DNA of 64,000 nt from Patescibacteria group bacterium (GTDB lineage: Bacteria; Patescibacteriota; Patescibacteriia; Magasanikbacterales; GWA2-37-8): contig JBAZUP010000001.1 of assembly GCA_041661385.1 (NCBI GenBank), positions 289,709 through 353,708 of the forward strand. Direction: 5' to 3'. A model generated the notes under the pieces. That model was not told where the DNA came from. It did no database searches and worked only from the letters and a program-made list of their open reading frames with translations. The translations under genes and the position numbers were made by a program. Within the stretch, counting starts at the first letter, position 1. The number at the start of each line of letters is the position of its first letter. Of the stretch, positions 1 to 64,000 are shown in pieces.

Positions 1-6
1 CTAATA

Positions 7-333
7 ATGTGGGCTCCGGATGGCAAAATTTGGGATTTGCCGGGCGGACATGTTGATATTCCGGAACAACACCTTGCGGCTTTAAAAAGAGAACTAAAAG
101 AAGAACTGGATTTGGATGAATTTCCGGAACCAAAACCAATTTATGTTTATACAAATTTTAAAGAAGTGACCGGCCGATATGCAATTATTGCCTGTTACCA
201 GATTAAAATGAACGACCCAATAAAAAAATTGAGTAATGAACACTCAGAATTTAAATGGGTGTCCAAAGAAGATTTGTTGAAAATTTCCGAAACTGAAATG
301 TATTTGAAGGAATTGGTAAATCATATTGAATAG
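7..333 (+). CDS. NUDIX hydrolase (ORF open at window start; may be 5' partial)
   Basis: Nudix box GGHVDIPEQHLAALKRELKEELDLD (GX5EX7REUXEEXGU pattern). Confidence 0.6.
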   Translation: MWAPDGKIWDLPGGHVDIPEQHLAALKRELKEELDLDEFPEPKPIYVYTNFKEVTGRYAIIACYQIKMNDPIKKLSNEHSEFKWVSKEDLLKISETEMYLKELVNHIE

Positions 334-336
334 ATT

Positions 337-1065
337 ATGTCCGTTGAAATTAAAAATTTAAGTGTTGCTGTTGCCGGTAAGCCGATTATTGAAAAGATTA
401 GCTTGACCATAAATCGCGGCGAAACACATATTATAATGGGCCCCAACGGCTCCGGCAAATCAACTCTTGCGAACGCCTTGCTGGGCCACCCTAAATATAC
501 TGTAACAAGCGGTAAAATTTTTGTAGATGATATTGATATTACAGCCAAACCACCCGACTATCGCGCAAAGCAGGGTTTGTTTTTGTCCGCTCAGCAAGCG
601 CCGGAAATAAACGGAGTCACTGTGGCACACTTCCTGCGAGTAGCATCATCTAGCCTTTCTGGTAAACCAGAAAATCCTTTTACATTTTACGAGTCATTAA
701 AAAAGACAATGAAAAAATTGAATATCGATCCGTCGTTTGCGACTCGATATCTAAATGCCGGATTTTCGGGTGGAGAAAAAAAACGCGCTGAAATTCTTCA
801 GCTTCTTACTCTAAACCCGACCTATGCTATTCTCGACGAAACTGACGCCGGTCTTGATGTGGATGCTTTAAAAATAGTTGGTAAGGGCCTTGGGAAATTC
901 GCTACCAAAGACAAGGCTTTAATCATCATCACTCATCAATCGCGCCTCTTAAAATATTTGAAACCGGATTTTGTTCATATCATGATAAGGGGTAAAATAG
1001 TAAAATCAGGCGGCAAAGAATTAATTACTGAAATTGAAAAAAGCGGCTATAACAAATACATATGA
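337..1065 (+). CDS. sufC: Fe-S cluster assembly ATPase SufC
   Basis: Walker A GPNGSGKST; ABC signature LSGGEKKR; Walker B ILDETDAGLD; overall SufC-like layout. Confidence 0.9.
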   Translation: MSVEIKNLSVAVAGKPIIEKISLTINRGETHIIMGPNGSGKSTLANALLGHPKYTVTSGKIFVDDIDITAKPPDYRAKQGLFLSAQQAPEINGVTVAHFLRVASSSLSGKPENPFTFYESLKKTMKKLNIDPSFATRYLNAGFSGGEKKRAEILQLLTLNPTYAILDETDAGLDVDALKIVGKGLGKFATKDKALIIITHQSRLLKYLKPDFVHIMIRGKIVKSGGKELITEIEKSGYNKYI

Positions 1066-1355
1066 AAAAACTTTCCAAAGAAAATGTCATTGAAATATTA
1101 AAAACTATTAAAGACCCGGAAATATTTATTGATATTTGGACAATGGGCCTAATTTATGATTTAAATGTAGAAAAAGATAAGGTAAAAATTCTAATGACTT
1201 ATACTACCCCTTTTTGTCCTTGGGGCCCTCAATTAAACCAAGAAATTATTGAAACTCTTAAGGAAAAACTGGGCATAAAAAATGTTGATATCGAACTTAC
1301 TTTTGATCCGCCTTATCAAATGCCAGCCGACCTTCGGGCATCACTTGGAATCTAA
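1062..1355 (+). CDS. DUF59/SufT-like Fe-S assembly protein
   Basis: Small protein with the conserved TTPFCPW motif typical of the MIP18/DUF59 family; 4-nt overlap with sufC. Confidence 0.6.
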   Translation: MKKLSKENVIEILKTIKDPEIFIDIWTMGLIYDLNVEKDKVKILMTYTTPFCPWGPQLNQEIIETLKEKLGIKNVDIELTFDPPYQMPADLRASLGI

Positions 1356-1357
1356 GT

Positions 1358-1636
1358 ATGAAGAAAGTTAATATTAAAGTTTGTTGCGGAAATAAATGCT
1401 CTGAGCGGGGCGCAGTTCGCATTCTAGAAGAACTTCAAGACAAATTTGATGAATCGTCGGTAGAAATTTCTAAATGTCTCGACTACTGCGAACGAGCGCC
1501 AACTGTAATTGCGGACGACAAAATTTATTTTGAATGTCGTACTAAAGATATTGCTGAGCGAATAAAAAAAGACAGCGGTTTACCAATTACGGAAATAAAA
1601 ATTGAAGATTTACATCTTGACGACGACTTAATATAA
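1358..1636 (+). CDS. thioredoxin-like [2Fe-2S] ferredoxin
   Basis: Cysteine pattern CCGNKCSERG...CLDYCERAP, NuoE/Trx-like Fdx type. Confidence 0.5.
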   Translation: MKKVNIKVCCGNKCSERGAVRILEELQDKFDESSVEISKCLDYCERAPTVIADDKIYFECRTKDIAERIKKDSGLPITEIKIEDLHLDDDLI

Positions 1637-1645
1637 ATTTGAAAT

Positions 1646-1924
1646 ATGGCAGATGAATTGAAAACAAAACGCGGTAATTCAGATGAAGCAATAAAAAAAT
1701 CCGGTCAAATTCGCCGGATTGTGGTTGACCGAGTAAAATGTATTGGCGCAGATTCTTGTGTCGCTGTTGCGCCCGGAGTTTTTCAATTAGACGAGGAAAA
1801 CCTGGCTTACATCGTGGATCCGAATTCATCTGACGATGATACCATTCTAATGGCCGCTCAATCCTGCCCGGTACTCGCAATTTTGCTTTACGATGAAAAC
1901 AATAATATTATCTTCCCGGAATAA
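1646..1924 (+). CDS. small [4Fe-4S]/[3Fe-4S] ferredoxin
   Basis: CIGADSC...SCPV motif (CxxDxxC...CP). Confidence 0.55.
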   Translation: MADELKTKRGNSDEAIKKSGQIRRIVVDRVKCIGADSCVAVAPGVFQLDEENLAYIVDPNSSDDDTILMAAQSCPVLAILLYDENNNIIFPE

Positions 1925-4448
1925 CCTGCTTCTTTTTTCCAACGGCGATAATATTGAAATAGGCCATTGTTAAACATGCGGCAGTTATCGTACTTAGATA
2001 CAAACCAGAGGTAAGAGGAACAAAATGGAATAAAGTTCGAAGTGCGGGCGCTAGCAAAATAACATGAAGAGTAAGCGCCGTAAAGATCACGAGCCAAAGT
2101 AGCACGTGATTATTTTTTATCTGACTAATATCACGACTCATCATAATAACGATTAATTGACCGATAACTAGCGCAGTAAATGACATTGTTCGACCAAGGG
2201 CGATATTACCAATCCATAAACCATAGCCATAAAACGCCAGTGTTAAACCAAGAATACCGGCACTCTGCCAACCAATTTGCCACCAATGTTGGGGACTAAT
2301 AAGCGGCTCCGAAAGCGGTCGGGGCTTTTCAGTCATTCCAATTTTTGAAATCGGATCGCGCTCAAGACCGATGACGGTAGATGGATCACTAAAAAGCTCT
2401 AAAAAAATAATATGAATCGGCAAAAAATATAATTCTTGACCAAATAGAATTGGAATAATCGCAAGCCCGACGATTGGGATATGAAATGAAACTAAAAAAA
2501 TGAAAGCTTTACGTAAATTCGCGTAAATTCGCCTACCCTCTTCGACGGCTTTTACAATCGTTACAAAATTATCATCAAGTAAGATAATCCCGGCGGCCGC
2601 TCTCGCCACGTCCGTTCCTTTTTTACCCATTGCTATGCCAATTGTCGCCTTTTTTAAAGCCGGCGCATCATTTACACCATCTCCGGTCATCGCGACAATT
2701 TCTTCGTTTGCTTGCAGAGCCTCAATAATTGCATATTTTTGTTCGGGCCGAATTCGAGCAAAAATATTTACCTCCCTTACTAAATCTCTAAGCTGTCCGG
2801 GTTTTAAAGCATCTAAATCTTTCCCTTCCAAAACTTTTCCTAAATTTTTAAGCCCCACTCTTTTGCTAATAGCTAAAGCTGTTAAAGCGTGATCACCAGT
2901 TATCATGATTACCCTAATTCCGGCCTTATCACAAACTTCTATTGCCTCCTTTACACCATAGCGAGGCGGATCACTCATAATAATGAGGCCAAAAAATTGA
3001 AGATTATTTGTTTTAAAATCTGTACAGTCGATGATTTCAGTTTTTGCTATCGCGACGACCCGATTACCTTCTTCTGCCATTTTTTCATAAGCCGAAATCA
3101 CTTGTGATTTTGCCAAATCATTTTCGAAGCGACAACTATTAATAACGTTTTCCGGAGCGCCGGCGGTATATTGAAAGCAAGTATTTTCTACCTCCCAAAT
3201 ATGATTTACCATTTTCGTATCAGCATTAAAGGAACTATCTTTTTTAAGGGTATATTTTGAAAAAAAATCATCAGAAATTATTTGTTTGACCTTAGCAAAT
3301 CTTTGCATTTCAATTTCCATCGGATCAATTGCCACCCGCTCCATAGCGAGAACTGATGTCTTGATTAGCGGCGCAATTATTGATAAATCTTTTAATTTAT
3401 TTATTTCGTGAATTTTTCCCTCAAAAAAGACTTTATCGAGTGACATTTTTCCTTCCGTAAGAGTACCGGTTTTGTCCGTGCAAATTACCGTTGCCGATCC
3501 TAATGTTTCAACCATTACCATTTTACGAACTAGCGCCTGACGATTCGACAAACGCCAGACACCCATAATTAAAAAAACACTAAAGACAATCGGAAACTCT
3601 TCGGGAATTATTGCCATCGCAATTGTCAAAGTACCAAGAATACCTTTTAACAAGCCATGACTTTGGCCAATAACAAAACCAATAAACAATGCAGTAATAA
3701 TCGCCGCTGTAGCCAATTGCCTTACTAATTTACTAACCTTTAATTGAAGTGGGGTTGGTTGTTCGTCAATTTTTTCAATCAAATTACCCAACTTGCCGTA
3801 TTGGGTTTCGCCGCCGGTCGCGAGAGCGACCATTTCACCTTCCCCCTGAATAACCATTGTACCTTGGCTCAGTTTAAATTTATCCGACATTTCCGCTTTA
3901 AATTGATTTTTAACTACCGGCGCCGATTCACCAGTTAATATCGATTCGTCTACTAAAAAGCCAGCAGAATTAACAACCACTCCGTCGGCTGGCACCTTGT
4001 CACCTGCGGAAAGATAAATAAGATCACCAGGAACTAAATCACCGATTGAAATTTTAACGAGCATCGCATCTCGATACACTCGGCATTCTTCCACTAATAA
4101 ATTATCAAGAATTTGAATCGCTTTGTCCGTTCGACGTTCTTGAAAATATTGTATTAAAGCAATTGGAATAATAGAAAAACCAAAAATCGCGGTTTCAAGA
4201 TGTGAGCCGATAAAATAATAAATAATTGTCGTTATAAACAAAAAAACCAACATGGGCTCGGAAACTATTCCCCACAAGGTTTGAAACCATGTTTTTCGGC
4301 GCCGACCGGGCCGAAAATTTCCGCCATATTGATTTGTTCTTACCTCAGCATCAAGCGTTGACAACCCCCGGTAAGACGCGGACATCATTGCATTATTGAA
4401 TGTAAGTGCCATAGCCCCCTTATTATAGCATTTTATTGTTGTTTCCAA
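1908..4448 (-). CDS. cation-transporting P-type ATPase (type II, Ca2+/Mg2+-like)
   Basis: DKTGTLT phosphorylation motif, TGES, MTGDGVNDAPALKKA hinge, 8-10 TM segments. Confidence 0.85.
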   Translation of the reverse strand: METTIKCYNKGAMALTFNNAMMSASYRGLSTLDAEVRTNQYGGNFRPGRRRKTWFQTLWGIVSEPMLVFLFITTIIYYFIGSHLETAIFGFSIIPIALIQYFQERRTDKAIQILDNLLVEECRVYRDAMLVKISIGDLVPGDLIYLSAGDKVPADGVVVNSAGFLVDESILTGESAPVVKNQFKAEMSDKFKLSQGTMVIQGEGEMVALATGGETQYGKLGNLIEKIDEQPTPLQLKVSKLVRQLATAAIITALFIGFVIGQSHGLLKGILGTLTIAMAIIPEEFPIVFSVFLIMGVWRLSNRQALVRKMVMVETLGSATVICTDKTGTLTEGKMSLDKVFFEGKIHEINKLKDLSIIAPLIKTSVLAMERVAIDPMEIEMQRFAKVKQIISDDFFSKYTLKKDSSFNADTKMVNHIWEVENTCFQYTAGAPENVINSCRFENDLAKSQVISAYEKMAEEGNRVVAIAKTEIIDCTDFKTNNLQFFGLIIMSDPPRYGVKEAIEVCDKAGIRVIMITGDHALTALAISKRVGLKNLGKVLEGKDLDALKPGQLRDLVREVNIFARIRPEQKYAIIEALQANEEIVAMTGDGVNDAPALKKATIGIAMGKKGTDVARAAAGIILLDDNFVTIVKAVEEGRRIYANLRKAFIFLVSFHIPIVGLAIIPILFGQELYFLPIHIIFLELFSDPSTVIGLERDPISKIGMTEKPRPLSEPLISPQHWWQIGWQSAGILGLTLAFYGYGLWIGNIALGRTMSFTALVIGQLIVIMMSRDISQIKNNHVLLWLVIFTALTLHVILLAPALRTLFHFVPLTSGLYLSTITAACLTMAYFNIIAVGKKKQVIPGR

Positions 4449-6718
4449 AACCTACCTTCTTCAAACATCTGTCTTTTCCATTCATAATAATGAAGAAAGT
4501 CGCAAAGTGACAGCTCCGTTTGATTTTGATCAGTATTTTTATCTTCACATTTTATTTCTGAAGGAACATCATAGGAAACTTTACGCTTTCCATTTTTATC
4601 AACTTGGTTAATATACAAACCAAGCTCATGCATACCAAGCAAATTCGGATACATGGACCTGTCATCAAAGATTGAATGGCCGTCGAAAGAGTTTCGAGTA
4701 TTAATATTTAAAATTTGTAAAACTGTCGGCGCTAAATCAATTCCTGATGAATAAATATCAATTTTTTTAGGCAAAACTGTATCCGGAATATAAATACCAA
4801 AAAAATTTTCGTCATAATAAGTAAGAGTTTTTGCTTCTTTAGGAAATAGATCTTTGGTTAACGCACCAGGAAATATGGCATGATCAGCAACCGCGATGAC
4901 AATTGTGTTTTTATACAAATCGCTTTTTTCAAATTCATTCCAAAATATTTTGAACGCATCATCGGTCGTATGAAACATGTTTAAAACCGGCTGCGATCCG
5001 TCACCATAATTTACCGGATCTTTTGCAAGATCAAATGGCGGATGAGTATCAACCGTAGCAAGCATCATGAGAAATGGCTGGGGCGCAGTTTTCATAAAAC
5101 TTAAAACGATCGGAAACATCTGATGATCACTATATCCCCATGAAAGCGGCTTATCTTTTATATATTCTGCGAGCTCAGATGTACCAAATACTTTATCTAC
5201 CCCCATACTAGTAAATATTCCATTTTTATTGGCAAAATTTTTATCTACCGCCGTCACATATGCGGTATACTTATACGCTCCATCTTTTTTTAAAATTTCA
5301 GGCAAACATAGCAAGCGATGGCTCTGCAGCTTTCTTTCGTTTTGAATTTCATTGTGTCCGGTTGGCGGTAAAAACGAGCAAAGCTGAGACAGAGTCCCGG
5401 TAATGGTCGGTGTTGATGCATTATAGTACTTATGAAATATTGTAGTGTTTTTATCGGCCGCAAACTGGTCTAAACCCGGAGTTAGGTCCGGAAATTTTGT
5501 ACCGTACGGTCCGGTAAGCCTGCTACTAAACGATTCAAGCTCAATAATTAAAATATTTGGCGGAGTTTTTCTAAATCGATCCGGTAATAATTTAGTTGTC
5601 GTTGGTGAAAAAATTTCACTTCGTGAATTTACAAAAAATTGATTCGGCTCATAAATAAGCCCGAATTTTGCCAACTTTTTTTGAAGCGGTAAATCTAGCT
5701 CACGAACTACATTTGTACCTAAATAATAACGATAAAAAGATGTCGCGATAGCGTGCTCGGGAGTATTTTTAAATGAAGTAAGCCCAAGTAAAATCGCAAG
5801 CGCTGTGATGCCAATTGTAAAATTATAAAAATTAGAATATCTAGCACCAAATTTTTTAACATCCCGCAAATTCTTACGAACTAATATTAAAAATATTACA
5901 TAAACCAGCAAAGCAAAGCCCACTAAATAAAATGTTAAGGAGTTTATCAATACACCACCCGCCCCCGAAGCGTGCTCCATGGCAATAGGACTAAAATAAA
6001 GACCCGAATAATAAAGTATTCCTAAATTTATTGTCCAAATTAACAATGAAAAAGAAAACAGCACTATCCACAAAACTAACAAAAAATACCGAAAAATATT
6101 TCGCAATTTGAAATAAAAATAATTGGCCAGCGCAAAGCCCAAAAGCCAAAACGAGCTCATCGCAAAAGAACGGAATAAGACAATATTAAAATATTTAATA
6201 TTTCCGTCTAAAATATAATAATGATAAGAAACATATTGCAGTATCGATTCTAAACAAAAAAAGAAATAAATCAAATAAAAAAATGACCGATTTAACGCTA
6301 GCCATGGCTTAGAGCCAAGGTGAACTGCAATCATCTTTTGTAAACGCCAAAAAAGTAGGGGCAAAAGAAGCAAACAATAAACTAAACTTAACCATTCCGT
6401 TTCAATAAAAAAAATAAAAAATAAAAATGATGAATAAAAAAATAATTCATTAAAATTATAATAAAAATGTTCTCGCCAAAAAAAATGACGACCGGTAATT
6501 TTGACGAAATACCAATATAATAATTTAGCAGCAAAGAAAGCCGCCGCGACAAAAAAACTAAGTAAAACTATTTTACCAAAATAAACGATTCCCGGCTCAC
6601 GATGAAAATGATACCACCCCCAACCAATAGCAATAATAAAAGACCCGGCAAGCACATATAAGCTGCCGGGATACCAACGGTTTTTGCCGCCGTGGCTTTT
6701 AAACAATAAATCAAACAT
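4433..6718 (-). CDS. LtaS-like membrane sulfatase / phosphoglycerol transferase family
   Basis: Polytopic N-terminus plus C-terminal sulfatase domain (IIELESFSS..TGP..T); 16-nt overlap with the ATPase gene. Confidence 0.7.
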   Translation of the reverse strand: MFDLLFKSHGGKNRWYPGSLYVLAGSFIIAIGWGWYHFHREPGIVYFGKIVLLSFFVAAAFFAAKLLYWYFVKITGRHFFWREHFYYNFNELFFYSSFLFFIFFIETEWLSLVYCLLLLPLLFWRLQKMIAVHLGSKPWLALNRSFFYLIYFFFCLESILQYVSYHYYILDGNIKYFNIVLFRSFAMSSFWLLGFALANYFYFKLRNIFRYFLLVLWIVLFSFSLLIWTINLGILYYSGLYFSPIAMEHASGAGGVLINSLTFYLVGFALLVYVIFLILVRKNLRDVKKFGARYSNFYNFTIGITALAILLGLTSFKNTPEHAIATSFYRYYLGTNVVRELDLPLQKKLAKFGLIYEPNQFFVNSRSEIFSPTTTKLLPDRFRKTPPNILIIELESFSSRLTGPYGTKFPDLTPGLDQFAADKNTTIFHKYYNASTPTITGTLSQLCSFLPPTGHNEIQNERKLQSHRLLCLPEILKKDGAYKYTAYVTAVDKNFANKNGIFTSMGVDKVFGTSELAEYIKDKPLSWGYSDHQMFPIVLSFMKTAPQPFLMMLATVDTHPPFDLAKDPVNYGDGSQPVLNMFHTTDDAFKIFWNEFEKSDLYKNTIVIAVADHAIFPGALTKDLFPKEAKTLTYYDENFFGIYIPDTVLPKKIDIYSSGIDLAPTVLQILNINTRNSFDGHSIFDDRSMYPNLLGMHELGLYINQVDKNGKRKVSYDVPSEIKCEDKNTDQNQTELSLCDFLHYYEWKRQMFEEGRFWKQQ

Positions 6719-6733
6719 AATTTCCGCTTACCT

Positions 6734-7099
6734 TCATTCCCCTGCTTTCTCGTCGTATTCTTTATTACCTCTGGCAACATTTTTATTTTTTTTCACATTA
6801 CCTCGCAGACGTTGCTTGTATTTCTTCAGTTCCGCCTCCAATTCATCTCTAAGTAAATCGATCGCCGAATAAATATCCTTTGCAGTTTGTTTAGCAAACA
6901 AATCTTTACCCGGAACCTGCATTTTACATTCCGCAAAAAATATTTCACCTTTTACACGATGATGCGTTTCTAAACCTAGCGTTACTTTAGTATCCAATAT
7001 TCTATCGAAAAATTTTTCAAGACTAGCAAATTTCTTTTCAACATACTTTTGCATAGCCTCAGTCATTTCAAGCTGACTACCACTCATCGTAATTTTCAT
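6734..7099 (-). CDS. hpf: ribosome hibernation promoting factor (RaiA/HPF)
   Basis: MKITMSGSQLEMTEAMQKYVEKKF... aligns with HPF N-terminus; ORF track extends to 7159, which would overlap the murB stop by 4 nt. Confidence 0.8.
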   Translation of the reverse strand: MKITMSGSQLEMTEAMQKYVEKKFASLEKFFDRILDTKVTLGLETHHRVKGEIFFAECKMQVPGKDLFAKQTAKDIYSAIDLLRDELEAELKKYKQRLRGNVKKNKNVARGNKEYDEKAGE

Positions 7100-7155
7100 A
7101 TGATTGGACGAAATCATGCCGCGCAACGTCGTTTGAAACGCGACTCTTAAATAAA

Positions 7156-8124
7156 TCAACTAATAATTTGAACCTCTTCTTCTAAATTAACTCCAAATTT
7201 ATTATACACCCTAGTTTTAACCTCATCAACTAATTTTAAGACATCTTCTGATGAAGCTTTGTCAATATTTATCATAAAATTACCGTGCTGTTCAGAAACC
7301 ATTGCTCCACCAATCTTTAGCCCCTTTAAACCGGCCTGTTCGTTAATCCAACCAGCGGGTACTTTTCCAGATGATACAAATTCAGGTGGTAATTGTCCGG
7401 CAGTTTTTGGCCAATCTTTAACCAAAACATTTTTAAAAAAACTCCCAGCCGAAGGATAAGGCGGATAATAACCAGCCCGACGATTTAATATCTCCTGCAT
7501 TTTTAATAGGCTTTTTTTACTTTCACCTTCAACCAATTTAAACCAACCTTTTAAAACTATTCCCCCATTATGCTTAAAAATACTATCACGGTATCCAAAT
7601 CCGCATTCCGCTGGATTAAGTTCTACCAGCTCTCCATCAATCCAAGCTTCAATTTTAGAAAGAACCTTGCCGGTTTCACCACCGGCCGCACCGGCATTTC
7701 CGCGAATCGCTCCTCCAACTGTTCCAGGCAGACCCGCCGACCATTCGAGGCCAGAAAAATTGTTTTGAAGAGCGAACAATGACAAAACCCCAAAACTAAC
7801 TCCGCTTTCTGCTTCAATTATTTCATTTTTATTTTTAAGAACCGAGGTAGAATTTTTTATCACCACCCCTTCAAAACCGTTATCGGAAATTAAAACATTC
7901 GAACCGCCTCCCAAAATAAAGTAAGATATACCCTCACCGGTCAAAAAACCCAATAATTCAATTAATTTTTCTCTTTCTTTAACTTCAATAAAAAGGCTAG
8001 CCGGTCCGCCAACCTTAAAAGTAGTAAACTTGGCCAAACTAACGTTCGCTTTAACATTTCCAAATTGTTTCAAATATTTATAAATAGCTGGATCCATATC
8101 TTGGGGTTTGTTTTGGCTAAACAT
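7156..8124 (-). CDS. murB: UDP-N-acetylenolpyruvoylglucosamine reductase MurB
   Basis: FAD-binding FTTFKVGGPA...ILGGGSNVL; MurB C-terminal domain. Confidence 0.85.
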   Translation of the reverse strand: MFSQNKPQDMDPAIYKYLKQFGNVKANVSLAKFTTFKVGGPASLFIEVKEREKLIELLGFLTGEGISYFILGGGSNVLISDNGFEGVVIKNSTSVLKNKNEIIEAESGVSFGVLSLFALQNNFSGLEWSAGLPGTVGGAIRGNAGAAGGETGKVLSKIEAWIDGELVELNPAECGFGYRDSIFKHNGGIVLKGWFKLVEGESKKSLLKMQEILNRRAGYYPPYPSAGSFFKNVLVKDWPKTAGQLPPEFVSSGKVPAGWINEQAGLKGLKIGGAMVSEQHGNFMINIDKASSEDVLKLVDEVKTRVYNKFGVNLEEEVQIIS

Positions 8125-8160
8125 TGCAAAAATTAGCCGTTTTCAGTATAATACAAATGT

Positions 8161-9378
8161 ATGAAAAATATTTCTTCCACATTAGCTGACCGACCAGTTG
8201 CCTATATTACCAGAGACCTAGAGAGAGCGCTACCCCTCATCACAAAAAAAGGTCACTTCATTATAACAAACTCTTCTCCTTTTGCGAAGAAAATTGCCCA
8301 AAAATATAAGGGTATTTTTTTGGTTTCTGACTCAAAAGTACTTGATACCCACGAAATTCTTTCCCGTCCCGATGTAATAAAGTTTATTAATTCAAAAAAA
8401 CTTTTTGGACTATTGGTATTTAAAAACACCTCCGCAATTGAAAAAATATGTTCCAACCGCGGTTGGAACCTGCTCAATCCCTCCGCAGTTCTTTCGTCGA
8501 AAATTGAAGAAAAAATTTCCCAAGTTGAATGGTTAAAAAAACTTGCTCATCTTCTTCCCCCTCATCAAATCGTTAACGGCTCAAAAATCGTATTTAAAAG
8601 CCGCCCTTATATTGCCCAATTTAACCGCGCTCATACCGGTCGCGGTACTTTTCTTATTGATTCACCAAAAGCAGCGGCCGAAATTACCAACAAATATCCA
8701 AATCGTCCGGTTCGAATAACAAAATATATTGAAGGTCCAGTATTTACCGCGAACATTGTAGTATCTAAAAATAAAATTCTTATCGGCTCAATTTCTTACC
8801 AAATTACCGGCCTAGCGCCTTTTACTTCAAACCCTTTTGCTACAGTTGGAAATGATTGGTTTTTACCAAGCAAGATATTATTGGAACAAAACATCAAAGA
8901 TTTTAATTATATTGCCGAGGCAGTCGGAAAAAAACTGGCAGAGGAAAATTGGCGAGGCCTGTTTGGCATTGATGTAATACTTGATAAAACGATAAATAAA
9001 TTTTATCTACTTGAAATAAATGCTAGGCAACCTGCATCAACCACATTTGAAAGCGAACTTCAGGCCAATAATAAATCCCGAACGACCTTTGATGTACATT
9101 TATCCGCCTTGTTCGATTTTGATCAAAATGAACCAGCCGGGAAAATTAAAGATGGCGCTCAAATTATTCTCCGGGTGTCTGAAAATCTGACAACAAAAAA
9201 CCTTGAAAAAATTACTTCAGCTCTGGGCAAAGCCGGGTTTACTACCATTCTTTATCCGAATAAGCTGCCAGGCAGCGATCTATTGCGAATAATGAGTAAA
9301 AAGGGTATAATGTCCGCCCATAACGAGCTAAATATGCGCGGTCTAAAGATTAAAGAAATTATCGAAAAATATGGATGA
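8161..9378 (+). CDS. ATP-grasp domain protein (divergent; Ddl-like role possible)
   Basis: C-terminal ATP-grasp core FGIDVILDK..FYLLEINARQP; sits between murB and mraY. Confidence 0.5.
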   Translation: MKNISSTLADRPVAYITRDLERALPLITKKGHFIITNSSPFAKKIAQKYKGIFLVSDSKVLDTHEILSRPDVIKFINSKKLFGLLVFKNTSAIEKICSNRGWNLLNPSAVLSSKIEEKISQVEWLKKLAHLLPPHQIVNGSKIVFKSRPYIAQFNRAHTGRGTFLIDSPKAAAEITNKYPNRPVRITKYIEGPVFTANIVVSKNKILIGSISYQITGLAPFTSNPFATVGNDWFLPSKILLEQNIKDFNYIAEAVGKKLAEENWRGLFGIDVILDKTINKFYLLEINARQPASTTFESELQANNKSRTTFDVHLSALFDFDQNEPAGKIKDGAQIILRVSENLTTKNLEKITSALGKAGFTTILYPNKLPGSDLLRIMSKKGIMSAHNELNMRGLKIKEIIEKYG

Positions 9379-9790
9379 TAACCGGCCAAAAGTTGGAGTG
9401 GGAATCATGGTTTTAAAAAATGGAAAAGTATTATTTGGACAAAGAAAGAACGCGCACGGCGACGGTGAGTTTTCGTTTCCTGGAGGTCACCTCGAACATG
9501 GTGAATCTATAATTGATTGCGCGAAACGCGAAACAAAAGAAGAAACCGGAATTGAAATAGAAAATGTGCGATTACTTTGCGTGAGTAATGAAAAAAAATA
9601 TTTACCAAAACATTATTTAAATATTGGTTTAATAGCAGATTGGAAAAGTAACGAGCCAAAAATAACCGAACCGGATAAATATATCAAAGTGGGCTGGTAT
9701 GATTTAGAAAATTTACCTAAACCCAGATTTGAAGTAGTAGATAATTACCTTGAAGCTTATAAAACCGGAAAAAAATTATTTGATTACTAA
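9371..9790 (+). CDS. NUDIX hydrolase
   Basis: GGHLEHGESIIDCAKRETKEETGIE Nudix box. Confidence 0.75.
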   Translation: MDDNRPKVGVGIMVLKNGKVLFGQRKNAHGDGEFSFPGGHLEHGESIIDCAKRETKEETGIEIENVRLLCVSNEKKYLPKHYLNIGLIADWKSNEPKITEPDKYIKVGWYDLENLPKPRFEVVDNYLEAYKTGKKLFDY

Positions 9791-9791
9791 C

Positions 9792-10577
9792 ATGCTCTCC
9801 CCTGTTGCTGAAAATTTAATTGAAAAATATTTTAACCTTCCGTTTCCGGGCGTAACAGGCGTACGCTGTCCGTACTATATCAACCGCCGCGGCGCTCGCA
9901 CCCAGCTTCGAGTTCTGGTTGGAAAAGGTTTACCCGATGAAATTGTGGAAGAAAGTAAAATAATTTCCATTCAATACGAACTTGGATTATTTGATAAAAA
10001 CGGCCGTTGCGACGAGCGCGGGGCAGAACTCATTCGAAAATTTCTTGTTGATCAAAATATTGGCATCGAGTGTTCAGGTTTTGTAAGCCATATATTAAGA
10101 GCGCACTATTTGGAAACAAAAAAATTTGATATTACAAAAAAACTTAATATCTGTCCCAGCGGAAAATTTATTCGTAAATTGATTTGCAAATTACGGCCCA
10201 TCGAAAACATGAATGTAAGCATCTTTGCTGACAACAGCAATAGTTCAATTATCAACACTGAACAATCCGGCTATGACCAGGTTCAAGCCGGCGATTACAT
10301 CATAATCATGGAAACCGGACCGCTTCAAAAGCGAAATCATATTATTTTGATTCGCGGAGTTGAAAATAAGATAATTAATTACGTTCATGCGAGAGCTTGG
10401 TCGAGCGAAGGTAAATATGGTCATGGCGTTACCGAAGGAAAAATTAGAATTATTAATAACAATAAAAACCTGCTAGAACAAGAATGGATAGAAAATGAAA
10501 AAATAAATGATCAAAACGAAACATACCTCGAAGCAAAACAAGCAAAAATATTAGAATTAAGAAGATTGAAATTTTAA
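9792..10577 (+). CDS. hypothetical protein
   Basis: ORF; likely start MLSPV at 9792 just after the NUDIX stop; coiled-coil C-terminus. Confidence 0.4.
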   Translation: MLSPVAENLIEKYFNLPFPGVTGVRCPYYINRRGARTQLRVLVGKGLPDEIVEESKIISIQYELGLFDKNGRCDERGAELIRKFLVDQNIGIECSGFVSHILRAHYLETKKFDITKKLNICPSGKFIRKLICKLRPIENMNVSIFADNSNSSIINTEQSGYDQVQAGDYIIIMETGPLQKRNHIILIRGVENKIINYVHARAWSSEGKYGHGVTEGKIRIINNNKNLLEQEWIENEKINDQNETYLEAKQAKILELRRLKF

Positions 10578-10578
10578 T

Positions 10579-11703
10579 ATGCCGGGTTATTTATCCTTAC
10601 AACTTCTACAACAATCCCTGCTATTTCTTATCGGATCTACTGTTTTAGCATTTCTTCTTGCTCCGCTTTTAACCGCACTACTTTATAAATACAAAATCGT
10701 CAGAAAAGCCGAGCATGATTATACTCTGCAAGGAGAGCGAAAAAATAAAGCCGGCACTCCGATTATGGGTGGACTTTTGGTGATTGTTGTAGTTTCGCTT
10801 ATTACGATCTTATTTAACTGGGATCGCCGCTTTACTTATGTGCCAATTGGCGCGATGGCTATTTCGGCAGTTCTTGGCGCGGCCGATGATTTACTCAACG
10901 TATTCGGAGGCAAACGGCGCTTACGAAATATAAAGCACACTTTAATTCTTATTAAAGTTCACAAAAAATGGTACATGAAGATTTGGCACATTGTTTGTTT
11001 ACCTTGGACCGTTTTTCGACAACTCGCAAGCTTGCTCGGATCAAAACAAGACAGGGGTGTTCAAGCACATGAAAAATTAATTTTACAATTTTTAGCCGGC
11101 GCGGTTACTGCCTGGTGGGTCTACTTTAAGCTCGGCCCGAGCTGGCACACACTTTGGATTCCTTTTGATGGCTCTATTTATGTTGGACCATTAATCATTC
11201 CAATCATTATCTTTTTTGTCATGTTTACTGCAAACGCTGTAAATATTTCAGACGGACTTGATGGATTAACTGGCGGCGCCCTTATTTCCACTTTCCTCGG
11301 ACTAACTTTGCTTAGCTGGGTAGAGGGCCGTACCGCTTTCACACCATTTAACGCAACCGCCGTCGGCGCACTCATCGCTTATACATATTTTAATGTTAAA
11401 CCGGCCCGTTTTCAAATGGGTGATGCCGGGTCGCTCGGTCTTGGCACTCTGCTTGCGATTAATGCAATCGCCATTAACAAAACTTTACTACTGCCAATGC
11501 TCGGTTTTATTTTTTATATTGAAATTATTTCTGTAATTACTCAGATCTTTTTTCGCCGCGTGCTCGGGCGGCGATTTTTTAAAATGTCACCCCTGCACCA
11601 CCACTTTGAAATTGCCGGTTGGAATGAAGAAAAAATTGTTATGCGTTTTTGGATAATACATTCTTTTATGGTTATTGTTGCGGTCTGGATCGCCCTTAGA
11701 TAA
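10579..11703 (+). CDS. mraY: phospho-N-acetylmuramoyl-pentapeptide transferase MraY
   Basis: DDLLNVFGG, NAVNISDGLDGL, MGDAGSLGLG motifs; 10 TM. Confidence 0.85.
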   Translation: MPGYLSLQLLQQSLLFLIGSTVLAFLLAPLLTALLYKYKIVRKAEHDYTLQGERKNKAGTPIMGGLLVIVVVSLITILFNWDRRFTYVPIGAMAISAVLGAADDLLNVFGGKRRLRNIKHTLILIKVHKKWYMKIWHIVCLPWTVFRQLASLLGSKQDRGVQAHEKLILQFLAGAVTAWWVYFKLGPSWHTLWIPFDGSIYVGPLIIPIIIFFVMFTANAVNISDGLDGLTGGALISTFLGLTLLSWVEGRTAFTPFNATAVGALIAYTYFNVKPARFQMGDAGSLGLGTLLAINAIAINKTLLLPMLGFIFYIEIISVITQIFFRRVLGRRFFKMSPLHHHFEIAGWNEEKIVMRFWIIHSFMVIVAVWIALR

Positions 11704-11705
11704 AT

Positions 11706-12359
11706 ATGGCATATTTAAAATGGAACCAACAAACAATTACTGATTTTTCTGACACTAACATAAATTCACTTTACAACGAAGGTTTTCTTTTTGGCCGAAT
11801 TAGCCACGGGACCATGGACCAAACCCGAAGCGTCCGAATTAATTTACTTGCGTTTGAACCATCGAGTGAAAACCGACGGATTTTAAAAAAAACTGAAGGG
11901 CTTCAGATCACAAACAAAGGCCTCCCCTATTTTTCCTACGACTGGTCAATTGGAAAACTCGGCAAAGATTTTTATGATACCAAATTTGGCGAAAAAACTT
12001 TCAGCGCCAACAAAATAAAAGAATTACTGACTGACCGGAAAAAAAGCAACTTTAACAAATTACTTTTGTATAAAATCGAAAATAATATCGCCGGTTATGC
12101 AATCTGTCTTGAAACCGACGAAATTTTGCACTATTGTTACCCGTTTTACGATCTTACTTCACCAATACCGAACCTTGGCCTCGGTATGATGCTACGAGCA
12201 ATACTCTGGGCAAAAGAAACAAATAAAAAATATATCTACCTTGGATCCGCCCAACGACCGACTGATACATACAAATTGCAGTTTGAAGGCATGGAATGGT
12301 ATGACGGTAAAGTATGGAAAGATAATTTAAACGAATTAAAAAAGATTATTTCGGAATAA
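11706..12359 (+). CDS. ATE/Bpt-family (arginyl/leucyl-tRNA--protein transferase C-terminal domain-like) transferase
   Basis: Pattern ...YCYPFYD...LGLGMMLRAILWAKE..KKYIYLGSA...YKLQF.GMEW matches ATE_C/Bpt consensus (SAVYTFFDP..SLG...YLYLGY..YK..F.P.E). Confidence 0.45.
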   Translation: MAYLKWNQQTITDFSDTNINSLYNEGFLFGRISHGTMDQTRSVRINLLAFEPSSENRRILKKTEGLQITNKGLPYFSYDWSIGKLGKDFYDTKFGEKTFSANKIKELLTDRKKSNFNKLLLYKIENNIAGYAICLETDEILHYCYPFYDLTSPIPNLGLGMMLRAILWAKETNKKYIYLGSAQRPTDTYKLQFEGMEWYDGKVWKDNLNELKKIISE

Positions 12360-12362
12360 TCT

Positions 12363-13736
12363 ATGTCCGAAAAAAAACACATTCATTTTATCGGAATCTG
12401 TGGCGTCGCGATGAGCGCGCTCGCTTTGACGTTTAAAGAACGCGGCTGGAAAGTTACCGGCTCTGATAAAGGATTTTTTCCGCCGATTTCTACCCATCTT
12501 GAACAAAATGGCATTGATTTTTATGCGGGTTGGCACCCTGAAAAAATGGGAACTCCTGATTTAGTTGTAGTTGGAAATGTGGCCGGCTCTGAAAACCCGG
12601 AATGGCTCTACATCCAAGAAAAAAACATTCCCTACAAATCTTATCCGGAAGTTGTTGGAGAATATTTTGTCCGACCAAATTCTATTGTCTGCGCCGGAAC
12701 CTACGGCAAAACAACTTGTACAGCGCTCCTTAGCTGGATATATTTGAATAACGGTTATAATCCGAATTACATGTTCGGCGGGCTTAGCCAAAACAAACTC
12801 CCGGCCGCACATCTCACAGAATCAAAATGGAGTATTCTTGAAGGTGACGAATATAAATCTGCCCGGTGGGATAATCGGCCGAAATTCAGCCACTACAATC
12901 CTAAGTATCTTTTATTAACTGCAGTCGTTTGGGATCACGCTGATATTTATAAAACTGAAGAAGATTACCACCGCGCCTTTCAAAAATTAGCGAACGAATT
13001 ACCCGACGACGGACTAGTCATAGTATCGGAACGAGTTGATTCAATTTCTTTTTCACCAAAAATAATCACTTACGGAAAATCCAAAAATTGCAGCTTCCGC
13101 TATGGCACCATCTGTGAAGATGCAACCGGCCTAAAATTTAATATTTATCACGATAACAAAAGTTATTTTATTGAATCGCCATGCCTAGGTGAATATATGG
13201 CCGATAATATTACCGGCTGTTTTGCGTTAGCTTTTTCTCTTGGCATTGAAGCAGAGAGTATTATTGAAAATATCAAAACTTTTTTGGGAATGAAAAGACG
13301 CCTAGAAAAAAGATTCGAAGGTAAAATAGATGTTTTTGACGACATCGCCCACTCTCCCGCCAAAGTAAAATCCGTGATTGAAACTTTACGTCGAAATTAT
13401 CCTGATAAAAAATTGATAATAATTTTTGAACCAAATACCGGCAACCGCCGCCCCGAAGCAATACCAGGTTACGACAAAGCATTTCTAGGTGCCGATGAAG
13501 TAATAATTCCGCGTCTTACAAAAATTAAACACACTGAAGGTGACGATGAACCGATTGAAGGCACGAAACTGACAAAAATTATCGCCAAGACCCACAAAAA
13601 TGTAAAATATTTTGAAAACGACGGTGAATTGGTTCGTTATCTGCTCGATAAGAATAATGAAAATGTTACGATCGCCTTTCTTGGCAGCCACGGCTTTCGC
13701 GGCATGATTGAAGATCTGGTAAAAAATCTGGATTAA
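12363..13736 (+). CDS. murC: Mur ligase (UDP-N-acetylmuramate--L-alanine ligase MurC / Mpl-like)
   Basis: HFIGICGVAMSALA N-terminus, GTYGKTTCTALL P-loop, Mur ligase middle and C-terminal domains. Confidence 0.7.
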   Translation: MSEKKHIHFIGICGVAMSALALTFKERGWKVTGSDKGFFPPISTHLEQNGIDFYAGWHPEKMGTPDLVVVGNVAGSENPEWLYIQEKNIPYKSYPEVVGEYFVRPNSIVCAGTYGKTTCTALLSWIYLNNGYNPNYMFGGLSQNKLPAAHLTESKWSILEGDEYKSARWDNRPKFSHYNPKYLLLTAVVWDHADIYKTEEDYHRAFQKLANELPDDGLVIVSERVDSISFSPKIITYGKSKNCSFRYGTICEDATGLKFNIYHDNKSYFIESPCLGEYMADNITGCFALAFSLGIEAESIIENIKTFLGMKRRLEKRFEGKIDVFDDIAHSPAKVKSVIETLRRNYPDKKLIIIFEPNTGNRRPEAIPGYDKAFLGADEVIIPRLTKIKHTEGDDEPIEGTKLTKIIAKTHKNVKYFENDGELVRYLLDKNNENVTIAFLGSHGFRGMIEDLVKNLD

Positions 13737-13741
13737 AAAAT

Positions 13742-13764
13742 CCAGTCGCTCGCGAACGACTGGA
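13742..13764. terminator. bidirectional hairpin terminator (CCAGTCGCTCG/CGAACGACTGG)
   Basis: 11-bp stem with 1 mismatch, flanked by A-run (+) / T-run (-); between convergent genes. Confidence 0.5.
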
Positions 13765-13775
13765 TCAAGTTCTGC

Positions 13776-13940
13776 CTATTTTCCTTCGTCAACCACCTCT
13801 ACAGCTACATTATCTTTACTCAGATCTTTGACCTGAAGGGTTATACCGCAAGTGTCGCATTCGATAACATGTCCCTCTTTTAAATTTGGATAAGAGGAAA
13901 GATTTACGTCATTTTTACATTCTGGACAGATTAATTTCAT
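13776..13940 (-). CDS. LysW-like zinc-ribbon protein (54 aa; not in ORF track)
   Basis: Manual translation MKLICPECKNDVNLSSYPNLKEGHVIECDTCGITLQVKDLSKDNVAVEVVDEGK; CPEC...CDTC ribbon and acidic tail as in LysW/ArgW, but lacks the terminal EDWGE. Confidence 0.45.
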   Translation of the reverse strand: MKLICPECKNDVNLSSYPNLKEGHVIECDTCGITLQVKDLSKDNVAVEVVDEGK

Positions 13941-14011
13941 ATGTGTTAGGATTTAAAATAATTTCAACCAAGAAATACTATACACCAACCAATAAAAACT
14001 GACAAGAGATT

Positions 14012-14911
14012 ATGAAAACACCCCAAAAACCAATGCCCAATCTGGCTAAAGCACTCGGATTAAAAAACGAAGTATGGTTTAAGTTTGAAAATAAACACCA
14101 CCTTGGTTCACATAAGGGCCGCTCCATACCACGAATGATTGAAGAATATTTAGAAAAAAAAGTAACATCATTTGTTATTTCTTCATCTGGAAATGCCGCT
14201 CTCGCCGCCCTTCTTACAGTTGTCGCACACAATAAAAATAAACCTACAAGCACTCTTTCCCTAAAAATTTATGTCGGTGAAGGAGTTACAAAAGACAAAT
14301 TATTAACATTACAATCAAAACAGGACAGCTGCATAAGTATTGAACAGGTTAAAAACCCCAAACAAAGCGCGCTTAATTTTTCCAAAGAATCCGGTGCGAC
14401 CTGGTTGCGCGGTTCAACTGACCCACTCGCGCTAATCGGTTATCGGAGTCTATCTGAAGAACTATTAAAAATTGAAAACCTCTCCGCCGTTTTTTTAGCG
14501 GCATCTTCTGGAACCGCCGCCGAAGGAATAATGTCGGGTTTCAACGCTGCCCATACAAATCCAGAGCTTCACATTGTTCAAACTGATTCATGTCATCCGA
14601 TTATAAATTATTTATTAGAAAATCAAAATCAAACGGTACCAAAAGTCAGTCTGAATAATAGTTTGGCGGATGCAATAATTGATAAAGTTGGCCATCGAAA
14701 AGAAAGCGTAACAAAAGCAATAATTAATTCAAATGGAGCCGGTTGGATTGCGAGTGACGCTCAGATTAACGAAGCGATTGAACTTGTAAAAAAAGAAACC
14801 GGAGAAAAAATTTCTCCGAATAGCGCGCTCTCGGTGGTCGGCCTTAAAGAAGCAGTACTCTCCGGCCGTAAATGGAAGGGGCCAGTGGCATGTATTATCG
14901 GAGGAGATTAA
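14012..14911 (+). CDS. PLP-dependent fold-type II enzyme (threonine synthase/cysteine synthase superfamily), divergent
   Basis: FKFENKHHLGSHKGRS resembles K-E-NPTGSFKDRG PLP-lysine motif; SSGNAALA glycine loop. Confidence 0.5.
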   Translation: MKTPQKPMPNLAKALGLKNEVWFKFENKHHLGSHKGRSIPRMIEEYLEKKVTSFVISSSGNAALAALLTVVAHNKNKPTSTLSLKIYVGEGVTKDKLLTLQSKQDSCISIEQVKNPKQSALNFSKESGATWLRGSTDPLALIGYRSLSEELLKIENLSAVFLAASSGTAAEGIMSGFNAAHTNPELHIVQTDSCHPIINYLLENQNQTVPKVSLNNSLADAIIDKVGHRKESVTKAIINSNGAGWIASDAQINEAIELVKKETGEKISPNSALSVVGLKEAVLSGRKWKGPVACIIGGD

Positions 14912-16884
14912 TTTTTTGTTGTAATCATTAATTCCTGCTTTTTTTCATTGTTGAAATTAACGGCCGCCAGGCCGATTTTTTGATTTCCAAAAATACCCGT
15001 TATAATAAAATTATTAATCTTTGATCCGGAAAAATTAAATATTCCGACCTCGGGATTTTTTTGTTGTTTTACGACTGCGAGCTCATCTGAACCATCACCA
15101 TTAAAATCTCCGGCTGAAATAGTCAGCGTACCATTAAATTTTTTTCCAAACGGGCTAAAACGAGTTAATATTTTATTCAAATCTTTATCAAAAAATACTA
15201 CTTCCGCCGGACGACGACCGCTAGTTGCAAAAATAATGGACGGTTTACCGTAAAAATTTCCAATGGCGGCCGAAAAACCGCCCTGATATTTTTTTCCTAG
15301 CGGATAGAAGCTTTCATTAATAATTCCACCATGATAATTATACAGAACTACTTTTCCACCTCTGGAACCACTGACAATTATTTGTTTTTGACCATCATTT
15401 TCTAATGAACCCAAAGCAACATTTATCTCACCCTTATAATTACCGCCCAGAGGAAAGTCATTAAACCAGCGTGCGCCGCTCTCATCAAATATTTCCATTC
15501 GGGGTCCGGTTACAACAATTTTTTCAAGCATCTTGTCACCATTTACATCACCAGAAAATATTTTTGCGCCGCCGGGAAGATCGTTTTCATACGAAAAAAA
15601 TCCGTTTCTGGCGCGTTTTCCAGTAACATTATAAAAACGCAAAAAGGAACCGTTCGCATAGACAGCCTCGGTCACTCGCTGAAATGTTTTATATAGCAAA
15701 ATTCCATCCTTTGATTGCAAAGTTACCGAATCGACAATCGATCCATCATTTACAACTTTATCCTGTGTGCCGATCAATTTTTCGTATTCACCACCTAAAT
15801 CAATGGTGCGACTTTGATCCGTCGGGTTAACTAACGCAAGACCATTAGCGTAATCACGACGCCAAACATCAGGCTGAAACGGCGAATTACCTCCGACTGA
15901 AATTGCGTTCCCCGCCGCCCCACCGAGCTCGGCGTCATATTCATCGTACCACCAAAGCTGGGCATGATTCTGATCACCATAATCATAATCAAAATAGACG
16001 TTATCTGTTAGCAAACTACTCGCAAGACCAAATCGAACTTTTTTATAATCATTTTGTTTGCCGGTATTATTACTGTTTGAATTAAAAACATACAGCTGCG
16101 GAGCGGTATTCAAATTTTTGTTTTTTGACATTACCGTCATGATTGCGCTCCAATTGCCGCCGCTTTCCCAAGGAGTTGGAAAAGTTTCATACATTCGGCC
16201 GTTCACATATTTCTGAAAAACTTCGTTTGAGCTGCCATTAATAACTAAATATTTTGTTCTAATATTATTTTTTGCACTTTCAAGCAAATACTTTACTCGC
16301 TGTTGCCACTCAATATCCGTTAAAGTTTTGTTTCCCGCTGAAACGGCGCTTAAAACCACGTCACCATGATTAATAGACGAAACCGTGTCGTTCACCATAT
16401 CAAAAAATACCCCATCCACATTCGGCAAAGTAATAATATTATTGTTTATAAACTGAACCAAATACCCTGACCAGGCCGGATCCATATTTAAATTGCGAAT
16501 TCCCGGCCAATCGGAAATAATATTTCCCGACCGATCCCTTAACCACCACTCATCTTTTATGCCGTTTAAATTTTTATAAACCAAATCATCCGGCCAATAT
16601 TTAAAATTATAACTTTGACTTGGCACATAAGCGAGCATGATTATTTTCGGATTTACCTTTTTTACAGCAGCCAATATTTCGCTTCGAACAATAAATTGAT
16701 CTGGGCTAAGAATCAGTAAATTCATTTTGCTGAGTTTTTGTATAGATGTCGAATCCGTCGGCAAAGTACCAAGATAATATGCCGCCACTTGAGGCGCGGC
16801 GCTGGTTTGGTTTTGAAGAAGCACCAACGTCAAATACACTCCGATAAAAATAATTGAAATAATTTTCCAAAAAAATCTGTTCAT
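14908..16884 (-). CDS. secreted glycoside-hydrolase-like protein with C-terminal FG-GAP/VCBS repeats
   Basis: Signal peptide; N-terminal TIM-barrel-like polysaccharide hydrolase region; repeated GDVNGD/GDFNGDG FG-GAP motifs. Confidence 0.4.
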   Translation of the reverse strand: MNRFFWKIISIIFIGVYLTLVLLQNQTSAAPQVAAYYLGTLPTDSTSIQKLSKMNLLILSPDQFIVRSEILAAVKKVNPKIIMLAYVPSQSYNFKYWPDDLVYKNLNGIKDEWWLRDRSGNIISDWPGIRNLNMDPAWSGYLVQFINNNIITLPNVDGVFFDMVNDTVSSINHGDVVLSAVSAGNKTLTDIEWQQRVKYLLESAKNNIRTKYLVINGSSNEVFQKYVNGRMYETFPTPWESGGNWSAIMTVMSKNKNLNTAPQLYVFNSNSNNTGKQNDYKKVRFGLASSLLTDNVYFDYDYGDQNHAQLWWYDEYDAELGGAAGNAISVGGNSPFQPDVWRRDYANGLALVNPTDQSRTIDLGGEYEKLIGTQDKVVNDGSIVDSVTLQSKDGILLYKTFQRVTEAVYANGSFLRFYNVTGKRARNGFFSYENDLPGGAKIFSGDVNGDKMLEKIVVTGPRMEIFDESGARWFNDFPLGGNYKGEINVALGSLENDGQKQIIVSGSRGGKVVLYNYHGGIINESFYPLGKKYQGGFSAAIGNFYGKPSIIFATSGRRPAEVVFFDKDLNKILTRFSPFGKKFNGTLTISAGDFNGDGSDELAVVKQQKNPEVGIFNFSGSKINNFIITGIFGNQKIGLAAVNFNNEKKQELMITTKN

Positions 16885-16887
16885 ATC

Positions 16888-18375
16888 TTAGTCTCGCAAA
16901 AAATTCCAGGAAAATTGATGCTCGCGGAAATAATATAGAGCAATTCCGACAATTAACCAAAAATATACCATGAGTGTTCTAAATTCAAAATATGGACCAA
17001 AAAAACCAAGAACTGAAAGCGCGACTACCACGCCACATAAACCTTGCGCAACAGTTTTTTGAATCACATCCTCAGTTCGTCTTTGTACAAAATACGCACT
17101 GCGATAAATTTCCCTAAATAATAATATCCAAATAAAAAGTCCCGCTGTACCAAGCTCACCCCAAATACTTAACCAATTATTATCAATTTGACCATAAATA
17201 TTTTGAATACCGAACGGCAAATGCAACTTGTCATAAATCTCACGGTTATCGAGTGCTGCCGCCACTCCACCGCCATAATTGCCAGGTCCAACGCCAAACA
17301 ATGGATAATGACTTACCACCATGAGCGGAGTATTAATAATAAAGAAAAATCTTCCATAACCCTCGTAGCTTTGTTGCCAGCTATAAAGACTTACCGTTTC
17401 TACTAATCGATCTCGAATCGACTGACGACCGGTTTTATCTATTGCTGCCGTGCCAAGGCTTTGTGTAACAATGACAAATAATAAATACATCGTAACAATA
17501 AAACCACCGACGGCTAAAATTCTAAATAAACGGCGATCGTTCATCAAAAAATAACCAATGGTAAACATTCCGGCGAGAAAGGCAATCCAACTAGCGCGCG
17601 AATAAGTCAACATTAATGCAACTGCTCCAAGAACAAAAGCAACCCACCATTTTTCTCTCGCAACTTTATCCTTAAGCGCATAAAACCAAGGAAATAACAT
17701 AATAAGACCTGTCGCAAGCAAACTACCAAGCCGATCATAGCGACCAAGGGTCGCGAATACTCTTTGACCTGGTGCCCAATTTTGTTCGATACCACCATAT
17801 TCAATGGAACCAAAATTTATGGAATCTGAAAAAAATAAATATTTATCAAGAACACCGCCGGAAATCGCTTGAATAATTGCCAGCACCGATTCGCCTACAA
17901 CAATATAGATACCAATTTTTAAAAAATTCTTTATTACCGCTTCGGAATAATTCTCTAAAATAAAAATTATAAATATCAAAACAAATCGAAGTAATTGTCT
18001 AATACCTAAAAACCAAACGGCCGGATTATATAAATTGGTAAGTAACGAAACTAAAGTTATACCTAAAAATAATAATAAATATTTGTTTACTGGCGTAACA
18101 GGAAACCAATGACGATTCTTTTTTAAATAACTGGCCCAACTAATTATGAGGGTGCCATAAACCAAGACTTCCGGAAAATATTTTATAAATACATAATAAT
18201 CCGAACTCGAGTATCTTAGAGCAATAGTTTCAAAAGGAAACCAAATTAATAATGCATATAAAATGTACTCTGTTTTGCGTAATGAAAAAACTATCAGTAA
18301 AAATAAAAATGCCACGACTGCGAGCAGAAGAAAGGTAAATGCTGAACCTTCGGCGAATGGCGGGACATTAAACAT
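16888..18375 (-). CDS. O-antigen ligase/polymerase family membrane protein
   Basis: ~11 TM; Wzy_C-like loop YSRASWIAFLAGM. Confidence 0.6.
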   Translation of the reverse strand: MFNVPPFAEGSAFTFLLLAVVAFLFLLIVFSLRKTEYILYALLIWFPFETIALRYSSSDYYVFIKYFPEVLVYGTLIISWASYLKKNRHWFPVTPVNKYLLLFLGITLVSLLTNLYNPAVWFLGIRQLLRFVLIFIIFILENYSEAVIKNFLKIGIYIVVGESVLAIIQAISGGVLDKYLFFSDSINFGSIEYGGIEQNWAPGQRVFATLGRYDRLGSLLATGLIMLFPWFYALKDKVAREKWWVAFVLGAVALMLTYSRASWIAFLAGMFTIGYFLMNDRRLFRILAVGGFIVTMYLLFVIVTQSLGTAAIDKTGRQSIRDRLVETVSLYSWQQSYEGYGRFFFIINTPLMVVSHYPLFGVGPGNYGGGVAAALDNREIYDKLHLPFGIQNIYGQIDNNWLSIWGELGTAGLFIWILLFREIYRSAYFVQRRTEDVIQKTVAQGLCGVVVALSVLGFFGPYFEFRTLMVYFWLIVGIALYYFREHQFSWNFLRD

Positions 18376-18439
18376 AGAATCGAAAATCTGGGCTTATTAT
18401 ACTATTTTTCAGCAAAATACTAAAGTAAAATATCATTTT

Positions 18440-18463
18440 AAAAAACCCCAAAACGGGGTAATT
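18440..18463. terminator. hairpin AAAAACCCCaaaaCGGGGTAATTTT
   Basis: Short GC stem flanked by A/T runs, upstream of O-antigen ligase start. Confidence 0.35.
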
Positions 18464-18631
18464 TTAGCCAAATATATTAATTATGGCTATATATCGACCA
18501 CCTTTCAAAAAGCTGAGCGATATATAGCTGCCGACCGTTCAAACACGGGTGCATGAATGGTCGGCAGAGTAATTCTCCCGGACCACTCGTATGGTTAACG
18601 AACGGTCTGGGAAGTTTTCTTCAGTGAAACA

Positions 18632-20353
18632 CTACTGTTGGTAGACGCGTCCACCGTTCCAAGTGGCTCGGTAGTTCGGCACCACATAAACGCACGTGGT
18701 ACCGTTTGGCGCCCACCAGGTCCGCTGAGAACAGCCGGTCAAATCGCCGTTCTCCATCATGGACCGATGATTCCTCGCCGGATCTGAGGTGAGACACTTG
18801 TCAGCTCCGACATAGTAACCACCATCCCATGCGGTGTCGGTGTACACTTGCACACCAACTCCCGTGCGACTGACGCACAACCGGAACTGGTCCGGCGCGC
18901 ACTTGGTAGTACCCTGGATAAAGACTCCAGAGTGACAGTCGAACGCATTTCCAGACTGTGGAGTCTGGTCGATCTCAACATCACCGTTGCAGGTCTTGGT
19001 AGCAGACCAAAGCGGTCCGCAATTCAAGCTCGAGCATTCGGTATGGGCGGTGCAGGTTGCACCGTTGGCCTTGCCGGTACCACCAGCCGTATAGGCGACC
19101 AGATTGATCGTCATCGAGTGGCTGGTAGCGCTCCAAACGCCGGTGACAGTGAGCGGATAGGTAAGCCCCGTCGTACTTGCCGCAAGCGTGTAGGGCACGG
19201 TAACGAGCAGAGTTGAAGTACCGCTTGAATTTGCAACCGTGACGGAAGTCGGGCTGAGGCTGGCAGTAGTACCCGCCGGAGCTCCGGTAACAGTCAGGGC
19301 GACGACCTTGGACGTGGTGTCCGCGGTCGCAATCGTGATGATTGCAGAAACCGAGACGGTTCCTGTCGTCGGAACGGTTACCGACAAAGTCGGTGGACCC
19401 GAGATCGTGAAATCCGTTGTCGGAACCACACAACTCGTACCATTGCACGCGCCGGTCGCGCAGTAAGTACCATTGCCATTTGGCGTGGTACCACATCCGT
19501 TGTTCGGCAGGATCGAAGTCCCGCAAGCAACGGTGTTCGCCGGCGGATAGGTCGGTGTACAACCCGAGACACAGGTGGTGCCGTTGCACGTGCCAGTCGC
19601 ACAGTAGGTACCGGTGCCGTTTGGCACAGTACCACATCCGTTGTTCGGCAGGATCTGAATCCCGCAGTTGACGGACGAAGCCGGCGAATAGATCGGCGTG
19701 CAATTCACCTTCGGCGCACAGGTGCCGTTGGTGCAGGTGTCACTTTCGCAGTTGCTTCCCTGGTGACAGGGCATGCCAACCGCCAAGTCCGTGCGATCGT
19801 AACAGACATTGTTGATGCAATCCTGGCCGAGCAGGCACGACTTGTTGCAGCTTGTCGGCGGAATGCACAATTGGGTAGTGCGGTCGCACTTTCCGCTTGA
19901 GCACTTGTCATCCCCAACTCCGCAGAACGCGTAATCGGGACGACCGACACACCACCCAGACACTCTGCCGGCCTCGAGAGGACAGAGCAACGAAACGCAC
20001 TGGAGTCTCGAGGTGCAAGGCGCACCGTTGAAGAACTGCTCGGAAGGAACACAGAGGTTCGATTCGAGCGGCTGTGGTGCACAGGTCATGGTGTCGCGGC
20101 AGGGCGGGCTGCAGGTCTGCAGGGTGCACTTGCCCACCGTCGCGGTGCCGGTGACGATGCATGTGTTGTTGTCGGCGCACTGGTCCGATCCGGTGCAGTC
20201 TGCACCGATAGGCCTGCCGACGCACTTGCCGTCGGGTCCGCAGGGCAATTCGGAAGAGCACTCCAGGTACTGGTTGCAGGGCTGACCGTTGGGAATCTTC
20301 GGACAACCCGTCAGCATTGCGATCATCATCGCAAACAACGAGAGCTTCCGCAT
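18632..20353 (-). CDS. cysteine-rich repeat lipoprotein (high-GC island)
   Basis: Lipobox MLTGC; ~70 Cys in C-x3-C-x5-6-C-x3-G-x-C type repeats (myxobacterial-style Cys-rich repeat); Thr/Ser-rich Ig-like segment; GC ~62%. Confidence 0.6.
   Translation of the reverse strand: MRKLSLFAMMIAMLTGCPKIPNGQPCNQYLECSSELPCGPDGKCVGRPIGADCTGSDQCADNNTCIVTGTATVGKCTLQTCSPPCRDTMTCAPQPLESNLCVPSEQFFNGAPCTSRLQCVSLLCPLEAGRVSGWCVGRPDYAFCGVGDDKCSSGKCDRTTQLCIPPTSCNKSCLLGQDCINNVCYDRTDLAVGMPCHQGSNCESDTCTNGTCAPKVNCTPIYSPASSVNCGIQILPNNGCGTVPNGTGTYCATGTCNGTTCVSGCTPTYPPANTVACGTSILPNNGCGTTPNGNGTYCATGACNGTSCVVPTTDFTISGPPTLSVTVPTTGTVSVSAIITIATADTTSKVVALTVTGAPAGTTASLSPTSVTVANSSGTSTLLVTVPYTLAASTTGLTYPLTVTGVWSATSHSMTINLVAYTAGGTGKANGATCTAHTECSSLNCGPLWSATKTCNGDVEIDQTPQSGNAFDCHSGVFIQGTTKCAPDQFRLCVSRTGVGVQVYTDTAWDGGYYVGADKCLTSDPARNHRSMMENGDLTGCSQRTWWAPNGTTCVYVVPNYRATWNGGRVYQQ
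19430..19700. repeat. tandem ~138-bp (46-aa) duplication inside cysteine-rich gene
   Basis: Protein unit C.P.Y.PA..V.CG...ILPNNGCGT.PNG.GTYCATG.CNGT.C occurs twice; nearly identical DNA visible. Confidence 0.7.
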
Positions 20354-20568
20354 GGCTGCTCCTTCTCCTCACTTCATGCGAGGAATGGTTCCGGCTTTCA
20401 CATGAAAGTCGGTAATTCTTGTTTCACTTCAGTTTTCAACGAACTTCTTGTTTCTCCTTTTCTAGTCACAAGATTAGTTATGGCTAGAATAAGGTTGCCA
20501 TCAACTCTCGGAAGAGTTGATGGCAATTTGCATAGGCGAACCTATGCGATGAAAAGAGCTACTTGTGG

Positions 20569-21354
20569 CTAGAAGAAGCCACCGGTGACTGTCTCCAGCT
20601 TGTCGTTCGTCCAGGTCTGGAAAGGCCGGGACGGACTGGCATGCTGCCAACCGGTATAGGTACCGGTGGTACCATTCGGCACCGTGAAGGAGCCGGAGGC
20701 TTCAGGACAGCAGATCTGCGAATTCGCAGACACCGACTGACTGTCGACGTTCTTCTTGCCGGCGATGAACTGGTCCCAGCAAGTGAAGACGCTGTTCGTC
20801 GTGGGCGTGGCGCAAAGGATGTACTGCGCCGTTCCGACAACGCAAACGTTGTCGATGCACACGTGACCAGACGTGCAATCCGGGGTGCAGAAGTTTCGAG
20901 CGTAACACACGCCCGAGACGCAGTTCTGGCCCGTGGGACACGGGTTCGAGCTGCTGCACACGTTGTTGTTCGGAGGCGTGGTGCCCGGAGTCTTGCAGAC
21001 TCCGCTGTCGCAGACCAGATTCTTGGTCCCGTCGCAGTCGGCGCTGAAGACGCACTTCTTCCCGACCTCGCAGAGGTTGGGAGGCTCTGCCATCCGGCAA
21101 GACCATCCGCAGTCGACATCCGACTCCGAATAGTCCTGAACGCCGTTGTTGCATCGGGCGACGTCCCAGGTGGTGCAGATGCCCTTCAGCTCCCGCTCGT
21201 TGCCGCAGACCAGGCCGTCGGCGCACTCGTTGCTGTTCAGGGCGCAGGAATCGTGGAACTTCTTCTTCCCGTGCTCGTAGTCCTTCCCGCAGCCGGGGAG
21301 GAGGGTGAACATCGCCACGATGGCGATGGTGAACAACTGCGCGAACTTCTTCAT
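20569..21354 (-). CDS. cysteine-rich secreted lipoprotein (high-GC island)
   Basis: Lipobox LLPGC; repeated C-x-D-G-x-C / CxxGxxC units; GC ~62%. Confidence 0.55.
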   Translation of the reverse strand: MKKFAQLFTIAIVAMFTLLPGCGKDYEHGKKKFHDSCALNSNECADGLVCGNERELKGICTTWDVARCNNGVQDYSESDVDCGWSCRMAEPPNLCEVGKKCVFSADCDGTKNLVCDSGVCKTPGTTPPNNNVCSSSNPCPTGQNCVSGVCYARNFCTPDCTSGHVCIDNVCVVGTAQYILCATPTTNSVFTCWDQFIAGKKNVDSQSVSANSQICCPEASGSFTVPNGTTGTYTGWQHASPSRPFQTWTNDKLETVTGGFF

Positions 21355-21545
21355 GATCGCTCCTTCTCTCCCCTTTAACGGGTGAGATTTTTCCGAGCTT
21401 CCATTATGAAAACCCGGTAATTCTTTTTCCTATCTGAAAATAAATTTCTTTATTCCCAGAAGTGGAGGTCCTTGCGCCTCTTGACGCAAGGACCGATCCG
21501 ATCGATCTTTTAACGCTCGAAAGCGTTAGAAAATACGATTTTGCC

Positions 21546-22607
21546 CTATCGGGACAGGGCAACGTCCGCGGCATTGAAGCCGATTCGGACAATGAAGCTG
21601 CTTCCTGGTGACAGGTATCCGTCCTTCGGGCCCAAATTGTGGGCCCACTCTCCCTCGGCGACGAAAGCGCCGAACTTCAAACGGAGAGTTGCTCCCGGCA
21701 TGCTGGCCGTGAGCTTGTCCATCTCCCATCTTCCGATGCGAGTGAACGACGGACCAATGCCCATCTGAAACTCCCGATCAAGAGCGTTCACGAAGTTGAA
21801 GAGGATCTTCCCCTTCGCTTCGGCTCTGAAGAGCGGGCTGAAATTGCCGAGAGTAAGACGGTCGTGATAAATGACCGCCCCACCACCGGCAATGCCGATG
21901 AGCAACCGATCCCCGAGGATCGGAGGTGAATAGTTCAGCTGAACATCTCCGAGGACAGCGCCATCGGTAATCCATCCCAGCCCGAAGCCGAGCTCGAGAT
22001 AGTTTGACCGCTTCGTGACGATCACCGGAGGCGGTCGAGTGTCGACCACTTCAAGTGGGCCATAGATCCTGCGGCGGGAGTCTGCTGCGGACGCTTCGTC
22101 CGCGGCCTTCTTCCTTGCTTCCTCTTCCTCGCGGATGCGAGCTTCGGAAGCTGCCTTCTCACGAGCGACGACCTCGGCGACCGCCTTCATGTCGGCTTGC
22201 TGCTTGCGGTAGTCGAGCACAGCATGGCGCGCCTGCTCCGGATCGTTGCAAAGCTCTTCCGGGTATTCATACTGCCGGCAGAACTTCCGATTGATTTCAG
22301 TGCGGCGCTTCTCGTTGTCCTGGTTGACCTTCTTCTTGAGTGCCTTGCGGACGCACTTCGGGTCCGCACAGCACTGCGCGCTGACATGAAGACCACCGAG
22401 GGTCTTCTGGCAGGACTTGAGGGCGACCATGTCCTCGGACTCCGGCGTGAGCTCGACCTGAATCTTGTCGGGCATGTGCCTTCCGACGATCTTGTCGATC
22501 TCGGACTGCGAGAGACTGGTGGGTGCCGGTGCCGCCGACTCGGCCATGACGCTACTCGCGAGCGTCATGAAAACGAAAGCAACTGCGAAGCGAACGATGT
22601 TGTTCAT
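21546..22607 (-). CDS. secreted protein with coiled-coil N-region and beta-rich C-domain (possible OM beta-barrel), hypothetical
   Basis: Signal peptide ...VMAES; Cys pairs; Glu/Arg/Lys coiled segment; C-terminal alternating hydrophobic strands ending in an aromatic-type tail. Confidence 0.45.
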   Translation of the reverse strand: MNNIVRFAVAFVFMTLASSVMAESAAPAPTSLSQSEIDKIVGRHMPDKIQVELTPESEDMVALKSCQKTLGGLHVSAQCCADPKCVRKALKKKVNQDNEKRRTEINRKFCRQYEYPEELCNDPEQARHAVLDYRKQQADMKAVAEVVAREKAASEARIREEEEARKKAADEASAADSRRRIYGPLEVVDTRPPPVIVTKRSNYLELGFGLGWITDGAVLGDVQLNYSPPILGDRLLIGIAGGGAVIYHDRLTLGNFSPLFRAEAKGKILFNFVNALDREFQMGIGPSFTRIGRWEMDKLTASMPGATLRLKFGAFVAEGEWAHNLGPKDGYLSPGSSFIVRIGFNAADVALSR

Positions 22608-22623
22608 CTTTTCTCCTCTCCCT

Positions 22624-23310
22624 TTACGGGGTGGTAGTGGTTTCGGGTTGCTTCTGCTTCGAACCGAGACGATTCTTCAATTCCTCTGCAGAGGTGATCG
22701 CGGTCTTTTCCGAGATCTTGATCTGCTCTGCAAGGCAAGCTGCGTTCCAGGCGTTTCGCTCGAGAGCGAATTCATTCGCCTGATCAGCGATCTTCTTCTT
22801 GAGCTCGGCCGTAGCAAAGCTGGATGCCGCACCCATGTCGGGGAACACAGATCTCCCCATCATGAAAGCAAAGACGGTGCAGATGGTACAGACAACCACC
22901 CAAACCCACGGGAACTTCTTCGGCTTCGCATGATGAGACCGAGATGGCTCGTGATGAAAGTGAGCCGGCTCGTCGTGTGGAACGGCGGAGTGATCCGTAT
23001 GAAAACTGGGCTCTTCCTGATGAGTCGTTGGCACTTCCTCACAAAGAGACGTATTGTAAATAACGACAATATCGTCCCAAGCCTTCAGCGCCTTCTGCTT
23101 CATCACCTTGTGATGGTCCTCGGGAATATGAGGGCGTCGCAGGCTATCGAGCGCCGATGTGAGCTCGTTGAAGTGTTCCAGCATCTCCTGCTGATTGACT
23201 TTTTTCGTGAGGAAATCAAGCACGGACTTGACACTTTCGTGATTGGTTTCAATGCCGATCTCTCGGAGCTGGACCAAAAGCGCTGAAGTATATTCGCCTG
23301 GCTTCATCAT
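22624..23310 (-). CDS. single-pass membrane protein (anti-sigma-factor-like topology), hypothetical
   Basis: Cytoplasmic N-domain, His-rich linker, one TM (WVWVVVCTICTVFAFMMG), periplasmic C-domain. Confidence 0.4.
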   Translation of the reverse strand: MMKPGEYTSALLVQLREIGIETNHESVKSVLDFLTKKVNQQEMLEHFNELTSALDSLRRPHIPEDHHKVMKQKALKAWDDIVVIYNTSLCEEVPTTHQEEPSFHTDHSAVPHDEPAHFHHEPSRSHHAKPKKFPWVWVVVCTICTVFAFMMGRSVFPDMGAASSFATAELKKKIADQANEFALERNAWNAACLAEQIKISEKTAITSAEELKNRLGSKQKQPETTTTP

Positions 23311-23340
23311 TTGCTTTCTCCCTAGTTGGTAAAATGAGCT

Positions 23341-23361
23341 CTGTCCTGTAAAACAGGACAG
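23341..23361. promoter_or_regulatory. perfect 9-bp inverted repeat CTGTCCTGT-aaa-ACAGGACAG upstream of 22624..23310 gene
   Basis: Seen directly; lies 30-50 nt upstream of the minus-strand start codon; candidate operator. Confidence 0.3.
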
Positions 23362-23546
23362 TCCAGATATACTAAACAGATTTCTGGAAAGAAAATCGGC
23401 TCAAAGCTGGTTTTCTTCCCTAAAACCTGTACTAAAGTGGCTTGCCTATCCAAAAATACCTTATCACACAGAACTGCTCAGCTTATCATAAATTAGCGAA
23501 AATGTCAAGAGCTTTTTGCAGTCTTTACTCCTATATAGCACAAACT

Positions 23547-23575
23547 AAAAAACCCGGCCAAATAGACCGGGTTTT
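23547..23575. terminator. bidirectional terminator AAACCCGG-loop-CCGGGTTT
   Basis: 8-bp GC stem, A-run upstream, T-run downstream; follows stop of 23591..24205 gene. Confidence 0.55.
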
Positions 23576-23590
23576 GAGATCAATTTTTGG

Positions 23591-24205
23591 CTAAATTCTG
23601 CCAAAATGTGTGTGTCGACGATATTTAAGAATCCACAAAGCCGAAAGTAAGAAACCAATTACAAATCCGGCCAAAAAATTAGCTACCACATTTGGTCGAT
23701 TTGGAAACATTGAAACTAAAGGATTATCAACCTGTTTTAAAACAACGTCACCGCCAATATATTCCCAACCCCGGCTGGTGAGAGTTTGAACAACGGCATT
23801 ACAAAAATTCTTTACTTCATCAGGTGTAGTCGCATACGTAGTAACTTTAAGCAGACTTGTACCATAAACAGTTTCCGGTTTTACATCCCGCTGCCAATTT
23901 TTTCTTTGCTGACGCTCACTATAATTTTTCCATTTATCTTTATCAAAAGAAACCGCTGTCGATTCCATTACCTTATCATAAAAATCTGTGGTCTTAATAA
24001 CTTCCGCGAGGTTCTCACCGATTCTTTCGGCGGACTTGGCTTGGGTGTAAGGATCAACTCCAGCTCGATCGCGTGAAATAATCAAAACTTGACTTACCGC
24101 GCTGTATTGAAGCGGGAACACAAAAGAAATTGCCCCGGCTAAAACGGCGACAATTACTCCCCACAAAATTAATAAATTTAAATGTTTTCTGAGAACACTA
24201 AACAT
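23591..24205 (-). CDS. polysaccharide chain-length determinant (Wzz/CapA-like) small membrane protein
   Basis: N- and C-terminal TM with periplasmic middle; neighbours O-antigen ligase-like gene. Confidence 0.35.
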   Translation of the reverse strand: MFSVLRKHLNLLILWGVIVAVLAGAISFVFPLQYSAVSQVLIISRDRAGVDPYTQAKSAERIGENLAEVIKTTDFYDKVMESTAVSFDKDKWKNYSERQQRKNWQRDVKPETVYGTSLLKVTTYATTPDEVKNFCNAVVQTLTSRGWEYIGGDVVLKQVDNPLVSMFPNRPNVVANFLAGFVIGFLLSALWILKYRRHTHFGRI

Positions 24206-24216
24206 AAAAAAATAAA

Positions 24217-25308
24217 TTATAATTGCAATATTGGAACCTGATTTTCAATAATATTTCCGTTTCGCCAAATACTTACTCTTACTCGCTGCGCGCCCATATT
24301 ATACCACAAATTTTCCCGGTTGGCGCTGCGGCCATTTATCTCAAGAATTACATCTCCCTTTTGAAAAAATTGCCGATTGCCAACAACTTTTGAAACAATA
24401 AAACCCGAAATTTTTTCTTCGTTTATGATTAATAATTTCTCATCACTATACCAACCTTCCACACCAAGACTCGGATAAATAATCTGCTTTTTATCATCAA
24501 TTCCGTTTAAAAAATAATTTTCATTTACAAGCGACATTACCGCTCCCCCGCCGACAATAAATCCAACCATATTACCCGATGAATCTATCGCAATCGAGCC
24601 GTTTTTAAATGAATCACTAAGGTTGTACAAGTATGTTGAAGCAGTATCTAAGTGGCTGTTTTCTGAACTAGCAACTTGCCCAGATGTCATTGTGCTGTGC
24701 CAGCGGCCCTCTTGATAAACAAACACTTCATCATACTGACTTAGGCCATTATTAAATGTAACTACCCGGAATTGTTGATCAGAAACATTTGAATTTTTAA
24801 TTCGGGGTTGAATTTTTATATATACAAGACCGGTACGCTTATCAAAAAGAGAACTTGTGACAGAATATAACGATCCGTTAGCTCCAACTACAACCCAATC
24901 TTTGGTTCGACCATCAAAGGTCGGAACATACGAAAGCAACCAGCCTGATGTAACACTCATTACACCATCTGTCACCTTGTCGGTTTCAGAAAAATAACTA
25001 ACTTTGCCGACGATCGTCGCTTTTCGATAAATGGAAAAAATTTGATCTTTAATTTTATTTTGAGCCCTAACTTGTAGCTGCTCGCGCGGAATTGACAGAG
25101 AACTATTATTATAAAAATAGCCGTCGTCATTTATAACCAGCGGCCAAATCCAACCCACCAAAACCGCGGCACCGGAAAGCCCTGCCAAAATTCCAAAGGC
25201 CGATGCGGCAATAATAATTTTGAGGCGCTCCCACTGACGATGGCGAGCTAAACTTGATGATGGCGGCGGTAAGTGTGGAGGGAACATAGGATTACTTCCA
25301 GCGAACAA
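24217..25308 (-). CDS. membrane-anchored HtrA-like protein with C-terminal PDZ domain (divergent S1 protease)
   Basis: N-terminal TM; IAIDSSGNMVGFIVGGG resembles trypsin GNSGG region; PDZ-like LGVEGW...GDVILEINGRSA. Confidence 0.4.
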   Translation of the reverse strand: MFAGSNPMFPPHLPPPSSSLARHRQWERLKIIIAASAFGILAGLSGAAVLVGWIWPLVINDDGYFYNNSSLSIPREQLQVRAQNKIKDQIFSIYRKATIVGKVSYFSETDKVTDGVMSVTSGWLLSYVPTFDGRTKDWVVVGANGSLYSVTSSLFDKRTGLVYIKIQPRIKNSNVSDQQFRVVTFNNGLSQYDEVFVYQEGRWHSTMTSGQVASSENSHLDTASTYLYNLSDSFKNGSIAIDSSGNMVGFIVGGGAVMSLVNENYFLNGIDDKKQIIYPSLGVEGWYSDEKLLIINEEKISGFIVSKVVGNRQFFQKGDVILEINGRSANRENLWYNMGAQRVRVSIWRNGNIIENQVPILQL

Positions 25309-26086
25309 TAAATACTAAAAAAATCAACATTAACGATAAATTTGAAACCAGAAAATACTTCTGTTTTGACCAATCAATCCCGGTGGCGGATAAATTAAAT
25401 CGAAATAACAACCAAGTGATATACCAGACCCAGGTCAAAAAAAAGCTACTAACAAAATAACCGATTGGCCATAAAAACACAATACCGCCAATTTCAACTA
25501 GAATCAAAAGCATGACCCCGGCCAATTGGATCATTTTGTTATTTATTTTTTCACCATATTCAGCCCATTCCCAAACACTAATTGCCGTAACAATTATTCC
25601 GGCGAGTAAAATACTCCAAACAACATTTTGTCCATTTATAATTTGAAAAATCGTCAGGGCTGAAACAGAAAGCCAGATGCCAATAATTCCGAAAAGAGAC
25701 ATAAAAAATTTCCAGCGGCGATGTGGCTTTTCCATTATCGACAAACTGTCGGCTCGCGTCGGAATAAGCCAAAAACTCGTGGCAGACATTATTATTGTCA
25801 ATAATTGCGAAATCCAAATATTTGACGGATCACTAAAAACCAAAAATGCTACCGCTCCAATATTACACAAAAATAATGAAATAAAATGTTTGTAACGACT
25901 AATATACGGAGGATAATAAACAAAATTTACTAAACCCGCCCACCAAATAAGTCGTACTGCAAACCAGGCTGCTACCAACCAATAATTGTGAACGCTAGTC
26001 AGCCACCATACCAAAACAAAAGAAAATAGGACATCAAAAATGACAGCCAAGCGTGGATGAATAGAAATTAGTCTTCGATCGGGCAT
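25292..26086 (-). CDS. polytopic membrane protein, hypothetical
   Basis: ~8 TM; overlaps upstream gene by 17 nt (operon). Confidence 0.4.
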   Translation of the reverse strand: MPDRRLISIHPRLAVIFDVLFSFVLVWWLTSVHNYWLVAAWFAVRLIWWAGLVNFVYYPPYISRYKHFISLFLCNIGAVAFLVFSDPSNIWISQLLTIIMSATSFWLIPTRADSLSIMEKPHRRWKFFMSLFGIIGIWLSVSALTIFQIINGQNVVWSILLAGIIVTAISVWEWAEYGEKINNKMIQLAGVMLLILVEIGGIVFLWPIGYFVSSFFLTWVWYITWLLFRFNLSATGIDWSKQKYFLVSNLSLMLIFLVFIVRWK

Positions 26087-26180
26087 ATAATCACAGAAAG
26101 TATAACCCGAAGTAAGAAATAAATAAACCCCCTACCGGGTTTTGCCTTGCTTTTCCGCTAAAATCTGATAAAATAATCCT

Positions 26181-26639
26181 ATGACAAATTTTGCTGAAAA
26201 TAAAAAAGCCCGGTTTGATTATGAAATTCTTGATACTTATCAAGCGGGAATTTCCCTTACTGGACAAGAAGTTAAGTCCGTTCGTGCCGGTCAAATTAGC
26301 CTGACCGGTACTTTTATTACTTTTCATAATGGAAAAGCAATTTTAACCAACGCCCACATCTCGCCTTACAAGTTTGCGGGACCACTCCCCGATTACGAAC
26401 CTACCCGCAGTCGCACCCTCCTCCTACACAAGCGGGAAATCAATTATCTACGCGGTAAATCCGAGGAACAAGGCTTGACAATAGTGCCTCTTCGGGTGTA
26501 TAGTAGTAACCGTCTTATAAAGCTAGAAATAGCAGTAGCTCGCGGAAAGCACCGTTTTGACAAGAGAGAAACGATAAAAAAACGTGATTTAAACCGAGAG
26601 CTAAAAAAAGATTCAAAATACGGGAGTGACCGGCTTTGA
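26181..26639 (+). CDS. smpB: SsrA-binding protein SmpB
   Basis: ARFDYEILDTYQAGISLTGQEVKSVRAG N-terminus and basic C-tail. Confidence 0.9.
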   Translation: MTNFAENKKARFDYEILDTYQAGISLTGQEVKSVRAGQISLTGTFITFHNGKAILTNAHISPYKFAGPLPDYEPTRSRTLLLHKREINYLRGKSEEQGLTIVPLRVYSSNRLIKLEIAVARGKHRFDKRETIKKRDLNRELKKDSKYGSDRL

Positions 26640-27011
26640 CAGGGAACGTTTAATTCACTTGCCTACCGAGGTGGCCTCCATAGCCTCGTAAATACCTGGG
26701 GGCGACATAATAAGTGCAAACTTGTTATCAAAAGTAAAGGCATCTGTAGCTAACGCTTTCAGCACCTTTGCTCCGGCAATGGCCTAAGGGCCGTCGCCCA
26801 TCATCCGCGCCGGGACCCGACCAGTGCGAAATGGTGTCACTATCCGGGTGTAGTCTATTAGCGGCGGAATGACCGCTAACTGACGAAATACTTCAAACTA
26901 ACCTGTTTCACTTTCGCTTTCTTACGAGAGACAGGCGAAACAACAAGAAAGCTATGTAGGTAGATGGTGCGTTAAGCATCTTCTGGACGCGAGTTCAATT
27001 CTCGCCACTTC
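26622..27011 (+). ncRNA. ssrA: tmRNA (ssrA), 5' end overlapping last ~18 nt of smpB
   Basis: 5' GGGAGUGACCGGCUUUGACAGGGA matches tmRNA consensus GGGGNUG....GGNUUCGACGGG; 3' T-arm GCGAG-TTCAATT-CTCGC then CACTTCC+A pairs 7/7 (one GU) with 5' GGGAGTG; candidate tag ORF ending ...APAMA-TAA at 26786. Confidence 0.7.
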
Positions 27012-27024
27012 CACAAGAAAAATT

Positions 27025-27570
27025 ATGCGTATATCACGCGGTAGAAAAAAAGAAGAATCAAAAAAAGTTTATGCGATCAATGAGGAAATTACCGCCCCAG
27101 AACTTTTGGTTTTAGGAACCGAGGGTAACAATTTTGGCATCATGACAACCGGCAAGGCTCTCCTCTTAGCCAGGGAGCAAGGCTTGGATTTAGTAGAAAT
27201 AAACCCGATCACCAATCCGCCTGTTGCCAAAATCATTGACTTCGGTCAATTCCGTTACAACCAAGAAAAAGAAGCCCGTCTACAAAAAGCACATCAGCAT
27301 ATTGTAGAATTAAAAGGCGTACGTATTTCATTACGCATCGGCGAACATGATCTGGAAATCAGAAAAAACCAAGCGCTTAAATTTTTAAATGATGGTAATA
27401 AAGCCAAAATTGAAATAATTATGCGCGGACGAGAAATGCAACAAGGCGCGAGAGCCACTGAAATGCTAAAATTATTTGTAAAAAAAGTCGGTGAAGTTGT
27501 GCCAATTCGTTGGGAACAAGATGTCGAACGACAAGGTAACAAAGTAACTGCAATTATTGCGAAATCTTAA
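27025..27570 (+). CDS. infC: translation initiation factor IF-3
   Basis: INEEITAPELLVLGTEG..., C-domain VKKVGEV; true start may be non-ATG. Confidence 0.9.
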   Translation: MRISRGRKKEESKKVYAINEEITAPELLVLGTEGNNFGIMTTGKALLLAREQGLDLVEINPITNPPVAKIIDFGQFRYNQEKEARLQKAHQHIVELKGVRISLRIGEHDLEIRKNQALKFLNDGNKAKIEIIMRGREMQQGARATEMLKLFVKKVGEVVPIRWEQDVERQGNKVTAIIAKS

Positions 27571-27578
27571 TTAATTTT

Positions 27579-27776
27579 ATGCCAAAACTAAAAACACACA
27601 AAGCAACAGCAAAAAGATTTATAAAAACTAAGACCGGAAAAATCATCAAGCGCATGGGCGGACAAAATCATTTTAACGCCAAAGAAACCGGCAATGTCGG
27701 CCGCAACAAAAAATCTGACGTTGTAATGAGTACCGCTTGGAACAGAATTATGAACCGAAATTTACCTAACAACTAA
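27579..27776 (+). CDS. rpmI: 50S ribosomal protein L35
   Basis: MPKLKTHKATAKRFIKTKTGKI. Confidence 0.9.
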   Translation: MPKLKTHKATAKRFIKTKTGKIIKRMGGQNHFNAKETGNVGRNKKSDVVMSTAWNRIMNRNLPNN

Positions 27777-27781
27777 TCACT

Positions 27782-28129
27782 ATGACACGTATCAAAGGTG
27801 GCAAACTCCATGCCAAACGTAGACGCGGTATATTAAAACACACTCGTGGCTACAAATGGGGACGTAAATCTAAAATCAAAGTTGCGAAGACCGCCAAGAT
27901 GAAAGCCGGAGCGTACGCCTTCGCCGGCCGTCGCGCCAAAAAGCGCATTAACCGTGGCCTCTGGCAAATTCGTATCAACGCCGCTGTTCGCCAATATGAA
28001 ATCAGTTACAGTCGTCTAATGGGCCTTTTAAAAGCCAAAAAGATTGATCTTGACCGTAAAGTATTGTCTCAAATCGCTCGCGAACACCCGGCCATTTTCA
28101 AGAAAATTGTCGATTCGGCCAAGGCTTAA
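27782..28129 (+). CDS. rplT: 50S ribosomal protein L20
   Basis: MTRIKGGKLHAKRRRGILK... Confidence 0.95.
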   Translation: MTRIKGGKLHAKRRRGILKHTRGYKWGRKSKIKVAKTAKMKAGAYAFAGRRAKKRINRGLWQIRINAAVRQYEISYSRLMGLLKAKKIDLDRKVLSQIAREHPAIFKKIVDSAKA

Positions 28130-28158
28130 TTATCCACATTTTTAGCACTTGACGACCG

Positions 28159-28187
28159 TTGACATTTGGTCCGAAATCTGGTTAAAT
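28159..28187 (+). promoter_or_regulatory. sigma70-like promoter TTGACA-17-TTAAAT
   Basis: Exact -35 and 17-nt spacer, -10 4/6; second TTGAC 8 nt upstream. Confidence 0.4.
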
Positions 28188-28194
28188 AACGACA

Positions 28195-28294
28195 TTAAAA
28201 TAAGGGCTCTGAAAGTGTTTGGCACGTGGATGAAGCGCCCCCTCCTTCGCTTCATTCCTACTGTCAGACACTTCTAGAGCCCTTTTTGTTTTCG
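28195..28294 (+). ncRNA. candidate structured small RNA (promoter-to-terminator unit, unknown family)
   Basis: Outer stem AAGGGCTCTGAAAGTG/CACTTCTAGAGCCCTT, inner stem GGATGAAGCG/CGCTTCATTCC around a CCCCCTCC loop, then TTTTTGTTTT. Confidence 0.3.
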
Positions 28295-28296
28295 CA

Positions 28297-28325
28297 TTGA
28301 CAATCGCCTTTTTTTTAGATATAAT
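28297..28325 (+). promoter_or_regulatory. consensus sigma70 promoter TTGACA-17-TATAAT for tRNA-Asp
   Basis: Perfect hexamers, 17-nt spacer, 18 nt before tRNA 5' end. Confidence 0.6.
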
Positions 28326-28343
28326 CTTTGCACAATTCACCTG

Positions 28344-28419
28344 GGTCGGTAGTTCAACTGGTTAGAGCACTGCCCTGTCACGGCAGAAGTTGCGGGTTCG
28401 AGTCCCGTCCGACCCGCCA
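28344..28419 (+). tRNA. tRNA-Asp (GTC), CCA encoded
   Basis: Cloverleaf folded by hand: acceptor GGGTCGG/CCGACCC, anticodon loop CTGTCAC, T-loop TTCGAGT. Confidence 0.9.
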
Positions 28420-28428
28420 GGGAGTTTC

Positions 28429-28455
28429 GCATAAAAAGTAGTTCGCAAGAACTGC
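28429..28455 (+). terminator. terminator GTAGTTC-GCAA-GAACTGC + T6
   Basis: 7-bp stem (one GU), GNRA-like loop, TTTTTT. Confidence 0.5.
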
Positions 28456-28477
28456 TTTTTTGTTGTGCAAAAAAGCA

Positions 28478-28506
28478 TTGACGAAATGGCAATTTTATGA
28501 TAATAT
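28478..28506 (+). promoter_or_regulatory. promoter TTGACG-17-TAATAT
   Basis: Upstream of GC-rich ORF; RBS AAGGAG at 28589-28594. Confidence 0.45.
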
Positions 28507-28601
28507 TTTTTGTTCTATTCGGATGAATAGACGGTCCCTTCATAGGATGACAGGGTCAATATCCTACCCTTTTAAAGGATACAAAACCAAGGAGTTGCCG
28601 G

Positions 28602-28877
28602 ATGGCTACTCAAGTGAACATCGTCGACGGACCGTCGAAGTTTGACCTCATGCTCGCGCTGTTCGAGAACAGAACGAGACCTCCAAAGACGCTCTACTTT
28701 CGCTGTCAGCGCGATGACAAGATGAAGACCTTCCTTCTGTCGGTCAACATCACCTCGCTGACGCGCGAAGATGCCAGCGCCGAAAGCTGGAAGTTCGAAG
28801 GCTGTTTCACCAGCACCCAGAGGCCCGTCTCGGGCCAGTTCCGCACCGACACCCGCAAGGGCTACGTGCTAATCTAA
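28602..28877 (+). CDS. hypothetical protein, compositionally foreign (GC ~57%)
   Basis: ORF with strong RBS and own promoter/terminator; GC much higher than flanks; next to tRNA-Asp. Confidence 0.5.
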   Translation: MATQVNIVDGPSKFDLMLALFENRTRPPKTLYFRCQRDDKMKTFLLSVNITSLTREDASAESWKFEGCFTSTQRPVSGQFRTDTRKGYVLI

Positions 28878-28890
28878 CCCAACAGGTTTG

Positions 28891-28911
28891 CCAGTTGTCC
28901 TAAACAACTGG
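28891..28911 (+). terminator. hairpin CCAGTTGT-cctaa-ACAACTGG
   Basis: Perfect 8-bp stem; weak T tract. Confidence 0.4.
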
Positions 28912-29005
28912 CTTTGTATTTATAATCAATAAAAAGTTAATCACCTTTTACTATTTGCAAAAAAAATTAGATGAACTACGATAGAAGTATACCTACTAAA
29001 ACCAT

Positions 29006-29563
29006 ATGAAAAAGTACATTTATCTCACGATTTTTATTACTATAATGGTCATCGGAGGCATACTTTACCTGCTATATTTATCTAATTTAAAGCCAAAAGA
29101 AGCGATTCTCGTTGGTGCGGATAGAGATGCTCATGGTTGTATTGGTTCAGCCGGCTACAGTTGGTGCGAACCAAAACAAAAATGCTTAAGAATTTGGGAA
29201 GAAAAATGCGAACCAGACCAGATAAAATCAATAAATTTAATTTCTCCAAACGGCGGGGAAGAATGGAAAACCGGAGAAACACATTTAATAAAATGGTCAT
29301 CAGAAAATATTCCCAAAGAATATAAAATTTCAATCCACTTAAGACGTGTTCCTCCGCCCCCGCTTCAAAAAGAGGGACAAGAGTTTGATCCGATCGCCTT
29401 TATTAATTTGGAAAATAACGGCAGTACAACCTGGAAAATTTCAGATATGTACCCAACCGGTAATTATCTTATGGAAATTGTCAGTTACCCCTCAATACCG
29501 ATTACAACAACAACTTCCGATGAAAGCAGTAGCACCTTTAAAATTATTTCTTCTAAAAAATAA
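29006..29563 (+). CDS. membrane-anchored hypothetical protein
   Basis: N-terminal TM, Cys pair, Pro-rich linker. Confidence 0.4.
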   Translation: MKKYIYLTIFITIMVIGGILYLLYLSNLKPKEAILVGADRDAHGCIGSAGYSWCEPKQKCLRIWEEKCEPDQIKSINLISPNGGEEWKTGETHLIKWSSENIPKEYKISIHLRRVPPPPLQKEGQEFDPIAFINLENNGSTTWKISDMYPTGNYLMEIVSYPSIPITTTTSDESSSTFKIISSKK

Positions 29564-29667
29564 TTAATATTTTATCTCTCAATATTTTGCTGTATATTAA
29601 TGCTTGGTCGAAGTTTACACGTTTTAATATATATGATAGATTAAATTATTAATTATTAATAATACTT

Positions 29668-29895
29668 ATGTCCGAAGAAACAGCCGTAACAAAAGATTGT
29701 AATGGGAATATCTTAAACGAGGGAGATTCCGTCCAGCTAAATAAAGATTTAAAATTAGGCGGTTCTTCTACCACCTACAAAATTGGTACCGTATTCAAGA
29801 ATATTCGTTTAACTTCAGATACCGAAGCGATAGAATGTAAAGACGGAAAAACAACAATTGTACTCAAAACAATGTTCCTCAAAAAGAGAAAATAA
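29668..29895 (+). CDS. PhnA/YjdC-like C-terminal domain protein
   Basis: DCNGNILNEGDSVQLNKDLKLGGSS...GTVFKNIRL matches PhnA C-domain consensus. Confidence 0.6.
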   Translation: MSEETAVTKDCNGNILNEGDSVQLNKDLKLGGSSTTYKIGTVFKNIRLTSDTEAIECKDGKTTIVLKTMFLKKRK

Positions 29896-29993
29896 TCAAA
29901 ACTCGTTAAACCTTATTTCTAAAACAGTCCGGTGGACCGTATTGTATATTTAGTGTATTATTAGATAAATATATAGGTTTTTTTCTCAAAAAT

Positions 29994-30254
29994 ATGAAAA
30001 ATAAGTTAGGCATAGTAACTCTTGCAATTTCACTTACTTACATGTTCTTGGGATTACCGTCACAAGTTATAGAAATTTGGAAGACACAAAGCGTAAAAAA
30101 TGTTTCGATTTTAATGTTTTCGTTACTTACTATCCAGTCAATTTTTTGGGTAGCTTACGGCATACAACGTAAAGATAAATTTGTTGTTATTGCTAATTTT
30201 TTTGGCAGCCTATTTTCTGCAATGATCGTTGTGGAGTACTTAATATTTCACTAA
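29994..30254 (+). CDS. SemiSWEET / PQ-loop family small sugar transporter
   Basis: 86 aa, 3 TM, GLPSQVIEIWKTQSVKNVS PQ-loop-like motif. Confidence 0.55.
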   Translation: MKNKLGIVTLAISLTYMFLGLPSQVIEIWKTQSVKNVSILMFSLLTIQSIFWVAYGIQRKDKFVVIANFFGSLFSAMIVVEYLIFH

Positions 30255-30269
30255 CCCATCATTCATTTT

Positions 30270-30593
30270 ATGACTGGAAAACAAATTTCAGTTGAAGAAT
30301 TAATGGATCTTATTAATAAAGGACTGCCCTCCGACAGCGCTATTATTGATGTGAGAACACCGGAAGAATTTTCAAAAGGGGCAATTTCCGGCGCAATCAA
30401 TATCCCTGTCGATCAGGTCGCAAATAATACTGACAAACTAAAAGGCTTTAAAAAGCTCTACATTCATTGTTTGTCCGGAGGCAGAAGCCAAATTGCAGTC
30501 GCCCAGCTTGAAGCGCTAAATCTACCAATTGAATTATACAATGTGACTAGCGGTATCCTCGCTTGGCGCAAAGCCGGATACCCGCTTCAATAA
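30270..30593 (+). CDS. rhodanese-like sulfurtransferase domain protein
   Basis: IIDVRTPEEF ... active-site loop HCLSGGRS. Confidence 0.8.
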   Translation: MTGKQISVEELMDLINKGLPSDSAIIDVRTPEEFSKGAISGAINIPVDQVANNTDKLKGFKKLYIHCLSGGRSQIAVAQLEALNLPIELYNVTSGILAWRKAGYPLQ

Positions 30594-30685
30594 TCTTGAA
30601 CAAGAAATACTCTTGACAGCAACTAGTCGTTGTGGTAAACTATATACATCTTAAATTTGCGTCTCCAATTCAACCGCGAATTTCC

Positions 30686-30719
30686 AAACCCGCCAAAACC
30701 TGGCGGGTTTGCTTTTTTT
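30686..30719 (+). terminator. terminator AAACCCGCC-loop-GGCGGGTTT + T7
   Basis: Perfect 9-bp stem and T-run; preceded by TTGACA-17-TAAACT at 30613-30641. Confidence 0.5.
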
Positions 30720-30808
30720 GTAACCTTTTAAGGCTATTTAGGGTAGAAATATAGTGAAAAGGTCGATCTTTCTTAATTCCTTAAGACAAACCTTAATTAG
30801 CTTAATAT

Positions 30809-32137
30809 ATGAATAAAACAATTACCTCATTAGTTATCGGCGCGATGACACTTTCGTCCATTGTCGCCGTTTCCCCTGCTTTGGCCAAAAATGATAACAA
30901 CAAGGGAAAAAACGAAGAACATAAAAATAACAACTCCGTGGTAACCTTTGTTAAGACCTCGGACGATGATTCAAGCCGACTTAAAATTCTTACCAACAAA
31001 AACATGGTCAAGGTTCAAGAAGTTGGTAAAAACCGAACAAAAAATTCAGTAAATTTAAAGTTCAAATTACACCAAGGCGATGATGACTTTAAAGTTACTG
31101 TCCCTCGTGGCACCTACACTTCAAGCTCAGTCGCATTCATCGATGCGGTAAAGCAAGCTTTTGCGGTTTATAAAACTGCAATGACAACTGCTAAACAAAA
31201 CTTCATTACAGCAGTTCAAGCCGCTCGCTCAGCTTACTTAACTCCAACTACCACCCCAACTAATACTGCTCCAACGATCGTAACAGCTGCAATTGCGAAC
31301 CCATCTGTAACAACGGGTACAACTTCAAACTTGTCCATTCTCGGTGCAGATAATGGCGGTGAAGCGAATCTAATTTATACTTGGTCAGTTGTCAGCAAGC
31401 CTGCTTCTGCTTTGAATCCTACCTTTAGTGTAAACGGAAACAACATTGCTAAAAACACTGTTGCTACCTTTAGCGCTACTGGTACTTACCAATTCCAAGC
31501 AACTATTACCGATGCTGGATCACTCTCTGTAACATCTAGTTTAGTTACCGTAATTATTAACCCAGTTACAGCAAACGCAGCTCCAACCGTTACTACCGCC
31601 GCAGCTGCCTCCCCAACAATCTTAACCGGTAATAGCACCACTCTCTCCGTTCTCGGAGCTGATGATGGTGGAGAAAACAATCTCACCTATACCTGGTCAA
31701 CCGTCAGTAAACCAGCACTTTCAGCCGCTCCAACCTTTAGTATTAATGGCACCAATGCCTCTAAAAACACTGTTGCCACCTTTACTTCAGCAGGAAATTA
31801 TCAATTGCAGGTTACAATTACTGATTCCGGATTACTCTCGACGACCTCACTCGTGAGCGTGACCGTAAACCAGACCTTAACTTCAGTATCTGTTTCCCCT
31901 GCCTCAATTACAGTTAATAGCGGCAGTTCAACACAGTTTACTGCAACCGCTCTTGATCAATTCAACGCCTTACAAGCATCAACTTTTTCCTGGTCCATCT
32001 TTGAAGGAATTCTCGGTGGCTCAATCAATGGAACAGGCCTATACACGGCCACTTCCACAACTGGAACTTTCCACGTGATTGGAACTAGCAATGTTGATAC
32101 AAGCAAGAAAGCCACTTCTACAGTTATTGTCCAATAA
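30809..32137 (+). CDS. secreted surface protein with tandem Ig-like (Big-type) domains
   Basis: Signal peptide; two ~105-aa near-identical repeats plus a Big_2-like third domain. Confidence 0.5.
   Translation: MNKTITSLVIGAMTLSSIVAVSPALAKNDNNKGKNEEHKNNNSVVTFVKTSDDDSSRLKILTNKNMVKVQEVGKNRTKNSVNLKFKLHQGDDDFKVTVPRGTYTSSSVAFIDAVKQAFAVYKTAMTTAKQNFITAVQAARSAYLTPTTTPTNTAPTIVTAAIANPSVTTGTTSNLSILGADNGGEANLIYTWSVVSKPASALNPTFSVNGNNIAKNTVATFSATGTYQFQATITDAGSLSVTSSLVTVIINPVTANAAPTVTTAAAASPTILTGNSTTLSVLGADDGGENNLTYTWSTVSKPALSAAPTFSINGTNASKNTVATFTSAGNYQLQVTITDSGLLSTTSLVSVTVNQTLTSVSVSPASITVNSGSSTQFTATALDQFNALQASTFSWSIFEGILGGSINGTGLYTATSTTGTFHVIGTSNVDTSKKATSTVIVQ
31240..31870. repeat. two tandem ~315-bp intragenic repeats
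   Basis: Repeated ...LGADNGGEANLIYTWS.VSKPA...NTVATF...TITD.G units. Confidence 0.6.
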
Positions 32138-32199
32138 GAACCTAACGCAACTAAAAAATCCCGTCTATACAACGGGATTTTTTTATTAACTAAGGTTTT

Positions 32200-35151
32200 T
32201 TATGGAATGCTAACTTGTAAAGTTTTCCAAATCCCATCAAAGACCCCCTCTTCACCATTGAAGCGGATCAAATACGTACTTTTTTTATAACCCAAAGGAT
32301 ATAGATCGATAATTTTTTCACTAGTAGAAGCGGTTTTTAAATTAAAAGTTTTTGTTTCAAAACCGTTCCAAGTACTAGTCGCAACGAGTAATGCGCTTGC
32401 CGGATCGGCTTTTTTCACCTTTGAAAAACTAAATTTCTTAGTTCCTTCCGGAGAAATAAAACCGGCAGTGCCAACCCGGTGTTCCACGTGCCAGGTTGCT
32501 GGAAAACTTAACTGAAGTTTTACATAGTCATTTTCCTCCGCATAAATCTGTCTCGCGGCTCGTTCGCGTTCCGCTTGCATTGCTTCGTAGCGCTCGCGTA
32601 GATTACGTGAGACCTGCAACACTTGTTCGGAAACCGCCGATTGCACCCGCTGTTCTATCTCGGCATTACTGACACTTTGACAAGTAAAACCAACTAGAAT
32701 TAGCGATACGCCAATTACCCCAAAGAAAGATGCCGCCTTAACCGCAACCGAGAGACCCGGCGCGCTCGGCCGAGTGCCGACTTTCTTTTCCATCGCAGCG
32801 ATACGTTCACGGGTTTTAAGAACAGTATCGGGATTAAGCGAAATGCTATCTATTCCTTCTTGCACCAAGAATTCGGCAAATTCCGGATAGTCACTCGGCG
32901 CCTGTCCGCAGATACCGACATGTCGTTTATTTTCGTGGGCAACCTTGATAACTTCGCGGATCAATTTCTTTACCGCAGCATTCTTTTCGTCATAAACATG
33001 ACTTACCACCGCCGAATCACGATCTACTCCAAGAGTAAGCTGGGTAAGATCATTGGAACCGATGCTAAATCCATCAAATATTTCACAAAATTCTTTAGCC
33101 AAAATAACATTGGCTGGAATCTCGCACATTACATAAACTTGTAGGCCGTCTTTTCCTTTTTCCAAACCGTATTCTTTCATTACTGCCAAAACCTTTTTGC
33201 CTTCTTCTACGGTGCGGCAAAACGGTACCATGACAATAAGATTTTTCATGCCCCAAGTATTCCGGACTTTCTTTATAGCCTCACATTCTATTTTGAACGC
33301 AGGCTTGAATTTTTCATCATAATAACGCGATGCGCCGCGCCAGCCGATCATTGGGTTTTCCTCTTTTGGTTCGTAATCGTGTCCGCCAATCAGAGTCGCA
33401 TATTCGTTGGTCTTAAAATCCGACAAACGTACGATTACATCATTCGGATAAAATGGCGCGGTAATATATGCAATACCTTCAGCCAGCTTATCGATAGCAT
33501 ATTGCACTTTGTCGGTATAACCGACAGTTAATTCATCTATTTGTTTTTTAACGGCCTTATCTTTAATTTTATTATAATTGATGAGGGCCATCGGATGAAT
33601 CTTGATGAAATCGGTATAGATAAATTCTTCGCGAGCAAGACCGACGCCATCATTTGGAATACGCGATAGAGCAAAGGCACGTTCCGGGTCGCCAACGTTC
33701 ATCATGATTTTGGTTCGAAGTTTATCAAACTTCTTAATTTCGGTCTTTTCTACTTCAAATGGCAACAGACCTTCATATATGATACCAGTTTCACCTTCGG
33801 CGCAAGAAACTGTGACAACCTCACCGCGTTTTAGAATTTTCCGGGCATCTGCCGCACCCACCACGCAGGTTATTCCGAGTTCTCGACTGACAATTGCCGC
33901 ATGTGATGTTTTGCCGCCCTGCTCCGTAACAATGGCTCCGGCAATTTTCATAATCGGCTCCCAATCCGGATCCGTAATACGCGTAACCAAAACTTCTCCA
34001 GGCTTGAAATTCTTCATCTGCTTTGGAGAATCGATGATGTGAACTTTACCTTGGCCAATGCGTTGGCCGACAGCCGACCCAGTAAGTAAAACCTTACTCC
34101 GTTTTCCGAGTTTGTAGGTTTCCATGAGAGTGGTTGAAAGGCGGGATGCTACGGTTTCAGCACGGGCTTGAACGATATACATCTTTCCGGTGTTGCCGTC
34201 TTTGGCCCACTCAATATCCATCGGGTGTCCATAATGCTCTTCAATAATCATTCCCCATTTGGCCAATGCGAGCACCTCATCATCATTGATACAGAATTTT
34301 TTTCTATCTGCCAATTTAACTTTAAATTCTTTTACACCGCGTCCGCCTGGGCCATGCATTTCTTTTATTTCCTTACTGCCGAGGCGCTTGCTCATGACAG
34401 CAGGAAGGCCGAGTTTAACACCTTCTTTAAAGACATAAAACTGATCCGGGGTTACCGAACCTTGCACAACAAAATCACCTAGACCATAGGCTGCGTTAAT
34501 AAGTACAACCCCTTTATATCCGGATTCAGTGTCTAATGTGAACATAACGCCCGAGGTGCCGATATCGGACCTAACCATTTGTTGAACACCGACCGAAAGC
34601 GCAATGGCCATTTGATCAAATCCTTTATCTTCACGATAAGAAATTGCGCGATCTGTAAAGAGTGACGAAATACACTTTCGTGCTGCATCCATGAGTTCTT
34701 CGGGTCCACGGACATTCAAATAAGTTTCCTGCTGACCGGCAAACGATGCATCCGGCAAATCTTCGGCAGTAGCGCTACTTCGCACCGCAACCGCAACATC
34801 TTCGACGCCGCACATTTTTGAAAGTTCGTTATAGGAAGAAATTATTTCATTCTTCATTTCTTCTGGAAACTTTGCTTCTAGAATCATTTTACGAACTTTG
34901 GAACCAACCGTGGATAGAGCGCGAACATTTTTGGTATCAAGTCCGGTCACGGCTTCCTTAATTTTTTTATCGAGTAAATTTTCAGAAATAAAAAATCGGT
35001 AAGCATCTGCCGTAAGCGCAAATCCATTTGGAACCGGAACTCCTTTTACAGCCAGTTTGGCAACCATTTCACCAAGCGATGCGTTTTTACCACCCACTTG
35101 AGGAATATCTTCAATACGTAAATCTTTAAACCAACGAATATACTTTGCCAT
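32200..35151 (-). CDS. ppsA: phosphoenolpyruvate synthase (pyruvate, water dikinase) with ~190-aa C-terminal TM-anchored extension
   Basis: Full PpsA N-terminal ATP-grasp, phospho-His and PEP-utilizing (GSNDLTQ) domains to ~aa 795, then a TM helix and extra domain with no intervening stop. Confidence 0.85.
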   Translation of the reverse strand: MAKYIRWFKDLRIEDIPQVGGKNASLGEMVAKLAVKGVPVPNGFALTADAYRFFISENLLDKKIKEAVTGLDTKNVRALSTVGSKVRKMILEAKFPEEMKNEIISSYNELSKMCGVEDVAVAVRSSATAEDLPDASFAGQQETYLNVRGPEELMDAARKCISSLFTDRAISYREDKGFDQMAIALSVGVQQMVRSDIGTSGVMFTLDTESGYKGVVLINAAYGLGDFVVQGSVTPDQFYVFKEGVKLGLPAVMSKRLGSKEIKEMHGPGGRGVKEFKVKLADRKKFCINDDEVLALAKWGMIIEEHYGHPMDIEWAKDGNTGKMYIVQARAETVASRLSTTLMETYKLGKRSKVLLTGSAVGQRIGQGKVHIIDSPKQMKNFKPGEVLVTRITDPDWEPIMKIAGAIVTEQGGKTSHAAIVSRELGITCVVGAADARKILKRGEVVTVSCAEGETGIIYEGLLPFEVEKTEIKKFDKLRTKIMMNVGDPERAFALSRIPNDGVGLAREEFIYTDFIKIHPMALINYNKIKDKAVKKQIDELTVGYTDKVQYAIDKLAEGIAYITAPFYPNDVIVRLSDFKTNEYATLIGGHDYEPKEENPMIGWRGASRYYDEKFKPAFKIECEAIKKVRNTWGMKNLIVMVPFCRTVEEGKKVLAVMKEYGLEKGKDGLQVYVMCEIPANVILAKEFCEIFDGFSIGSNDLTQLTLGVDRDSAVVSHVYDEKNAAVKKLIREVIKVAHENKRHVGICGQAPSDYPEFAEFLVQEGIDSISLNPDTVLKTRERIAAMEKKVGTRPSAPGLSVAVKAASFFGVIGVSLILVGFTCQSVSNAEIEQRVQSAVSEQVLQVSRNLRERYEAMQAERERAARQIYAEENDYVKLQLSFPATWHVEHRVGTAGFISPEGTKKFSFSKVKKADPASALLVATSTWNGFETKTFNLKTASTSEKIIDLYPLGYKKSTYLIRFNGEEGVFDGIWKTLQVSIP

Positions 35152-35216
35152 AATTTATTATATTTCCGGTGATGCTATTAATGGCATCCCCCTATTTTCA
35201 AAGTTGATTTATTATA

Positions 35217-37238
<2,022 letters not shown>

Positions 37239-37325
37239 TTATCTTAGCCAAAATCTATCATTTATCCACCAGGGCATTATATCAATATCTTGACAAAAGC
37301 TCAAGAATATGAGAGTGTATTATCA

Positions 37326-37418
37326 CTTGCGGCCTCCGAGTTCCTCGTAGTACGCAGATCCGCGGCTCAAACCCGCACCTCAAGCAGGGGCCGCATGCAT
37401 TTCGCATGCGGCCCCTAA
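37326..37418. other. GC-rich (~62%) structured intergenic element with perfect 12-bp hairpin GGGGCCGCATGC-atttc-GCATGCGGCCCC
   Basis: Seen directly; between pilD terminator and ligA promoter (minus strand: -35 TTGAGC 37299-37304, -10 TATAAT 37276-37281). Confidence 0.3.
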
Positions 37419-37432
37419 TCTATTTATAAAAC

Positions 37433-37456
37433 AAAATCCCCTAATGGGGATTTTTT
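37433..37456 (-). terminator. terminator AAAATCCCC-taat-GGGGATTTTTT
   Basis: Downstream of pilD stop; bidirectional A/T flanks. Confidence 0.5.
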
Positions 37457-37469
37457 ATTTACCTAAATT

Positions 37470-38258
37470 CTAATACCTGACCAACCGCAAATACCAGCTA
37501 ATAATTTCGTTACCCCAAAGCAGAACCACAAATGTCCCAATCGATAAAAAAGTTCCAAACGGAATGGCCGAAGACATTTCTTTTTTCTTCAAAGCAATCA
37601 ACGCTAAACTAAAAACCGCACCAAAAATATAACTGATAAATAACGCCGCGAGCCCCGCTTGCCACCCCAGCCAAAAACCCATCATAGCACCAAGCATTAT
37701 ATCTCCCCCGCCGATCCATTTACCTTTTGAAACCAAAAACTGAAACAGAAAAAAACCGCCGCAAATTAACGCGCCAAAAACTAAATTATACGGGTCGTAT
37801 ACTAAGTATTTTATATTTATAAACAACCCGACAGTAGAACCGAGTAGAATTACACTCGGTAAAATGAGTTGATATTTTGCGTCGTAAACAAACACTACAA
37901 TAAGCAGAGCGGAAAAAAATAGATCGCGAAACGATTGAATAGCAGAAAGATTGAAGTCAACCGAATGTCCAACAACCAAGGTAAAAATTACACCGGTAGC
38001 AAGCTCCACTAAAAAATAAGATTTCGGAATCGGCTTTCCACAAGTACGGCATTTACCTTTTAAAAATAAAAAACTAAATAAAGGAATATTTTCAAACCAA
38101 CTAAGTTTTCGTTCGCAATGAACACACATACTGCGCCCGCCAAAACAATACTTTTTCTCATGTATTCTCCACATCCACGAATTCAAATAACTACCAAGCA
38201 AAAGGCCTAAAACAAAAATAAACGAATAAACTACCGGCGAATAAATATCAATAAACAT
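37470..38258 (-). CDS. pilD: type IV prepilin peptidase (A24 family)
   Basis: N-terminal Zn-binding CxxC...CxxC, DUF/peptidase A24 TM core. Confidence 0.8.
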   Translation of the reverse strand: MFIDIYSPVVYSFIFVLGLLLGSYLNSWMWRIHEKKYCFGGRSMCVHCERKLSWFENIPLFSFLFLKGKCRTCGKPIPKSYFLVELATGVIFTLVVGHSVDFNLSAIQSFRDLFFSALLIVVFVYDAKYQLILPSVILLGSTVGLFINIKYLVYDPYNLVFGALICGGFFLFQFLVSKGKWIGGGDIMLGAMMGFWLGWQAGLAALFISYIFGAVFSLALIALKKKEMSSAIPFGTFLSIGTFVVLLWGNEIISWYLRLVRY

Positions 38259-38347
38259 AGGAATAATTTGGTGATATTATAGCACAATTTACCTAAAACA
38301 AAACCCCCCGCTTTTTGTAGCGGGGGGTCAACCTTTCGAAAAGTTGA

Positions 38348-38812
38348 TTAGTCGGTAATTCCTGATTGCGATAATGTAACTCCACCAGACAAGCCATTAA
38401 CTGTACCTTCCAATGTGGCGGTGACAGTGTATGTGCTGGAAGCTGCATTATAGGTATAAACGAGAGCTCCAGTATCATTTGGATCGCCTGGAACGCTACC
38501 CATATAAGCGTTAGCACAACCTGTTGCGTGCCAACCGGCGTTATCTAAACAAGCATAGTTGCCTGTTGCTGTAGTCGCTGGGCTTCGCAGAGGTCCTAAC
38601 ACTACGTTTGAACCTGCTGGGTAAGCATTTTGATCGGTGTAGTATAATTCCAAAGCAGTTTGAATTTGCTTAAGATCTGACATGCGTTTAGCGTCTCTAG
38701 CCTTCACACGAGCGTTGCCGAGGGCAACTACCGCGAGAGTGGACAAAAGACCGATAATGGCGATGACGACCAAAAGTTCGATCAAAGTAAAACCTTTCTT
38801 ATTCATTTTCAT
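38348..38812 (-). CDS. type IV pilin-like protein (prepilin N-methylation motif)
   Basis: [19 protein letters not shown] class III signal peptide; start MKMNKK preceded by GGAGGTGA RBS (ORF track extends to 38902). Confidence 0.75.
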
Positions 38813-38852
38813 ATTGTCACCTCCCTTCCAAAATTTGTATTCTTCATATTTT

Positions 38853-39323
38853 TTATGGGGAAATTCCAGAACCGATTCCTGAAGGCGAAAGATGTATCGC
38901 ACCCGACAAACCGTTTACCTGACCTTCAAGTGAAGCTGTAACATTAAATGAGCTTGAAGCCGCCGTGTAAGTATAAACCAAGCTGCCGCTATCATTTGGG
39001 TCGGCTGGCACCACTCCCAAATAAGGATCTGTACAAGCAGTTACGACATGAAAACCGGAATGATCTAAACAAGCATAGGACCCAGTCGCTGTTCCTCCGG
39101 CCTTTGCTGTTCCCAAAATAATTCCATTTCCAACCGGGTAAGCATTTTGATCACCATAATATAGTTCCAGGGCGGTTTGGATTTGTTTTAAATCCGACAT
39201 TCGTTTGGCATCCCGAGCTTTCAATCGCGCATTACCCATTGCAACGGTTATAATTGTTGATAATAAACCAATGATAGCGATTACGACTAGAAGTTCGATC
39301 AAAGTAAAGCCGCGTCTATTCAT
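38853..39323 (-). CDS. type IV pilin-like protein, tandem paralog
   Basis: [19 protein letters not shown]; first ~60 aa nearly identical to neighbour. Confidence 0.8.
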
Positions 39324-39375
39324 AATTTATTTTAAATACTTTTTTCCAAAAACATTATAACACATTTCTTGACTA

Positions 39376-39756
39376 CTAGATATGCAGAACCTTTTTAACT
39401 TTTTCAACAATTTCTGAAGGTTTAAAATGCGCCTTTATAAGATAATCAACCGCACCCGCTTCGAGACCCTTATCAACATCGTCTTTTTGTCCAAGATTAG
39501 TAAGAAGGATAACCGGAATATTTTTTGTTTCAGCATCCTCTTTTAGTTGAGCCAAAACTGAAAACCCATCTCGCTTTGGCAATAAAATATCGAGCAGGAC
39601 GATGTCCGGCTTCTTCTTTTTGGCTTCAGCGAGCACCTTTTCTCCATTATCCACCGGCGTCACTTTAAAACCTTCCATTTCAAACTTTTTTTGATAAATA
39701 CTGGAAAGAAAAATATCATCTTCTACCAGCAAAACATTAATAGTCTTTTTATCCAT
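39376..39756 (-). CDS. single-domain response regulator (CheY-like receiver)
   Basis: LLVEDD...phospho-acceptor D in VLLDILLP..DG; T and K residues conserved; start MDKK at 39756. Confidence 0.75.
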   Translation of the reverse strand: MDKKTINVLLVEDDIFLSSIYQKKFEMEGFKVTPVDNGEKVLAEAKKKKPDIVLLDILLPKRDGFSVLAQLKEDAETKNIPVILLTNLGQKDDVDKGLEAGAVDYLIKAHFKPSEIVEKVKKVLHI

Positions 39757-39773
39757 ATTTATAATATTATAGA

Positions 39774-40952
39774 TTATAACACATTCCGAAGTGCGAGACC
39801 AATCGAAACCGCGAGGCGCGGCGCAATTGTGCGGAGAGCAGGTTTTAAACCCTCTTGATAAACCACTCGCCCCCACGGATCACCTACATAACATTTAATA
39901 TTAAATTTTTCGCTAATTTTTTCGGCCAAATAAGGGAAAAAAGCTGAACCGCCGGAAAGAATAATTTTTTCAGGTTTTTTACCGCGATTGTTACTCTGCC
40001 GAGTATACAGCTCAAGACTGTATTCGATTTCTTTAATGATTGGATCAATAACCTGAGAAAATAAAGTTAAAAATTCTTCTTTTCCTAAAGTATGATTTTC
40101 TTTTACATCAAGAATATGGCTGAACAAATCCTTTTTTACCCGGTTAATCATACTCATATCGATACCCAAAATTTTCGCGAGAATCTGGTTGATTCTTTCA
40201 CCGCCAAGCTCAATACTATGATGAGTAATTGGGAAAGTCTGTTCGACAATAAAAAAATTAGTGCGCTCAGCGCCAATATCAATGAGCATGGCAGTAGCAG
40301 TGTCACGACCAATGAGCGCTCTAGAAAGAGCGATTGATTCTGGTTCAAGAGATTCAAGTTGTAGACCGGCTTCTTTAAATACTTCCGTATAAAAAACCAC
40401 CAGCGCCTTTGGGGCGGCGTTTACCAAAACTCTTTGTTCATGATAAGTATCATCGGTTCCTCCGGGGAAAATTTCATGCTCAAGAGCCATTTGTTCAAGC
40501 GGATAAGGTAAAAGTTTTTTTACTTCGGCATTTAAAATCCGGTCAAATTCTTCTTTTTTTACTTTTGGCATCGTAACAACGGCATGAAAAACCGAAGATA
40601 CCGGCAAACTGGCGACTGCGATTTTACTTTGTGTTTTCGCTTCGGCGCAAACCGTGCGAAGAAGTTTACCAAAAGTCTTAACCTGCTGTTGATCAATTTG
40701 AAAAAATGATTGTTGTTTGGTATTTTCGTCCGAGGAAAGGTTGTTTGCGTAAGCGGCAGAAAAATCTGATTTAAGTTCAGTCTTGGCTAGAAGCCGATGA
40801 ATTTCCTGCGGCTGGCGAGTAAAACCATAGGTAAATAAAACCGGACGATTTTTTTCTTTTTTCAATTCTACAATCTTAATTCCACCGGCGCCAATGTCCA
40901 CTCCGATGTATGCGTCTGGTTTCTTGAAAAACATATGAGATAAGTATACCAA
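39774..40952 (-). CDS. pilM: type IV pilus assembly protein PilM (actin-like ATPase)
   Basis: GVDIGAGGIKIVEL actin/HSP70 fold N-terminus. Confidence 0.7.
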   Translation of the reverse strand: MVYLSHMFFKKPDAYIGVDIGAGGIKIVELKKEKNRPVLFTYGFTRQPQEIHRLLAKTELKSDFSAAYANNLSSDENTKQQSFFQIDQQQVKTFGKLLRTVCAEAKTQSKIAVASLPVSSVFHAVVTMPKVKKEEFDRILNAEVKKLLPYPLEQMALEHEIFPGGTDDTYHEQRVLVNAAPKALVVFYTEVFKEAGLQLESLEPESIALSRALIGRDTATAMLIDIGAERTNFFIVEQTFPITHHSIELGGERINQILAKILGIDMSMINRVKKDLFSHILDVKENHTLGKEEFLTLFSQVIDPIIKEIEYSLELYTRQSNNRGKKPEKIILSGGSAFFPYLAEKISEKFNIKCYVGDPWGRVVYQEGLKPALRTIAPRLAVSIGLALRNVL

Positions 40953-41001
40953 AAATTCGTCTATTATGCTACAATCCTGTTGATAACTAACTGGCTTTTA
41001 T

Positions 41002-42387
41002 ATGACAATTCGATTTTATAACACTCTTAATCGAAAAATTGAAGACTTTAAACCAATTAAAAAAACCATTGGCCTCTACACCTGCGGCCCGACTGTTCAC
41101 AATTATGCTCATTTAGGCAACCTACGTGCATTTATTTTTGAAGATGTTTTAAAAAGAGTTTTACTTTATAGCGGACAAAAAGTAAAACACATCATGAATA
41201 TAACTGACGTCGGCCACCTGGTCGGAGATACCGACACCGGAGAAGATAAAATGGAAAAAGGCGCCGCCCGCGAAGGTAAGACCGCCTGGGACATCGCCGA
41301 ATTTTATACTAAAGCATTTTTTAACGACTTGAACGAGCTGAATATTCTTTCAGCGACAAAATACCCCAAAGCCACCGACCACATTGAAGAACAAATTGCT
41401 TTAATAAAAAAATTAGAAAAAAAAGGTTTTACCTACAAAACTAGCGATGGCATATATTTTGACACTTCCAAACTAAAAGATTACGGAAAGATGGCTTTGC
41501 TCGCGGGACAAAAATTGGAAGCCGGAGCAAGGGTCGATATGGGAGAGAAAAAAAACCCAACTGATTTTGCGCTTTGGAAATTTTCACCAAAAAATACCGA
41601 ACGCCAAATGGAATGGGGCAGCCCTTGGGGTATTGGTTTTCCGGGCTGGCACATTGAATGCTCGGCTATGGCCGCCAAATACCTCGGCCAGCCTTTTGAT
41701 ATTCATTGCGGCGGCGTTGATCATATTCAAATTCATCATACTAATGAAATTGCCCAGAGCGAAGCCGCCGAAGGCAAACAGCTCGCGAACTATTGGCTGC
41801 ACAGTGAGTTTTTGGTGCTTGGCAAAGATAAAATGGCCAAGTCTGGCAGCAATTTTATTACAATTTCCGCACTTAAAGAAAAAGGTATTAATCCCCTTGC
41901 GTACCGTTACTTTGTTTTACAAACCCACTACCGCAAACAGCTGGCCTTTTCTTTCGAAGCCTTACAGGCGGCTGAAACGGGTTTAAAAAATCTTTATCAA
42001 ACTGCGGCAAAAATAAAAAGAAATTCCTCCGTAATAAAAGAAGAAAAAATTATTGAAGAAGTAGAAAACGAATTTTATAACGACCTGAATCTTCCGGCGG
42101 CGCTCGGCCTAATTTGGGAGGCTTTAAAAAGCCTGAAGATAAATTATAAAACACTGCTTAAATTTGACGAGGTTCTGGGTTTAGATATTGATGAAAATGT
42201 TAAAAAAATTGAGAATTCTAATAAAGTGCAGGCTATTCCTGAAGAAATTAAAAATTTAGTATTAAAGCGCGATGAAGCCAGACGAAATAAAAACTGGCAA
42301 GATAGCGATATCTTGCGCGACAAACTGGAAGATTTGGGATATCAGGTAGAAGACAGTAAAGATGGAACAAAAGTGAGAAAATTATAA
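41002..42387 (+). CDS. cysS: cysteine--tRNA ligase
   Basis: HLGN (HIGH) and KMAKS (KMSKS) motifs; Zn-binding Cys. Confidence 0.9.
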   Translation: MTIRFYNTLNRKIEDFKPIKKTIGLYTCGPTVHNYAHLGNLRAFIFEDVLKRVLLYSGQKVKHIMNITDVGHLVGDTDTGEDKMEKGAAREGKTAWDIAEFYTKAFFNDLNELNILSATKYPKATDHIEEQIALIKKLEKKGFTYKTSDGIYFDTSKLKDYGKMALLAGQKLEAGARVDMGEKKNPTDFALWKFSPKNTERQMEWGSPWGIGFPGWHIECSAMAAKYLGQPFDIHCGGVDHIQIHHTNEIAQSEAAEGKQLANYWLHSEFLVLGKDKMAKSGSNFITISALKEKGINPLAYRYFVLQTHYRKQLAFSFEALQAAETGLKNLYQTAAKIKRNSSVIKEEKIIEEVENEFYNDLNLPAALGLIWEALKSLKINYKTLLKFDEVLGLDIDENVKKIENSNKVQAIPEEIKNLVLKRDEARRNKNWQDSDILRDKLEDLGYQVEDSKDGTKVRKL

Positions 42388-42398
42388 TTATTAATAGT

Positions 42399-43103
42399 AT
42401 GACCGAAAAACACATCCCAACTGAATTAATGAACGAGATTAATGATTTTAATTTAAAAACTAACGAAAATAAATTTGATAAAACTGAAAATGACATAATA
42501 GACGAAGCGGTCGAAAATGCGACATCGGAAGAGGTAGTACAAATGAAAGCCTGGAAAAGCGAGATACCGCAAACTACTATACAGGACCTACCCGGCGAAG
42601 TTAAACTTGCTAATCAGAATGAATCTTCTAATCCTCTTTCTTCCCTTCGTAAAAAAGCCGGAAAATGGGGTCGCGGGGTTTTGGCAGCGGCCGCATTAAG
42701 TGTTGGGACAGAAGCTGTCGCTGATGAACGCGTAAATATCAATCGCCCAGAAATTCAAACTACGCACAAATTAACCGAGACAAAAACACATGAAGGAAAA
42801 ATACAAATATCAGCAACGGAAAGCAAAATGATTGGTGTAACATATCAAGATCTAGCGAACGAATTACTTACTACCGACAAAATAAATTTTAAAGGCTCTA
42901 CAATCAAGAGTGAATCAATGTTCAGATCTACTTGGGGGACTAGCCTTCGAGATGTTTATTCACAATATCAACTATATAAAAAAAGCCCAACACCTGGACT
43001 CAAAGAAGTGATCACAAATAATTTAAAACGTCTTGAAAAAATGGTTGCTGGAGGCAATGCCCCTATCAAACCCGAAATACTCCAAGAGTTTGGTTTAAAA
43101 TAA
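42399..43103 (+). CDS. hypothetical protein
   Basis: ORF only; acidic N-region. Confidence 0.35.
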   Translation: MTEKHIPTELMNEINDFNLKTNENKFDKTENDIIDEAVENATSEEVVQMKAWKSEIPQTTIQDLPGEVKLANQNESSNPLSSLRKKAGKWGRGVLAAAALSVGTEAVADERVNINRPEIQTTHKLTETKTHEGKIQISATESKMIGVTYQDLANELLTTDKINFKGSTIKSESMFRSTWGTSLRDVYSQYQLYKKSPTPGLKEVITNNLKRLEKMVAGGNAPIKPEILQEFGLK

Positions 43104-43127
43104 TATATAATTTTTAATCTTAAGCAT

Positions 43128-43304
43128 ATGCCGGAAAAATATACTCCACCAGGAGCAGAAAACTTCCAAGCTCCTAAATCTAAAGAAGAGCCGCTTTTTG
43201 ATGAAAAGGATTTAGACATGGACGAACTATTTGGCGACGCAAAAGCCGGTGAGATGCTGCAAAGCGAAAAAATTATTAAACCAGAAGACGAAGAGGAATC
43301 ATAA
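43128..43304 (+). CDS. small acidic hypothetical protein (58 aa, below ORF-track cutoff)
   Basis: Manual translation MPEKYTPPGAENFQ...DEEES. Confidence 0.3.
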   Translation: MPEKYTPPGAENFQAPKSKEEPLFDEKDLDMDELFGDAKAGEMLQSEKIIKPEDEEES

Positions 43305-43338
43305 AATTAAAAAACCCGTCAAATTATAACGGGCTATA

Positions 43339-43370
43339 AAACCGTAGCGAAAGCTAACGGTTTTATTTTT
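43339..43370. terminator. bidirectional terminator AAACCGT-loop-ACGGTTT + T-run (preceded by CCCGT/ACGGG hairpin)
   Basis: Between convergent 43128..43304 and corA-like. Confidence 0.5.
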
Positions 43371-44316
43371 ACATCCAGCGCTTTCTTCTAAATACCGCGA
43401 CCATTAATACGGCCACAAAAAACATTATTCCAAAAATCATCCAAAAACCCATTGGATCGCTTACCAATGGCGTTCCTCCGGCGCGAATAGCAAACAGCGA
43501 CGCCATGAGAGTAAGCGGAAAAGTAATAACCGAAATAATGGTAAAAATTTTCATCACCTCGCTTGCGCGATAATTTACAATTGATTCATTGGTTTCATGC
43601 AAAGCATTGATGCTCTCCTTCTGGCTTTCGAGCATGTGCCAAATCTCCGATACAAATTCACGCAGCGAATTAATATAATTTTGAAAAGAAACTAGCTGCA
43701 AATCCCGATCACCATACATGAGCAACCTTTCAATTACCGATCGATGGCCCTGCATAGTACGGCGAAAAGTAACGATATTTGTTTTTAAACGCAAAATTTC
43801 GCTTGCCATTTTTCGCTCATCAGGGTTACCAAATAATTTTTGATCGACAGAGTTAATATCTTCATTAATATGAAGCAGGCTTGGAAAGACCGCGTCGAGC
43901 ATGCGGCTAAGCAACTCAAAAAGTACTTGCGCCATACTACCGCGAAAATACTGAAATTTTTTGTAATTATCCTTTTCACATTCCAAAAAGAAATTTTCCA
44001 AGGCCGGTAATTGACTATTATGAACCGTAACAAGATAATTTGGGTTAAGAAAAATATCCACTTCGGTAAAACTTACCCGGCGAGTCTCCCGGTCAAAAAC
44101 TGGAAAATGCAAGACCATAAAATAATAATGTGGCCGCTTTTGCATCTTTGGACGCTGAAAGGGTGGTAAACATTCACCCGTATCATTTACGTTGAAATCA
44201 AAACGCCTCCCTATTTCTGCCAGCTCTTTTTCACTCTGTTTAGTGACATTCACCCAAAGAAAATTTTCGTGTTGTATTTCGCGAATATGTTTCATAGTGG
44301 AATTAAGCGTGCGCAA
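43369..44316 (-). CDS. CorA-family divalent cation transporter-like (GMN motif replaced by AIR)
   Basis: CorA architecture (cytoplasmic domain + 2 C-terminal TM, basic tail) but signature is LFAIRAGG rather than YGMNF. Confidence 0.55.
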   Translation of the reverse strand: MRTLNSTMKHIREIQHENFLWVNVTKQSEKELAEIGRRFDFNVNDTGECLPPFQRPKMQKRPHYYFMVLHFPVFDRETRRVSFTEVDIFLNPNYLVTVHNSQLPALENFFLECEKDNYKKFQYFRGSMAQVLFELLSRMLDAVFPSLLHINEDINSVDQKLFGNPDERKMASEILRLKTNIVTFRRTMQGHRSVIERLLMYGDRDLQLVSFQNYINSLREFVSEIWHMLESQKESINALHETNESIVNYRASEVMKIFTIISVITFPLTLMASLFAIRAGGTPLVSDPMGFWMIFGIMFFVAVLMVAVFRRKRWM

Positions 44317-44435
44317 TGAATGAATTCATTTCGAACGAAAAATTTTATCAATAAAACTATCTAATAGTCATATTATATCAAATTCCACCAAGGGCGACAA
44401 CCATGATAAAAAAGTGTTGTTGGCTCGCCTAAAAT

Positions 44436-44936
44436 GTGCTATACTATTCTTGTATGGTAGATTTAAAAAAAGAACAAAACCCGATAATAAATAAAGAAAA
44501 ATACCAATCTTTGGAAGCGGATTTTAGTGCCGGTGAAAAAGGTGAAAATATTTCGGAAAAAATAGAAAAAGAAAGTGAAGTAAAAACTGATACAGAAATT
44601 CAACACAAACAACCGCTCCATCATCGTCCGGTCAGCCATGTTTTGCCACCGCTTCGCGACCCGGTCGCTCAAAAAATAGAAAAAATCCTAGAAGAAAATG
44701 TCGGCGAAGCTTATAGCCGGCTCTCCCCCATCGCTAAAGAAGAATTTAAAATTAAAGGTGAAATAACCGCCAAAAAAATTGCCGAACTACTTAGCTCAAC
44801 CCATGTCAAAGTAAAAAAAGTGTTCCAGCTTATTATGGAATGGCTTAAAATGCTGCCCGGAATCAATCGCTTTTTCCTTGAACAAGAAGCAAAAATAAAA
44901 ACCGACCGTATCTTGGCACTTCACAAGAGAAAATAA
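44436..44936 (+). CDS. hypothetical protein (likely start MVDLKK at 44454), operonic with ATPase
   Basis: ORF; 8-nt gap to next gene. Confidence 0.35.
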   Translation: MLYYSCMVDLKKEQNPIINKEKYQSLEADFSAGEKGENISEKIEKESEVKTDTEIQHKQPLHHRPVSHVLPPLRDPVAQKIEKILEENVGEAYSRLSPIAKEEFKIKGEITAKKIAELLSSTHVKVKKVFQLIMEWLKMLPGINRFFLEQEAKIKTDRILALHKRK

Positions 44937-44943
44937 ACACCAT

Positions 44944-47493
44944 ATGAACTTTGGAACCATTTCTTCCAATACTATTCTGGCATCCCTACTCGGGGACCAG
45001 ATTTTTTTTAATATTTTACTTTTCATTGCCGGAATTATTTTAATTTTGGCCAGTATTCAAATCTTGCGGGCCATTTTTCACGCCCGCGGGCAAACTGGCA
45101 AAGCTTTTCATAAAACAATTTTACTTATTCGGGTTCCAAAAGAAAAACGATCTGATTCTCAGTCGCACAGCAGTGATGACAACCTCGGACAAATTCGCGA
45201 ACAAATTGGTGTCGCCGACACTCTTTTTTCGGCGGTAGCCGGACTAAAACCAGAACACGGTTTTCTAACTTGGCTACGCGGCCGATCGGATAATTTTGCT
45301 TTTGAAATCGTTACCAAGAAAAACACCATTTCTTTCTACGTCGCGGTCCCGGAGCGTCTTACCGACCTTATCAAACAACAAATCCACGCTCAATACCCTC
45401 ACGCTGAAATTTCTAATGAACCAGATTATAATATTTTTCGCCCCGAAAGCCACATTGTCGGCGCGCATCTTTGGTTTAAATATAAATCGGTTTTTCCTTT
45501 TCGTACCTACAAAAAAACTGAAAGCGACCCCTTGGTTGCGATTCTAAACCCACTCAGTAAAATTGGTGAAAATGAAGGAGCAATAATTCAATACATTGTT
45601 CGCCCGGCCGACAATTCTTGGCGCCAAGAAGGAGCGCGCCTCATTCGTGAAATAAAAGAAGGGCATAAATTTGAATCCATCATGGGTCGTGGTTGGCTCG
45701 GAAATTTTTTGCATGAATTTAGCAAATTTTCATCCACCACAAAAAATAATAATTCAAAAAATGGCCAACCGGAAAAATACCAACTAACCCAAATGGAAGA
45801 AGAAATGATAAAAAACATGGAAGATAAAATTAGCCATGGTGGTTTACAAATTTCGGTGCGAATTATAAGTTCGGCCGCAACCAAAGAAACTGCGCAGTTA
45901 AATCTTGAAAACATTCTTAACTCCTTCAGCCAATATAATATTTATCGATACGGTAATTCATTTGGCGCCGCCGTTCCAAAAAAACCCGGAGAAATAATCA
46001 GTGCTTCCATTTTCCGTTCCTTTGATGAGAAACAAAATTTTATCGCTTCCACCGAGGAAATGGCAAGCTTCTGGCACCCGCCCACAGCTTCTACTGAAAC
46101 CCCGCATATCAACTGGCTGGGCGCACGCAAAGCCCCTCCCCCAACCAATATGCCAACCGAAGGAATTACCCTTGGCCGGGCAGTTTATCGCGGTGAAGAA
46201 ACAATTGTAAAAATGAAGCGCGCCGACCGACGCCGACATCTATATACACTTGGTCGCTCCGGTAGCGGTAAATCTGTTTTTATCCAAAATCTTGCCGTTC
46301 AAGATATCCAAAATGGCGAAGGAGTTTGTGTTATTGATCCGCACGGTGATTTTGTCGAATATGTATTGCAACATGTGCCAAAAGAACGAGTCGATGATGT
46401 AATTTATTTTAACCCGGCTGATACCGAACGCCCAATTGGACTTAACATGCTTGAAGTAAAAACCGAAGAACAGAAAGATTTTGCAACCCAAGAAATGATC
46501 GCCATTTTTTATAAAATGGTTACTGACCCATCCATGATCGGCCCGATGTTTGAACACAACATGCGCAATGTCATGCTGACTCTCATGTCCGATATGGAAC
46601 ACCCCGGCACCATTGCCGAAATTCCGCGCATGTTCACCGATGAAACTTTTGTAAAAAAATATTTAAAAACTTTGAAAGACCCGGTTGTCCGATCGTTCTG
46701 GGAAAAAGAGATGGCCAAAACTTCAGACTTCCACAAATCTGAAATGCTTGGTTATCTAATTTCAAAAGTCGGTCGCTTTGTTGAAAACGAAATGATCCGC
46801 AACATCATCGGCCAATCCCGTTCCGGTTTTAATTTCCGAGAAGTCATGGATAAGAAAAAAATCTTGTTAGTTAACCTCTCCAAAGGTTTAGTCGGAGAAA
46901 TTAATGCCAATCTGCTTGGCATGATTATCGTTTCCAAACTTCAAATGGCCGCTCTCGAAAGAGCCTCTCTTCCCGAAGAACAACGTAATGATTTTTTCCT
47001 ATACATCGATGAGTTTCAAAACTTTATTACCGACTCAATTGCGACAATTTTATCAGAAGCGCGCAAATATCGGCTTGAACTTATCATTGCCAATCAATAT
47101 CTTAACCAGCTAGTCGATAACAAAGGCAGTAAGGCAGTGCGCGATTCAGTACTTGCGAATGCCGGCACGGTAGTAGCATTCCGCATCGGCTCAGAAGACG
47201 CTGAAGTGCTTTCAAAGGAGTTTGCCCCAGTCTTTGGCGCCTACGATTTAGTTAATGTAGAACAATACACCGCTTATACCAAGATGCTTATTGACAATAC
47301 GGCCGCAAGGCCGTTTAATATGATGACATATCCGCCAAAACCTGGAAACAAAGAACTGGCCGCTGCTATAAAAGAACTTTCCCGACTTAAATACGGCAGG
47401 CCAAAAGAACTGGTAGAAGAAGAAATAATGGAACGCTCACAACTTGGCTCAAGTACAGGAATTTCGGCCGGCGTTAGCGAAGCGTCTCTATAA
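44944..47493 (+). CDS. membrane-anchored P-loop NTPase (VirD4/TraD coupling-protein or HerA/DUF87-like) with large N-terminal extracytoplasmic domain
   Basis: N-terminal TM; Walker A LGRSGSGKS then VIDPHGDF; Walker B region FLYIDEFQNF; paralog of 58749..60155 N-domain. Confidence 0.55.
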   Translation: MNFGTISSNTILASLLGDQIFFNILLFIAGIILILASIQILRAIFHARGQTGKAFHKTILLIRVPKEKRSDSQSHSSDDNLGQIREQIGVADTLFSAVAGLKPEHGFLTWLRGRSDNFAFEIVTKKNTISFYVAVPERLTDLIKQQIHAQYPHAEISNEPDYNIFRPESHIVGAHLWFKYKSVFPFRTYKKTESDPLVAILNPLSKIGENEGAIIQYIVRPADNSWRQEGARLIREIKEGHKFESIMGRGWLGNFLHEFSKFSSTTKNNNSKNGQPEKYQLTQMEEEMIKNMEDKISHGGLQISVRIISSAATKETAQLNLENILNSFSQYNIYRYGNSFGAAVPKKPGEIISASIFRSFDEKQNFIASTEEMASFWHPPTASTETPHINWLGARKAPPPTNMPTEGITLGRAVYRGEETIVKMKRADRRRHLYTLGRSGSGKSVFIQNLAVQDIQNGEGVCVIDPHGDFVEYVLQHVPKERVDDVIYFNPADTERPIGLNMLEVKTEEQKDFATQEMIAIFYKMVTDPSMIGPMFEHNMRNVMLTLMSDMEHPGTIAEIPRMFTDETFVKKYLKTLKDPVVRSFWEKEMAKTSDFHKSEMLGYLISKVGRFVENEMIRNIIGQSRSGFNFREVMDKKKILLVNLSKGLVGEINANLLGMIIVSKLQMAALERASLPEEQRNDFFLYIDEFQNFITDSIATILSEARKYRLELIIANQYLNQLVDNKGSKAVRDSVLANAGTVVAFRIGSEDAEVLSKEFAPVFGAYDLVNVEQYTAYTKMLIDNTAARPFNMMTYPPKPGNKELAAAIKELSRLKYGRPKELVEEEIMERSQLGSSTGISAGVSEASL

Positions 47494-47572
47494 TCGAAAT
47501 GAGAGAGCGAAAAGAATGAAATTCTTTGCCAGGGCGAATGAGATTATATGTTAAACTATTTAAAATAGAAGT

Positions 47573-47615
47573 GCCGCCGGCTGAGTAGTCCAAGAAGGAC
47601 TTTTCAGCCGGCGGC
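47573..47615. terminator. nested hairpin GCCGCCGGCTGA-[GTCC aagaa GGAC]-TCAGCCGGCGGC, bidirectional terminator
   Basis: Perfect 12-bp outer stem with inner 4-bp stem-loop. Confidence 0.6.
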
Positions 47616-47621
47616 GTTATG

Positions 47622-47996
47622 TCAGCACCTTATGAAGGGTTTTCGAACAATCGAAACCCGGAAGCAGTTACTACGGAAATGACCCACAGAAACCCCATAA
47701 TCGGGGCAATTCCGCACCACCGAATCGTTCATCGGTGCAAATTCTCGAGCAATTGTTACGACCAAGTTGAAGATGCATTCCTGAAAAGCCTCAATCTCAT
47801 TTTCTGAGAAAACCCGGCACTTCAAGTACCAATCGATTTCGGCAAGCCTGAAGAGGCTCGCCCGACCGACCGCTGCTCGAATAATGCTTTTCGAATGGCT
47901 CTCGCTGTAAGTTGCGAGGTGAGTGAGAATTTCTGGCGACTGGACAAGAATCGCATCTCCCGTTGGCTTGTGCATCAGAACGTTCTCGAAAGGCAT
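47622..47996 (-). CDS. hypothetical protein in mid-GC (~48%) patch
   Basis: ORF only; composition differs from flanks. Confidence 0.35.
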   Translation of the reverse strand: MPFENVLMHKPTGDAILVQSPEILTHLATYSESHSKSIIRAAVGRASLFRLAEIDWYLKCRVFSENEIEAFQECIFNLVVTIAREFAPMNDSVVRNCPDYGVSVGHFRSNCFRVSIVRKPFIRC

Positions 47997-48078
47997 AAAA
48001 CCTCCTTGGACGATGGTGTTCGATGCTGACTAATATAATCTGCACCAAAACTATTTAATTGTCAAAATCTGAAACTCT

Positions 48079-49686
48079 ATGCCAACACTATACCGAAAAT
48101 ACCGTCCATCTGTTTTCTCCGATGTCATCGGTCAGGATACAATTACTCAAACTATTCAAAATGAAATTTCCTCCGATCGACTTTCTCATGCCTATCTTTT
48201 TTCTGGTCCGCGCGGAGTTGGTAAAACCACACTTGCAAGACTGCTCGCAAAATCTGTCAGCTGCGAAAAACGAAAAAAAGGAACCTTCGAACCCTGCAAC
48301 GAATGCCAAGCCTGCGAACAAATTAATAATGGCCGCCACATTGATATTATTGAAATTGATGCCGCTTCTCAAACCGGTGTCGATAATGTCCGCGAAAATA
48401 TTATTGAAAACGCCGGCATTATGCCGACGGTACTAAAACACAAAATTTTTATAATCGATGAAGTGCACATGCTTTCGACTTCGGCTTTCAACGCACTTCT
48501 AAAAACTCTTGAAGAACCGCCGGCTCATGTTATTTTCATTTTAGCGACCACCGAATTGCATAAAATTCCTGCGACAGTAATTTCCCGCTGTGAAAGATTT
48601 GTTTTCAAAAAAATTCCTTTCGATAAAATGCTCGCCCGACTTAAAAAAATCTGCGGCGATGAAAAGGTCAAAGTAGAAAAAGAAGTTCTAGAGCGAATTG
48701 TTCGAAAAAGCGACGGCGGCTTACGCGATGCCGAAAGTTTGCTCGGCCAAATCCTTTCATTAAATCTAAAAGAAATTTCGGTTGAAGACATTCAAATGGT
48801 TTTGCCGCTTTCGTCCACCGAAAATTTGGTTGAATATCTTCAAAATATAACTGCGGGTGCGCCAGGAAAAGCAATAACCTTGGTAAACAAAATGGTTGAA
48901 GAAGGTGTTGATTTAAATCAGTTTGCCCACGACTTGCTTGAGCTTTTGCGCGCCTCATTACTATTATCTCTAAATACCGACAAGTCTTTGATTAATACCG
49001 ATTTCAATGATGAAACTATTAAAGAATTAAAAAAAATCAGTTCAGCAATTGGTGAAAAAAGAATTGTTTTGATTATGGACTTAACTCTGAAACGCAAGGC
49101 GGATATAAAATTATCACCCCTTCCGCAATTACCGCTTGAGTTGCTTGCAGTTGAAATTTACGATTTAATTTCTTCACCTGGGAATTTGGATAATCCGAAA
49201 CAATCAGAACCTCACGTCGAAAATATCAAGAAAGAAACTGTTACAAACAAGCCTGAGCCGGATTTGATCGTTAAAAAAATCGACGCGCCGGATAAAAGCG
49301 CAATTTCACAAATTACCAACACTATAAAGCAAGCAATTTCTCATATTGCCGACTCAAATATTACTACCACAGTAGAAATGGTGCGTGAAAAATGGAAAAC
49401 CGTAGTTGATAAAGCCTCGGTGACCGTTCCATCACTGAATTTTATACTCGCATCATGTACAATCAGTGAAATAAACGGAAATACAGTTCGAGTGGCTGTT
49501 CCTTTTTCAATTCACAAAGATCGTTTAGAAACCACAAAAAATCGCCAGTTACTAGAAGAGTGCATGCAAAGTGTTTTTTCAGAAAAAATCCGGTTATCTT
49601 TTTACGTTTCAGAAGTAGTAAATAATAATAAAGATTCTGAGGTCTCAAATTTGGCCGCGGAATTTGGCGGCGAAATCGTTAACTGA
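48079..49686 (+). CDS. dnaX: DNA polymerase III subunit gamma/tau
   Basis: GPRGVGKTT Walker A, DEVHML, Zn module CNECQAC, SRC motif. Confidence 0.9.
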   Translation: MPTLYRKYRPSVFSDVIGQDTITQTIQNEISSDRLSHAYLFSGPRGVGKTTLARLLAKSVSCEKRKKGTFEPCNECQACEQINNGRHIDIIEIDAASQTGVDNVRENIIENAGIMPTVLKHKIFIIDEVHMLSTSAFNALLKTLEEPPAHVIFILATTELHKIPATVISRCERFVFKKIPFDKMLARLKKICGDEKVKVEKEVLERIVRKSDGGLRDAESLLGQILSLNLKEISVEDIQMVLPLSSTENLVEYLQNITAGAPGKAITLVNKMVEEGVDLNQFAHDLLELLRASLLLSLNTDKSLINTDFNDETIKELKKISSAIGEKRIVLIMDLTLKRKADIKLSPLPQLPLELLAVEIYDLISSPGNLDNPKQSEPHVENIKKETVTNKPEPDLIVKKIDAPDKSAISQITNTIKQAISHIADSNITTTVEMVREKWKTVVDKASVTVPSLNFILASCTISEINGNTVRVAVPFSIHKDRLETTKNRQLLEECMQSVFSEKIRLSFYVSEVVNNNKDSEVSNLAAEFGGEIVN

Positions 49687-49693
49687 TACATTT

Positions 49694-50518
49694 ATGAAAT
49701 ATATCGCCAGCTTGGCCGTATTTTTTTTACTAATTCCAACTCTATCTCACGCAGCAAGCGTTGAGAAAATTAGCCTGCCGGTTCCGTTTCTTTGGGAAAT
49801 CCCCGATGGAGTTTGGGTTGCGCCATGGAGCGGCGCTTGTGAGGAAGCCAGCATTATCGCCGTTGAAAATTTTTATCTTAAAAAGCCAAAAGCGATAATA
49901 AAAAAAGTTGAAGCAAAAAATCAGATGCTGCCTTTGTTTAGTATCGAAACTAAAATTTTTGGATACAATAGTGATACTAACGCCGCTGAAAACCTAAAAT
50001 TAATTAACGATTACACTTCTTTTGACGCAAAAATTATCGATAACCCTACACTTGAAGAAATAAAAGACGAACTTCGGGCCGGACGTCCGGTTATTTCCCT
50101 ACACTATGGCTACGACCTAAAAAATCCCCGCCATCGCTTCCGCCGTGGCGGATCTTCTTATCATGTGATGGCAATTGTTGGTTTTGATGATGCCAAAGGA
50201 GAGTTCTTGGCAAATGATTCTGAACTACCGGACGGCATTGACTTTCACTATAAATATGCTACAATCATGGACACTCTTCATGATTTTGACCACAAAACTA
50301 AACATGCCGATGGACCACCGCGAGTATTGTTTACCAAGCCAAAAACCATCGTAAAAGCTAACGGGTCAAATAAAATTTTTCTTTTGCGAGATAATAAAAA
50401 ATATTATATTTCCAATCCGGCAGTTTTTAAAAACCACCGCTGGAGTTGGAGTCTCGTAAAAACAGTAGACAAATCAGTTTTAAGCAATTTGGAAAGCGGC
50501 AGCTCCATAAACAATTAA
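49694..50518 (+). CDS. secreted C39-like (papain-fold) cysteine peptidase family protein
   Basis: Signal peptide; WSGACEEASI Cys motif and SYHVMAIVGFDD His motif as in Peptidase_C39_2. Confidence 0.45.
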   Translation: MKYIASLAVFFLLIPTLSHAASVEKISLPVPFLWEIPDGVWVAPWSGACEEASIIAVENFYLKKPKAIIKKVEAKNQMLPLFSIETKIFGYNSDTNAAENLKLINDYTSFDAKIIDNPTLEEIKDELRAGRPVISLHYGYDLKNPRHRFRRGGSSYHVMAIVGFDDAKGEFLANDSELPDGIDFHYKYATIMDTLHDFDHKTKHADGPPRVLFTKPKTIVKANGSNKIFLLRDNKKYYISNPAVFKNHRWSWSLVKTVDKSVLSNLESGSSINN

Positions 50519-50835
50519 ACTCCGAGATCGCCCGCCTGCAACGCTTTGCGTAGCAATGCGGGCAGGTCTAACGGCATATATGTTTTACACTTACGTTCTT
50601 AAAAGCCAAAAAGATAACGAATTGTATATTGGATGGACCGATGACTTAAAAAGTAGAATAAAAAAACACAATGATGGCTTGGTAGAATCTACAAAAAATC
50701 GGAAGCCTTTAATATTGGTTTATTATGAAGCTTGTTTAAATAAAGATGCGGCAATAGCAAGGGAAAAATCGCTCAAAACTGGCTTCGGCAGAGCATATTT
50801 AAAAAATAGATTGAACGACAAACACTCCGAGATCG
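50519..50835. repeat. 12-bp direct repeat ACTCCGAGATCG (50519-50530 and 50824-50835) flanking GIY-YIG gene; second copy is the 5' end of tRNA-Gln
   Basis: Seen directly. Confidence 0.7.
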
Positions 50836-50840
50836 TCTAA
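50580..50840 (+). CDS. stand-alone GIY-YIG nuclease domain protein
   Basis: FYTYVL (GIY) ... LYIGWT (YIG) ... R, E, N catalytic positions; start MFYTY at 50580; overlaps tRNA-Gln 5' end by 15 nt. Confidence 0.7.
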   Translation: MFYTYVLKSQKDNELYIGWTDDLKSRIKKHNDGLVESTKNRKPLILVYYEACLNKDAAIAREKSLKTGFGRAYLKNRLNDKHSEIV

Positions 50841-50896
50841 TGGCAGGACAACGGACTCTGAATCCGTTTATCTTGGTTCGAATCCAAGTCTCGGAA
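50826..50896 (+). tRNA. tRNA-Gln (CTG)
   Basis: Acceptor TCCGAGA/TCTCGGA, anticodon stem ACGGA/TCCGT, loop CTCTGAA, T-loop TTCGAAT; no encoded CCA. Confidence 0.8.
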
Positions 50897-50916
50897 CATA
50901 TAATTTAACACACATA

Positions 50917-50945
50917 AAAATCCCAATGTATAGTCGGGATTTTTT
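50917..50945. terminator. terminator AAAATCCC-loop-GGGATTTT + T-run
   Basis: Downstream of tRNA-Gln and of convergent glyoxalase gene. Confidence 0.5.
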
Positions 50946-50972
50946 GTCTCCAAGCTGCTACTTGTAAATAAA

Positions 50973-51362
50973 TTAAGGTTTTGGTTCAACTGCCTGCATT
51001 ATCGCAAAAATATTTCCTTCCGTATCCTCTGCGCGCGCGATCCAGCCAATTCCCTCCATTTTTTCTTTTTCTTTAAGAATTTTTCCGCCGTTTTTTTTAA
51101 TCGCTTCTGTTACCTTATCAATATCGTCCACATCTATCGTGCAATCATAGGTATGTAATTTATTGTCGGCCGGCCTTTTATACATACCACCGCCAATACC
51201 CGGCTCCCCCTTTTCACCGGTAAAAAGCATCCAATAATCCATACCGCTACCTTCTGCGGCCGGATATTTTTCTATTTTCCAGCCGAGAGCTTTTTGATAA
51301 AAATTACTGGCACGATCAGGATCATCGGCCTGAATTTCAAAATGAATTACTCTATTAGACAT
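50973..51362 (-). CDS. glyoxalase/bleomycin-resistance (VOC) family protein
   Basis: VIHFEIQADDPDRASNFY ... paired beta-alpha-beta-beta-beta modules. Confidence 0.75.
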   Translation of the reverse strand: MSNRVIHFEIQADDPDRASNFYQKALGWKIEKYPAAEGSGMDYWMLFTGEKGEPGIGGGMYKRPADNKLHTYDCTIDVDDIDKVTEAIKKNGGKILKEKEKMEGIGWIARAEDTEGNIFAIMQAVEPKP

Positions 51363-51545
51363 ATGATTATATTAAAAAATAAATAATTATTACATATATA
51401 ATTACTTTAACACAACTGTATGATTTGGCCTTTTATGTCAATAGTATAAACAGTGGACAAAAACCATAAATTTGATTAAAATATATTATAATTATGGCTA
51501 AAAATGCATTAAGCATGGTAACTGCCTTACAAGTAAATTAATAAT

Positions 51546-52373
51546 ATGAACCGAGAAAAACCAACAGGAAACATTTACGAAACAAAAATTGAATTAAAAG
51601 ATGAACTGGAAAGATTAAAGAATACTGACTTTACTCACCCCCTTTACGCCTCGGCGAAAACTTTAGAAAGTATTGACCTTGCTGATAAAAAAGTTTTGGA
51701 TGTTGGTTCGGGCCCGGATCAAAAAATGGGTTCGTTGGTAGAAAATCGTGGAGGAAAATACATTGCCCTTGATTACAATGCAAGCCATCTTCAAACAATG
51801 AAACGTTCGGCCGAAGAAAAAGATTTGGATATATTTTTCGTTCGCGGTGACGTAAAAAATCTACCAATCAAAGAAGGTTCCGTTGATTTTGCTCACGAAA
51901 GATTTGTTTTAATGCACCTATCCCCCGAGGACAGAAAAAAAGCTATCAAGGAAATAGTTGCAACTGCCAAAGATACTGCATTTTTTTTGGAATACAACTG
52001 GGAGTCATTGTTAAGTGAAACTCATCCGGAAATTATCAATGAATTCAAAAAATTGGCAATGGAAATAATGGCAAAGTTAAAAATTCAGCCGTACATGGGT
52101 AAACTACTTGAAACTGAAGTAGTAACAGCACTAAGTGATACAGATGAAAAATATTCCACTACTAATGAAATTTTTGAAAGAAATGGTAAATTTGGTAAAG
52201 AAATTTCAGCAATGATTAAAAGTCTAATTGAAGTTGCTGATAAATTATTGAAGGATAATGATTTAAAAAATAAGTTAATAATTCTTGAGCAAAAAATACT
52301 AGCTTCAACAGGCGAAATGGAAATAATTCCTCCGGATATAAATGCGGTATCTGTAAAAAAGCTATCAAATTAG
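51546..52373 (+). CDS. class I SAM-dependent methyltransferase
   Basis: VLDVGSGPD motif I, acidic loop LDYN. Confidence 0.7.
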   Translation: MNREKPTGNIYETKIELKDELERLKNTDFTHPLYASAKTLESIDLADKKVLDVGSGPDQKMGSLVENRGGKYIALDYNASHLQTMKRSAEEKDLDIFFVRGDVKNLPIKEGSVDFAHERFVLMHLSPEDRKKAIKEIVATAKDTAFFLEYNWESLLSETHPEIINEFKKLAMEIMAKLKIQPYMGKLLETEVVTALSDTDEKYSTTNEIFERNGKFGKEISAMIKSLIEVADKLLKDNDLKNKLIILEQKILASTGEMEIIPPDINAVSVKKLSN

Positions 52374-52374
52374 C

Positions 52375-52860
52375 ATGAAAAAAAATCATTTACTTATTCA
52401 AACGATTATTCTCGCTGCCGGAGTTGTTTACTCCTGGTCGCGGGTCGTAATTCAGTTCCAGACCTTTATCGCTAAATACGGAACTATTTTTCGAATCAAA
52501 GATTGTACCTACCCAAACCCAATGGTCACGGCGTGCTTCTATGGCGCCGTTGCATTTCTCCTTGCCTTTGCATGGTCCATGAAAATATATTTGGATAAAG
52601 AACCGAAATTAATTTGTGAAAAACGTTTGCGTTGGTTCTTGCTTTTTGGGGTTTGTTTTGCGGCTTCGGTTTTAACTTTTGAATTTTTACTATTTTATAA
52701 AGTTATAAAGTTATCCGGACCGATTATTGCCTGCTCCCCCGGCGTGTTTCCACTCAAAACTCCCTGCTTTGTTGGTATGAATCTGTTTCTTGTCGGATAT
52801 CTGCTGGCGGTTTTCATAACAAGAAAAGCAAACAAACCTCACGAACAACCAAAACCATAA
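52375..52860 (+). CDS. small membrane protein, hypothetical
   Basis: 4 TM; operon with methyltransferase (1-nt gap). Confidence 0.35.
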   Translation: MKKNHLLIQTIILAAGVVYSWSRVVIQFQTFIAKYGTIFRIKDCTYPNPMVTACFYGAVAFLLAFAWSMKIYLDKEPKLICEKRLRWFLLFGVCFAASVLTFEFLLFYKVIKLSGPIIACSPGVFPLKTPCFVGMNLFLVGYLLAVFITRKANKPHEQPKP

Positions 52861-52875
52861 AAATTAAAATAAAAA

Positions 52876-52909
52876 AACAGCCTGGTCTGATAACCGGGCT
52901 GTTGTTTTT
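52876..52909. terminator. bidirectional terminator AACAGCCTGG-loop-CCGGGCTGTT
   Basis: 10-bp stem, 1 mismatch, T-run. Confidence 0.5.
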
Positions 52910-52945
52910 ATAATTTGAAAGACTTTACTACTAATGGGGAGGTTC

Positions 52946-55204
52946 TTACTGTTGTAAGATCTCAAGCCCCTCCACGCTAAACGCTAGATCAGAATCAGTG
53001 ACGCCAACTGTGTAGTTGCCAGCACCGGTGGTTGGGGTTGTGAGATGCCAAGCCGCGGCTCCGCCGTCTGCACCACCGTCGTTGGCCTGGTAATCAATTG
53101 TAGTGTTCGCTCGTGCTGTGAACGGCACATAGGTGTCCCCGCCCTGTGAGATACCAATGATCCAGGAGTTGGCCGCGATTACTGGGACTGTCACATCATA
53201 AATGCCAGAGATGTTCCTGCCGACGTCTGACATCGGAGAATGATGCTCGGCCGAACCGCCGAAAGTTGTGCTCGCATTCGCGAGTGAATAGATACTCAAA
53301 ATACCAGTGCTAAGTTCGGAGCGTGGATAATTACGTGTGGCTATTACCGAGGCGTTGGTAAGAACATTGGTGGCCGTAGCTGTCCAGATCTGCGAGGTCC
53401 AGTGAATAGTGCCGTCAACCGGCTCTACCTGTTTTACCCAAGCAGTCGCACCAGCTGGAGTGCCACCTACCCAAGCGAGAGTGGCTGGATATGGATCTTC
53501 TGCTGGTGTATACCAAGACACAACTGCAACCAAGGTACGGACCGAACCGCCAGTTGTGAAAGTGGGTGAAACCATGGTTGCACCACTCACATTGAGTCTG
53601 CTTACATTCTTCGGGAAGCCGACGTCGTTCACGATTGGCGGACTGCCCACCGTCGTCGAAGTGGCGATCAAAATAGAACTCGCTGAAACATTACCAGCGG
53701 CGTCAAAAGCCGATACAGCGTAAGCGTAAATCGTTGATGCAATTAAACCACTATCAGCAAAGCTATTTGCCGCAGAAGTTCCAACTTGCAGGCCGTCGCG
53801 ATAGATCTTATACCCAATCACAGCCACGTTGTCGGTAGAAGTTGACCAAGTAAGATTAATTTGTGAATAAGAAATACCAGTGACTGAAAGATCAAATGGA
53901 ACCGATGGGGCGATGGTGTCTAAAATCGGAGTCGTAACTGTAGCCGGCAGAGACTGCAATGAAACATTGCCGGCCGCATCGCAGGCTGCGATGGTGTAAG
54001 TATAAGTTCCTTCTGGTGTTAATTGGGTACCGCTATACGACAAAGCAGTGGTGGAAGCGATTAATATGCCATTCTGGAAAATTTGATAACCGACAACGCC
54101 GACATTGTCAGTGCTGGGAGCCCAAGAAACATTGATCTGCGTACCGGAGATTGCGGTCGCGGTAACACCAGTAGGTGCGCTTGGCGCCGAGGTGTCAGCC
54201 AAAGTGCGGGCGGTGGCGGTTGCTGATAGATTAGAAACATTCCCGGCTGGATCAACCGCGGCAACATTATAGAAGTATGAAGTGTTTAAGGTAAGGCCCG
54301 TGTTCTGATAAGTTAAAATCCCAGCAGAAGTTGTTGCAATCTTTATACCATTGCGATAAATAGCGTAAGAAATTTGCGCGGAGGCATTATCTGGGTCGGT
54401 GGCCGCGTCCCAAGAAAGATTAATTTGCGTCATTGAAGAACTGGTCGCAACGAGCGCGGTCGGCACTGATGGCGTTGTAGTGTCCATAGGGGCCGCTTTA
54501 AAAGCAGCCATTTGCAATACCCAGCCATTTGAATTTTGAGTTGCGGTCGCTGCATATGAACCAGTGGTTGTAACAAACCGGTCTTCCGTTAAATTTCCGT
54601 AACCCCTGCTTCGCGCCGTAAAGCGGGTACCTTTTGTTACCGTGCCGCGGGAAGCGCCACCGCCAAATATTAACTCCGAAGCATTAGTGGTAGTCGCGGA
54701 TCCGCTGTTCATGGCACTAGATGTTCCAAACGCGCTAACTGTTTTATCCAATGGAGAAACCGGATCAAGCCCGGAATACTCATGGATATAAAGGTCGGCA
54801 AAACCGCTTATCGCTTGAGAAAAAGCCGCAGTCACAGTGCTAGTACCGGCCGCGATATTATTCGCATAAAAAATTTGCGAACTCCAAGCGCCACCATTCC
54901 ATCTCACCGCGCTACCAGCGCTTTGATAAACATTACCCCTATTATCAGTTATTGTAGTAGTTCCAGTATTTGTCCAGGCCACATAAACCACGATTGTATT
55001 GCCGGCAATGTTTGCTTTTTTAAAGGTTAAGCGATTCGTTGTACTCGAAATAACCTCCTTGGCGTTAACCTGCACAAAAGCCGGGGTAGCTGCCATGGCC
55101 GAATTTGTTTTACCCAACAAAAAAATAACAAAAATAAAAAAACCAATCAAAATTTTCAGACTGGCTTTATGGCTAACTTTAGCGACATTTTTTATCATAC
55201 TCAT
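52946..55204 (-). CDS. secreted fibronectin type III repeat surface protein
   Basis: Signal peptide; three FN3 units each ending YxY.V.A.DAAGNVS; extra N- and C-terminal domains. Confidence 0.6.
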   Translation of the reverse strand: MSMIKNVAKVSHKASLKILIGFFIFVIFLLGKTNSAMAATPAFVQVNAKEVISSTTNRLTFKKANIAGNTIVVYVAWTNTGTTTITDNRGNVYQSAGSAVRWNGGAWSSQIFYANNIAAGTSTVTAAFSQAISGFADLYIHEYSGLDPVSPLDKTVSAFGTSSAMNSGSATTTNASELIFGGGASRGTVTKGTRFTARSRGYGNLTEDRFVTTTGSYAATATQNSNGWVLQMAAFKAAPMDTTTPSVPTALVATSSSMTQINLSWDAATDPDNASAQISYAIYRNGIKIATTSAGILTYQNTGLTLNTSYFYNVAAVDPAGNVSNLSATATARTLADTSAPSAPTGVTATAISGTQINVSWAPSTDNVGVVGYQIFQNGILIASTTALSYSGTQLTPEGTYTYTIAACDAAGNVSLQSLPATVTTPILDTIAPSVPFDLSVTGISYSQINLTWSTSTDNVAVIGYKIYRDGLQVGTSAANSFADSGLIASTIYAYAVSAFDAAGNVSASSILIATSTTVGSPPIVNDVGFPKNVSRLNVSGATMVSPTFTTGGSVRTLVAVVSWYTPAEDPYPATLAWVGGTPAGATAWVKQVEPVDGTIHWTSQIWTATATNVLTNASVIATRNYPRSELSTGILSIYSLANASTTFGGSAEHHSPMSDVGRNISGIYDVTVPVIAANSWIIGISQGGDTYVPFTARANTTIDYQANDGGADGGAAAWHLTTPTTGAGNYTVGVTDSDLAFSVEGLEILQQ

Positions 55205-55357
55205 TGATTAATTTTAAGTATTTTAGGAAGCGTAGCACTAAACACCATTTAAGTAAAGGTTAATGGCATGCACATTTTAATCATGAATTTTTAAACACCT
55301 GGCGAGGGCTTTAGCTTTACGATAACGAAAAAACGTGCTAGGATAGCGAAGCATTTT

Positions 55358-56197
55358 ATGGCAACTATAATAAATGGCAAGGAGATTGCCGCGAAAATTG
55401 AAAAATCCGTCCGAAATCGCGTGGACGATTTGAAACGAAAAGGCAAGGTAGTCCGCCTTGATGTTATTTTAGTCGGCGACAATCAAGCCAGCGAAACATA
55501 TGTAAAACGCAAAAGCGAAGCCGCCGACCGCGTCGGAATCGATTTTACTTTACACCGCCTCCCGGCCGACGTAACCGCTCGGGCAATTATTAAAAAAATA
55601 AAAGATGTTCAAAAAAAGTCCTCCGGACTTTTAATTCAGCTCCCCCTTCCTGAAAAACTTTACACCCCGGATATTTTGAATGCCATTGACCCAAATGTTG
55701 ATGTCGACTGCCTGACTCACGAAAACCTTGGCCGCCTCGTAATGAAAAGCCACTTTGTCGCCCCTCCAACTCCCGGCGCCGCTCTCGCAATCCTTAAAGA
55801 ATTAAATATAAACTTATCCGGAAAAGATATCACTATTATCGGCACCGGCGCTTTGGTTGGTAAGCCGCTCGCTATTATGCTCGTAAACGAAGGCGCGAGC
55901 GTGACCACTTGCAATAGTCGCACCAAAAATTTAAAAGAAAAATGTCTTTCCGCCGATATCATTGTTACCGGTGTTGGTAAAAAAGATATCGTCCGAGGCG
56001 ACATGGTAAAACCGGGAGCAATAGTAATTGATACCGGATTTGTGTACGAAAATGGCAAACTAATGGGTGACGTAAATTTTGACGAAGTAAGTAAAGTAGC
56101 CGGCCACCTCACCCCCACCCCCGGCGGCGTTGGCCCGATTACCGTAGCGCAGCTGCTCCAAAATACCATTATCTGCGCCGAAAAAAAGTTTGAATAA
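55358..56197 (+). CDS. folD: bifunctional methylenetetrahydrofolate dehydrogenase/cyclohydrolase
   Basis: IINGKEIAAKI..., YVKRK active-site Lys, GxGxxVGxP Rossmann. Confidence 0.9.
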   Translation: MATIINGKEIAAKIEKSVRNRVDDLKRKGKVVRLDVILVGDNQASETYVKRKSEAADRVGIDFTLHRLPADVTARAIIKKIKDVQKKSSGLLIQLPLPEKLYTPDILNAIDPNVDVDCLTHENLGRLVMKSHFVAPPTPGAALAILKELNINLSGKDITIIGTGALVGKPLAIMLVNEGASVTTCNSRTKNLKEKCLSADIIVTGVGKKDIVRGDMVKPGAIVIDTGFVYENGKLMGDVNFDEVSKVAGHLTPTPGGVGPITVAQLLQNTIICAEKKFE

Positions 56198-56217
56198 ACC
56201 TATTAAATATCGACCTG

Positions 56218-56245
56218 AACAGCATTGACAAATGCTGTTTTTTGT
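56218..56245 (+). promoter_or_regulatory. hairpin AACAGCATT-GACA-AATGCTGTT + T6 (copy 1) with TTGACA in the loop
   Basis: Acts as folD terminator and may carry the -35 of the cassette promoter. Confidence 0.45.
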
Positions 56246-56314
56246 ATTAAGGTTGAGGCCGCTACGGCCTTGCCGTATTTGCTCATTTTACCCACTATTC
56301 TCAGCGGAGGAATC

Positions 56315-56902
56315 ATGGAAAATGTTATTCGCCTGATTAACGACCATTACATCCTCGGCGGCACAATCGTCGCCATCCTCATCATCCTTTTCTTGGTATC
56401 AATCGTGATTCTCTATGGCTGGATCAAATATCGTGAATTCGTAAAGGAAATCAACTGGCGATTTTTCGCTTCCAAGGTCCGCATTCAGGCCGAGCTTCAT
56501 CGCCTGGTGACCGACGAAACCCATTTCACACCAAACAGCCGGAATAAGATTCTGGACGAGATTTGGTCCAACGAATTCGACTGTTGGGGCCGGATCTACC
56601 TAGAATCGGACTCGAAATGCTATGACTTGCCGCGTTCGATTTGGCAGATCATGCGCTGGCTCATGCTGCGTCGCATGCCCTCAACTGCAGAATTTGCGAG
56701 AGCGCTCGACGACGGTGAAACTGCTGGCCTTGCGGTTAGCGAAAAATACCTGATCCTAATGAATAATCGCAATCTTCCCAAACGGGTTTATCACTCCGGG
56801 CAATGGGAATTTGATGTTGCTGTCCAAAAGATGTTTCCAAAACTCACCGCCGAGCTAATCCTCCTTCAGGATCTGCTCATGAGGAAACGCTTCTGCGAAT
56901 GA
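56315..56902 (+). CDS. membrane-anchored hypothetical protein, paralog A of tandem cassette
   Basis: Start MENVIRL after GGAGG RBS; N-terminal TM; conserved RIQAELHRL...LPRSIWQIMRWLMLRR. Confidence 0.45.
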   Translation: MENVIRLINDHYILGGTIVAILIILFLVSIVILYGWIKYREFVKEINWRFFASKVRIQAELHRLVTDETHFTPNSRNKILDEIWSNEFDCWGRIYLESDSKCYDLPRSIWQIMRWLMLRRMPSTAEFARALDDGETAGLAVSEKYLILMNNRNLPKRVYHSGQWEFDVAVQKMFPKLTAELILLQDLLMRKRFCE

Positions 56903-56915
56903 AAATAGTGGGAAT

Positions 56916-56951
56916 AGCCAGCGCCAAAAGCGCTGGCTTTCCTATTTTGAT
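56916..56951 (+). terminator. terminator AGCCAGCGC-caaaa-GCGCTGGCT + TTTCCTATTTT (copy 1)
   Basis: Perfect 9-bp stem. Confidence 0.55.
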
Positions 56952-56981
56952 AACCTCACTTTTATTAAAAATACTGACCTA

Positions 56982-57008
56982 AACAGCATTGACAAATGCT
57001 GTTTTTTA
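56982..57008 (+). promoter_or_regulatory. hairpin AACAGCATT-GACA-AATGCTGTT + T6 (copy 2)
   Basis: Identical to copy 1. Confidence 0.45.
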
Positions 57009-57082
57009 TAATAAGGTTTAGTCCGCTACGGCCTCGCCGTAATTTGCTCATTTTACCCACCTTTCTCAACCCGGAGGAAATT

Positions 57083-57649
57083 ATGGGAACGCTCTCCCTT
57101 ATAAAAGTTGTCGTGATCTCTTTCACGATCGTTATAACCATTGGTTTTCTCTGCATATTTGTGCGATGGCTAAGCTTTCGTCGCGCCCTGTCGGAAATTG
57201 AATGGCAGATTTTTGCCGTCAAAATTCGCATTCAGGCCGAACTCGAACGCTTTATTCTTCAGGATGTTAACCTGATACCAATCTGTCGGGAAAAACTTTT
57301 GGACGAAATTTACAACAACAAGTTTAACGACTGGGATAAAACCTATCTCGAACCAGACTCGCTGACTTGCGAACTGCCCCGGTCCATCTGGCTCGTCATG
57401 AAGTGGCTCATGCTCCGCCAAAACAAAGCAACCTCAGAATTTGCCAGAAAAATCGACCAAGGCAAAGACGCCACCCTTCCGTCCGGAAATAAATTCCAGT
57501 TGTTTATGAACAGTTATAGTATTCCCAATTGGATATATTTCGCCCAAAAAAGCGAACTGGATTACAGGGTTCAGCAGCTGTTTCCAAAGATAACCGACGA
57601 CTTGGTCCGCTACCGAAGACTGGTAATGGCAAAAAACATTTGCTTATGA
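57083..57649 (+). CDS. membrane-anchored hypothetical protein, paralog B of tandem cassette
   Basis: Start MGTLSLI after GGAGG RBS; ~50% aa identity to paralog A. Confidence 0.45.
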   Translation: MGTLSLIKVVVISFTIVITIGFLCIFVRWLSFRRALSEIEWQIFAVKIRIQAELERFILQDVNLIPICREKLLDEIYNNKFNDWDKTYLEPDSLTCELPRSIWLVMKWLMLRQNKATSEFARKIDQGKDATLPSGNKFQLFMNSYSIPNWIYFAQKSELDYRVQQLFPKITDDLVRYRRLVMAKNICL

Positions 57650-57652
57650 GAA

Positions 57653-57686
57653 AGATGGGAATAGCCAGCGCCAAACGCGCTGGCTT
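57653..57686 (+). terminator. terminator AGCCAGCGC-caaac-GCGCTGGCT + TTTCCATTTT (copy 2)
   Basis: Perfect 9-bp stem; overlaps promoter TTGACA (57694) of dus. Confidence 0.55.
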
Positions 57687-57731
57687 TCCATTTTGACAAA
57701 CCACACTTTTTCCGTCATACTAGCACCCGAT

Positions 57732-58736
57732 ATGATATCTGGATTTTGGAAAAAATTAAAAAAACCCATCTTTGCCATTGCCCCCATGAGCAATGTTACT
57801 GACCAAGCTTTTCGCCTGCTTATCGCAAAATACGGCAAACCAGATGTAATGTGGACTGAGTTTGTTTCTTGCGACGGATTACAATCGGAAGGAAGAAAAA
57901 AACTGCTTATTGATTTAAAATACGATAAATCTGAACGACCGATTGTTGCCCAGATTTTCGGATCAAATCCGGAAAATTGCTATAAAACCGCATTACTTAT
58001 TGATGAACTGGGTTTCGATGGAATTGATATAAACATGGGCTGCCCTGACCGCAACGTGGAAAAGCAAGGCGCGGGCTCTGCCATGATAAAGAACCCCAAA
58101 CTAGCGCAACAAGTAATACTCGAAACTATTCGCGGCGCCGGAAAAATGCCGGTCTCGGTAAAAACTCGTATCGGCTATACGAAAAATGAATTAAAAACTT
58201 GGCTTCCTTATATTTTGGAAACTGGTCCGGCCGCTGTAACAATACACGCCCGCACCCGTAAAGAGATGTCCAAAGTTCCCGCCCGTTGGGAACACGTCGC
58301 CGAAGCGGTCACAATTCGTGATAACTTTGACAGTTCAAAAAATAAAACTTTAATTTTGGGAAATGGCGATATTAAAGACATTGTCGACGGTTATGAAAAA
58401 GCCAAACAAACTGGTGCCGACGGAGTTATGATCGGGCGAGGAATCTTTGGCAACCCGTGGTGCTTTTCAGACATAGACAATTTACGTAAAGGAAAAAAAA
58501 TTAAAACTGAAATTTCGGTTGAAAAACGGCTGAAAGCGATGATTGAACACGCTGAATATTTTGAAAAAATCTTGGGAAAAGAAAAAAACTTTGAAATCAT
58601 GAAAAAACATTTCAAAGCTTATGCGAATGGTTTTGACGGCGCAAAAGAATTACGGATCAGGTTAATGACTGAATCGGAAAATAGTAAAGAAGTAAAAAAA
58701 ATTGTTCAAGAATTTCTAAAGAAAATCCCGACATAA
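57732..58736 (+). CDS. dus: tRNA-dihydrouridine synthase (DusB-like)
   Basis: IFAIAPMSNVTD, GFDGIDINMGCP, FMN/TIM barrel; start MISGF at 57732. Confidence 0.85.
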   Translation: MISGFWKKLKKPIFAIAPMSNVTDQAFRLLIAKYGKPDVMWTEFVSCDGLQSEGRKKLLIDLKYDKSERPIVAQIFGSNPENCYKTALLIDELGFDGIDINMGCPDRNVEKQGAGSAMIKNPKLAQQVILETIRGAGKMPVSVKTRIGYTKNELKTWLPYILETGPAAVTIHARTRKEMSKVPARWEHVAEAVTIRDNFDSSKNKTLILGNGDIKDIVDGYEKAKQTGADGVMIGRGIFGNPWCFSDIDNLRKGKKIKTEISVEKRLKAMIEHAEYFEKILGKEKNFEIMKKHFKAYANGFDGAKELRIRLMTESENSKEVKKIVQEFLKKIPT

Positions 58737-58750
58737 AGTCGGGATTTTTT
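58723..58750. terminator. bidirectional terminator AAATCCCGAC-ataaa-GTCGGGATTTTTT
   Basis: 10-bp perfect stem. Confidence 0.55.
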
Positions 58751-60155
58751 AACCATACATTATTTCTTCGGGAGGTTTTACCTCTTCTTCGTGCTGCTTT
58801 TTTTCTCCAAAACCGATTGGTTTTAACGGATTCTCCATCATTTCAACCGGCAGACCCGAAGGCGGTTCACTGCGTTTGGCTCCGGCTTTGTGGAGAAGCG
58901 GCGTTTTCACGAACGGCAATGGGAAGTGCCACAGGGTCGCTAATTCTTCTATATTTAAGACATACCCGTCAGTTTTCCCCCACTTCATTTTGCGATCGCG
59001 GTAAGCCTTCATAAAGCTCGTTTTCATCACATTACTCTTCACATGAGATGAGTCATAGTGGGCATGAGTAGCACCGGCAGGCACAATCGCATTATGGTTT
59101 TGCATATGAAACTGGTTCATCGCGCCGGTAAAACCATCCAAACAGTGGCTGGGGTTAAACACTTCTTTGCGAGCGCCATATAAAACTCGCAATTTAGTTT
59201 TAAAACCAATTTTTGATAATTTATCTTCAATTGCTTCAACTGCCTTTTTTGTACCCGGTTCTAATACAACTTTTTCATCTTTAGCATGATCGTCGCCGTG
59301 AGCAACATCAAATTCCCAAGTAATAAGCGCCGAATGCACATCCTTGCCAAGCTGAGTCAAAAAACCATTAATAAAATTTAAGACCGGATTTCCGCCGCCA
59401 TGCCCATGCCCGCCGCCGCCAGTCATTAATTCTTTAGCGAGGGCAATCGCCTTTTCTTTCCAAGAACTATCAACCGGTTCAAGAATAATTTGCGCCCAAA
59501 GATTTTCACCATGACCTAGCCGCGTAAAATTTTCGAGAATGGCCGCCATCGGATCGCTAAACACCGCATCTTTACTCAGGCTATATTCAAACTCCGGATA
59601 AGTTCGAATTGGGTATGCGTCAGCTTTGGCTAATTTATATTCAACTCCCATAACATCATAATTTTCATCTGGGAATTTGTCCGGTAAATTTATTACATAA
59701 TCCTCTACTTCCGTAATTTCTGCCTCCGGATATTGCGCATAAATAGATGCTTCAACCAAATCACGAAATTCAACTTCTGTTCTAATTAAAAATTGTATAT
59801 AACCCTCGATACTAATAATTTCAATACTAAAATTTTTTTGCTTTCTTCCAACAATAAATTTATCTTCTATATTACTATGAATAAGCGAACCCGTAAGATG
59901 AGCAAAAATTTGTTCTACTGCTTTCGGTGTCTGCACAAATAACGGTGGCACATCAACCGCAAGCACCGCATATTTCCAGTGTGCGGTATATTTTCCAGCG
60001 CGATACCCTACCCACAAATCAACGGCAGATTTTAACAAATACGCTGAAATAAAAACCCAGCCGCCCAGCGCAAATACTACTGCCGCAGCTGTGGTTGGAG
60101 GCAATTCAAAAAACCATTGCCAAAAAGAAAAATCGATATTTATTCCTAAACCCAT
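58749..60155 (-). CDS. paralog of the N-terminal (non-ATPase) domain of the 44944..47493 NTPase; Gly/His-rich loop
   Basis: IYAQYPEAEITEVEDY~IHAQYPHAEISNEPDY; EELATLWHFP~EEMASFWHPP; no P-loop; N-terminal TM. Confidence 0.45.
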   Translation of the reverse strand: MGLGINIDFSFWQWFFELPPTTAAAVVFALGGWVFISAYLLKSAVDLWVGYRAGKYTAHWKYAVLAVDVPPLFVQTPKAVEQIFAHLTGSLIHSNIEDKFIVGRKQKNFSIEIISIEGYIQFLIRTEVEFRDLVEASIYAQYPEAEITEVEDYVINLPDKFPDENYDVMGVEYKLAKADAYPIRTYPEFEYSLSKDAVFSDPMAAILENFTRLGHGENLWAQIILEPVDSSWKEKAIALAKELMTGGGGHGHGGGNPVLNFINGFLTQLGKDVHSALITWEFDVAHGDDHAKDEKVVLEPGTKKAVEAIEDKLSKIGFKTKLRVLYGARKEVFNPSHCLDGFTGAMNQFHMQNHNAIVPAGATHAHYDSSHVKSNVMKTSFMKAYRDRKMKWGKTDGYVLNIEELATLWHFPLPFVKTPLLHKAGAKRSEPPSGLPVEMMENPLKPIGFGEKKQHEEEVKPPEEIMYG

Positions 60156-60161
60156 ATTAGT

Positions 60162-60341
60162 TTAGTGACCACCGTGTCCACCCGCATCAATAAGTCTAAA
60201 CATTATTCCATAGACAATAAAAGTGGCGAATGCGGTCCACCACCAGCCAAACCCGCCCGAAATATAACCGGCGACGTAGGCCATAAGGGTCACAAAAGTG
60301 GCTGAAAATGCCACCAAATGACGAACTGTTGAATCATTCAT
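60162..60341 (-). CDS. small 2-TM protein (59 aa, below ORF-track cutoff), operonic
   Basis: Manual translation MNDSTVRHLVAFSATFVTLMAYVAGYISGGFGWWWTAFATFIVYGIMFRLIDAGGHGGH. Confidence 0.3.
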   Translation of the reverse strand: MNDSTVRHLVAFSATFVTLMAYVAGYISGGFGWWWTAFATFIVYGIMFRLIDAGGHGGH

Positions 60342-60426
60342 AGATATTTATTAACATTGCTAGTATAACATAAATGGAGCCAAAAAAAAACCGTCGCCTT
60401 GCAGCAACGGTTTTGATATTAGATTG

Positions 60427-61344
60427 TTAAGCTGTCTTGCGTCTTTGCCACTTTTCCACATAAACCAGAAGCGGACTAGCAATAAATATCGAGGAATAAG
60501 CGCCACTTGCCATACCGATAAGCAATGCGAGCGAAAAATTTCGAATTGATTCACCGCCGAGGAAATATAAAGCAAAAAGCGGAAGCAAAACAGTAAGCGT
60601 AGTGTTGAGTGAACGCATTAAAGTTTCATTCAAAGCCACATTAACGATTTCTGGGAAATTGGCCGCGCTGTGATGAACGATATTTTCACGGATACGGTCA
60701 TAAACGACAATCGTATCAGTTACGGAGAAACCAAGTACGGTAAGCAGGGCCAAAATAAAATCTGTTTCAACTTCTACGCCAAAGTAGTGGCCCATTACAG
60801 CAAAAGCACCCATCACCAAAAGAATATCATGAATAAGCGCAACAATGGCTAGAAGACCGTATTTCCAACTAGCAACCGGTCGCGACACTCCACGAAATGC
60901 ATAGGCGACATAAAGAATAATCGCAACGTTAACCCAAATAATAGAACTGATTGCGCGCTGGCGAAGTTGTTCACTCACCGCTGAACCAATCGTTTCAAAA
61001 CTTTCTTCATGTACCACGCTTCCATCTTTGCCAAAGGTACTCTGCATTTTTTTAACGAGCGACTGGTGCTGATCTTCGGATAAAAATGAAGTTCTAATTA
61101 AATACTTATTGTCGCCGGCTTTTTGAACAATATATTGCTTTAATCCTTCACTTTCAAGAGTGTGCTGAACTTGTTCAGTTTCCGGTCGATTCTTAGAAAA
61201 CGAAAGTTCAACCATACTTCCACCGGTAAAATCGATACCCAATTTAATTCCAAAGGTCGCAATTGCCCATACTGACAATACTACCGTCAGAATACTGATC
61301 GAAAACCAAAGTTTTGAATATTTGATAAATGGAATCTTCATCAT
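60427..61344 (-). CDS. secF: protein translocase subunit SecF
   Basis: 6 TM + periplasmic loop, GIDFTGG motif. Confidence 0.85.
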   Translation of the reverse strand: MMKIPFIKYSKLWFSISILTVVLSVWAIATFGIKLGIDFTGGSMVELSFSKNRPETEQVQHTLESEGLKQYIVQKAGDNKYLIRTSFLSEDQHQSLVKKMQSTFGKDGSVVHEESFETIGSAVSEQLRQRAISSIIWVNVAIILYVAYAFRGVSRPVASWKYGLLAIVALIHDILLVMGAFAVMGHYFGVEVETDFILALLTVLGFSVTDTIVVYDRIRENIVHHSAANFPEIVNVALNETLMRSLNTTLTVLLPLFALYFLGGESIRNFSLALLIGMASGAYSSIFIASPLLVYVEKWQRRKTA

Positions 61345-61345
61345 A

Positions 61346-63421
61346 CTATAATTTTGATACTGGCTTACCGCCTAAGAAAAACAACCTAGTGCCGGTCGTA
61401 AATCGACCAAGCACAAAACGCATAATCGTTCGAGTAATGGTAACAGCTGTAAACAAACTCATGATTACGCCCGTACCGAGCACGATCGCAAAGCCTCTCA
61501 CGAAACCGGTTCCACCAAACCACGCGAGCACAAAGGCGCCAATAAGCGTAGTAACGTGACCATCCCGAATAGACGGCCAAGCTCTAATAAATGATTCTTC
61601 CATAGCCGAGCGTAATGGTTTACCAAGTTTTAATTCTTCTTTTAATCTTTCAAACACCAGCACGTTCGCATCTACCGCCATACCAATTGAAAGAATAAAA
61701 CCGGCGATACCAGAAAGAGTAAGAGTAACTCCCATGAGCTTAAAGATAGCGAGGTTCAATACCGCATATAAGAGCAGTGAAAAAACCGACAACAACCCTG
61801 GCAAGCGATAATAAGCAACCATGAAAATCATGACCGCAATGAGGCCCGCAATACCAGCTTTAAAGCTTTTCTGTAGCGAGTCGGCGCCAAGTGTCGCATC
61901 GACTTTTTGCTGACTAAGAAGCTCTACCGGCACTGGCAAAGCGCCAGAATTTAAACGCTGAGCCAATAATTTTGCATCCAAAATTGTAAAGCTACCGGAA
62001 ATGACAGCACTGCCGCCGGTAATCGCTTCATTGACCCGTGGAATACTAATTGGTTCGCCATCAAGAAATATGGCAACTTGTTTGCCGATATTACGACCGG
62101 TAATTTCACCAAATAATTTTGTACCCTCATCATTAAACTGTAAATTTACTTGCACCTGACCGGTCTGAGTATCCTGCGTTACTTCGGCACGCTTTAACTG
62201 TTTTCCGGAAAGTCCAGAAAATTTCCAAGATTCAGCCGGCGGCACGATATCAGATTTTTGTTTCAAGCCAAAATAAATACGAGATACGCTGTATTCTTTT
62301 GGCGCGTCTTCAGATTTTTTATAAATAAGATGATAACCAAACTCCGTTTCAACCGGACCGACAATCGAACCGACCGGCACATTAAATATCGCATCCTCAA
62401 AAGATTTTACCATTTGTCCGCTAGTAAAAGTTCCCAAATCTCCGCCAGTTGTTGCGGCGGCCGGCTCGGTAGAAAATCGTTTCGCATAATCAGTAAAGTT
62501 TTTAGCAGTTACTTCCTTTTTTAATTCTTCTATTCTTGCCTTCGCTTGCTCTTTAGTATAAGTAATAGCAGTATCGCAACTTTCAGCTCCCTTATAACAA
62601 ATCAAGATATGCTGAGCACCAACGCGTTTTGGACCATTTTGTTCAGCAAGTTTTTTTACGATACTATAGCCATCCGCGCTTTTAATTGCTGTTCTGCTTA
62701 CCGAACCAACTGCGGCAGTTTTTGCCCAATCATAAATCTCCGGATAAGCATCCCTTGAGATAAAGCCCATCGCACCGCTTTTTTGAGCAGTACTAGATGA
62801 AGCCTCTGAAAATTGATTGAGCGCTGTTTCGAAAGAAGTTCCATTTACGATTGACCTCAAAACATCCGAAGCTTTCTTTTGTTGAGCTGCATTAAAGAGG
62901 TCCATTGCTTTTTTCTCCGCTGCGGTTAAATCCCGCTCGGGGCTTTTATTTTCTTCTTTAAATTCCAAAATTGGTGTTTCACCGATCATTTTAATCGCCT
63001 GATTCACATCCGTAACACCCGGTAATTCTACTAAAATACGATAATCATTGCCGACTCGTGTCGTTTGCACCAAAGGTTCGCTAACTCCGAGACCACCTCG
63101 AACTCTTCGCTCGATTACATCTCTTACACCTTCTACAGCGCTCGCAACATCTCCGGCCGGAACCTGCTCAGTTTTAGTTTGATAAATTAAATGCGCTCCA
63201 CCCTGCAGATCAAGTCCTAAATTAAAACCTTTTTGAGGTAAGAGCGGCACCCCAAGATTCGCTTTTTTATTTACCCATTTTAAACCCTGGTTCGCGTAAC
63301 CTGGCACTACTACCAAGGTACAAAAGATCCCGAGTAAAACTATTCCTATCAACTTAGATCGAACGCTTCCGCGGGTGACTGCCGCCCCAGAAGTTCTTTG
63401 CTGTCTAGACTTTTGAGCCAT
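61346..63421 (-). CDS. secD: protein translocase subunit SecD with inserted tandem parvulin (PpiC-type PPIase) domains
   Basis: GLDLQGGAHL P1-head motif, 6 C-terminal TM; insertion aa ~165-368 contains GGDLGTFTSGQMVKSFEDAIF...GPVETEFGYHLIYK (canonical parvulin) preceded by a degenerate copy (GAMGFISRDAYPEIYDWA...DGYSIVKK). Confidence 0.85.
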   Translation of the reverse strand: MAQKSRQQRTSGAAVTRGSVRSKLIGIVLLGIFCTLVVVPGYANQGLKWVNKKANLGVPLLPQKGFNLGLDLQGGAHLIYQTKTEQVPAGDVASAVEGVRDVIERRVRGGLGVSEPLVQTTRVGNDYRILVELPGVTDVNQAIKMIGETPILEFKEENKSPERDLTAAEKKAMDLFNAAQQKKASDVLRSIVNGTSFETALNQFSEASSSTAQKSGAMGFISRDAYPEIYDWAKTAAVGSVSRTAIKSADGYSIVKKLAEQNGPKRVGAQHILICYKGAESCDTAITYTKEQAKARIEELKKEVTAKNFTDYAKRFSTEPAAATTGGDLGTFTSGQMVKSFEDAIFNVPVGSIVGPVETEFGYHLIYKKSEDAPKEYSVSRIYFGLKQKSDIVPPAESWKFSGLSGKQLKRAEVTQDTQTGQVQVNLQFNDEGTKLFGEITGRNIGKQVAIFLDGEPISIPRVNEAITGGSAVISGSFTILDAKLLAQRLNSGALPVPVELLSQQKVDATLGADSLQKSFKAGIAGLIAVMIFMVAYYRLPGLLSVFSLLLYAVLNLAIFKLMGVTLTLSGIAGFILSIGMAVDANVLVFERLKEELKLGKPLRSAMEESFIRAWPSIRDGHVTTLIGAFVLAWFGGTGFVRGFAIVLGTGVIMSLFTAVTITRTIMRFVLGRFTTGTRLFFLGGKPVSKL

Positions 63422-63570
63422 AAATTAGATAAAAGAAAATGAGTCAATGTCGCACCATCTTACCTTACCTTAGCCATTTTGGCAAGTGGATAAGGGGCAT
63501 AAAAAAAGACCCAAGTTTGGGTCGTTTTTAACTTATGAAACCTCTTAATTTTACATACAAATAGGAATTT

Positions 63571-63777
63571 TTAGCCAATATATTCAAATCTCGATATTTT
63601 CTTTCCGTCAATTTCCACGTCTTCCTTAAACATCTGAAGCGGCCTCACCCAAAGTTGTTTTTCACCATACAACGCTCGGTACACTACCATTTCTTCAAGA
63701 GTTTCACTGTGCTTTGCAACACTAATAACTTCGTATTCATTTCCTTTATAATGCCGATATTTGCCAAGTTTAATCAT
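63571..63777 (-). CDS. DUF1653 family protein
   Basis: YRHYKGNEYEV...VVYRALYGE...WVRP. Confidence 0.6.
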   Translation of the reverse strand: MIKLGKYRHYKGNEYEVISVAKHSETLEEMVVYRALYGEKQLWVRPLQMFKEDVEIDGKKISRFEYIG

Positions 63778-63780
63778 AAA

Positions 63781-64000
63781 CTATTTACCATGGCACTTCT
63801 TGAATTTTTTTCCACTGCCGCAAGGACATAAATCATTGCGCCCGACTTCTTTGCCGTCCGCATTTTTTGTTTTTTTATGGCTTCGTATTTCGACATTGTC
63901 ACTAGAATCCGCGGTCTTCTTCGCGCCCTGAAAATTCATTTTTCCAGATTCCATAATACTCGGAGCAAGTTCAATTCCGATAGTCATTTTATAAATTGTA
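63781..64000 (-). CDS. secA: probable 3' end (C-terminal Zn-binding tail) of secA, partial, continues beyond window
   Basis: [20 protein letters not shown] = SecA C-terminal SEC-C motif; reading frame stays open to the window edge. Confidence 0.5.

Follow-up and report, generated by a model that had tools for sequence, protein, structure and literature searches.

Horizontally acquired genomic islands typically appear as sharply bounded blocks with atypical GC content and codon use, often encoding surface proteins, and under the amelioration model (Lawrence and Ochman 1997) such an anomaly is expected to decay. Atypical composition can also be kept by selection rather than marking recency, however, as with AT-rich islands that are kept AT-rich for long periods under H-NS-type silencing. 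Several other described systems are relevant here: the small 8-stranded outer-membrane barrels (OmpA N-domain, OmpW, NspA, OprF N-domain, and Thermus TtoA); the MXAN_6577-like (NF041328), Stig1, and Dickkopf-type Cys-rich modules of Myxococcota; the Escherichia coli ompA 5' untranslated region, an mRNA stabilizer made of two stem-loops with a single-stranded ribosome-binding site; and the Bacteroidia, which rarely use Shine-Dalgarno (SD) sites but keep them on a few special genes.

We compared with these systems a GC-rich block in a 64,000-nucleotide stretch (the window) of the genome of a small candidate-phyla-radiation (CPR; Patescibacteria) bacterium (GCA_041661385.1, contig JBAZUP010000001.1, positions 289,709 to 353,708). 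An initial annotation had described the block as an island of about 4.8 kb with 60 to 65% GC in a 38% GC genome, encoding myxobacterial-style Cys-rich lipoproteins, and had explained it as either a very recent horizontal acquisition by a reduced-genome, possibly episymbiotic bacterium or a chimeric contig join. The observation itself was confirmed, although the jump is smaller than had been claimed: GC is 0.57 for positions 18632 to 23310 (0.568 for 18600 to 23330), against 0.40 for the rest of the window. One hundred other 4.7-kb windows averaged 0.403 (SD, 0.023; maximum, 0.468), which gives a z score of 7.3. In 200-nucleotide windows, GC rises from 0.375 (18400 to 18599) to 0.51 (18500 to 18699) and 0.555 (18600 to 18799) and falls from 0.505 (23100 to 23299) to 0.43 (23200 to 23399) and 0.395 (23300 to 23499). 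The interpretation, on the other hand, was only partly supported, since the small-genome CPR host and the two Cys-rich lipoproteins held up, but neither proposed origin did. The block and its surroundings comprise the following features, all on the minus strand:

23591 to 24205 (-), flank gene encoding a Wzz-like chain-length-determinant protein (Pfam Wzz), with host composition
23311 to 23430 (-), P4 leader, with a hairpin (23341 to 23361) followed by the SD GGGAGAAAG
22624 to 23310 (-), P4, 228 amino acids (aa), with an N-terminal cytoplasmic part of about 140 aa, one transmembrane helix (FPWVWVVVCTICTVFAFMMG), and an outside tail of about 65 aa that looks coiled-coil
21546 to 22607 (-), P3, 353 aa, with a Sec signal peptide (SVMA, followed by ES), a helical N-domain with conserved cysteines, a long helix (residues 123 to 181), and a predicted C-terminal 8-stranded beta-barrel (residues 202 to 351)
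21467 to 21527 (-), two hairpins after P3, GGTCCTTGCG...CGCAAGGACC and AACGCT...AGCGTT
21355 to 21418 (-), structured 5' leader of P2, with the same motif as the P1 leader
20569 to 21354 (-), P2, 261 aa, a lipoprotein (LLPGC) with 25 Cys, N-terminal Cys-knot-like modules, and a small C-terminal beta domain (about residues 175 to 261)
20495 to 20526 (-), hairpin with a perfect 14-bp stem after P2, which looks like a terminator
20354 to 20413 (-), structured 5' leader of P1, consisting of ACCG, stem-loop 1, CGGAA, stem-loop 2, GAAGGAG (SD), and ATG
18632 to 20353 (-), P1, 573 aa, a lipoprotein (MLTGC) with 51 Cys, about nine Cys modules, two 47-aa repeats, a Thr/Ser-rich stretch that looks Ig-like, and a conserved C-terminal domain of about 150 aa
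18445 to 18615 (-), a run of hairpins after P1, ending in ACCCCGTTTTGGGGT followed by a T run (18445 to 18459)
16888 to 18375 (-), flank gene encoding a Wzy_C (O-antigen-ligase-like) membrane protein (Pfam Wzy_C), with host composition

The sizes given earlier for the four genes were correct, as were the GC3-rich codon usage and the hairpins, which lie after each transcription unit (for example, 20495 to 20526, 23549 to 23575, and 18445 to 18459). The GC3 values of P1, P2, P3, and P4 are 0.69, 0.84, 0.73, and 0.63, respectively, whereas most other window genes have a GC3 of 0.26 to 0.40, with a block at 52.9 to 57.6 kb reaching 0.45 to 0.58. However, the GC excess is not continuous. It switches off in every spacer, with GC values of 0.38, 0.43, 0.43, and 0.39 and a length-weighted mean of 0.40, against 0.38 for host intergenic DNA, and in the 14 loci examined, every spacer has lower GC than the coding sequence of its cassette. 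Since spacers hold promoters and terminators, their low GC is not a purely neutral control.

Using the Wzz-like gene as a synteny anchor, we retrieved 40 related loci (designated L numbers below), in which the syntenic relatives are recorded as Magasanikbacteria, Patescibacteria, or Parcubacteria; an identical copy of P2 is on record as a hypothetical protein of a Patescibacteria group bacterium metagenome-assembled genome on a 778,751-bp contig. The same P4-P3-P2-P1 order lies between the same Wzz-like and Wzy-like genes in at least six other Magasanikbacteria-like CPR genomes (L004, L005, L058, L059, L060, and L062). The Wzz-like protein is 72 to 73% identical in L004 and L005, and the Wzy_C gene directly follows the cassette in L005, L059, and L060. 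Between the window and L005, flank proteins are 56 to 85% identical, but the flank 4-fold sites are saturated (identity, 0.25 to 0.56), while cassette GC3 stays at 0.62 to 0.87 in the window, L004, and L005. Pairwise identities of P3 and P2 track flank identity (rho, 0.75 and 0.79), although one P2 pair (L005-L059; identity, 0.54) is more alike than its flanks predict, and some cassette exchange does occur. In 20 loci, cassette GC3 is 0.68 to 0.95, against a host GC3 of 0.28 to 0.53. Sampling is thin, with no relative closer than about 68% flank identity, and cassette GC3 does not clearly track host GC3 (rho, 0.33; P = 0.16); an equilibrium model is not demonstrated.

Compared with a recently acquired genomic island, the block shares the atypical composition and codon use but is present at the same site in related genomes. 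No mobility gene, att repeat, or convincing flanking repeat was found, the nearest tRNA or tmRNA gene is more than 3 kb away, and searches for phage, plasmid, and viral-contig relatives and against PHROGs and PADLOC returned no match for the cassette. Searches for donor-lineage homologues found only clade-internal full-length relatives. Compared with H-NS-silenced islands, the direction is opposite (GC-rich in an AT-rich genome), the effect is confined to coding sequence, and no silencer is known or implied.

Of the four products, P4 is the first gene of a P4-P3 pair separated by 16 nucleotides and has positional homologues in L004, L005, L059, L060, and L062 at 20 to 41% identity, but no hit in Pfam, NCBIfam, PHROGs, PADLOC, or PDB sequences. 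The C-terminal domain of P3 is predicted to form eight antiparallel strands in a closed barrel with a lipid-facing hydrophobic surface, as in OmpA, OmpW, and OmpX-like proteins. In contrast to the small barrels listed above, it follows a long coiled coil, and none of 11 family members matches a Pfam OMP model at E values up to 1, leaving the barrel a prediction without sequence-family support. Six of the 11 members end in F, W, or Y and one ends in L, whereas the P3 of the window ends in DVALSR and lacks the terminal aromatic residue that most relatives have. Moreover, CPR cells studied so far are described as monoderm (PMC8871954), and an OMP-type barrel has no obvious home in such a cell.

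P1 and P2 both carry a signal peptide followed by a lipobox ([LVI][ASTVIP][GAS]C), the lipoboxes having been noted in the initial annotation, and LPGCG is invariant in the P2 of four genomes; Lgt and LspA were not found among the window ORFs scanned. Cysteines make up about 9% of residues in both proteins, but the C-x3-C-x5-6-C-x3-G-x-C repeat previously ascribed to them does not occur, the recurring modules being C-x5-C-x4/5-C-x4-10-C and C-x3-C-x5/6-C-x4-C. P1 contains an internal 135-nucleotide tandem repeat (19428 to 19562 and 19569 to 19703) and has homologues in L005, L059, and L060 at 34 to 39% identity; a protein database search found only domain-level hits, and there was no Pfam, NCBIfam, or PDB match. 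P2 has full-length homologues only in the clade. The myxobacterial-style label does not hold for the proteins of the window, which share with the Myxococcota modules the dense C-x4-6-C spacing in secreted lipoproteins but reach no family threshold: neither has an NCBIfam hit, and P2 scores 21.4 bits against Pfam DUF7107, below the gathering cutoff of 24.6 bits. The island of one relative (L042), however, does encode a true MXAN_6577-like protein of 763 aa, which scores 187 bits against a cutoff of 100 (NF041328).

The cassette genes also differ from host genes in how they appear to start translation. A strong SD site precedes 46 of 50 island genes but only 17 of 162 flank genes, the latter being no more than expected from an estimated chance rate of about 13%. 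As in Bacteroidia, a small set of genes keeps strong SD sites in a genome whose genes otherwise lack them, but here that set is an envelope cassette that also has reversed codon use. The leader architecture of P1 also precedes P2 in the window, precedes both genes in L004, L005, and L059, and occurs in variant form in L060 and L062. All eight leaders fold on their own into two hairpins that leave the SD unpaired (z, -1.8 to -3.9), and stem-loop 2 keeps its pairing with entirely different sequences, although an automatic alignment recovered only part of this. The pattern occurs at only two sites in the window, against 0.07 expected by chance. Upstream of P4, relatives share CCAGAAATCTGGAC, followed by a hairpin whose sequence differs but still pairs and then an SD; the window copy has an insertion inside the first element. 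The P1 and P2 leaders thus resemble the ompA leader in having two stem-loops and an unpaired ribosome-binding site ahead of envelope-protein genes, without any sequence relation, and candidate -10 elements are inconsistent between genomes.

Codon use is likewise distinct, with AAG at 97%, CAG at 90%, and TTC at 84% and no TTA, CTA, or ATA, whereas the L20, L35, IF3, and SmpB genes of the window use AAA at 77% and CAA at 94%. GC3 is highest in AT-rich codons within cassettes and lowest in them in flanks. In most cassettes tested, both A/T runs and G/C runs are fewer than in synonymous shuffles (z down to -5), while host genes have more (mostly z of +3 to +8).

Taken together, we consider it somewhat more likely than not that the island is a native, vertically inherited, fast-evolving envelope gene cassette of a Magasanikbacteria-like CPR lineage, situated inside a surface-polysaccharide locus. 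What the analysis shows directly is that there are three transcription-unit-like blocks (P4-P3, P2, and P1), each with a conserved structured leader and a strong SD site and each ending in hairpins; that the coding sequences, but not the spacers, are GC-rich, also in relatives with saturated flank silent sites; and that the host genes are AT3-rich and have no more SD motifs than chance would give. The remainder is inferred from sequence alone, namely, that the high GC is held by selection on the coding or transcribed sequence, rather than being left over from a donor or resulting from regional mutation or gene conversion. The form of selection we prefer is an mRNA built to last and to load ribosomes through an SD, which would have hairpin leaders, few A/U runs that RNases could cut, and few long G/C runs. 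The products are likewise inferred to form a cell-surface structure, in which P4 would anchor in the cell membrane, P3 would link to it through coiled coils and end in an OMP-type barrel requiring a second lipid layer (an unrecognized outer layer of the cell or the outer membrane of a host), and P1 and P2 would be disulfide-stabilized surface lipoproteins acting as adhesins. The cassette probably first came from a GC-rich diderm donor, before this clade diversified.

A more far-reaching reading is not excluded, although we regard it as unlikely. In this view, a presumed single-membrane CPR episymbiont keeps a dedicated gene set for a structure that reaches into a second membrane, with the barrel of P3 inserting into the outer membrane of a Gram-negative host, tethered through coiled coils to P4 in the symbiont membrane, and P1 and P2 acting as adhesins. 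The cassette would run on its own translation regime in an otherwise SD-less genome, combining SD-led start, reversed codon use, and long-lived structured mRNAs, kept in place by selection over the whole history of the clade. That the GC-rich, SD-led style is kept because the genes are expressed in the GC-rich diderm host cell itself is a remote possibility, without positive evidence.

Among the alternatives, repeated reimport or gene conversion from a GC-rich, SD-using donor pool, such as the bacterial host of each CPR lineage, survives best but still seems improbable. Such a cassette would never ameliorate and would appear to codiverge; its style does look foreign in three respects (GC3, SD use, and OMP-plus-lipoprotein content), L042 carries the MXAN_6577-like protein, the L005-L059 P2 pair is more similar than expected, and CPR bacteria are thought to take up DNA. 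However, no P3-family protein was found outside this locus among 1.84 billion representatives, and all seven members that could be placed lie here, in CPR context. The clade-restricted P2 homologues, the merely domain-level P1 hits, the host-like spacers, and the leaders conserved within the CPR clade also speak against it, and since both flanks are CPR genes, a donor offers no homology for targeted replacement.

GC-biased gene conversion at a recombination hot spot, as surface-antigen loci often are, in which biased repair of heteroduplex DNA would drive GC up locally, appears slightly less likely still. The cassette does lie in a surface-polysaccharide locus, evolves fast, shows some sign of exchange, and has raised GC1 in P3 and P4. 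Conversion tracts ignore reading frames, though, yet GC drops to the host level in each window spacer of 191 to 280 nucleotides. Furthermore, third positions counterbalance their neighbors, leaving fewer A/T and G/C runs than in synonymous shuffles, which a uniform push towards GC does not predict, and the SD sites and leaders would remain unexplained.

A single recent acquisition from a high-GC, Myxococcota-like donor, the first origin proposed, rests on the atypical composition and Cys-rich lipoprotein content but is very unlikely and already contradicted by the synteny and codivergence with relatives whose silent sites are saturated, by the host-like spacers, and by the lack of any donor homologue or mobility signature in our searches; in addition, Ala, Gly, and Arg codon choice is close to that of the host, which we would not expect in a genuine high-GC genome. 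Finally, a chimeric join, despite the abrupt composition change at both ends, is contradicted at the level of assembled contigs, as the island and both junctions are 100% identical in ENA k141_532943 and Logan SRR6484324_175 and the Wzy-side junction is also present, with 100% identity over the part of the island covered, in Logan SRR18595301_81014 (separately built, from different runs and by different assemblers), the cassette proteins are also on record from JGI and NCBI on the 778,751-bp contig, relatives at 52 to 68% flank identity have the same architecture, and the composition switches eight times inside the block rather than twice.

The compositional anomaly described in the initial annotation proved to be real. 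In 1-kb windows, GC content was 0.57-0.59 from 19 to 23 kb, compared to 0.33-0.46 across most of the rest of the window, and the span 18632-23310 as a whole had a GC content of 0.57 against 0.40 for everything else, which is 7.3 standard deviations above 100 other windows of the same size. In 200-nt windows, GC rose from 0.375 to 0.555 between 18.4 and 18.8 kb and fell from 0.505 to 0.395 between 23.1 and 23.5 kb. The four minus-strand open reading frames (ORFs) of this span had the annotated lengths and are referred to here as follows:

18632-20353, minus strand, P1, 573 aa
20569-21354, minus strand, P2, 261 aa
21546-22607, minus strand, P3, 353 aa
22624-23310, minus strand, P4, 228 aa

GC3 values for P1 to P4 were 0.69, 0.84, 0.73, and 0.63, respectively, while most other genes in the window had values of 0.26-0.40. 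A second, milder rise (GC of 0.48-0.52 at its peak, at 53-55 kb) was found at 52946-57649, a block with GC3 values of 0.45-0.58 that covers a 752-aa fn3 surface protein with a GC2 of 0.55, FolD, and two hypothetical proteins with GC3 values of 0.54-0.58; this block may be a weaker case of the same phenomenon. P1 and P2 begin with signal peptides ending in the lipoboxes MLTG|C and LLPG|C, respectively, and contain 51 and 25 cysteines. The cysteine motif proposed in the initial annotation (C-x3-C-x5-6-C-x3-G-x-C) was absent, however, and the actual modules are C-x5-C-x4/5-C-x4-10-C and C-x3-C-x5/6-C-x4-C. Hairpins follow each unit, as had been suggested. Two further corrections apply: the contrast is 57% against 40%, rather than 60-65% against 38%, and the GC excess is interrupted, with the four spacers having GC contents of 0.38, 0.43, 0.43, and 0.39 (length-weighted mean, 0.40), compared to 0.38 for host intergenic DNA.

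The suggestion that the block resulted from a chimeric contig join was rejected. A lookup of the exact P1 protein returned three contigs, ENA ERZ27249449 k141_532943 (95 kb), Logan SRR6484324_175 (13.8 kb), and Logan SRR18595301_81014 (9.6 kb), which were 100% identical to the window over 21.7, 13.8, and 9.6 kb, respectively. The first two span both junctions, and the third spans the junction on the side of the Wzy-like gene. Moreover, the proteins of the cassette are on record from JGI and NCBI on a 778,751-bp contig, with P2 annotated by NCBI as a hypothetical protein (WC725_01580) of a Patescibacteria group bacterium.

The flanking regions encode ordinary small-genome functions: SmpB with transfer-messenger RNA (tmRNA), IF3, L35, and L20; MurB, a Mur ligase, and MraY; and DNA ligase, pyruvate phosphate dikinase, SecDF, and type IV pilus parts. 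Among these, the SecD gene (61346-63421) carries PpiC-type rotamase domains fused in the same protein, and type IV pilus genes (prepilin peptidase and PilM) and a VirD4/TraG-like coupling ATPase (37470-40952 and 44944-47493) lie about 14-24 kb from the cassette. A scan of species-representative genomes with the neighboring Wzz-like protein returned 40 loci at 48-61% identity, the titles of which name Candidatus Magasanikbacteria, Patescibacteria, or Parcubacteria. Many of the records (among loci L006-L044) are instead titled "uncultured Gammaproteobacteria," which conflicts with their gene content and synteny and looks like a placeholder. The initial proposal of a reduced, possibly episymbiotic bacterium is therefore sound. 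Two conserved membrane proteins without a Pfam family (24217-26086; about 356-363 aa, depending on the start called, and 264 aa) always precede the Wzz-like gene in this lineage and may belong to the same envelope locus.

A recent acquisition was likewise rejected. P3 had only two database relatives, at 44% and 38% identity, and both were located in the same place as in the window, in the order SmpB, a 264-aa protein, a 356-aa protein, the Wzz-like gene, and then the cassette. In the longer of these two contigs (L005; the other is L004), the Wzy_C, GHL15, and PALP genes follow the cassette, as they do in the window. Both contigs had GC contents of 0.55-0.65 in most 400-nt windows of the cassette, against 0.32-0.45 in the flanks, and inspection of their ORFs showed the same four genes in the same order. 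A profile of P3 searched against 1.84 billion representative proteins found nine members, five of which could be placed. Together with the two relatives mentioned above, this yields seven family proteins, all of which lie at this locus, in six genomes other than that of the window itself; the remaining three are on contigs of 1-2.3 kb. Between the window and L005, flank proteins were 56-85% identical, whereas their 4-fold sites were only 0.25-0.56 identical, with most at 0.25-0.45, close to what we estimate chance would give. Silent sites have therefore turned over, and yet cassette GC3 was 0.62-0.87 in the window, L004, and L005. The cassette proteins themselves were far more diverged (P4, 26%; P3, 40%; P2, 43%; P1, 47%), but their pairwise identities still followed those of the flanks across seven genomes, with Spearman rho values of 0.75 for P3 and 0.79 for P2, although the associated P values are only approximate, since the pairs are not independent. 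This is the pattern of one old cassette, inherited vertically and evolving fast. One pair did not fit: the P2 proteins of L005 (9881-10741) and of L059, another relative carrying the cassette (5402-6262), were 54% identical, more than their flanks (62%) and their P3 proteins (35%) predict, and they also share an insert; occasional exchange between lineages is likely, possibly of this one cassette gene. Two metagenome scans for closer relatives, which would have allowed substitutions to be polarized, found none.

The GC excess appears to be a lineage-wide habit. Eighteen of the 40 representative loci, many of the remainder of which are truncated, had a GC spike within 10 kb downstream of the Wzz-like gene, with maxima of 0.50-0.75. 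Where we read them, the spikes encode the same kinds of proteins: a bitopic membrane protein, a signal-peptide protein with a beta-rich C terminus, and Cys-rich lipoproteins. Over 20 loci, cassette GC3 was 0.68-0.95, against a host GC3 of 0.28-0.53. Some lineages (loci L008 and L032) appear to lack the cassette within the stretch available, while another relative (L060) has two proteins of the P3 family, with its predicted barrel, in a five-gene cassette (8001-9140 and 10680-11372).

We then asked what kind of force keeps GC high. First, the excess is confined to coding sequence: in 14 loci, spacers of mostly 150-500 nt had GC contents of 0.38-0.59, while coding sequence had 0.52-0.71, and every spacer lay below the coding sequence of its cassette. 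A recently imported block, a regional mutation bias, or biased gene conversion would all carry the spacers along. Second, the codon pattern is not what we would expect of a genuine high-GC genome. Lys is encoded by AAG in 97% of cases, where the host uses AAA in 82%; Gln is CAG in 90%, Phe TTC in 84%, and Ile ATC in 73%; TTA, CTA, and ATA are absent; and Ala, Gly, and Arg codons are used almost as in the host. In every cassette but one (that of locus L012), G or C at the third position was at least as common in the AT-rich codon class as in the GC-rich class, while flanks showed the reverse in all loci but one. Third, the same counterbalancing crosses codon borders. Compared to shuffles swapping synonymous codons within a gene, most cassettes had fewer A/T runs and all had fewer G/C runs (z of -3 to -4 for the window cassette, apart from the longest A/T runs, with z about -1.3). 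Across six genomes, z mostly fell between -1.2 and -5.2, with L062 as the exception for A/T runs, whereas host genes had more of both (z mostly +3 to +8). Cassette GC3 did not clearly scale with host GC3 (rho, 0.33; P, 0.16), leaving a simple equilibrium model unproven. Taken together, these points favor selection on the coding or transcribed sequence for an even, fairly high GC content and argue against inheritance from a donor and against a regional neutral process.

Other sources of the anomaly were considered and rejected. Use of optimal codons for high expression is contradicted by the L20, L35, IF3, and SmpB genes of the window, which use the opposite Lys, Gln, and Glu codons (AAA, 77%; CAA, 94%; GAA, 84%). 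A tRNA-Gln with anticodon CTG is present at 50826-50897, although host genes use CAA for 70-94% of Gln codons; CAG makes up 90% of Gln codons in the cassette. High GC as a by-product of amino acid content is not supported, since the GC2 values of P3 and P4 (0.43 and 0.38) are close to that of the host (about 0.36) and the shift is mainly at third positions. Structural RNA was excluded because Rfam found only a tmRNA and two tRNAs, all elsewhere in the window. Finally, a phage, plasmid, or viral origin received no support, with no tblastn hit for P3 in the phage collection or for P1 in the plasmid collection, no relative of P2 in viral contigs, and no PHROG or PADLOC family for any of the four proteins.

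A second difference concerns ribosome-binding sites. All four island genes have strong Shine-Dalgarno (SD) sites (GGAGAAGGAG, GAGAGAAGGAG, GGGAGAGGAG, and GGGAGAAAG), while only one of the 34 other window genes showed an SD-like 4-mer. Across 19 loci, 46 of 50 cassette genes had GGAG, GAGG, or AGGA at -22 to -4, compared to only 17 of 162 flank genes, which is about the 13% we estimate chance would give; even if any start in the first 30 codons was allowed, the latter count rose to only 34 of 162. The lineage seems to start translation without SD, except in the cassette; a search of the fetched loci for a 16S 3' end, which would carry the anti-SD, found nothing.

The P1 and P2 leaders share the layout ACCG, hairpin 1, CGGAA, hairpin 2, AAGGAG, and ATG in the window, L004, L005, and L059, with variants in L060 and L062. 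While RNAalifold on the automatic leader alignment recovered only the outer pairs, each of the eight leaders, when folded separately, formed two hairpins with the SD left free, and hairpin 2 kept its pairing with quite different sequences. Within the window, the pattern occurs only at these two sites, against 0.07 hits expected by chance. P4 leaders share a different element, CCAGAAATCTGGAC, followed by a variable hairpin. In locus L016, three cassette genes are each preceded by a leader of about 250 nt (17250-17500, 18310-18560, and 19645-19895) with about 92% identity between copies, implying coregulation or recent copying of the leader. The two-hairpin layout recalls the ompA leader of Escherichia coli, which stabilizes its mRNA, but this is a resemblance only.

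As for the products, P4 has one transmembrane helix and an outside segment that looks coiled-coil. P2 has Cys modules and a small, confidently predicted beta domain, for which the model gave no informative fold match. P1 adds two 47-aa repeats, a Thr/Ser-rich stretch that looks Ig-like, and a conserved C-terminal domain; in L005 (11106-12656) and L059 (6534-8480), a cytochrome c (CxxCH) domain sits where that stretch is. None of the four proteins matched PDB sequences. The label "myxobacterial-style" used in the initial annotation was partly right, in that the island of a relative, L042, encodes a 763-aa protein with 92 cysteines and a GC3 of 0.92 (13652-15943) that is a true MXAN_6577-like and Stig1-type protein (187 bits). 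Since CPR cells examined so far are described as monoderm (PMC8871954), a barrel of the outer membrane type, as predicted here, is unexpected.

The initial interpretation was thus only partly supported, with the host and, to some extent, the protein label borne out and both explanations for the GC excess rejected. What the analysis establishes is an old, syntenic, fast-evolving cassette, with a GC excess limited to coding sequence, with SD sites and structured leaders specific to it, and with products that are secreted, lipid anchored, and, by prediction, barrel type, and in this core (an old and native cassette with a coding-limited GC excess and specific SD use) we have high confidence. The remainder is inference, and our confidence in the full statement, including selection and function, is only somewhat better than even. 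We infer that selection maintains a separate expression regime and favor long-lived mRNAs that load ribosomes through an SD, because that would explain the leaders, the loss of A/T runs, the restraint on G/C runs, and the restriction to transcribed coding sequence. We further infer that the proteins form a surface or host contact structure, in which P4 would sit in the cell membrane, P3 would be joined to it by coiled coils, with its predicted barrel in a second lipid layer, and P1 and P2 would act as adhesins. The original source was probably a GC-rich diderm, given the predicted OMP fold and the MXAN_6577-like protein in L042, in an event that would predate the clade.

In a literature search that did not cover all journals, we found no paper describing persistent GC-rich cassettes, SD use, or OMP-type barrels in Magasanikbacteria or in CPR bacteria generally. 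Among the nearest concepts, genomic islands and amelioration are contradicted by this case on age, AT-rich islands kept by silencing are its mirror image, small OMP barrels are matched in (predicted) fold only, myxobacterial Cys-rich proteins have a true member in a relative only, and the ompA leader is matched in layout only. Lineage-specific surface cassettes are known as such; what sets this one apart is an unusual sequence style that appears to be actively maintained. Atypical composition is widely read as recent transfer or contamination, but here it appears to be an old, conserved, and probably selected trait, and such blocks should not be trimmed from CPR genome bins or dated with amelioration clocks. 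One small genome seems to hold two sets of gene expression rules (SD-less, AT3-rich genes and SD-led, GC3-rich genes), which makes testable, in a natural system, the long-standing question of what codon choice and SD use do beyond matching mutation bias. Additionally, almost nothing is known about how non-Saccharibacteria CPR bacteria touch their hosts, and the cassette provides concrete candidates, including a predicted outer-membrane-type barrel in a lineage thought to have one membrane.

Finally, automatic gene callers pick the antisense strand in these GC3-rich genes, with public gene calls choosing the antisense ORF over P2 (20563-21378, plus strand) and over the P2 and P1 homologues in L005 (9854-10531 and 10917-12671, both minus strand). 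These protein families are therefore partly missing from public protein databases, which weakened the P1 search. We rejected the antisense ORFs as real genes, since long antisense ORFs are expected whenever codons that would read as stops on the other strand (TTA, CTA, and TCA) are avoided, while the sense frames carry the signal peptides, the conserved cysteines, and the GC3 peak. A 97-aa ORF called as a gene in the ENA record (18263-18556, plus strand) lies in the AT-rich spacer between P1 and the Wzy-like gene and overlaps the putative terminator hairpins; it is probably spurious.

Follow-up and report, generated by a model that had tools for sequence, protein, structure and literature searches.

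A coupling-protein-like ATPase with a DUF8128 domain and its ATPase-less paralog on a Patescibacteria chromosome

The coupling proteins (T4CPs) of type IV secretion systems (T4SSs), such as VirD4, TrwB and TraD, contain two transmembrane (TM) helices directly before a P-loop motor, whose nucleotide-binding domain holds an all-alpha insert between Walker A and Walker B. In VirB4, the N-terminal domain (NTD) comprises residues 15-400 and the C-terminal domain (CTD) residues 400-823, and the NTD is wrapped by VirB3, mediates VirB4 dimers and binds the tails of VirB8 (PMC9259494). The profiles of VirB4 and VirD4 cross-match weakly (PMC3548315). TrsD of the pGO1-type Gram-positive T4SS is a stand-alone protein with remote homology to VirB4 in the N-terminal part of the latter, and its homologues mostly adjoin virB4. 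In Patescibacteria, TrsD homologues are the most abundant T4SS component; a total of 5,713 VirD4-type T4CPs have been counted in 2,918 of 3,035 genomes, just 148 of them near virB4, a distinct VirB4 clade is present besides in 2,407 genomes, and relaxases are absent from most genomes (PMC12102498). The T4SS genes of S. epibionticum are essential and its T4CP is not (PMC12102498), and Wang et al. described this T4SS as being without a recognisable coupling protein (PMC10633639).

In this study, we analyzed a 64-kb stretch of a Patescibacteria chromosome (the window), which encodes an 849-aa ATPase and a 468-aa paralog of its N-terminal domain. We consider the former to be probably a chromosomal subtype of the VirD4-type T4CPs, in which the two-helix membrane domain is replaced by one anchor and a cytoplasmic domain of ~350 aa, DUF8128, with the fold of the VirB4 NTD. 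T4CP homologues of this kind have already been counted across the phylum, and the design is not lineage-specific.

Architecture and classification of the 849-aa protein

The original prediction let the gene start at 44436 and thereby merged two genes, since the GTG at 44436 belongs to another ORF, located upstream, and the 849-aa ORF starts at 44944. Its single N-terminal TM and its three NTPase motifs were recovered as described. The features of this locus are:

44454-44936 (ATG) or from 44436 (GTG), + strand: partner ORF of ~160 aa upstream of the 849-aa gene, start ambiguous
44944-47493, + strand: 849-aa ORF, a DUF8128-T4CP fusion with membrane anchor, VirB4-NTD-like domain and VirD4/TrwB-type motor
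44971-45084, + strand: membrane anchor, single N-terminal hydrophobic segment, aa 10-47 (Kyte-Doolittle scan)
45100-46164, + strand: DUF8128 (PF26449) domain, aa ~53-407, predicted VirB4-N-terminal-domain-like fold
46183-47283, + strand: T4CP-type P-loop motor, aa ~414-780
46252-46275, + strand: Walker A GRSGSGKS, aa 437-444
46330-46353, + strand: VIDPHGDF motif, aa 463-470
46465-46800, + strand: predicted all-helical insert in the motor, aa ~508-619 (AF2)
47002-47025, + strand: Walker B YIDEFQNF, aa 687-694

The domain order is thus TM, DUF8128 and a TrwB-like motor with a helical insert. PF26449 was assigned to both window proteins by the precomputed Pfam annotation of 100%-identical database proteins (P0001 and P0121), and a database protein identical to the 849-aa protein, encoded on a contig of 778,751 bp, bears the name 'type IV secretion system DNA-binding domain-containing protein [Patescibacteria group bacterium]'. 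The hydrophobicity scan found a single segment in each of the two DUF8128 proteins; in the 849-aa protein as a whole, aa 10-47 alone exceeded 1.6 on the Kyte-Doolittle scale, and AF2 modelled a long helix at aa 19-54. The anchor is followed by RAIFHARGQTGKAFHK, whose positively charged R/H/K residues are predicted to mark the cytoplasmic side. The original prediction regarded the N-domain as extracytoplasmic. By sequence and model, DUF8128 is instead predicted to be cytoplasmic, because the only TM is N-terminal and followed by R/H/K residues, no TM separates the domain from the necessarily cytoplasmic ATPase half, and the modelled fold is that of the cytoplasmic VirB4 NTD.

The evidence for this fold is structural. 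A Foldseek search returned TrwK/VirB4 chains as all of its best 12 matches with a probability of 1.00, at TM-scores of only ~0.35; the models are of medium confidence (pLDDT 63-67), with a poorly modelled C-half of the motor. These matches suggest that DUF8128 has the VirB4 NTD fold, which it would have in common with TrwK of R388. By sequence, no similarity to the VirB4 NTD was detected: even with E allowed up to 10, none of the 27 sequences in alignment A1 pointed to the Pfam family of the VirB4 NTD, and the N-domain profile had no match in PDB. A much weaker and purely structural likeness was seen to EccE of the mycobacterial ESX type VII secretion system, a different secretion system for which common descent is unsupported. 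Our literature search found no publication on PF26449/DUF8128.

The motor was classified as coupling-protein type, as had been predicted. TrwB_AAD_bind (PF10412) scored 47.8 bits against a cut-off of 20.5, covering profile positions 9-338 of 387, T4SS-DNA_transf (PF02534) scored 43.7 against 20.1 and PF12696 scored 30.1 against 22; the sole significant PDB match by sequence was TrwB (phmmer 1.5e-07; profile 2.6e-08). In addition, the AF2 model contains helices alone between aa 508 and 619, that is, between Walker A and Walker B (confidence there 50-80), consistent with the all-alpha insert of T4CPs. The 849-aa protein differs from VirD4, TrwB and TraD in that one segment and ~350 aa of DUF8128, not two TM helices, precede its motor, and in that relaxase and mating-pair-formation genes, which do accompany the phage G and Natrinema plasmid homologs, are not found near it. 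The equivalog or subfamily cut-offs of the NCBIfam TraD models were missed (SXT_TraD 59.9 vs 366, conj_TOL_TraD 34.2 vs 647 and TraD_Ftype 26.3 vs 521 bits). Several other assignments were rejected. The HerA type, also named in the original prediction, was not borne out, as the HerA models reached 15 bits against cut-offs of 800-970; an FtsK/SpoIIIE identity was dismissed with PF01580 at 16.3 bits, below its cut-off of 24, and a match limited to the P-loop region; and the PADLOC mad8 match (1e-20) as a defence assignment covers only the motor, with no other MADS gene nearby.

The surroundings of the gene are those of a chromosomal housekeeping region. Its neighbours in the window include cysS, corA, dnaX, secDF, dus and folD, and scanning the window's ORFs against Pfam revealed no virB4, virB6, relaxase, mating-pair-formation or other T4SS gene. 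The gene lies beside dnaX, a synteny kept across Magasanikbacteria, the gene order amid the housekeeping genes is constant in ~80 species-level genomes, and the protein shows 70-80% identity among species. The GC content of the locus equals that of the surrounding genome, and the GC-deviant block of the window sits at 18-24 kb. The ~160-aa ORF stops 7 nt before the start of the 849-aa gene and encodes a protein whose N-half is acidic and probably disordered and whose C-terminal ~95 aa form a conserved helical domain (alignment consensus ..RLSPiAkQEFKlKGE..KVKK..LPGiNxFFLEQEAKIKTD..). In other Magasanikbacteria, orthologs of 163-166 aa immediately precede the fused gene, which is overlapped by 4 nt in one case (L001), and the ORF had no match in Pfam, NCBIfam, PADLOC or PHROG.

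The stand-alone paralog and the split form

The second DUF8128 locus of the window adjoins secDF and comprises the following features:

58749-60155, - strand: 468-aa stand-alone DUF8128 paralog ORF, no NTPase motifs
58839-59984, - strand: DUF8128 domain of the paralog, aa 58-439
59391-59420, - strand: Gly/His-rich loop GGGGHGHGGG, aa 246-255
60021-60104, - strand: N-terminal TM of the paralog, aa ~18-45
60162-60341, - strand: 59-aa two-TM hairpin micro-protein, ends 6 nt upstream of the paralog
60387-60414, - strand: terminator-like hairpin, 12-bp stem then T-run, between the secF stop and the 59-aa ORF (consensus scan only)

The 468-aa protein is homologous to the N-terminal ~350 aa of the 849-aa protein, far beyond chance: BLASTP aligned ~340 aa at 24% identity (E=1e-27), and profile-profile comparison with HHalign gave a probability of 100% and E=2e-40 over 336 columns. 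The claim of an ATPase-less paralog carrying a Gly/His loop therefore stands, and the conditions that would have refuted the original prediction were only half borne out: the N-domains are significantly similar, and the ATPase is classified as T4CP-like, yet not as a canonical TraD with typical partners. The predicted small two-TM partner was found as well, and its gene immediately precedes that of the paralog in 79 of 80 species-level loci. It contains a GWWW motif and, at its C terminus, the Gly/His tail DAGGHGGH (consensus MNDTxxRH..GYxSGxxGWWWT..YG..Y..DAGGHGGGHH), and both small upstream ORFs of the window are conserved. The hairpin at 60387-60414 putatively sets micro-protein and paralog apart as a transcription unit of their own. 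The paralog found nothing in the local Pfam and NCBIfam scans, and the 59-aa ORF had no family match in Pfam, NCBIfam, PADLOC or PHROG. A 'VirB3-like' role for the 59-aa protein would be mere analogy, because the small partners of the phage homologs have no sequence similarity to the 59-aa or the ~160-aa ORF. In concept the paralog resembles TrsD, as a VirB4-NTD-like module that carries no ATPase, and it differs in adjoining secDF, whereas TrsD homologues mostly adjoin virB4.

In three other Patescibacteria loci (L084, L085 and L086), the gene that comes after DUF8128, in the same orientation, encodes a T4CP-type ATPase of 549-583 aa with a zf_Tbcl_2 finger, a C-terminal treble-clef; a fourth (L082) has the matching gene order, with a putative ATPase gene that is truncated where the contig stops. 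The split-form ATPase shares 44% identity with residues 415-833 of the 849-aa protein and is preceded by a Sigma70_r4 and HARE-HTH protein. In sequence, the stand-alone genes resemble the paralog of the window (31-42% identity) more than the fused N-domain (21-25%). Because stand-alone DUF8128 genes precede ATPase-only zinc-finger T4CP genes in other Patescibacteria, we infer that the 468-aa paralog is the N-half of a second, split T4CP-like system. When the ATPase-only zinc-finger T4CP was searched against the 64-kb window by tblastn, the 849-aa gene was the sole match.

Both proteins are widely distributed, with more than 2,600 close homologs for each, and the stand-alone profile matched 3,125 clusters at 50% identity. 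A contig scan with the patterns PKAVEQIF and WHFPLPFV retrieved Magasanikbacteria-like genomes only, the patterns being uninformative beyond them. Many of the retrieved records are titled 'uncultured Gammaproteobacteria', an evident labelling artefact. Six relatives were looked up by locus tag in the supplementary tables of PMC12102498 and were absent there.

Relatives in mobile elements and competing readings

The design of DUF8128 plus ATPase was also found in Bacillus phages (G gp156 and SPO1 gp27.4) and in plasmids of Clostridium, actinomycetes and haloarchaea. DUF8128 itself is present in Clostridium botulinum plasmids, haloarchaeal megaplasmids, phage G and SPO1-type Bacillus phages. The two phage proteins, members of phrog_5156 (function not assigned), share full-length DUF8128 and motor with the 849-aa protein (phrog_5156 aa 114-832, 6e-92; gp156 tblastn E=1e-50, BLASTP 3e-58) and likewise have small membrane-protein genes upstream, but their identity to it is only 20-25%. 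Their genomic company differs as well. Both phages code for a nicking protein of the Replic_Relax type, and phage G additionally for VirB6-like and VirB4-like proteins, none of which is in the window: phage G encodes gp153 (TrbL/VirB6-like), gp155 (VirB4-like; P-loop_TraG and AAA_10) and gp146 (Replic_Relax), and SPO1 gp27.4 overlaps the nicking protein gp27.3. The Natrinema plasmid pNATPE02 encodes a pilin, a TrbL_3 protein, an 1102-aa ATPase, a 395-aa DUF8128 part and a 1003-aa T4CP. The homologs of phage G and this plasmid are therefore in T4SS-like clusters, near VirB6/TrbL-like genes and a second large ATPase gene, and the homolog on a Clostridium sporogenes plasmid is immediately preceded by a TrbC/VirB2 gene. 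The neighbourhood of the Nachito homolog contained no T4SS-type gene, and no literature on SPO1 gp27.4 was found.

These contexts bear on a reading that we judge unlikely but worth serious attention, namely a T4CP-derived housekeeping motor which works independently of any T4SS on chromosomal or incoming DNA at the membrane, in FtsK-like segregation or in DNA uptake during transformation. Every non-CPR homolog context examined in detail was a mobile element, with T4SS-type genes in phage G, Natrinema and Clostridium and a nickase in SPO1; moreover, the FtsK_SpoIIIE profile stayed under its cut-off, and ComEC-dependent competence of Saccharibacteria has been described without need for such a protein (PMC12857230). 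The housekeeping reading draws on the chromosomal position and dnaX synteny, on the high identity among species, on the near-universal presence of the family in the phylum with >97% far from virB4, on the dispensability of the T4CP where the T4SS is essential, and on the scarcity of relaxases (PMC12102498); the zinc finger of the split-form ATPase and the protein encoded upstream of it hint at nucleic-acid binding, and a weak NCBIfam match to CedD, an archaeal DNA-translocating ATPase, points the same way. Less probable is a divergent VirB4, the ATPase that assembles and energises the T4SS, in place of a coupling protein. The modelled NTD fold matches that of VirB4, the length and the domain order (~400-aa NTD, ~400-aa motor) equal those of VirB4, the Clostridium homolog directly after TrbC/VirB2 occupies the usual VirB3/VirB4 place, and the two profile families cross-match, but the motor is not VirB4-like by sequence: T4CP families alone passed their cut-offs, P-loop_TraG reached 16.4 against 25.8 and TraC-F-type 19.8 against 567, AAA_10 and CagE_TrbE_VirB gave no match, and no VirB4 chain was found by sequence in PDB, although TrwK is there. 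In addition, phage G has its VirB4-like gp155 as a separate protein right beside the homolog, and Patescibacteria own their distinct VirB4 clade besides T4CPs.

Two further readings carry very little weight. The original prediction, a new envelope or translocation system peculiar to the lineage, whose large domain would be extracytoplasmic and which would have no relation to standard secretion machineries, fits the naming of the N-domain by no curated family in our local libraries, small partners without known relatives and a window without T4SS genes; with the topology, the VirB4-NTD fold, the same design in phages and plasmids outside the lineage and the earlier description of such T4CP homologues in nearly all Patescibacteria genomes (PMC12102498), it has become very improbable. 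Even harder to credit is the view that the genes are left over from a plasmid, prophage or defence island that had integrated. Although phage and plasmid homologs exist and phrog_5156 and mad8 match the protein, the latter covers the ATPase part only, the GC content does not deviate, no integrase, relaxase or other MADS gene is nearby, and the gene is present in all relatives, in a fixed order amid housekeeping genes.

Possible function and significance for Patescibacteria

As a VirD4-type T4CP subtype, the 849-aa protein would form a membrane-bound hexamer in which ATP drives the recruitment of a substrate, DNA or protein, and its pushing across or to the cytoplasmic membrane. DUF8128 would be the membrane-proximal tier and, by analogy with the VirB4 NTD in the R388 machine, would bind to small subunits in the membrane and form pairs with further modules of the NTD type. 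The motor would probably feed the MPF-FATA-like T4SS that Patescibacteria carry elsewhere in their genomes. Counting against this reading, no T4SS gene is in the window, T4CPs are rarely near virB4 and the T4CP is dispensable in S. epibionticum. The 468-aa paralog and its 59-aa partner would be the N-terminal half of the split system, the ATPase half of which is not adjacent in this lineage; the paralog may therefore either work with an ATPase encoded elsewhere, or act as a non-catalytic scaffold, using its NTD-like domain to pair with the 849-aa protein.

A wider evolutionary proposal is more speculative, and we regard it as doubtful. DUF8128-T4CPs might be a surviving intermediate between VirB4 and VirD4, a VirD4-type motor with its VirB4-type NTD retained, and canonical T4CPs might derive from a VirB4-like ancestor through loss of the NTD; the membrane-anchored copies without ATPase (the paralog, TrsD and perhaps EccE) might form a widespread class of scaffolds docking motors at the membrane, and the fused and split systems might be the core of a phylum-wide exchange of DNA or protein with hosts.

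These results concern the ubiquitous "orphan" T4CP homologues of the phylum, to which they would assign a VirB4-like docking domain, fused and split forms and a conserved small partner for each. The models would supply a structural identity for DUF8128, a Pfam domain of previously unassigned function, and add a data point on the kinship of the two T4SS ATPase families. In addition, the analysis raises hypotheses on NTD-NTD pairing with VirB4, TrsD or the paralog, on the binding of the small TM partners and on DNA versus protein as the substrate. Patescibacteria are host-dependent, and in the one species tested the T4SS genes are essential and the coupling protein is apparently missing (PMC10633639, PMC12102498), which is where such a motor would matter for the biology of the phylum.

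Domain architecture of the 849-aa protein and its paralog

The presence of a membrane-anchored NTPase together with an ATPase-less paralog in the window was confirmed once the coordinates had been corrected. The original prediction had read 44436-47493 as one gene; the open reading frame stands, but its start does not, as 44436 is the GTG of a separate ORF of ~160 aa directly upstream. The three NTPase motifs that had been quoted were all present at the residues listed here, and the nearest named relatives of both ORF proteins belonged to Magasanikbacteria.

Genes and motifs of the two loci
44944-47493 (+): 849-aa ORF, DUF8128 plus T4CP motor
GTG 44436 or ATG 44454 to 44936 (+): upstream small ORF, stop 7 nt before the 849-aa start
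GRSGSGKS: aa 437-444 of the 849-aa protein
VIDPHGDF: aa 463-470 of the 849-aa protein
YIDEFQNF: aa 687-694 of the 849-aa protein
58749-60155 (-): 468-aa paralog ORF, GGGGHGHGGG at aa 246-255
60162-60341 (-): 59-aa ORF, ending 6 nt before the 468-aa ORF

The N-domain of the 849-aa protein matched the 468-aa paralog in BLASTP (E=1e-27), and profiles of the two N-domain subfamilies aligned in HHalign with 100% probability (E=2e-40, 336 columns). The paralog, with its Gly/His loop, was thus recovered as predicted, and by sequence comparison its homology to the N-domain is beyond any doubt.

The C-terminal half matched TrwB_AAD_bind (47.8 bits), T4SS-DNA_transf (43.7), TraG-D_C and DUF87, all above the gathering cut-offs, and TrwB was the sole significant PDB sequence match, by single sequence as well as by profile. 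These results support the coupling-protein half of the earlier "coupling-protein/HerA" assignment and not the other half: models of HerA, as well as of FtsK and VirB4-type ATPases, matched the P-loop region only and stayed under their cut-offs. The motor also scored below the TraD equivalog cut-offs. By these profile matches, it is a member of the T4CP family and not an ortholog of a characterised TraD.

The N-domain was assigned to DUF8128 (PF26449) in the precomputed Pfam annotation of both proteins; our own Pfam scan did not return this model. Each protein has one hydrophobic segment, which is N-terminal. In the 849-aa protein, basic residues come after this segment and no second TM precedes the ATPase; DUF8128 must therefore lie on the ATPase side, in the cytoplasm, and the large extracytoplasmic domain proposed earlier is not tenable. 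AlphaFold2 modelled the paralog with medium confidence (pLDDT 66.7, pTM 0.60) and the full-length 849-aa protein with a mean pLDDT of 63, with values of mostly 79-92 in the N-domain but a poorly modelled C-half of the motor. The full-length model matched VirB4-CTD (4ag5), TrwB, Cagbeta and HerA, all four of the ATPase-only structures, and none of these was matched by the paralog model; therefore what the paralog matches in TrwK must be residues 15-400, its N-terminal domain (PMC9259494). Foldseek, an independent method, returned 12 matches with E <=0.001, all of them TrwK/VirB4 chains (probability 1.00, TM ~0.35), and the next match was a chain of the ESX-3 complex. No relation of the N-domain to a VirB4 NTD family was detectable at the sequence level. 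On these predicted models, the extra domain of the 849-aa T4CP can now be identified as VirB4-NTD-like. VirB3 wraps around the VirB4 NTD, which also mediates VirB4 dimerisation and binds the tails of VirB8 (PMC9259494). A stand-alone remote relative of the VirB4 N-terminus, TrsD, is the most abundant T4SS component in Patescibacteria (PMC12102498). Taken jointly, we regard the structural and homology statements on the 849-aa protein and its paralog as highly probable.

Fused and split forms and their small partners

In three distant Patescibacteria, the gene downstream of stand-alone DUF8128, on the same strand, encodes a T4CP-type ATPase of 549-583 aa, and a protein with Sigma70_r4 and HARE-HTH domains (346-349 aa) precedes the pair. 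A fourth locus (L082) has the same DUF8128-ATPase order, its ATPase gene being cut by the contig end.

Gene sets of Sigma70_r4 + HARE-HTH protein, DUF8128 protein and zinc-finger T4CP
L084 (Parcubacteria group), 6840-11023
L085 (Paceibacterota), 2767-7695: extra 197-aa ORF between the DUF8128 and ATPase genes
L086 (Portnoybacteria), 3540-7752: secDF upstream of the DUF8128 pair, as in the window

The split-form ATPase is without DUF8128, carries a C-terminal CxxC-x17-CxxC treble-clef zinc finger (PF23477) and shares 44% identity with aa 415-833 of the 849-aa protein. Its family is very large: every one of the 8,000 candidates scored reached significance, and their names include Portnoy-, Falkow- and Paceibacterota. 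The split-form DUF8128 proteins showed 31-42% identity to the window paralog versus 21-25% to the fused N-domain. Since the stand-alone proteins are nearer the paralog and come with the split ATPase, these comparisons indicate that there are two old paralogous systems, a fused type A and a split type B, which matches the approximately two T4CPs per genome reported for the phylum (PMC12102498). The type-B ATPase gene is not adjacent to the paralog in Magasanikbacteria and is also unlinked in one Falkowbacteria contig.

Both forms have small conserved partners. The predicted 59-aa two-TM partner of the paralog is well supported: 79 of 80 species-level genomes encode, immediately before the paralog, a two-TM hairpin protein of 53-60 aa with a GWWW motif and a Gly/His tail. 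A terminator-like hairpin lies between secF and this two-gene unit. An ORF of ~165 aa with a conserved helical C-terminal domain stands directly upstream of the fused gene wherever the region was covered, overlapping it by 4 nt in some genomes. The paralog loop GGGGHGHGGG (59391-59420, -) and the partner's C-terminal tail DAGGHGGH (60162-60185, -) are both Gly/His-rich and recur in orthologs with variable length; they may reflect metal binding or a common interaction.

Genomic context and homologs in phages and plasmids

Within the 64-kb window, no virB4, virB6, relaxase or other T4SS gene was found. The 849-aa gene has pilD, pilin-like ORFs, pilM, cysS and corA upstream and dnaX and a C39-like peptidase gene downstream, the paralog lies between dus and secD-secF, and the remaining genes are of housekeeping and envelope type.

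Other features of the window
37470-40952 (-): type IV pilus group ~4 kb upstream of the 849-aa gene, with prepilin peptidase PilD (37470-38258), PilM (39774-40952) and three short ORFs (38348-39876), in the same order in relatives L003 and L004, and with a pilin-type N_methyl/T2SSG protein and a response regulator at the short-ORF position in relatives
49664-50518 (+): C39-like peptidase ORF, 284 aa, overlapping the dnaX 3' end by 23 nt; many relatives keep this pair downstream of their fused T4CP gene
61346-63421 (-): SecD, 691 aa, with PpiC-type peptidyl-prolyl isomerase (Rotamase) matches in two stretches between the SecD_1st and P1-head domains
18400-23400: block of 50-57% GC in a ~39% GC genome
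26622-27016 (+): tmRNA gene, tag peptide ANLLSKVKASVANAFSTFAPAMA
28343-28419: tRNA-Asp
50826-50897: tRNA-Gln

The Rotamase insert of SecD recurs in a 996-aa SecDF fusion of a relative, and a foldase within a Sec accessory subunit is unusual. The GC-rich block encodes Cys/Gly/Thr-rich proteins (573, 261 and 353 aa) whose N-termini are lipoprotein- or signal-like and for which Pfam gave hardly any match; horizontal acquisition or compositionally biased surface proteins may account for the block. In addition, many Magasanikbacteria-like MAG records (L006, L011-L013 and others) carry the title "uncultured Gammaproteobacteria bacterium"; since they agree with Magasanikbacteria in gene content and gene order, this title looks like a deposit labelling artefact.

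The 849-aa protein matched PHROG 5156 (function not assigned) over aa 114-832 at 6e-92, and full-length homologs were found in Bacillus phage G (gp156, E=1e-50), Nachito and SPO1 (gp27.4). Among plasmids, 298 records matched it, 35 of them covering at least 80% of the protein, from Streptomyces, Embleya, Clostridium botulinum and sporogenes, Bacillus, Staphylococcus, Sulfolobus and haloarchaea; 48 records were matched by the N-domain alone. With the full-length design present in Bacillus phages and in bacterial and archaeal plasmids, the system is not the lineage-specific one that had been suggested as possible.

Neighbourhoods of the homologs
Phage G (L088, NC_023719.1 85009-99111): gp153 (TrbL/VirB6-like), gp154 (small TM), gp155 (VirB4-like; P-loop_TraG, AAA_10), gp156 (DUF8128-T4CP homolog); nearby gp146, a Replic_Relax nicking protein
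SPO1 (L090, NC_011421.1 87879-99099): small membrane proteins, then gp27.4, overlapping gp27.3, annotated "replication initiation by nicking"
Nachito: small membrane-protein genes upstream, no annotated T4SS-type or nickase gene
Natrinema pNATPE02: pilin, TrbL_3/VirB6-like, 1102-aa ATPase, 395-aa DUF8128 part, 1003-aa T4CP
C. sporogenes plasmid: TrbC/VirB2 gene directly upstream of the homolog

In phage G and Natrinema, the DUF8128-motor unit therefore has as neighbours a VirB6/TrbL-like gene together with another large ATPase gene, and in Clostridium a VirB2 pilin gene; in SPO1 its company is limited to small membrane proteins and the nickase. Parts of a T4SS-like module are encoded by Bacillus phages G and SPO1.

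Proposed function and alternatives

We propose that the motor would form a membrane-anchored hexamer for the recruitment and translocation of DNA or protein, most probably acting together with a T4SS encoded elsewhere in Patescibacteria genomes. By analogy with the VirB4 NTD, DUF8128 would be its membrane-proximal tier, binding small membrane partners and pairing with further modules of the NTD type. The N-half of the split system would consist of the paralog and its 59-aa partner, working with a motor whose gene is unlinked or, paired with the 849-aa protein, as a non-catalytic scaffold. This explanation builds on architecture, paralogy, fold similarity, partner conservation, the existence of a split form and the T4SS settings of homologs, all of which we grade as established; a T4SS-coupled function of the 849-aa protein is itself tentative, at slightly under an even chance. 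Overall, the explanation seems to us the best one and reasonably probable.

Its main rival is a motor exapted for T4SS-independent DNA handling. In favour of this rival stand the housekeeping neighbours, the lack of relaxases, the zinc-finger and HTH partners found with the split form, and non-essentiality: the T4CP of Southlakia epibionticum is non-essential, and exaptation was left possible by Quinonero-Coronel et al. (PMC12102498). We consider this rival rather unlikely. That the 849-aa protein is a divergent VirB4 is improbable, given the sequence profiles against it and the presence of true VirB4 alongside it. The remnant of a mobile element or defence system is less likely still, and so is the novel system with an extracytoplasmic domain of the original prediction.

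VirD4-type T4CP homologues have been counted at 5,713 in 2,918 of 3,035 Patescibacteria genomes, 148 of them near virB4 (Quinonero-Coronel et al., 2025, PMC12102498), and the essential T4SS of S. epibionticum was described without a recognisable coupling protein (Wang et al., 2023, PMC10633639). This species and Nanosynbacter lyticus are amenable to genetic manipulation. In a literature coverage that is incomplete, we found nothing on DUF8128/PF26449, on the VirB4-like N-domain of these T4CPs, on their small partners or on the existence of a fused and a split form. The 849-aa protein is a widespread, little-studied variant of the T4CP rather than a system of a wholly new category. VirB4 and VirD4 form sister families (Guglielmini et al., 2013, PMC3548315). 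This variant, whose function we infer, offers testable handles on the relation between VirB4 and VirD4 and on the coupling step missing from the Patescibacteria T4SS.

Follow-up and report, generated by a model that had tools for sequence, protein, structure and literature searches.

Free-standing GIY-YIG homing endonuclease genes have been described in the T-even phages (the Seg genes), including SegB in the tRNA gene cluster of T4 (PMC2330249). Seg genes lie outside any intron and among or beside tRNA genes, and their spread is attributed to break repair that carries flanking markers along; the Seg proteins and I-TevI have more than 200 aa, with a DNA-binding module at the C terminus, and cleave a defined sequence. 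In Allomyces atp6, a mobile endonuclease ORF is reported to bring a replacement gene end and to displace the resident end (Paquin et al. 1994), and G+C-rich double-hairpin elements occur in the same fungal mitochondrial genomes (Paquin et al. 2000, cited in PMC3787672). In REP/RAYT systems (REPtrons/REPINs), each genome has a single nuclease gene or a few of them, and the short, GC-rich imperfect palindrome on their flanks is also dispersed in many solitary copies; the RAYTs are HUH/Y1 enzymes, and the REPs are extragenic and have no link to the disruption or replacement of tRNA genes. Rickettsia palindromic elements (RPEs) are short palindromes found in-frame in protein genes and also in RNA genes, and to our knowledge no nuclease gene is associated with them. 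Phage and island integrases that target tRNA genes insert with a direct repeat that regenerates the tRNA gene. Among relevant nucleases, SLX1, a RING-domain protein that acts together with SLX4, cleaves flaps, forks and junctions, while UPF0213 (YhbQ-type) proteins are not known to have an established function or mobility.

Here we analyse a GIY-YIG gene next to tRNA-Gln(CTG) within the window, which is the whole stretch of DNA under analysis (64,000 nucleotides). Like the Seg genes, this gene is outside any intron and beside a tRNA gene, but its product is a bare catalytic domain of 80 aa, and the element is chromosomal in CPR bacteria and has a conserved hairpin and a split remnant of its target. 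The likeness to Allomyces extends to the endonuclease ORF in a conserved gene, the imported terminal segment that keeps the gene intact, the resident end left as a pseudogene, and the coexistence of mobile GC-rich hairpin elements; the differences are the bacterial hosts, the preference for tRNA 5' ends, the far smaller nuclease, and the hairpin at a fixed place in the displaced fragment. The 36-bp palindrome, named H, shares with REPs the occurrence of copies in both orientations and nested, and with RPEs (100-150 bp) the in-frame insertion in protein-coding genes; no sequence is known to be shared by RPEs and H. The dispersed-palindrome half of the REP/RAYT definition is fulfilled, but not the requirement for an HUH (Y1) transposase, the protein being GIY-YIG. 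The features of the locus are as follows.

49664-50518, plus strand: C39-family peptidase gene (ORF; Pfam PF13529, E 1.2e-7), upstream flank and synteny anchor
50519-50530, plus strand: left fragment X (ACTCCGAGATCG), directly 3' of the C39 stop codon, read here as nt -2 to +10 of the displaced resident tRNA-Gln
50531-50566, no strand assigned: H (CCCGCCTGCAACGCTTTGCGTAGCAATGCGGGCAGG), 36-bp GC-rich quasi-palindrome that splits the tRNA fragment after nt 10, junction ambiguous by 1 nt
50567-50576, plus strand: right fragment Y (TCTAACGGCA), tRNA-like nt 11-20, one mismatch against the intact tRNA (TCTAATGGCA)
50580-50840, plus strand: GIY-YIG nuclease gene, 86 aa, catalytic domain only (Pfam PF01541, E 1.2e-15)
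50824-50835, plus strand: right copy of repeat X, exact, nt -2 to +10 of the functional tRNA
50826-50897, plus strand: intact tRNA-Gln(CTG) (ARAGORN; Rfam RF00005, 65.3 bits)
50916-50944, no strand assigned: terminator-like hairpin with T/A runs on both sides (inverted repeat and terminator scan; consensus match only)

The sequence-only reading of this locus had reported ACTCCGAGATCG at both positions and had taken its second copy as nt -2 to +10 of tRNA-Gln(CTG). Both claims held: the 12-mer is exact in both places, and the second copy falls at nt -2 to +10 because ARAGORN and Rfam place the tRNA at 50826-50897. The window contains three matches to the 12-mer with at most one mismatch, against 0.11 expected, and none of 100 shuffles yielded three. 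The claim of a 12-bp duplication held only partly, as the real duplication is longer and split by the hairpin. Beyond the hairpin, GTCTAACGGCA (50566-50576) matches the tRNA sequence GTCTAATGGCA at 10 of 11 positions, and the upstream copy therefore corresponds to tRNA nt -2 to 20, interrupted after nt 10; the left repeat is bipartite, with tRNA nt -2 to 10, the 36-bp quasi-palindrome, tRNA-like nt 11-20 and then the ORF. The C variant of Y in the window is also present in the right fragments of loci L015 and L018. An ORF of 87 aa, which had been placed between the repeat copies with its last five codons in the tRNA, was not confirmed in length, since family alignment sets the start at ATG 50580 (86 aa; a longer ORF of 94 aa from ATG 50556 begins within the hairpin), and in position it held partly, the overlap with the tRNA consisting of four sense codons (S-E-I-V) and the stop. 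The palindrome, described as occupying 50531-50568 at the left end, is real and ends at 50566; it is also a mobile dispersed palindrome that splits the displaced tRNA fragment. The hairpin at 50916-50944 may close a presumed C39/GIY-YIG/tRNA transcription unit, a possibility that rests on a consensus match and on inferred co-transcription.

Relatives were retrieved through homologues of the C39 peptidase (71-80% identity), and four of them (71-75%; L081, L083, L084 and L086) were examined. All four keep the synteny TraG-DnaX-C39-tRNA-Gln(CTG), with an uninterrupted tRNA 3' of the C39 gene, nothing called between the two, and neither a GIY-YIG gene nor a hairpin at the syntenic site. The distance from the C39 stop codon to the tRNA start is 2 nt in L081 and L084, 7 nt in L083 and 54 nt in L086, and the tRNA start in L081 and L084 is the position held by the 5' fragment in the window. 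Because these four syntenic relatives are empty, 50531-50823 is an insertion into the 5' portion of the tRNA gene, where the duplicated 5' segment keeps the tRNA intact after the insertion. Filled (window) and empty (the four relatives) alleles with conserved upstream synteny satisfy the first of two operational criteria for a homing-type element, the second being co-conversion of flanking target sequence from a donor. The outcome of this comparison, which the sequence-only reading had suggested as its check, favours its claim of a GIY-YIG element inserted with a target duplication that preserves the tRNA 5' end, though the duplication is probably not a classical fixed-length target site duplication (TSD); the absence of an empty site together with a coincidental repeat, which would have refuted the claim, was not borne out, as empty sites were found and the repeat is non-random. 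As to co-conversion, the window tRNA shows no difference from the empty-site tRNAs of L084 and L086 over nt 1-25 and 66-72 (32/32 with the empty-site relatives), while its nt 26-65 match the GIY-linked tRNA-Gln of the distant CPR locus L035 at 37/40 positions versus 32/40 for the empty-site relatives; these numbers are small and convergence is possible.

The protein belongs to the GIY-YIG superfamily (PF01541, 58 bits; cut-off 22.6), and Y3, Y5, Y16, G18, R26, H30 and E62 are invariant in 26 homologues. Its AF2 model (pLDDT 91) has the order strand-strand-helix-strand-helix-helix, with the tRNA-encoded tail (residues 82-86) disordered. UPF0213 and the SLX1 nuclease domain are the best matches in both sequence and structure: the profile search against PDB returned UPF0213 (1zg2, E 1.3e-9; 1ywl, 9.8e-7), SLX1 (5e-3 to 7e-2) and I-TevI (0.42), and the top Foldseek matches were UPF0213, SLX1 (probability 1.00, query TM-score 0.60-0.66) and the I-TevI catalytic domain, in an order that agrees with the profile search. 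The protein is thus closer to UPF0213 and SLX1 (the UPF0213/SLX1, or URI, clade) than to the homing-endonuclease and UvrC branches. The domain layout of a classical homing endonuclease is not met, as the family members have 78-90 aa with the catalytic domain over the whole length; no linker or C-terminal DNA-binding domain is present in the 86-aa protein, and TIGR01453 scores 16.6 bits against a cut-off of 56. Across the family, dN/dS is 0.05-0.1 with saturated synonymous sites, and 82 of 87 ORFs are intact; purifying selection acts on the nuclease. The search for other copies of the gene, also proposed by the earlier reading, found none in the 64-kb window, while homologues are abundant across Patescibacteria loci. 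The ORF shares an exact stretch of 17 nt with rplT (28028-28044), a match judged to be chance because it is non-colinear and within coding sequence. Regarding a phage origin, only three distant phage matches (39-43% identity) and no relevant phage or viral-contig matches were obtained.

We collected 80 Patescibacteria loci holding 87 homologous genes, from more than 586 genomic matches to the nuclease family. About 61 of the 87 genes have a same-strand tRNA that starts within about -40 to +120 nt of the ORF end, and these tRNAs represent 12 amino-acid types. In 45 of 60 loci tested, splicing out the hairpin leaves upstream DNA that matches the 5' end of the very tRNA found downstream, whereas only 7 of 118 mismatched-tRNA controls scored equally in the split alignment. 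The upstream fragment copies the tRNA from +1 to a+10, where a is the hairpin position (7-21), with 3-4% mismatch as against 75% just beyond; the right fragment hardly varies from about 10 nt (8-12 nt in 30/38). The apparent duplication ranges from 7 to 34 nt, with its left edge clustered at tRNA nt -3 to +1. H occurs within 130 nt upstream of 56/87 nuclease genes (64%), about 20 times the background, the overall density being one H-like motif per about 4.4 kb, and the spacing from H to the ORF is nearly fixed (about 10 nt of target, then 0-30 nt). In L031, L053 and L077 the nuclease gene lies between two hairpin arms. Targets other than tRNA genes, namely the GxGxxG region of an epimerase (L005, L031), tmRNA (L057, L101) and, as a mirror image, the 3' end of a class II aminoacyl-tRNA synthetase (aaRS) gene (L012, an almost exact bacterial counterpart of the Allomyces atp6 element), show a like layout, in which an intact copy is accompanied by a terminal fragment split by a hairpin. 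Successive invasions and replaced tRNAs are seen in L036, L055, L024 and L075. This family-wide architecture is shown directly, as are the insertion in the window and the empty sites in its relatives.

Several loci depart from the common pattern. Other hairpin families occupy the H slot in L021, L027, L062 and L137, and the close relatives L018 and L021 (90% aa) have different hairpins at different positions; H is present without recognisable fragments in L016, L041 and L046. In L017, L075, L018 and L042 the acceptor stem of the fragment is not identical to that of the intact tRNA. A concentration of mismatches in the acceptor stem was not significant in the high-scoring subset (p = 0.11). The upstream X-H-Y of L036 and L040 is far more conserved than synonymous sites. 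Recent jumps, sought through identical proteins (P0045, P0068), were not caught, as the matches were always one locus in different strains. Similarly, all-against-all DNA comparison for the element ends gave near-identity only for tandem copies within a locus, and all cross-species DNA matches were at most 84% identical.

H is a dispersed element in its own right. It is present as a single copy in the window. Elsewhere, identical 36-mers turn up in both orientations in numerous unrelated contigs of metagenomes (at least 120 stretches), and for 76 of 81 exact copies no nuclease gene lies within 150 nt. Some copies are nested in the loops of other hairpins, others lie in-frame inside genes and add 12 codons (e.g., alaS and pepA homologues), and none was found in viral contigs. 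Among solitary copies, 17 of 78 are flanked by direct repeats of 5-13 nt (about 1.3 expected) and about 60% have no flanking repeat. The region has a folding z of -3.8, and H itself can fold into two mirror-image hairpins (-11.3 and -11.4 kcal/mol); positions 16 and 26 covary, with compensatory changes among copies. Since a MAFFT alignment of the hairpin variants was structurally inconsistent, folds were compared one sequence at a time. An Rfam 15 search of 49500-51500 (E up to 1) matched only the tRNA, leaving the hairpin and leader unmatched. A purely RNA-level role of the hairpin is weakened because both orientations are used equally (17 forward, 15 reverse), and is not excluded because H takes the same shape in either.

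We favour, with no more than a modest lean, a homing-type reading in which 50531-50823 is a selfish insertion of about 290 bp composed of H, about 10 nt of tRNA-like Y and a minimal GIY-YIG gene of the UPF0213/SLX1 clade; its mechanism is inferred and not shown. As part of this reading, and with the same slight preference, the first 20 nt of the resident tRNA remain upstream as a dead fragment split by H, and the complete tRNA lies 3' of the nuclease gene. The nuclease would be structure-specific rather than sequence-specific, its cognate substrate being a hairpin or cruciform of H, or H looped out of a heteroduplex. The tRNA gene would be broken within or close to the region that encodes the D arm, and repair would copy from an element-bearing copy (homing, or gene conversion), with tRNA sequences on both flanks as homology arms. 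Such repair would bring in H, Y and the nuclease gene together with either a fresh 5' part of the tRNA or a whole tRNA; the essential gene would survive, and its resident piece would be displaced. As the nuclease gene has no recognisable promoter of its own, it would presumably be co-transcribed with the tRNA, which RNase P would release. H may also spread alone, presumably mobilised in trans by the nuclease, by analogy with REPs and RAYT transposases. There are no biochemical data for the family, and nuclease activity, substrate, break-repair copying and co-transcription are all inferences.

Some observations count against this homing reading. A catalytic domain of 80 aa has no obvious means of choosing tRNA genes, and self-immunity is unexplained because the intact tRNA beside the nuclease gene has the D-arm sequence of the presumed target. 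Simple homing also does not account for a new target gaining its own X and Y fragments. The lack of any very recent jump among the identical proteins (P0045, P0068) and of cross-species DNA matches above 84% identity weighs in the same direction. Moreover, association is the sole support for a functional link between H and the nuclease, because most exact H copies have no nuclease gene nearby, and sequence-specific recognition of H cannot be general because four loci carry other hairpin families.

Among the alternatives, it remains possible that two independent selfish elements coincide: a free-standing homing endonuclease gene carrying a tRNA copy, and H as an unrelated MITE- or RPE-like palindrome, mobilised otherwise and tolerated in the dead tRNA remnant, where an insertion does no harm. 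This would agree with the 76/81 exact H copies far from any GIY-YIG gene, with the many contexts of H insertion, including in-frame in essential genes, with other hairpin families filling the same slot, and with the different hairpins and positions of L018 and L021. It does not sit well with the enrichment of H upstream of 64% of the nuclease genes (about 20-fold), with its near-fixed distance from the ORF rather than a place anywhere in the remnant or flank, with the three loci where the gene is inside the hairpin arms, or with the fact that the closest structural relatives of the protein cut branched or hairpin DNA. Transposition with a true TSD, in which an H-Y-nuclease unit enters a staggered break by cut-and-paste or by copying, the 12-bp X is the filled-in overhang, and survivors are seen only where the duplication reaches tRNA nt +1, appears unlikely. 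The 12/12 identity of X in the window, the direct repeats around 17/78 solitary H copies, and the right-fragment variant TCTAACGG, common to other elements and absent from the local tRNA, speak for it. On the other hand, a transposon with TSD should show a fixed-length repeat at every copy, which is not the case: the variable length (7-34 nt) and clustered left edge (nt -3 to +1) fit a comparison of two tRNA copies and not staggered cuts, most solitary H copies have no flanking repeat, the acceptor-stem differences in four loci are those expected between two alleles, and the protein has no transposase-like domain.

We consider it very unlikely that X-H-Y acts as a guide, as DNA or as the 5' leader of a transcript, pairing with the complementary strand of an intact tRNA gene to form a three-way junction with H as scaffold, opposite which the SLX1-like nuclease cuts, the flanks programming the target. 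This idea would explain why the fragments are near-perfect target copies (3-4% mismatch) despite synonymous saturation of the nuclease genes, why identity to the target extends over at least about 8-10 nt on the side of H that faces the ORF in nearly all loci, why targets are so diverse for a protein without a DNA-binding domain, and why X-H-Y in L036 and L040 is better conserved than synonymous sites. It is pure inference, however: recent remnants would give an identical pattern, cleavage would be directed to the cell's own adjacent tRNA, H is found in both orientations, and three loci have H without recognisable fragments. A non-mobile explanation, with the repeat due to chance or local slippage duplication and the GIY-YIG protein a host housekeeping factor upstream of tRNA genes, is all but excluded. 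The stability of the gene at one locus within species and its strong purifying selection are compatible with it, but it is contradicted by the empty sites in syntenic relatives, by targets that vary between genomes (12 tRNA types, tmRNA and protein genes), by tandem re-invasions and nested remnants, and by the non-random repeat. Integrase-type island or prophage integration was rejected because there is no recombinase and the tRNA 5' end is the duplicated part; integrative elements duplicate the 3' end, extend over kilobases and carry an integrase, whereas the GIY-YIG gene is the only ORF in this insert of about 0.3 kb, and the criteria for an integrase island are not met. A group I or archaeal-type tRNA intron was also rejected, because the downstream tRNA is complete and canonical alone.

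In the literature we searched on GIY-YIG, tRNA, CPR, palindromes and UPF0213/YhbQ (few subscription journals were covered), this arrangement is undescribed. The family of this element is very large in ultra-small (CPR) bacteria, with 4005 clusters at 50% identity for the nuclease at E 1e-10 or better, and we found no published description of it. Beyond the homing reading, we put forward as no more than a possibility that minimal SLX1-like GIY-YIG proteins and conserved, doubly foldable hairpins constitute an undescribed class of bacterial mobile element. The structure-specific nuclease would use a mobile hairpin with flanking target copies of about 10 nt to introduce breaks in conserved genes (tRNA, tmRNA, Rossmann-motif and aaRS genes), which would then be overwritten by a functional copy linked to the element; this would be a natural 'cleave-and-rescue' gene replacement, in which short flanks and not a protein DNA-binding domain set the target. 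If the hairpin and its flanks of about 10 nt prove to be the targeting principle, a nuclease of 80 aa would be of practical interest. If the reading is true, it would reveal a palindrome of 36 bp capable of in-frame insertion in essential genes, give the long-uncharacterised UPF0213/YhbQ family a concrete in vivo substrate, and account for fragments of tRNA genes and for the unusual surroundings of tRNA genes in these reduced genomes. Further, the thousands of CPR/Patescibacteria genes annotated as 'GIY-YIG nuclease family protein' would not be housekeeping genes, but would drive a compact mobile element by which tRNA genes and other core genes are rewritten.

The 12-mer ACTCCGAGATCG occurs in two exact copies in the window (G+C 41%; source genome Patescibacteria, CPR), at 50519-50530 and 50824-50835, and with up to one mismatch it has 3 matches against 0.11 expected, three being reached in 0 of 100 shuffles. 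The features of the locus are as follows.

49664-50518: C39-family peptidase gene
50238-50265: promoter-like site inside the C39 gene (consensus match only)
50519-50530: X, the first 12-mer, beginning directly past the C39 stop codon
50531-50566: H, a 36-bp GC-rich quasi-palindrome, CCCGCCTGCAACGCTTTGCGTAGCAATGCGGGCAGG, directly 3' of the first 12-mer
50567-50576: Y, TCTAACGGCA, after H, 9/10 identical to tRNA nt 11-20 (TCTAATGGCA)
50580: start ATG (from homologue comparison) of the GIY-YIG ORF, 86 aa, between the repeat copies (PF01541, E 1.2e-15)
50826-50897: tRNA-Gln(CTG) (ARAGORN and Rfam, 65.3 bits)
50916-50944: terminator-like hairpin after the tRNA (consensus match only)

Given the tRNA at 50826-50897, the second 12-mer is tRNA nt -2 to +10, and the succession of 12-mer, H and Y therefore makes the upstream copy tRNA nt -2 to 20, split by H after nt 10. 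The nuclease start codon lies three bases past this copy; an alternative ATG inside the hairpin was rejected because homologue comparison favours 50580. At the other end, tRNA nt 1-15 form the final four sense codons and stop of the ORF (TCC GAG ATC GTC TAA), and residues 82-86 are the sole disordered part of the protein in the AF2 model; the simplest reading of this tail is accidental read-through. The sequence-only reading had claimed a 12-bp repeat of the tRNA-Gln 5' end flanking the GIY-YIG gene, which held, the repeat being exact and the tRNA confirmed by both programs; a duplication of 12 bp held in part, as the copy is bipartite. An ORF of 87 aa with five codons overlapping the tRNA, and a palindrome at 50531-50568, are corrected to the values given here. 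The stretch that separates the ORF from the C39 gene gave no convincing promoter, and the nuclease is presumably expressed by read-through, co-transcription being inferred. No second copy of H was found in the window. In rplT (28012-28044), 17 nt that exactly match the ORF (TTAAAAGCCAAAAAGAT, ORF 50599-50615) lie beside 11 nt that match the D-loop region of the tRNA; the two are non-colinear and were judged coincidental.

Tracing of C39 homologues (71-75% identity) led to four contigs, L081, L083, L084 and L086, all of which keep the upstream order TraG-like, DnaX, C39 and have an uninterrupted tRNA-Gln(CTG) downstream, starting 2 nt past the C39 stop in L081 and L084 (L084 junction: taaCTCCGAGATCGTCTAATGGCAGG), 7 nt in L083 and 54 nt in L086. 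Neither a GIY-YIG gene nor an H-like motif was found at the syntenic locus in any of the four. X occupies the start position of the resident tRNA in the nearest relatives, and therefore 50531-50823 is an insertion in a tRNA gene with empty sites in syntenic relatives, which supports the earlier claim of a GIY-YIG insertion preserving the tRNA 5' end; comparison with related genomes was the check that the sequence-only reading had proposed. The direction of change is not proven, since precise loss by recombination between the X copies would also give an 'empty' site. Nt 1-25 and 66-72 of the window tRNA-Gln show no difference from L084 and L086, two of the relatives with an empty site (32/32), whereas nt 26-65 match these at 32/40 positions and the nuclease-linked tRNA-Gln of a distant CPR genome (L035) at 37/40. 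The tRNA thus looks mosaic, its anticodon and T arms having four compensatory pair changes and resembling those of L035; this is compatible with a conversion tract, a possibility for which the evidence is too thin to rely on.

We found 1470 close relatives of the protein by word-indexed search, 4005 clusters at 50% identity by exhaustive profile search (E <= 1e-10; nearly all 80-130 aa), and at least 600 matching stretches, 586 confirmed, in a scan of one genome per species, whose best 80 loci, holding 87 nuclease gene copies, made up the locus analysis. A same-strand tRNA starts about -40 to +120 nt from the ORF end in about 61 of the 87 copies (-40 to +25 nt in 51 of those), and the adjacent tRNAs span 12 amino-acid types, Gln, Lys and Asn being commonest. 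Some apparent exceptions are tRNAs missed by ARAGORN (L051, group I intron; L059, contig end), and in L057 and L101 a tmRNA takes the place of the tRNA. The intron of L051 (2764-3004) lies in the anticodon loop of tRNA-Asn, downstream of the GIY-YIG gene (Rfam RF00028, 78.7 bits), and a tRNA-Lys in L069 (about 2790-3000) probably has a similar one, below the gathering score. The window's own tmRNA gene (26622-27014, tag peptide ANLLSKVKASVANAFSTFAPAMA), unlike those of L057 and L101, has no GIY-YIG gene or hairpin. In some strains of one Levybacteria species (L212, L214) a serine-recombinase-bearing element lies just downstream of tRNA-Asn (about 1830) and the GIY-YIG element upstream, and thus the tRNA is a double hot spot.

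For the split-fragment test, a 20-140-nt insert was spliced out of the 230 nt upstream of the ORF and the remainder aligned to the downstream tRNA 5' end (score >= 16). The locus's own tRNA was matched in 45 of 60 loci versus 7 of 118 controls with another locus's tRNA. In the 40 loci that resolved well, the fragment reproduces tRNA nt 1 to a+8 almost perfectly, where a is the position of H: mismatch is 3.9% over the acceptor portion, 0% between nt 8 and a, and 3.4% within Y, versus 75% (random) 13 nt beyond H and 53% upstream of tRNA nt +1. The position of H varies within the D-arm region (a = 7-21); the right fragment is nearly constant (median 10 nt, 8-12 nt in 30/38), the ATG following 0-31 nt further on, and in most loci similarity has its left edge close to tRNA nt +1 (-3 to +1 in 28/38). 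Acceptor stems of fragment and intact tRNA show allele-like differences in L017, L075, L018, L042, L040 and L074. H follows nt 3-4 in L047, L076, L078, L034 and L069 (tRNA-Lys) and L057 (tmRNA), where its own terminal GGG restores the RNA 5' end, so no duplication is needed.

Repeated invasion and replacement is likely, as evidenced by tandem units in L036 (99.7% identical over 310 nt), L021, L055 and L024, and by three generations of tRNA-Val in L075, where, at 2740-2960, an older complete tRNA-Val is split at nt 21 by a hairpin with a new intact tRNA (Val-CAC) in its loop. A complete tRNA Gln-TTG also lies between two arms of a hairpin element in L066 (2944-3061), and tRNA genes therefore appear as palindrome cargo; the nuclease gene itself is located between hairpin arms in L031, L053 and L077.

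The targets are not confined to tRNA genes. In L005 and L031 the target is an NAD-epimerase gene, whose 5' coding region holds the element at the GxGxxG motif, with the hairpin-split 5' fragment upstream and the intact gene downstream. L012 mirrors this layout at a class II aaRS gene, in its 3' end (intact gene, nuclease gene, 12-nt fragment, H, remaining old 3' end, the last about 30% diverged from the working copy). The general rule, family-wide and with the target gene retained, is that the nuclease gene lies between an intact conserved gene and a terminal fragment of the same gene, which is hairpin-split about 10 nt from the nuclease gene. L045 (1075-1370) has a second, more divergent GIY-YIG gene (MCYVYILCNEETDRYYIGSSNDLDRRLRQH...) between a hairpin-split tRNA-Lys fragment and an intact tRNA-Lys, and therefore other GIY-YIG subfamilies share the same lifestyle. 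Different AT-rich terminal inverted repeats bound some members, CCCCGTGTAATAAA in L060 and L080 and CCCTGTTAAATAA in L070 and L079; the L060 element interrupts, at the conserved PSNIA motif, the gene of a four-helix-bundle ('23S rRNA intervening sequence') protein. Unrelated hairpin families occur between tRNA fragment halves in L021 (about 2760-2795), L027 (about 2850-2885), L137 (about 1000-1030, in the anticodon loop) and L062, for example a double hairpin, TCGCCTCTTCGGCGA and CCTGCCGATGAGGCAGG.

H is also dispersed on its own, as a separate element. A metagenome contig scan for the 36-mer, leaving positions 16 and 26 free, gave at least 120 stretches, and viral contigs gave no match. Among 81 copies, from 80 loci, 76 lack a GIY-YIG gene within 150 nt, and the exact window variant recurs in many unrelated contexts in both orientations. 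An H-like motif lies within 130 nt upstream of 56 of the 87 nuclease genes, against a background of one per about 4.4 kb in those loci. The free positions covary (A-T 49, T-A 21, G-C 5, non-Watson-Crick 6). With DNA parameters the window H can form either of two mirror-image hairpins that exclude each other and are equal in energy (-11.3 and -11.4 kcal/mol), one with a 4-nt 3' tail and the other with a 4-nt 5' tail. Natural variants keep both folds by compensatory changes, for example ACGC/GCGT, TCAGC/GCTGA and GAAGC/GCTTC for the first and the 16-26 pair for the second kind of fold. Either orientation therefore shows the same shape, which fits the near-equal orientations of H where it adjoins a nuclease gene (17 forward, 15 reverse, 10 symmetric) and is also in keeping with L006 and L032, where H is inverted at the same site. 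H is also nested in loops of other hairpins (L015, L023, L092, L107) and in tRNA remnants without a nuclease gene (L066, L155). Direct repeats of 5-13 nt flank 17 of 78 copies versus about 1.3 expected; most copies have none. Many solitary copies lie within locus-specific arrays of short, about 7-nt tandem repeats, such as (AGCTTAT)n, (ATCCAAC)n and (CTGACTA)n (L089, L098, L102, L108, L123, L152, L154, L159, L164).

An open frame reads through 21 of 71 H copies, usually as PARNATHSVAGG, for example in alaS-like and pepA-like genes. Among metagenome loci L087-L166, in-frame H adds 12 residues (e.g. L119 5246-5281, L162 68-103, L099 10901-10936), and the hosts include an alaS-like gene, a leucyl-aminopeptidase-like gene and lysine-rich proteins. 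Such insertions resemble Rickettsia palindromic elements (RPE); no description of RPE-like behaviour was found for CPR bacteria in the literature searched.

The GIY-YIG protein is a bare catalytic domain. The family profile best matches UPF0213 BH0048 (1zg2, E 1.3e-9) and EF2693, then SLX1 and, weakly, I-TevI, a ranking of UPF0213, SLX1 and I-TevI repeated by Foldseek with the AF2 model (pLDDT 91). It has no room for the I-TevI/Seg-type DNA-binding module that gives site specificity, and TIGR01453, the group I intron endonuclease model, scored 16.6 bits, below its cut-off of 56. The family is under strong purifying selection, with dN/dS of 0.05-0.1 (synonymous sites are saturated even among the most similar pairs), and of the 87 ORFs 82 are intact. 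Pairs at least 80% identical always have the same target tRNA type, and overall, in 23 of 55 cases, a protein and its nearest neighbour agree in type, versus 16% by chance; lineages therefore keep a target for a while and switch over longer times. Identical proteins on many contigs (P0045, P0068) revealed no very recent jump, since they were always at the same locus in different strains.

We favour homing, or gene replacement, over staggered-cut transposition because of the left edge at tRNA nt +1 and the allele-like acceptor-stem differences. A break in the D-arm region of the resident tRNA gene would be repaired from an element-bearing copy, which would install H, Y, the nuclease gene and the tRNA 5' part or whole tRNA, and the resident 5' piece would stay behind upstream. 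That H, as a cruciform or looped-out hairpin, is the substrate is suggested by nuclease relatives that cut branched DNA and by the tight spacing of H, and is inferred from these alone. On that view the constant right fragment of about 10 nt would reflect either cleavage distance from H or minimal homology beside it. The homing model is weakened by what it does not explain, namely how the intact adjacent tRNA escapes cleavage, where a new target's own X and Y originate, and why other hairpin families occupy the same slot in L021, L027, L062 and L137.

Among known systems, free-standing homing endonuclease genes have a similar mode, and T4 SegB likewise lies among tRNA genes (PMC2330249); this protein, lacking a DNA-binding domain, falls outside the classical homing-endonuclease families. 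The closest likeness is to fungal mitochondrial endonuclease ORFs, which carry in a substitute gene end that displaces the resident end, as the Allomyces atp6 element reportedly does (Paquin 1994), and with which mobile G+C-rich double-hairpin elements coexist (Paquin et al. 2000, cited in PMC3787672). The relation of nuclease to H resembles that of RAYT to REP. It shows the same asymmetry, in that most nuclease genes have H and most H copies are without a nuclease gene; REPtrons differ in having HUH rather than GIY-YIG proteins. Integrase-borne tRNA islands differ as well, since the window element has no recombinase and duplicates the 5' rather than the 3' end. This GIY-YIG/H/tRNA arrangement was not found for CPR in full-text literature; most subscription journals were outside that scope, so a prior description is possible.

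A bolder reading, in which the hairpin-plus-flank module works by a new principle of targeting, is a real possibility, though to our mind not the likelier one. The window locus typifies a mini-element that is widespread in Patescibacteria, in which a minimal SLX1/UPF0213-like GIY-YIG nuclease gene is combined with a conserved bistable hairpin and with the split remnant of the invaded gene, and which is probably best regarded as a homing-type nuclease element with partial target duplication.
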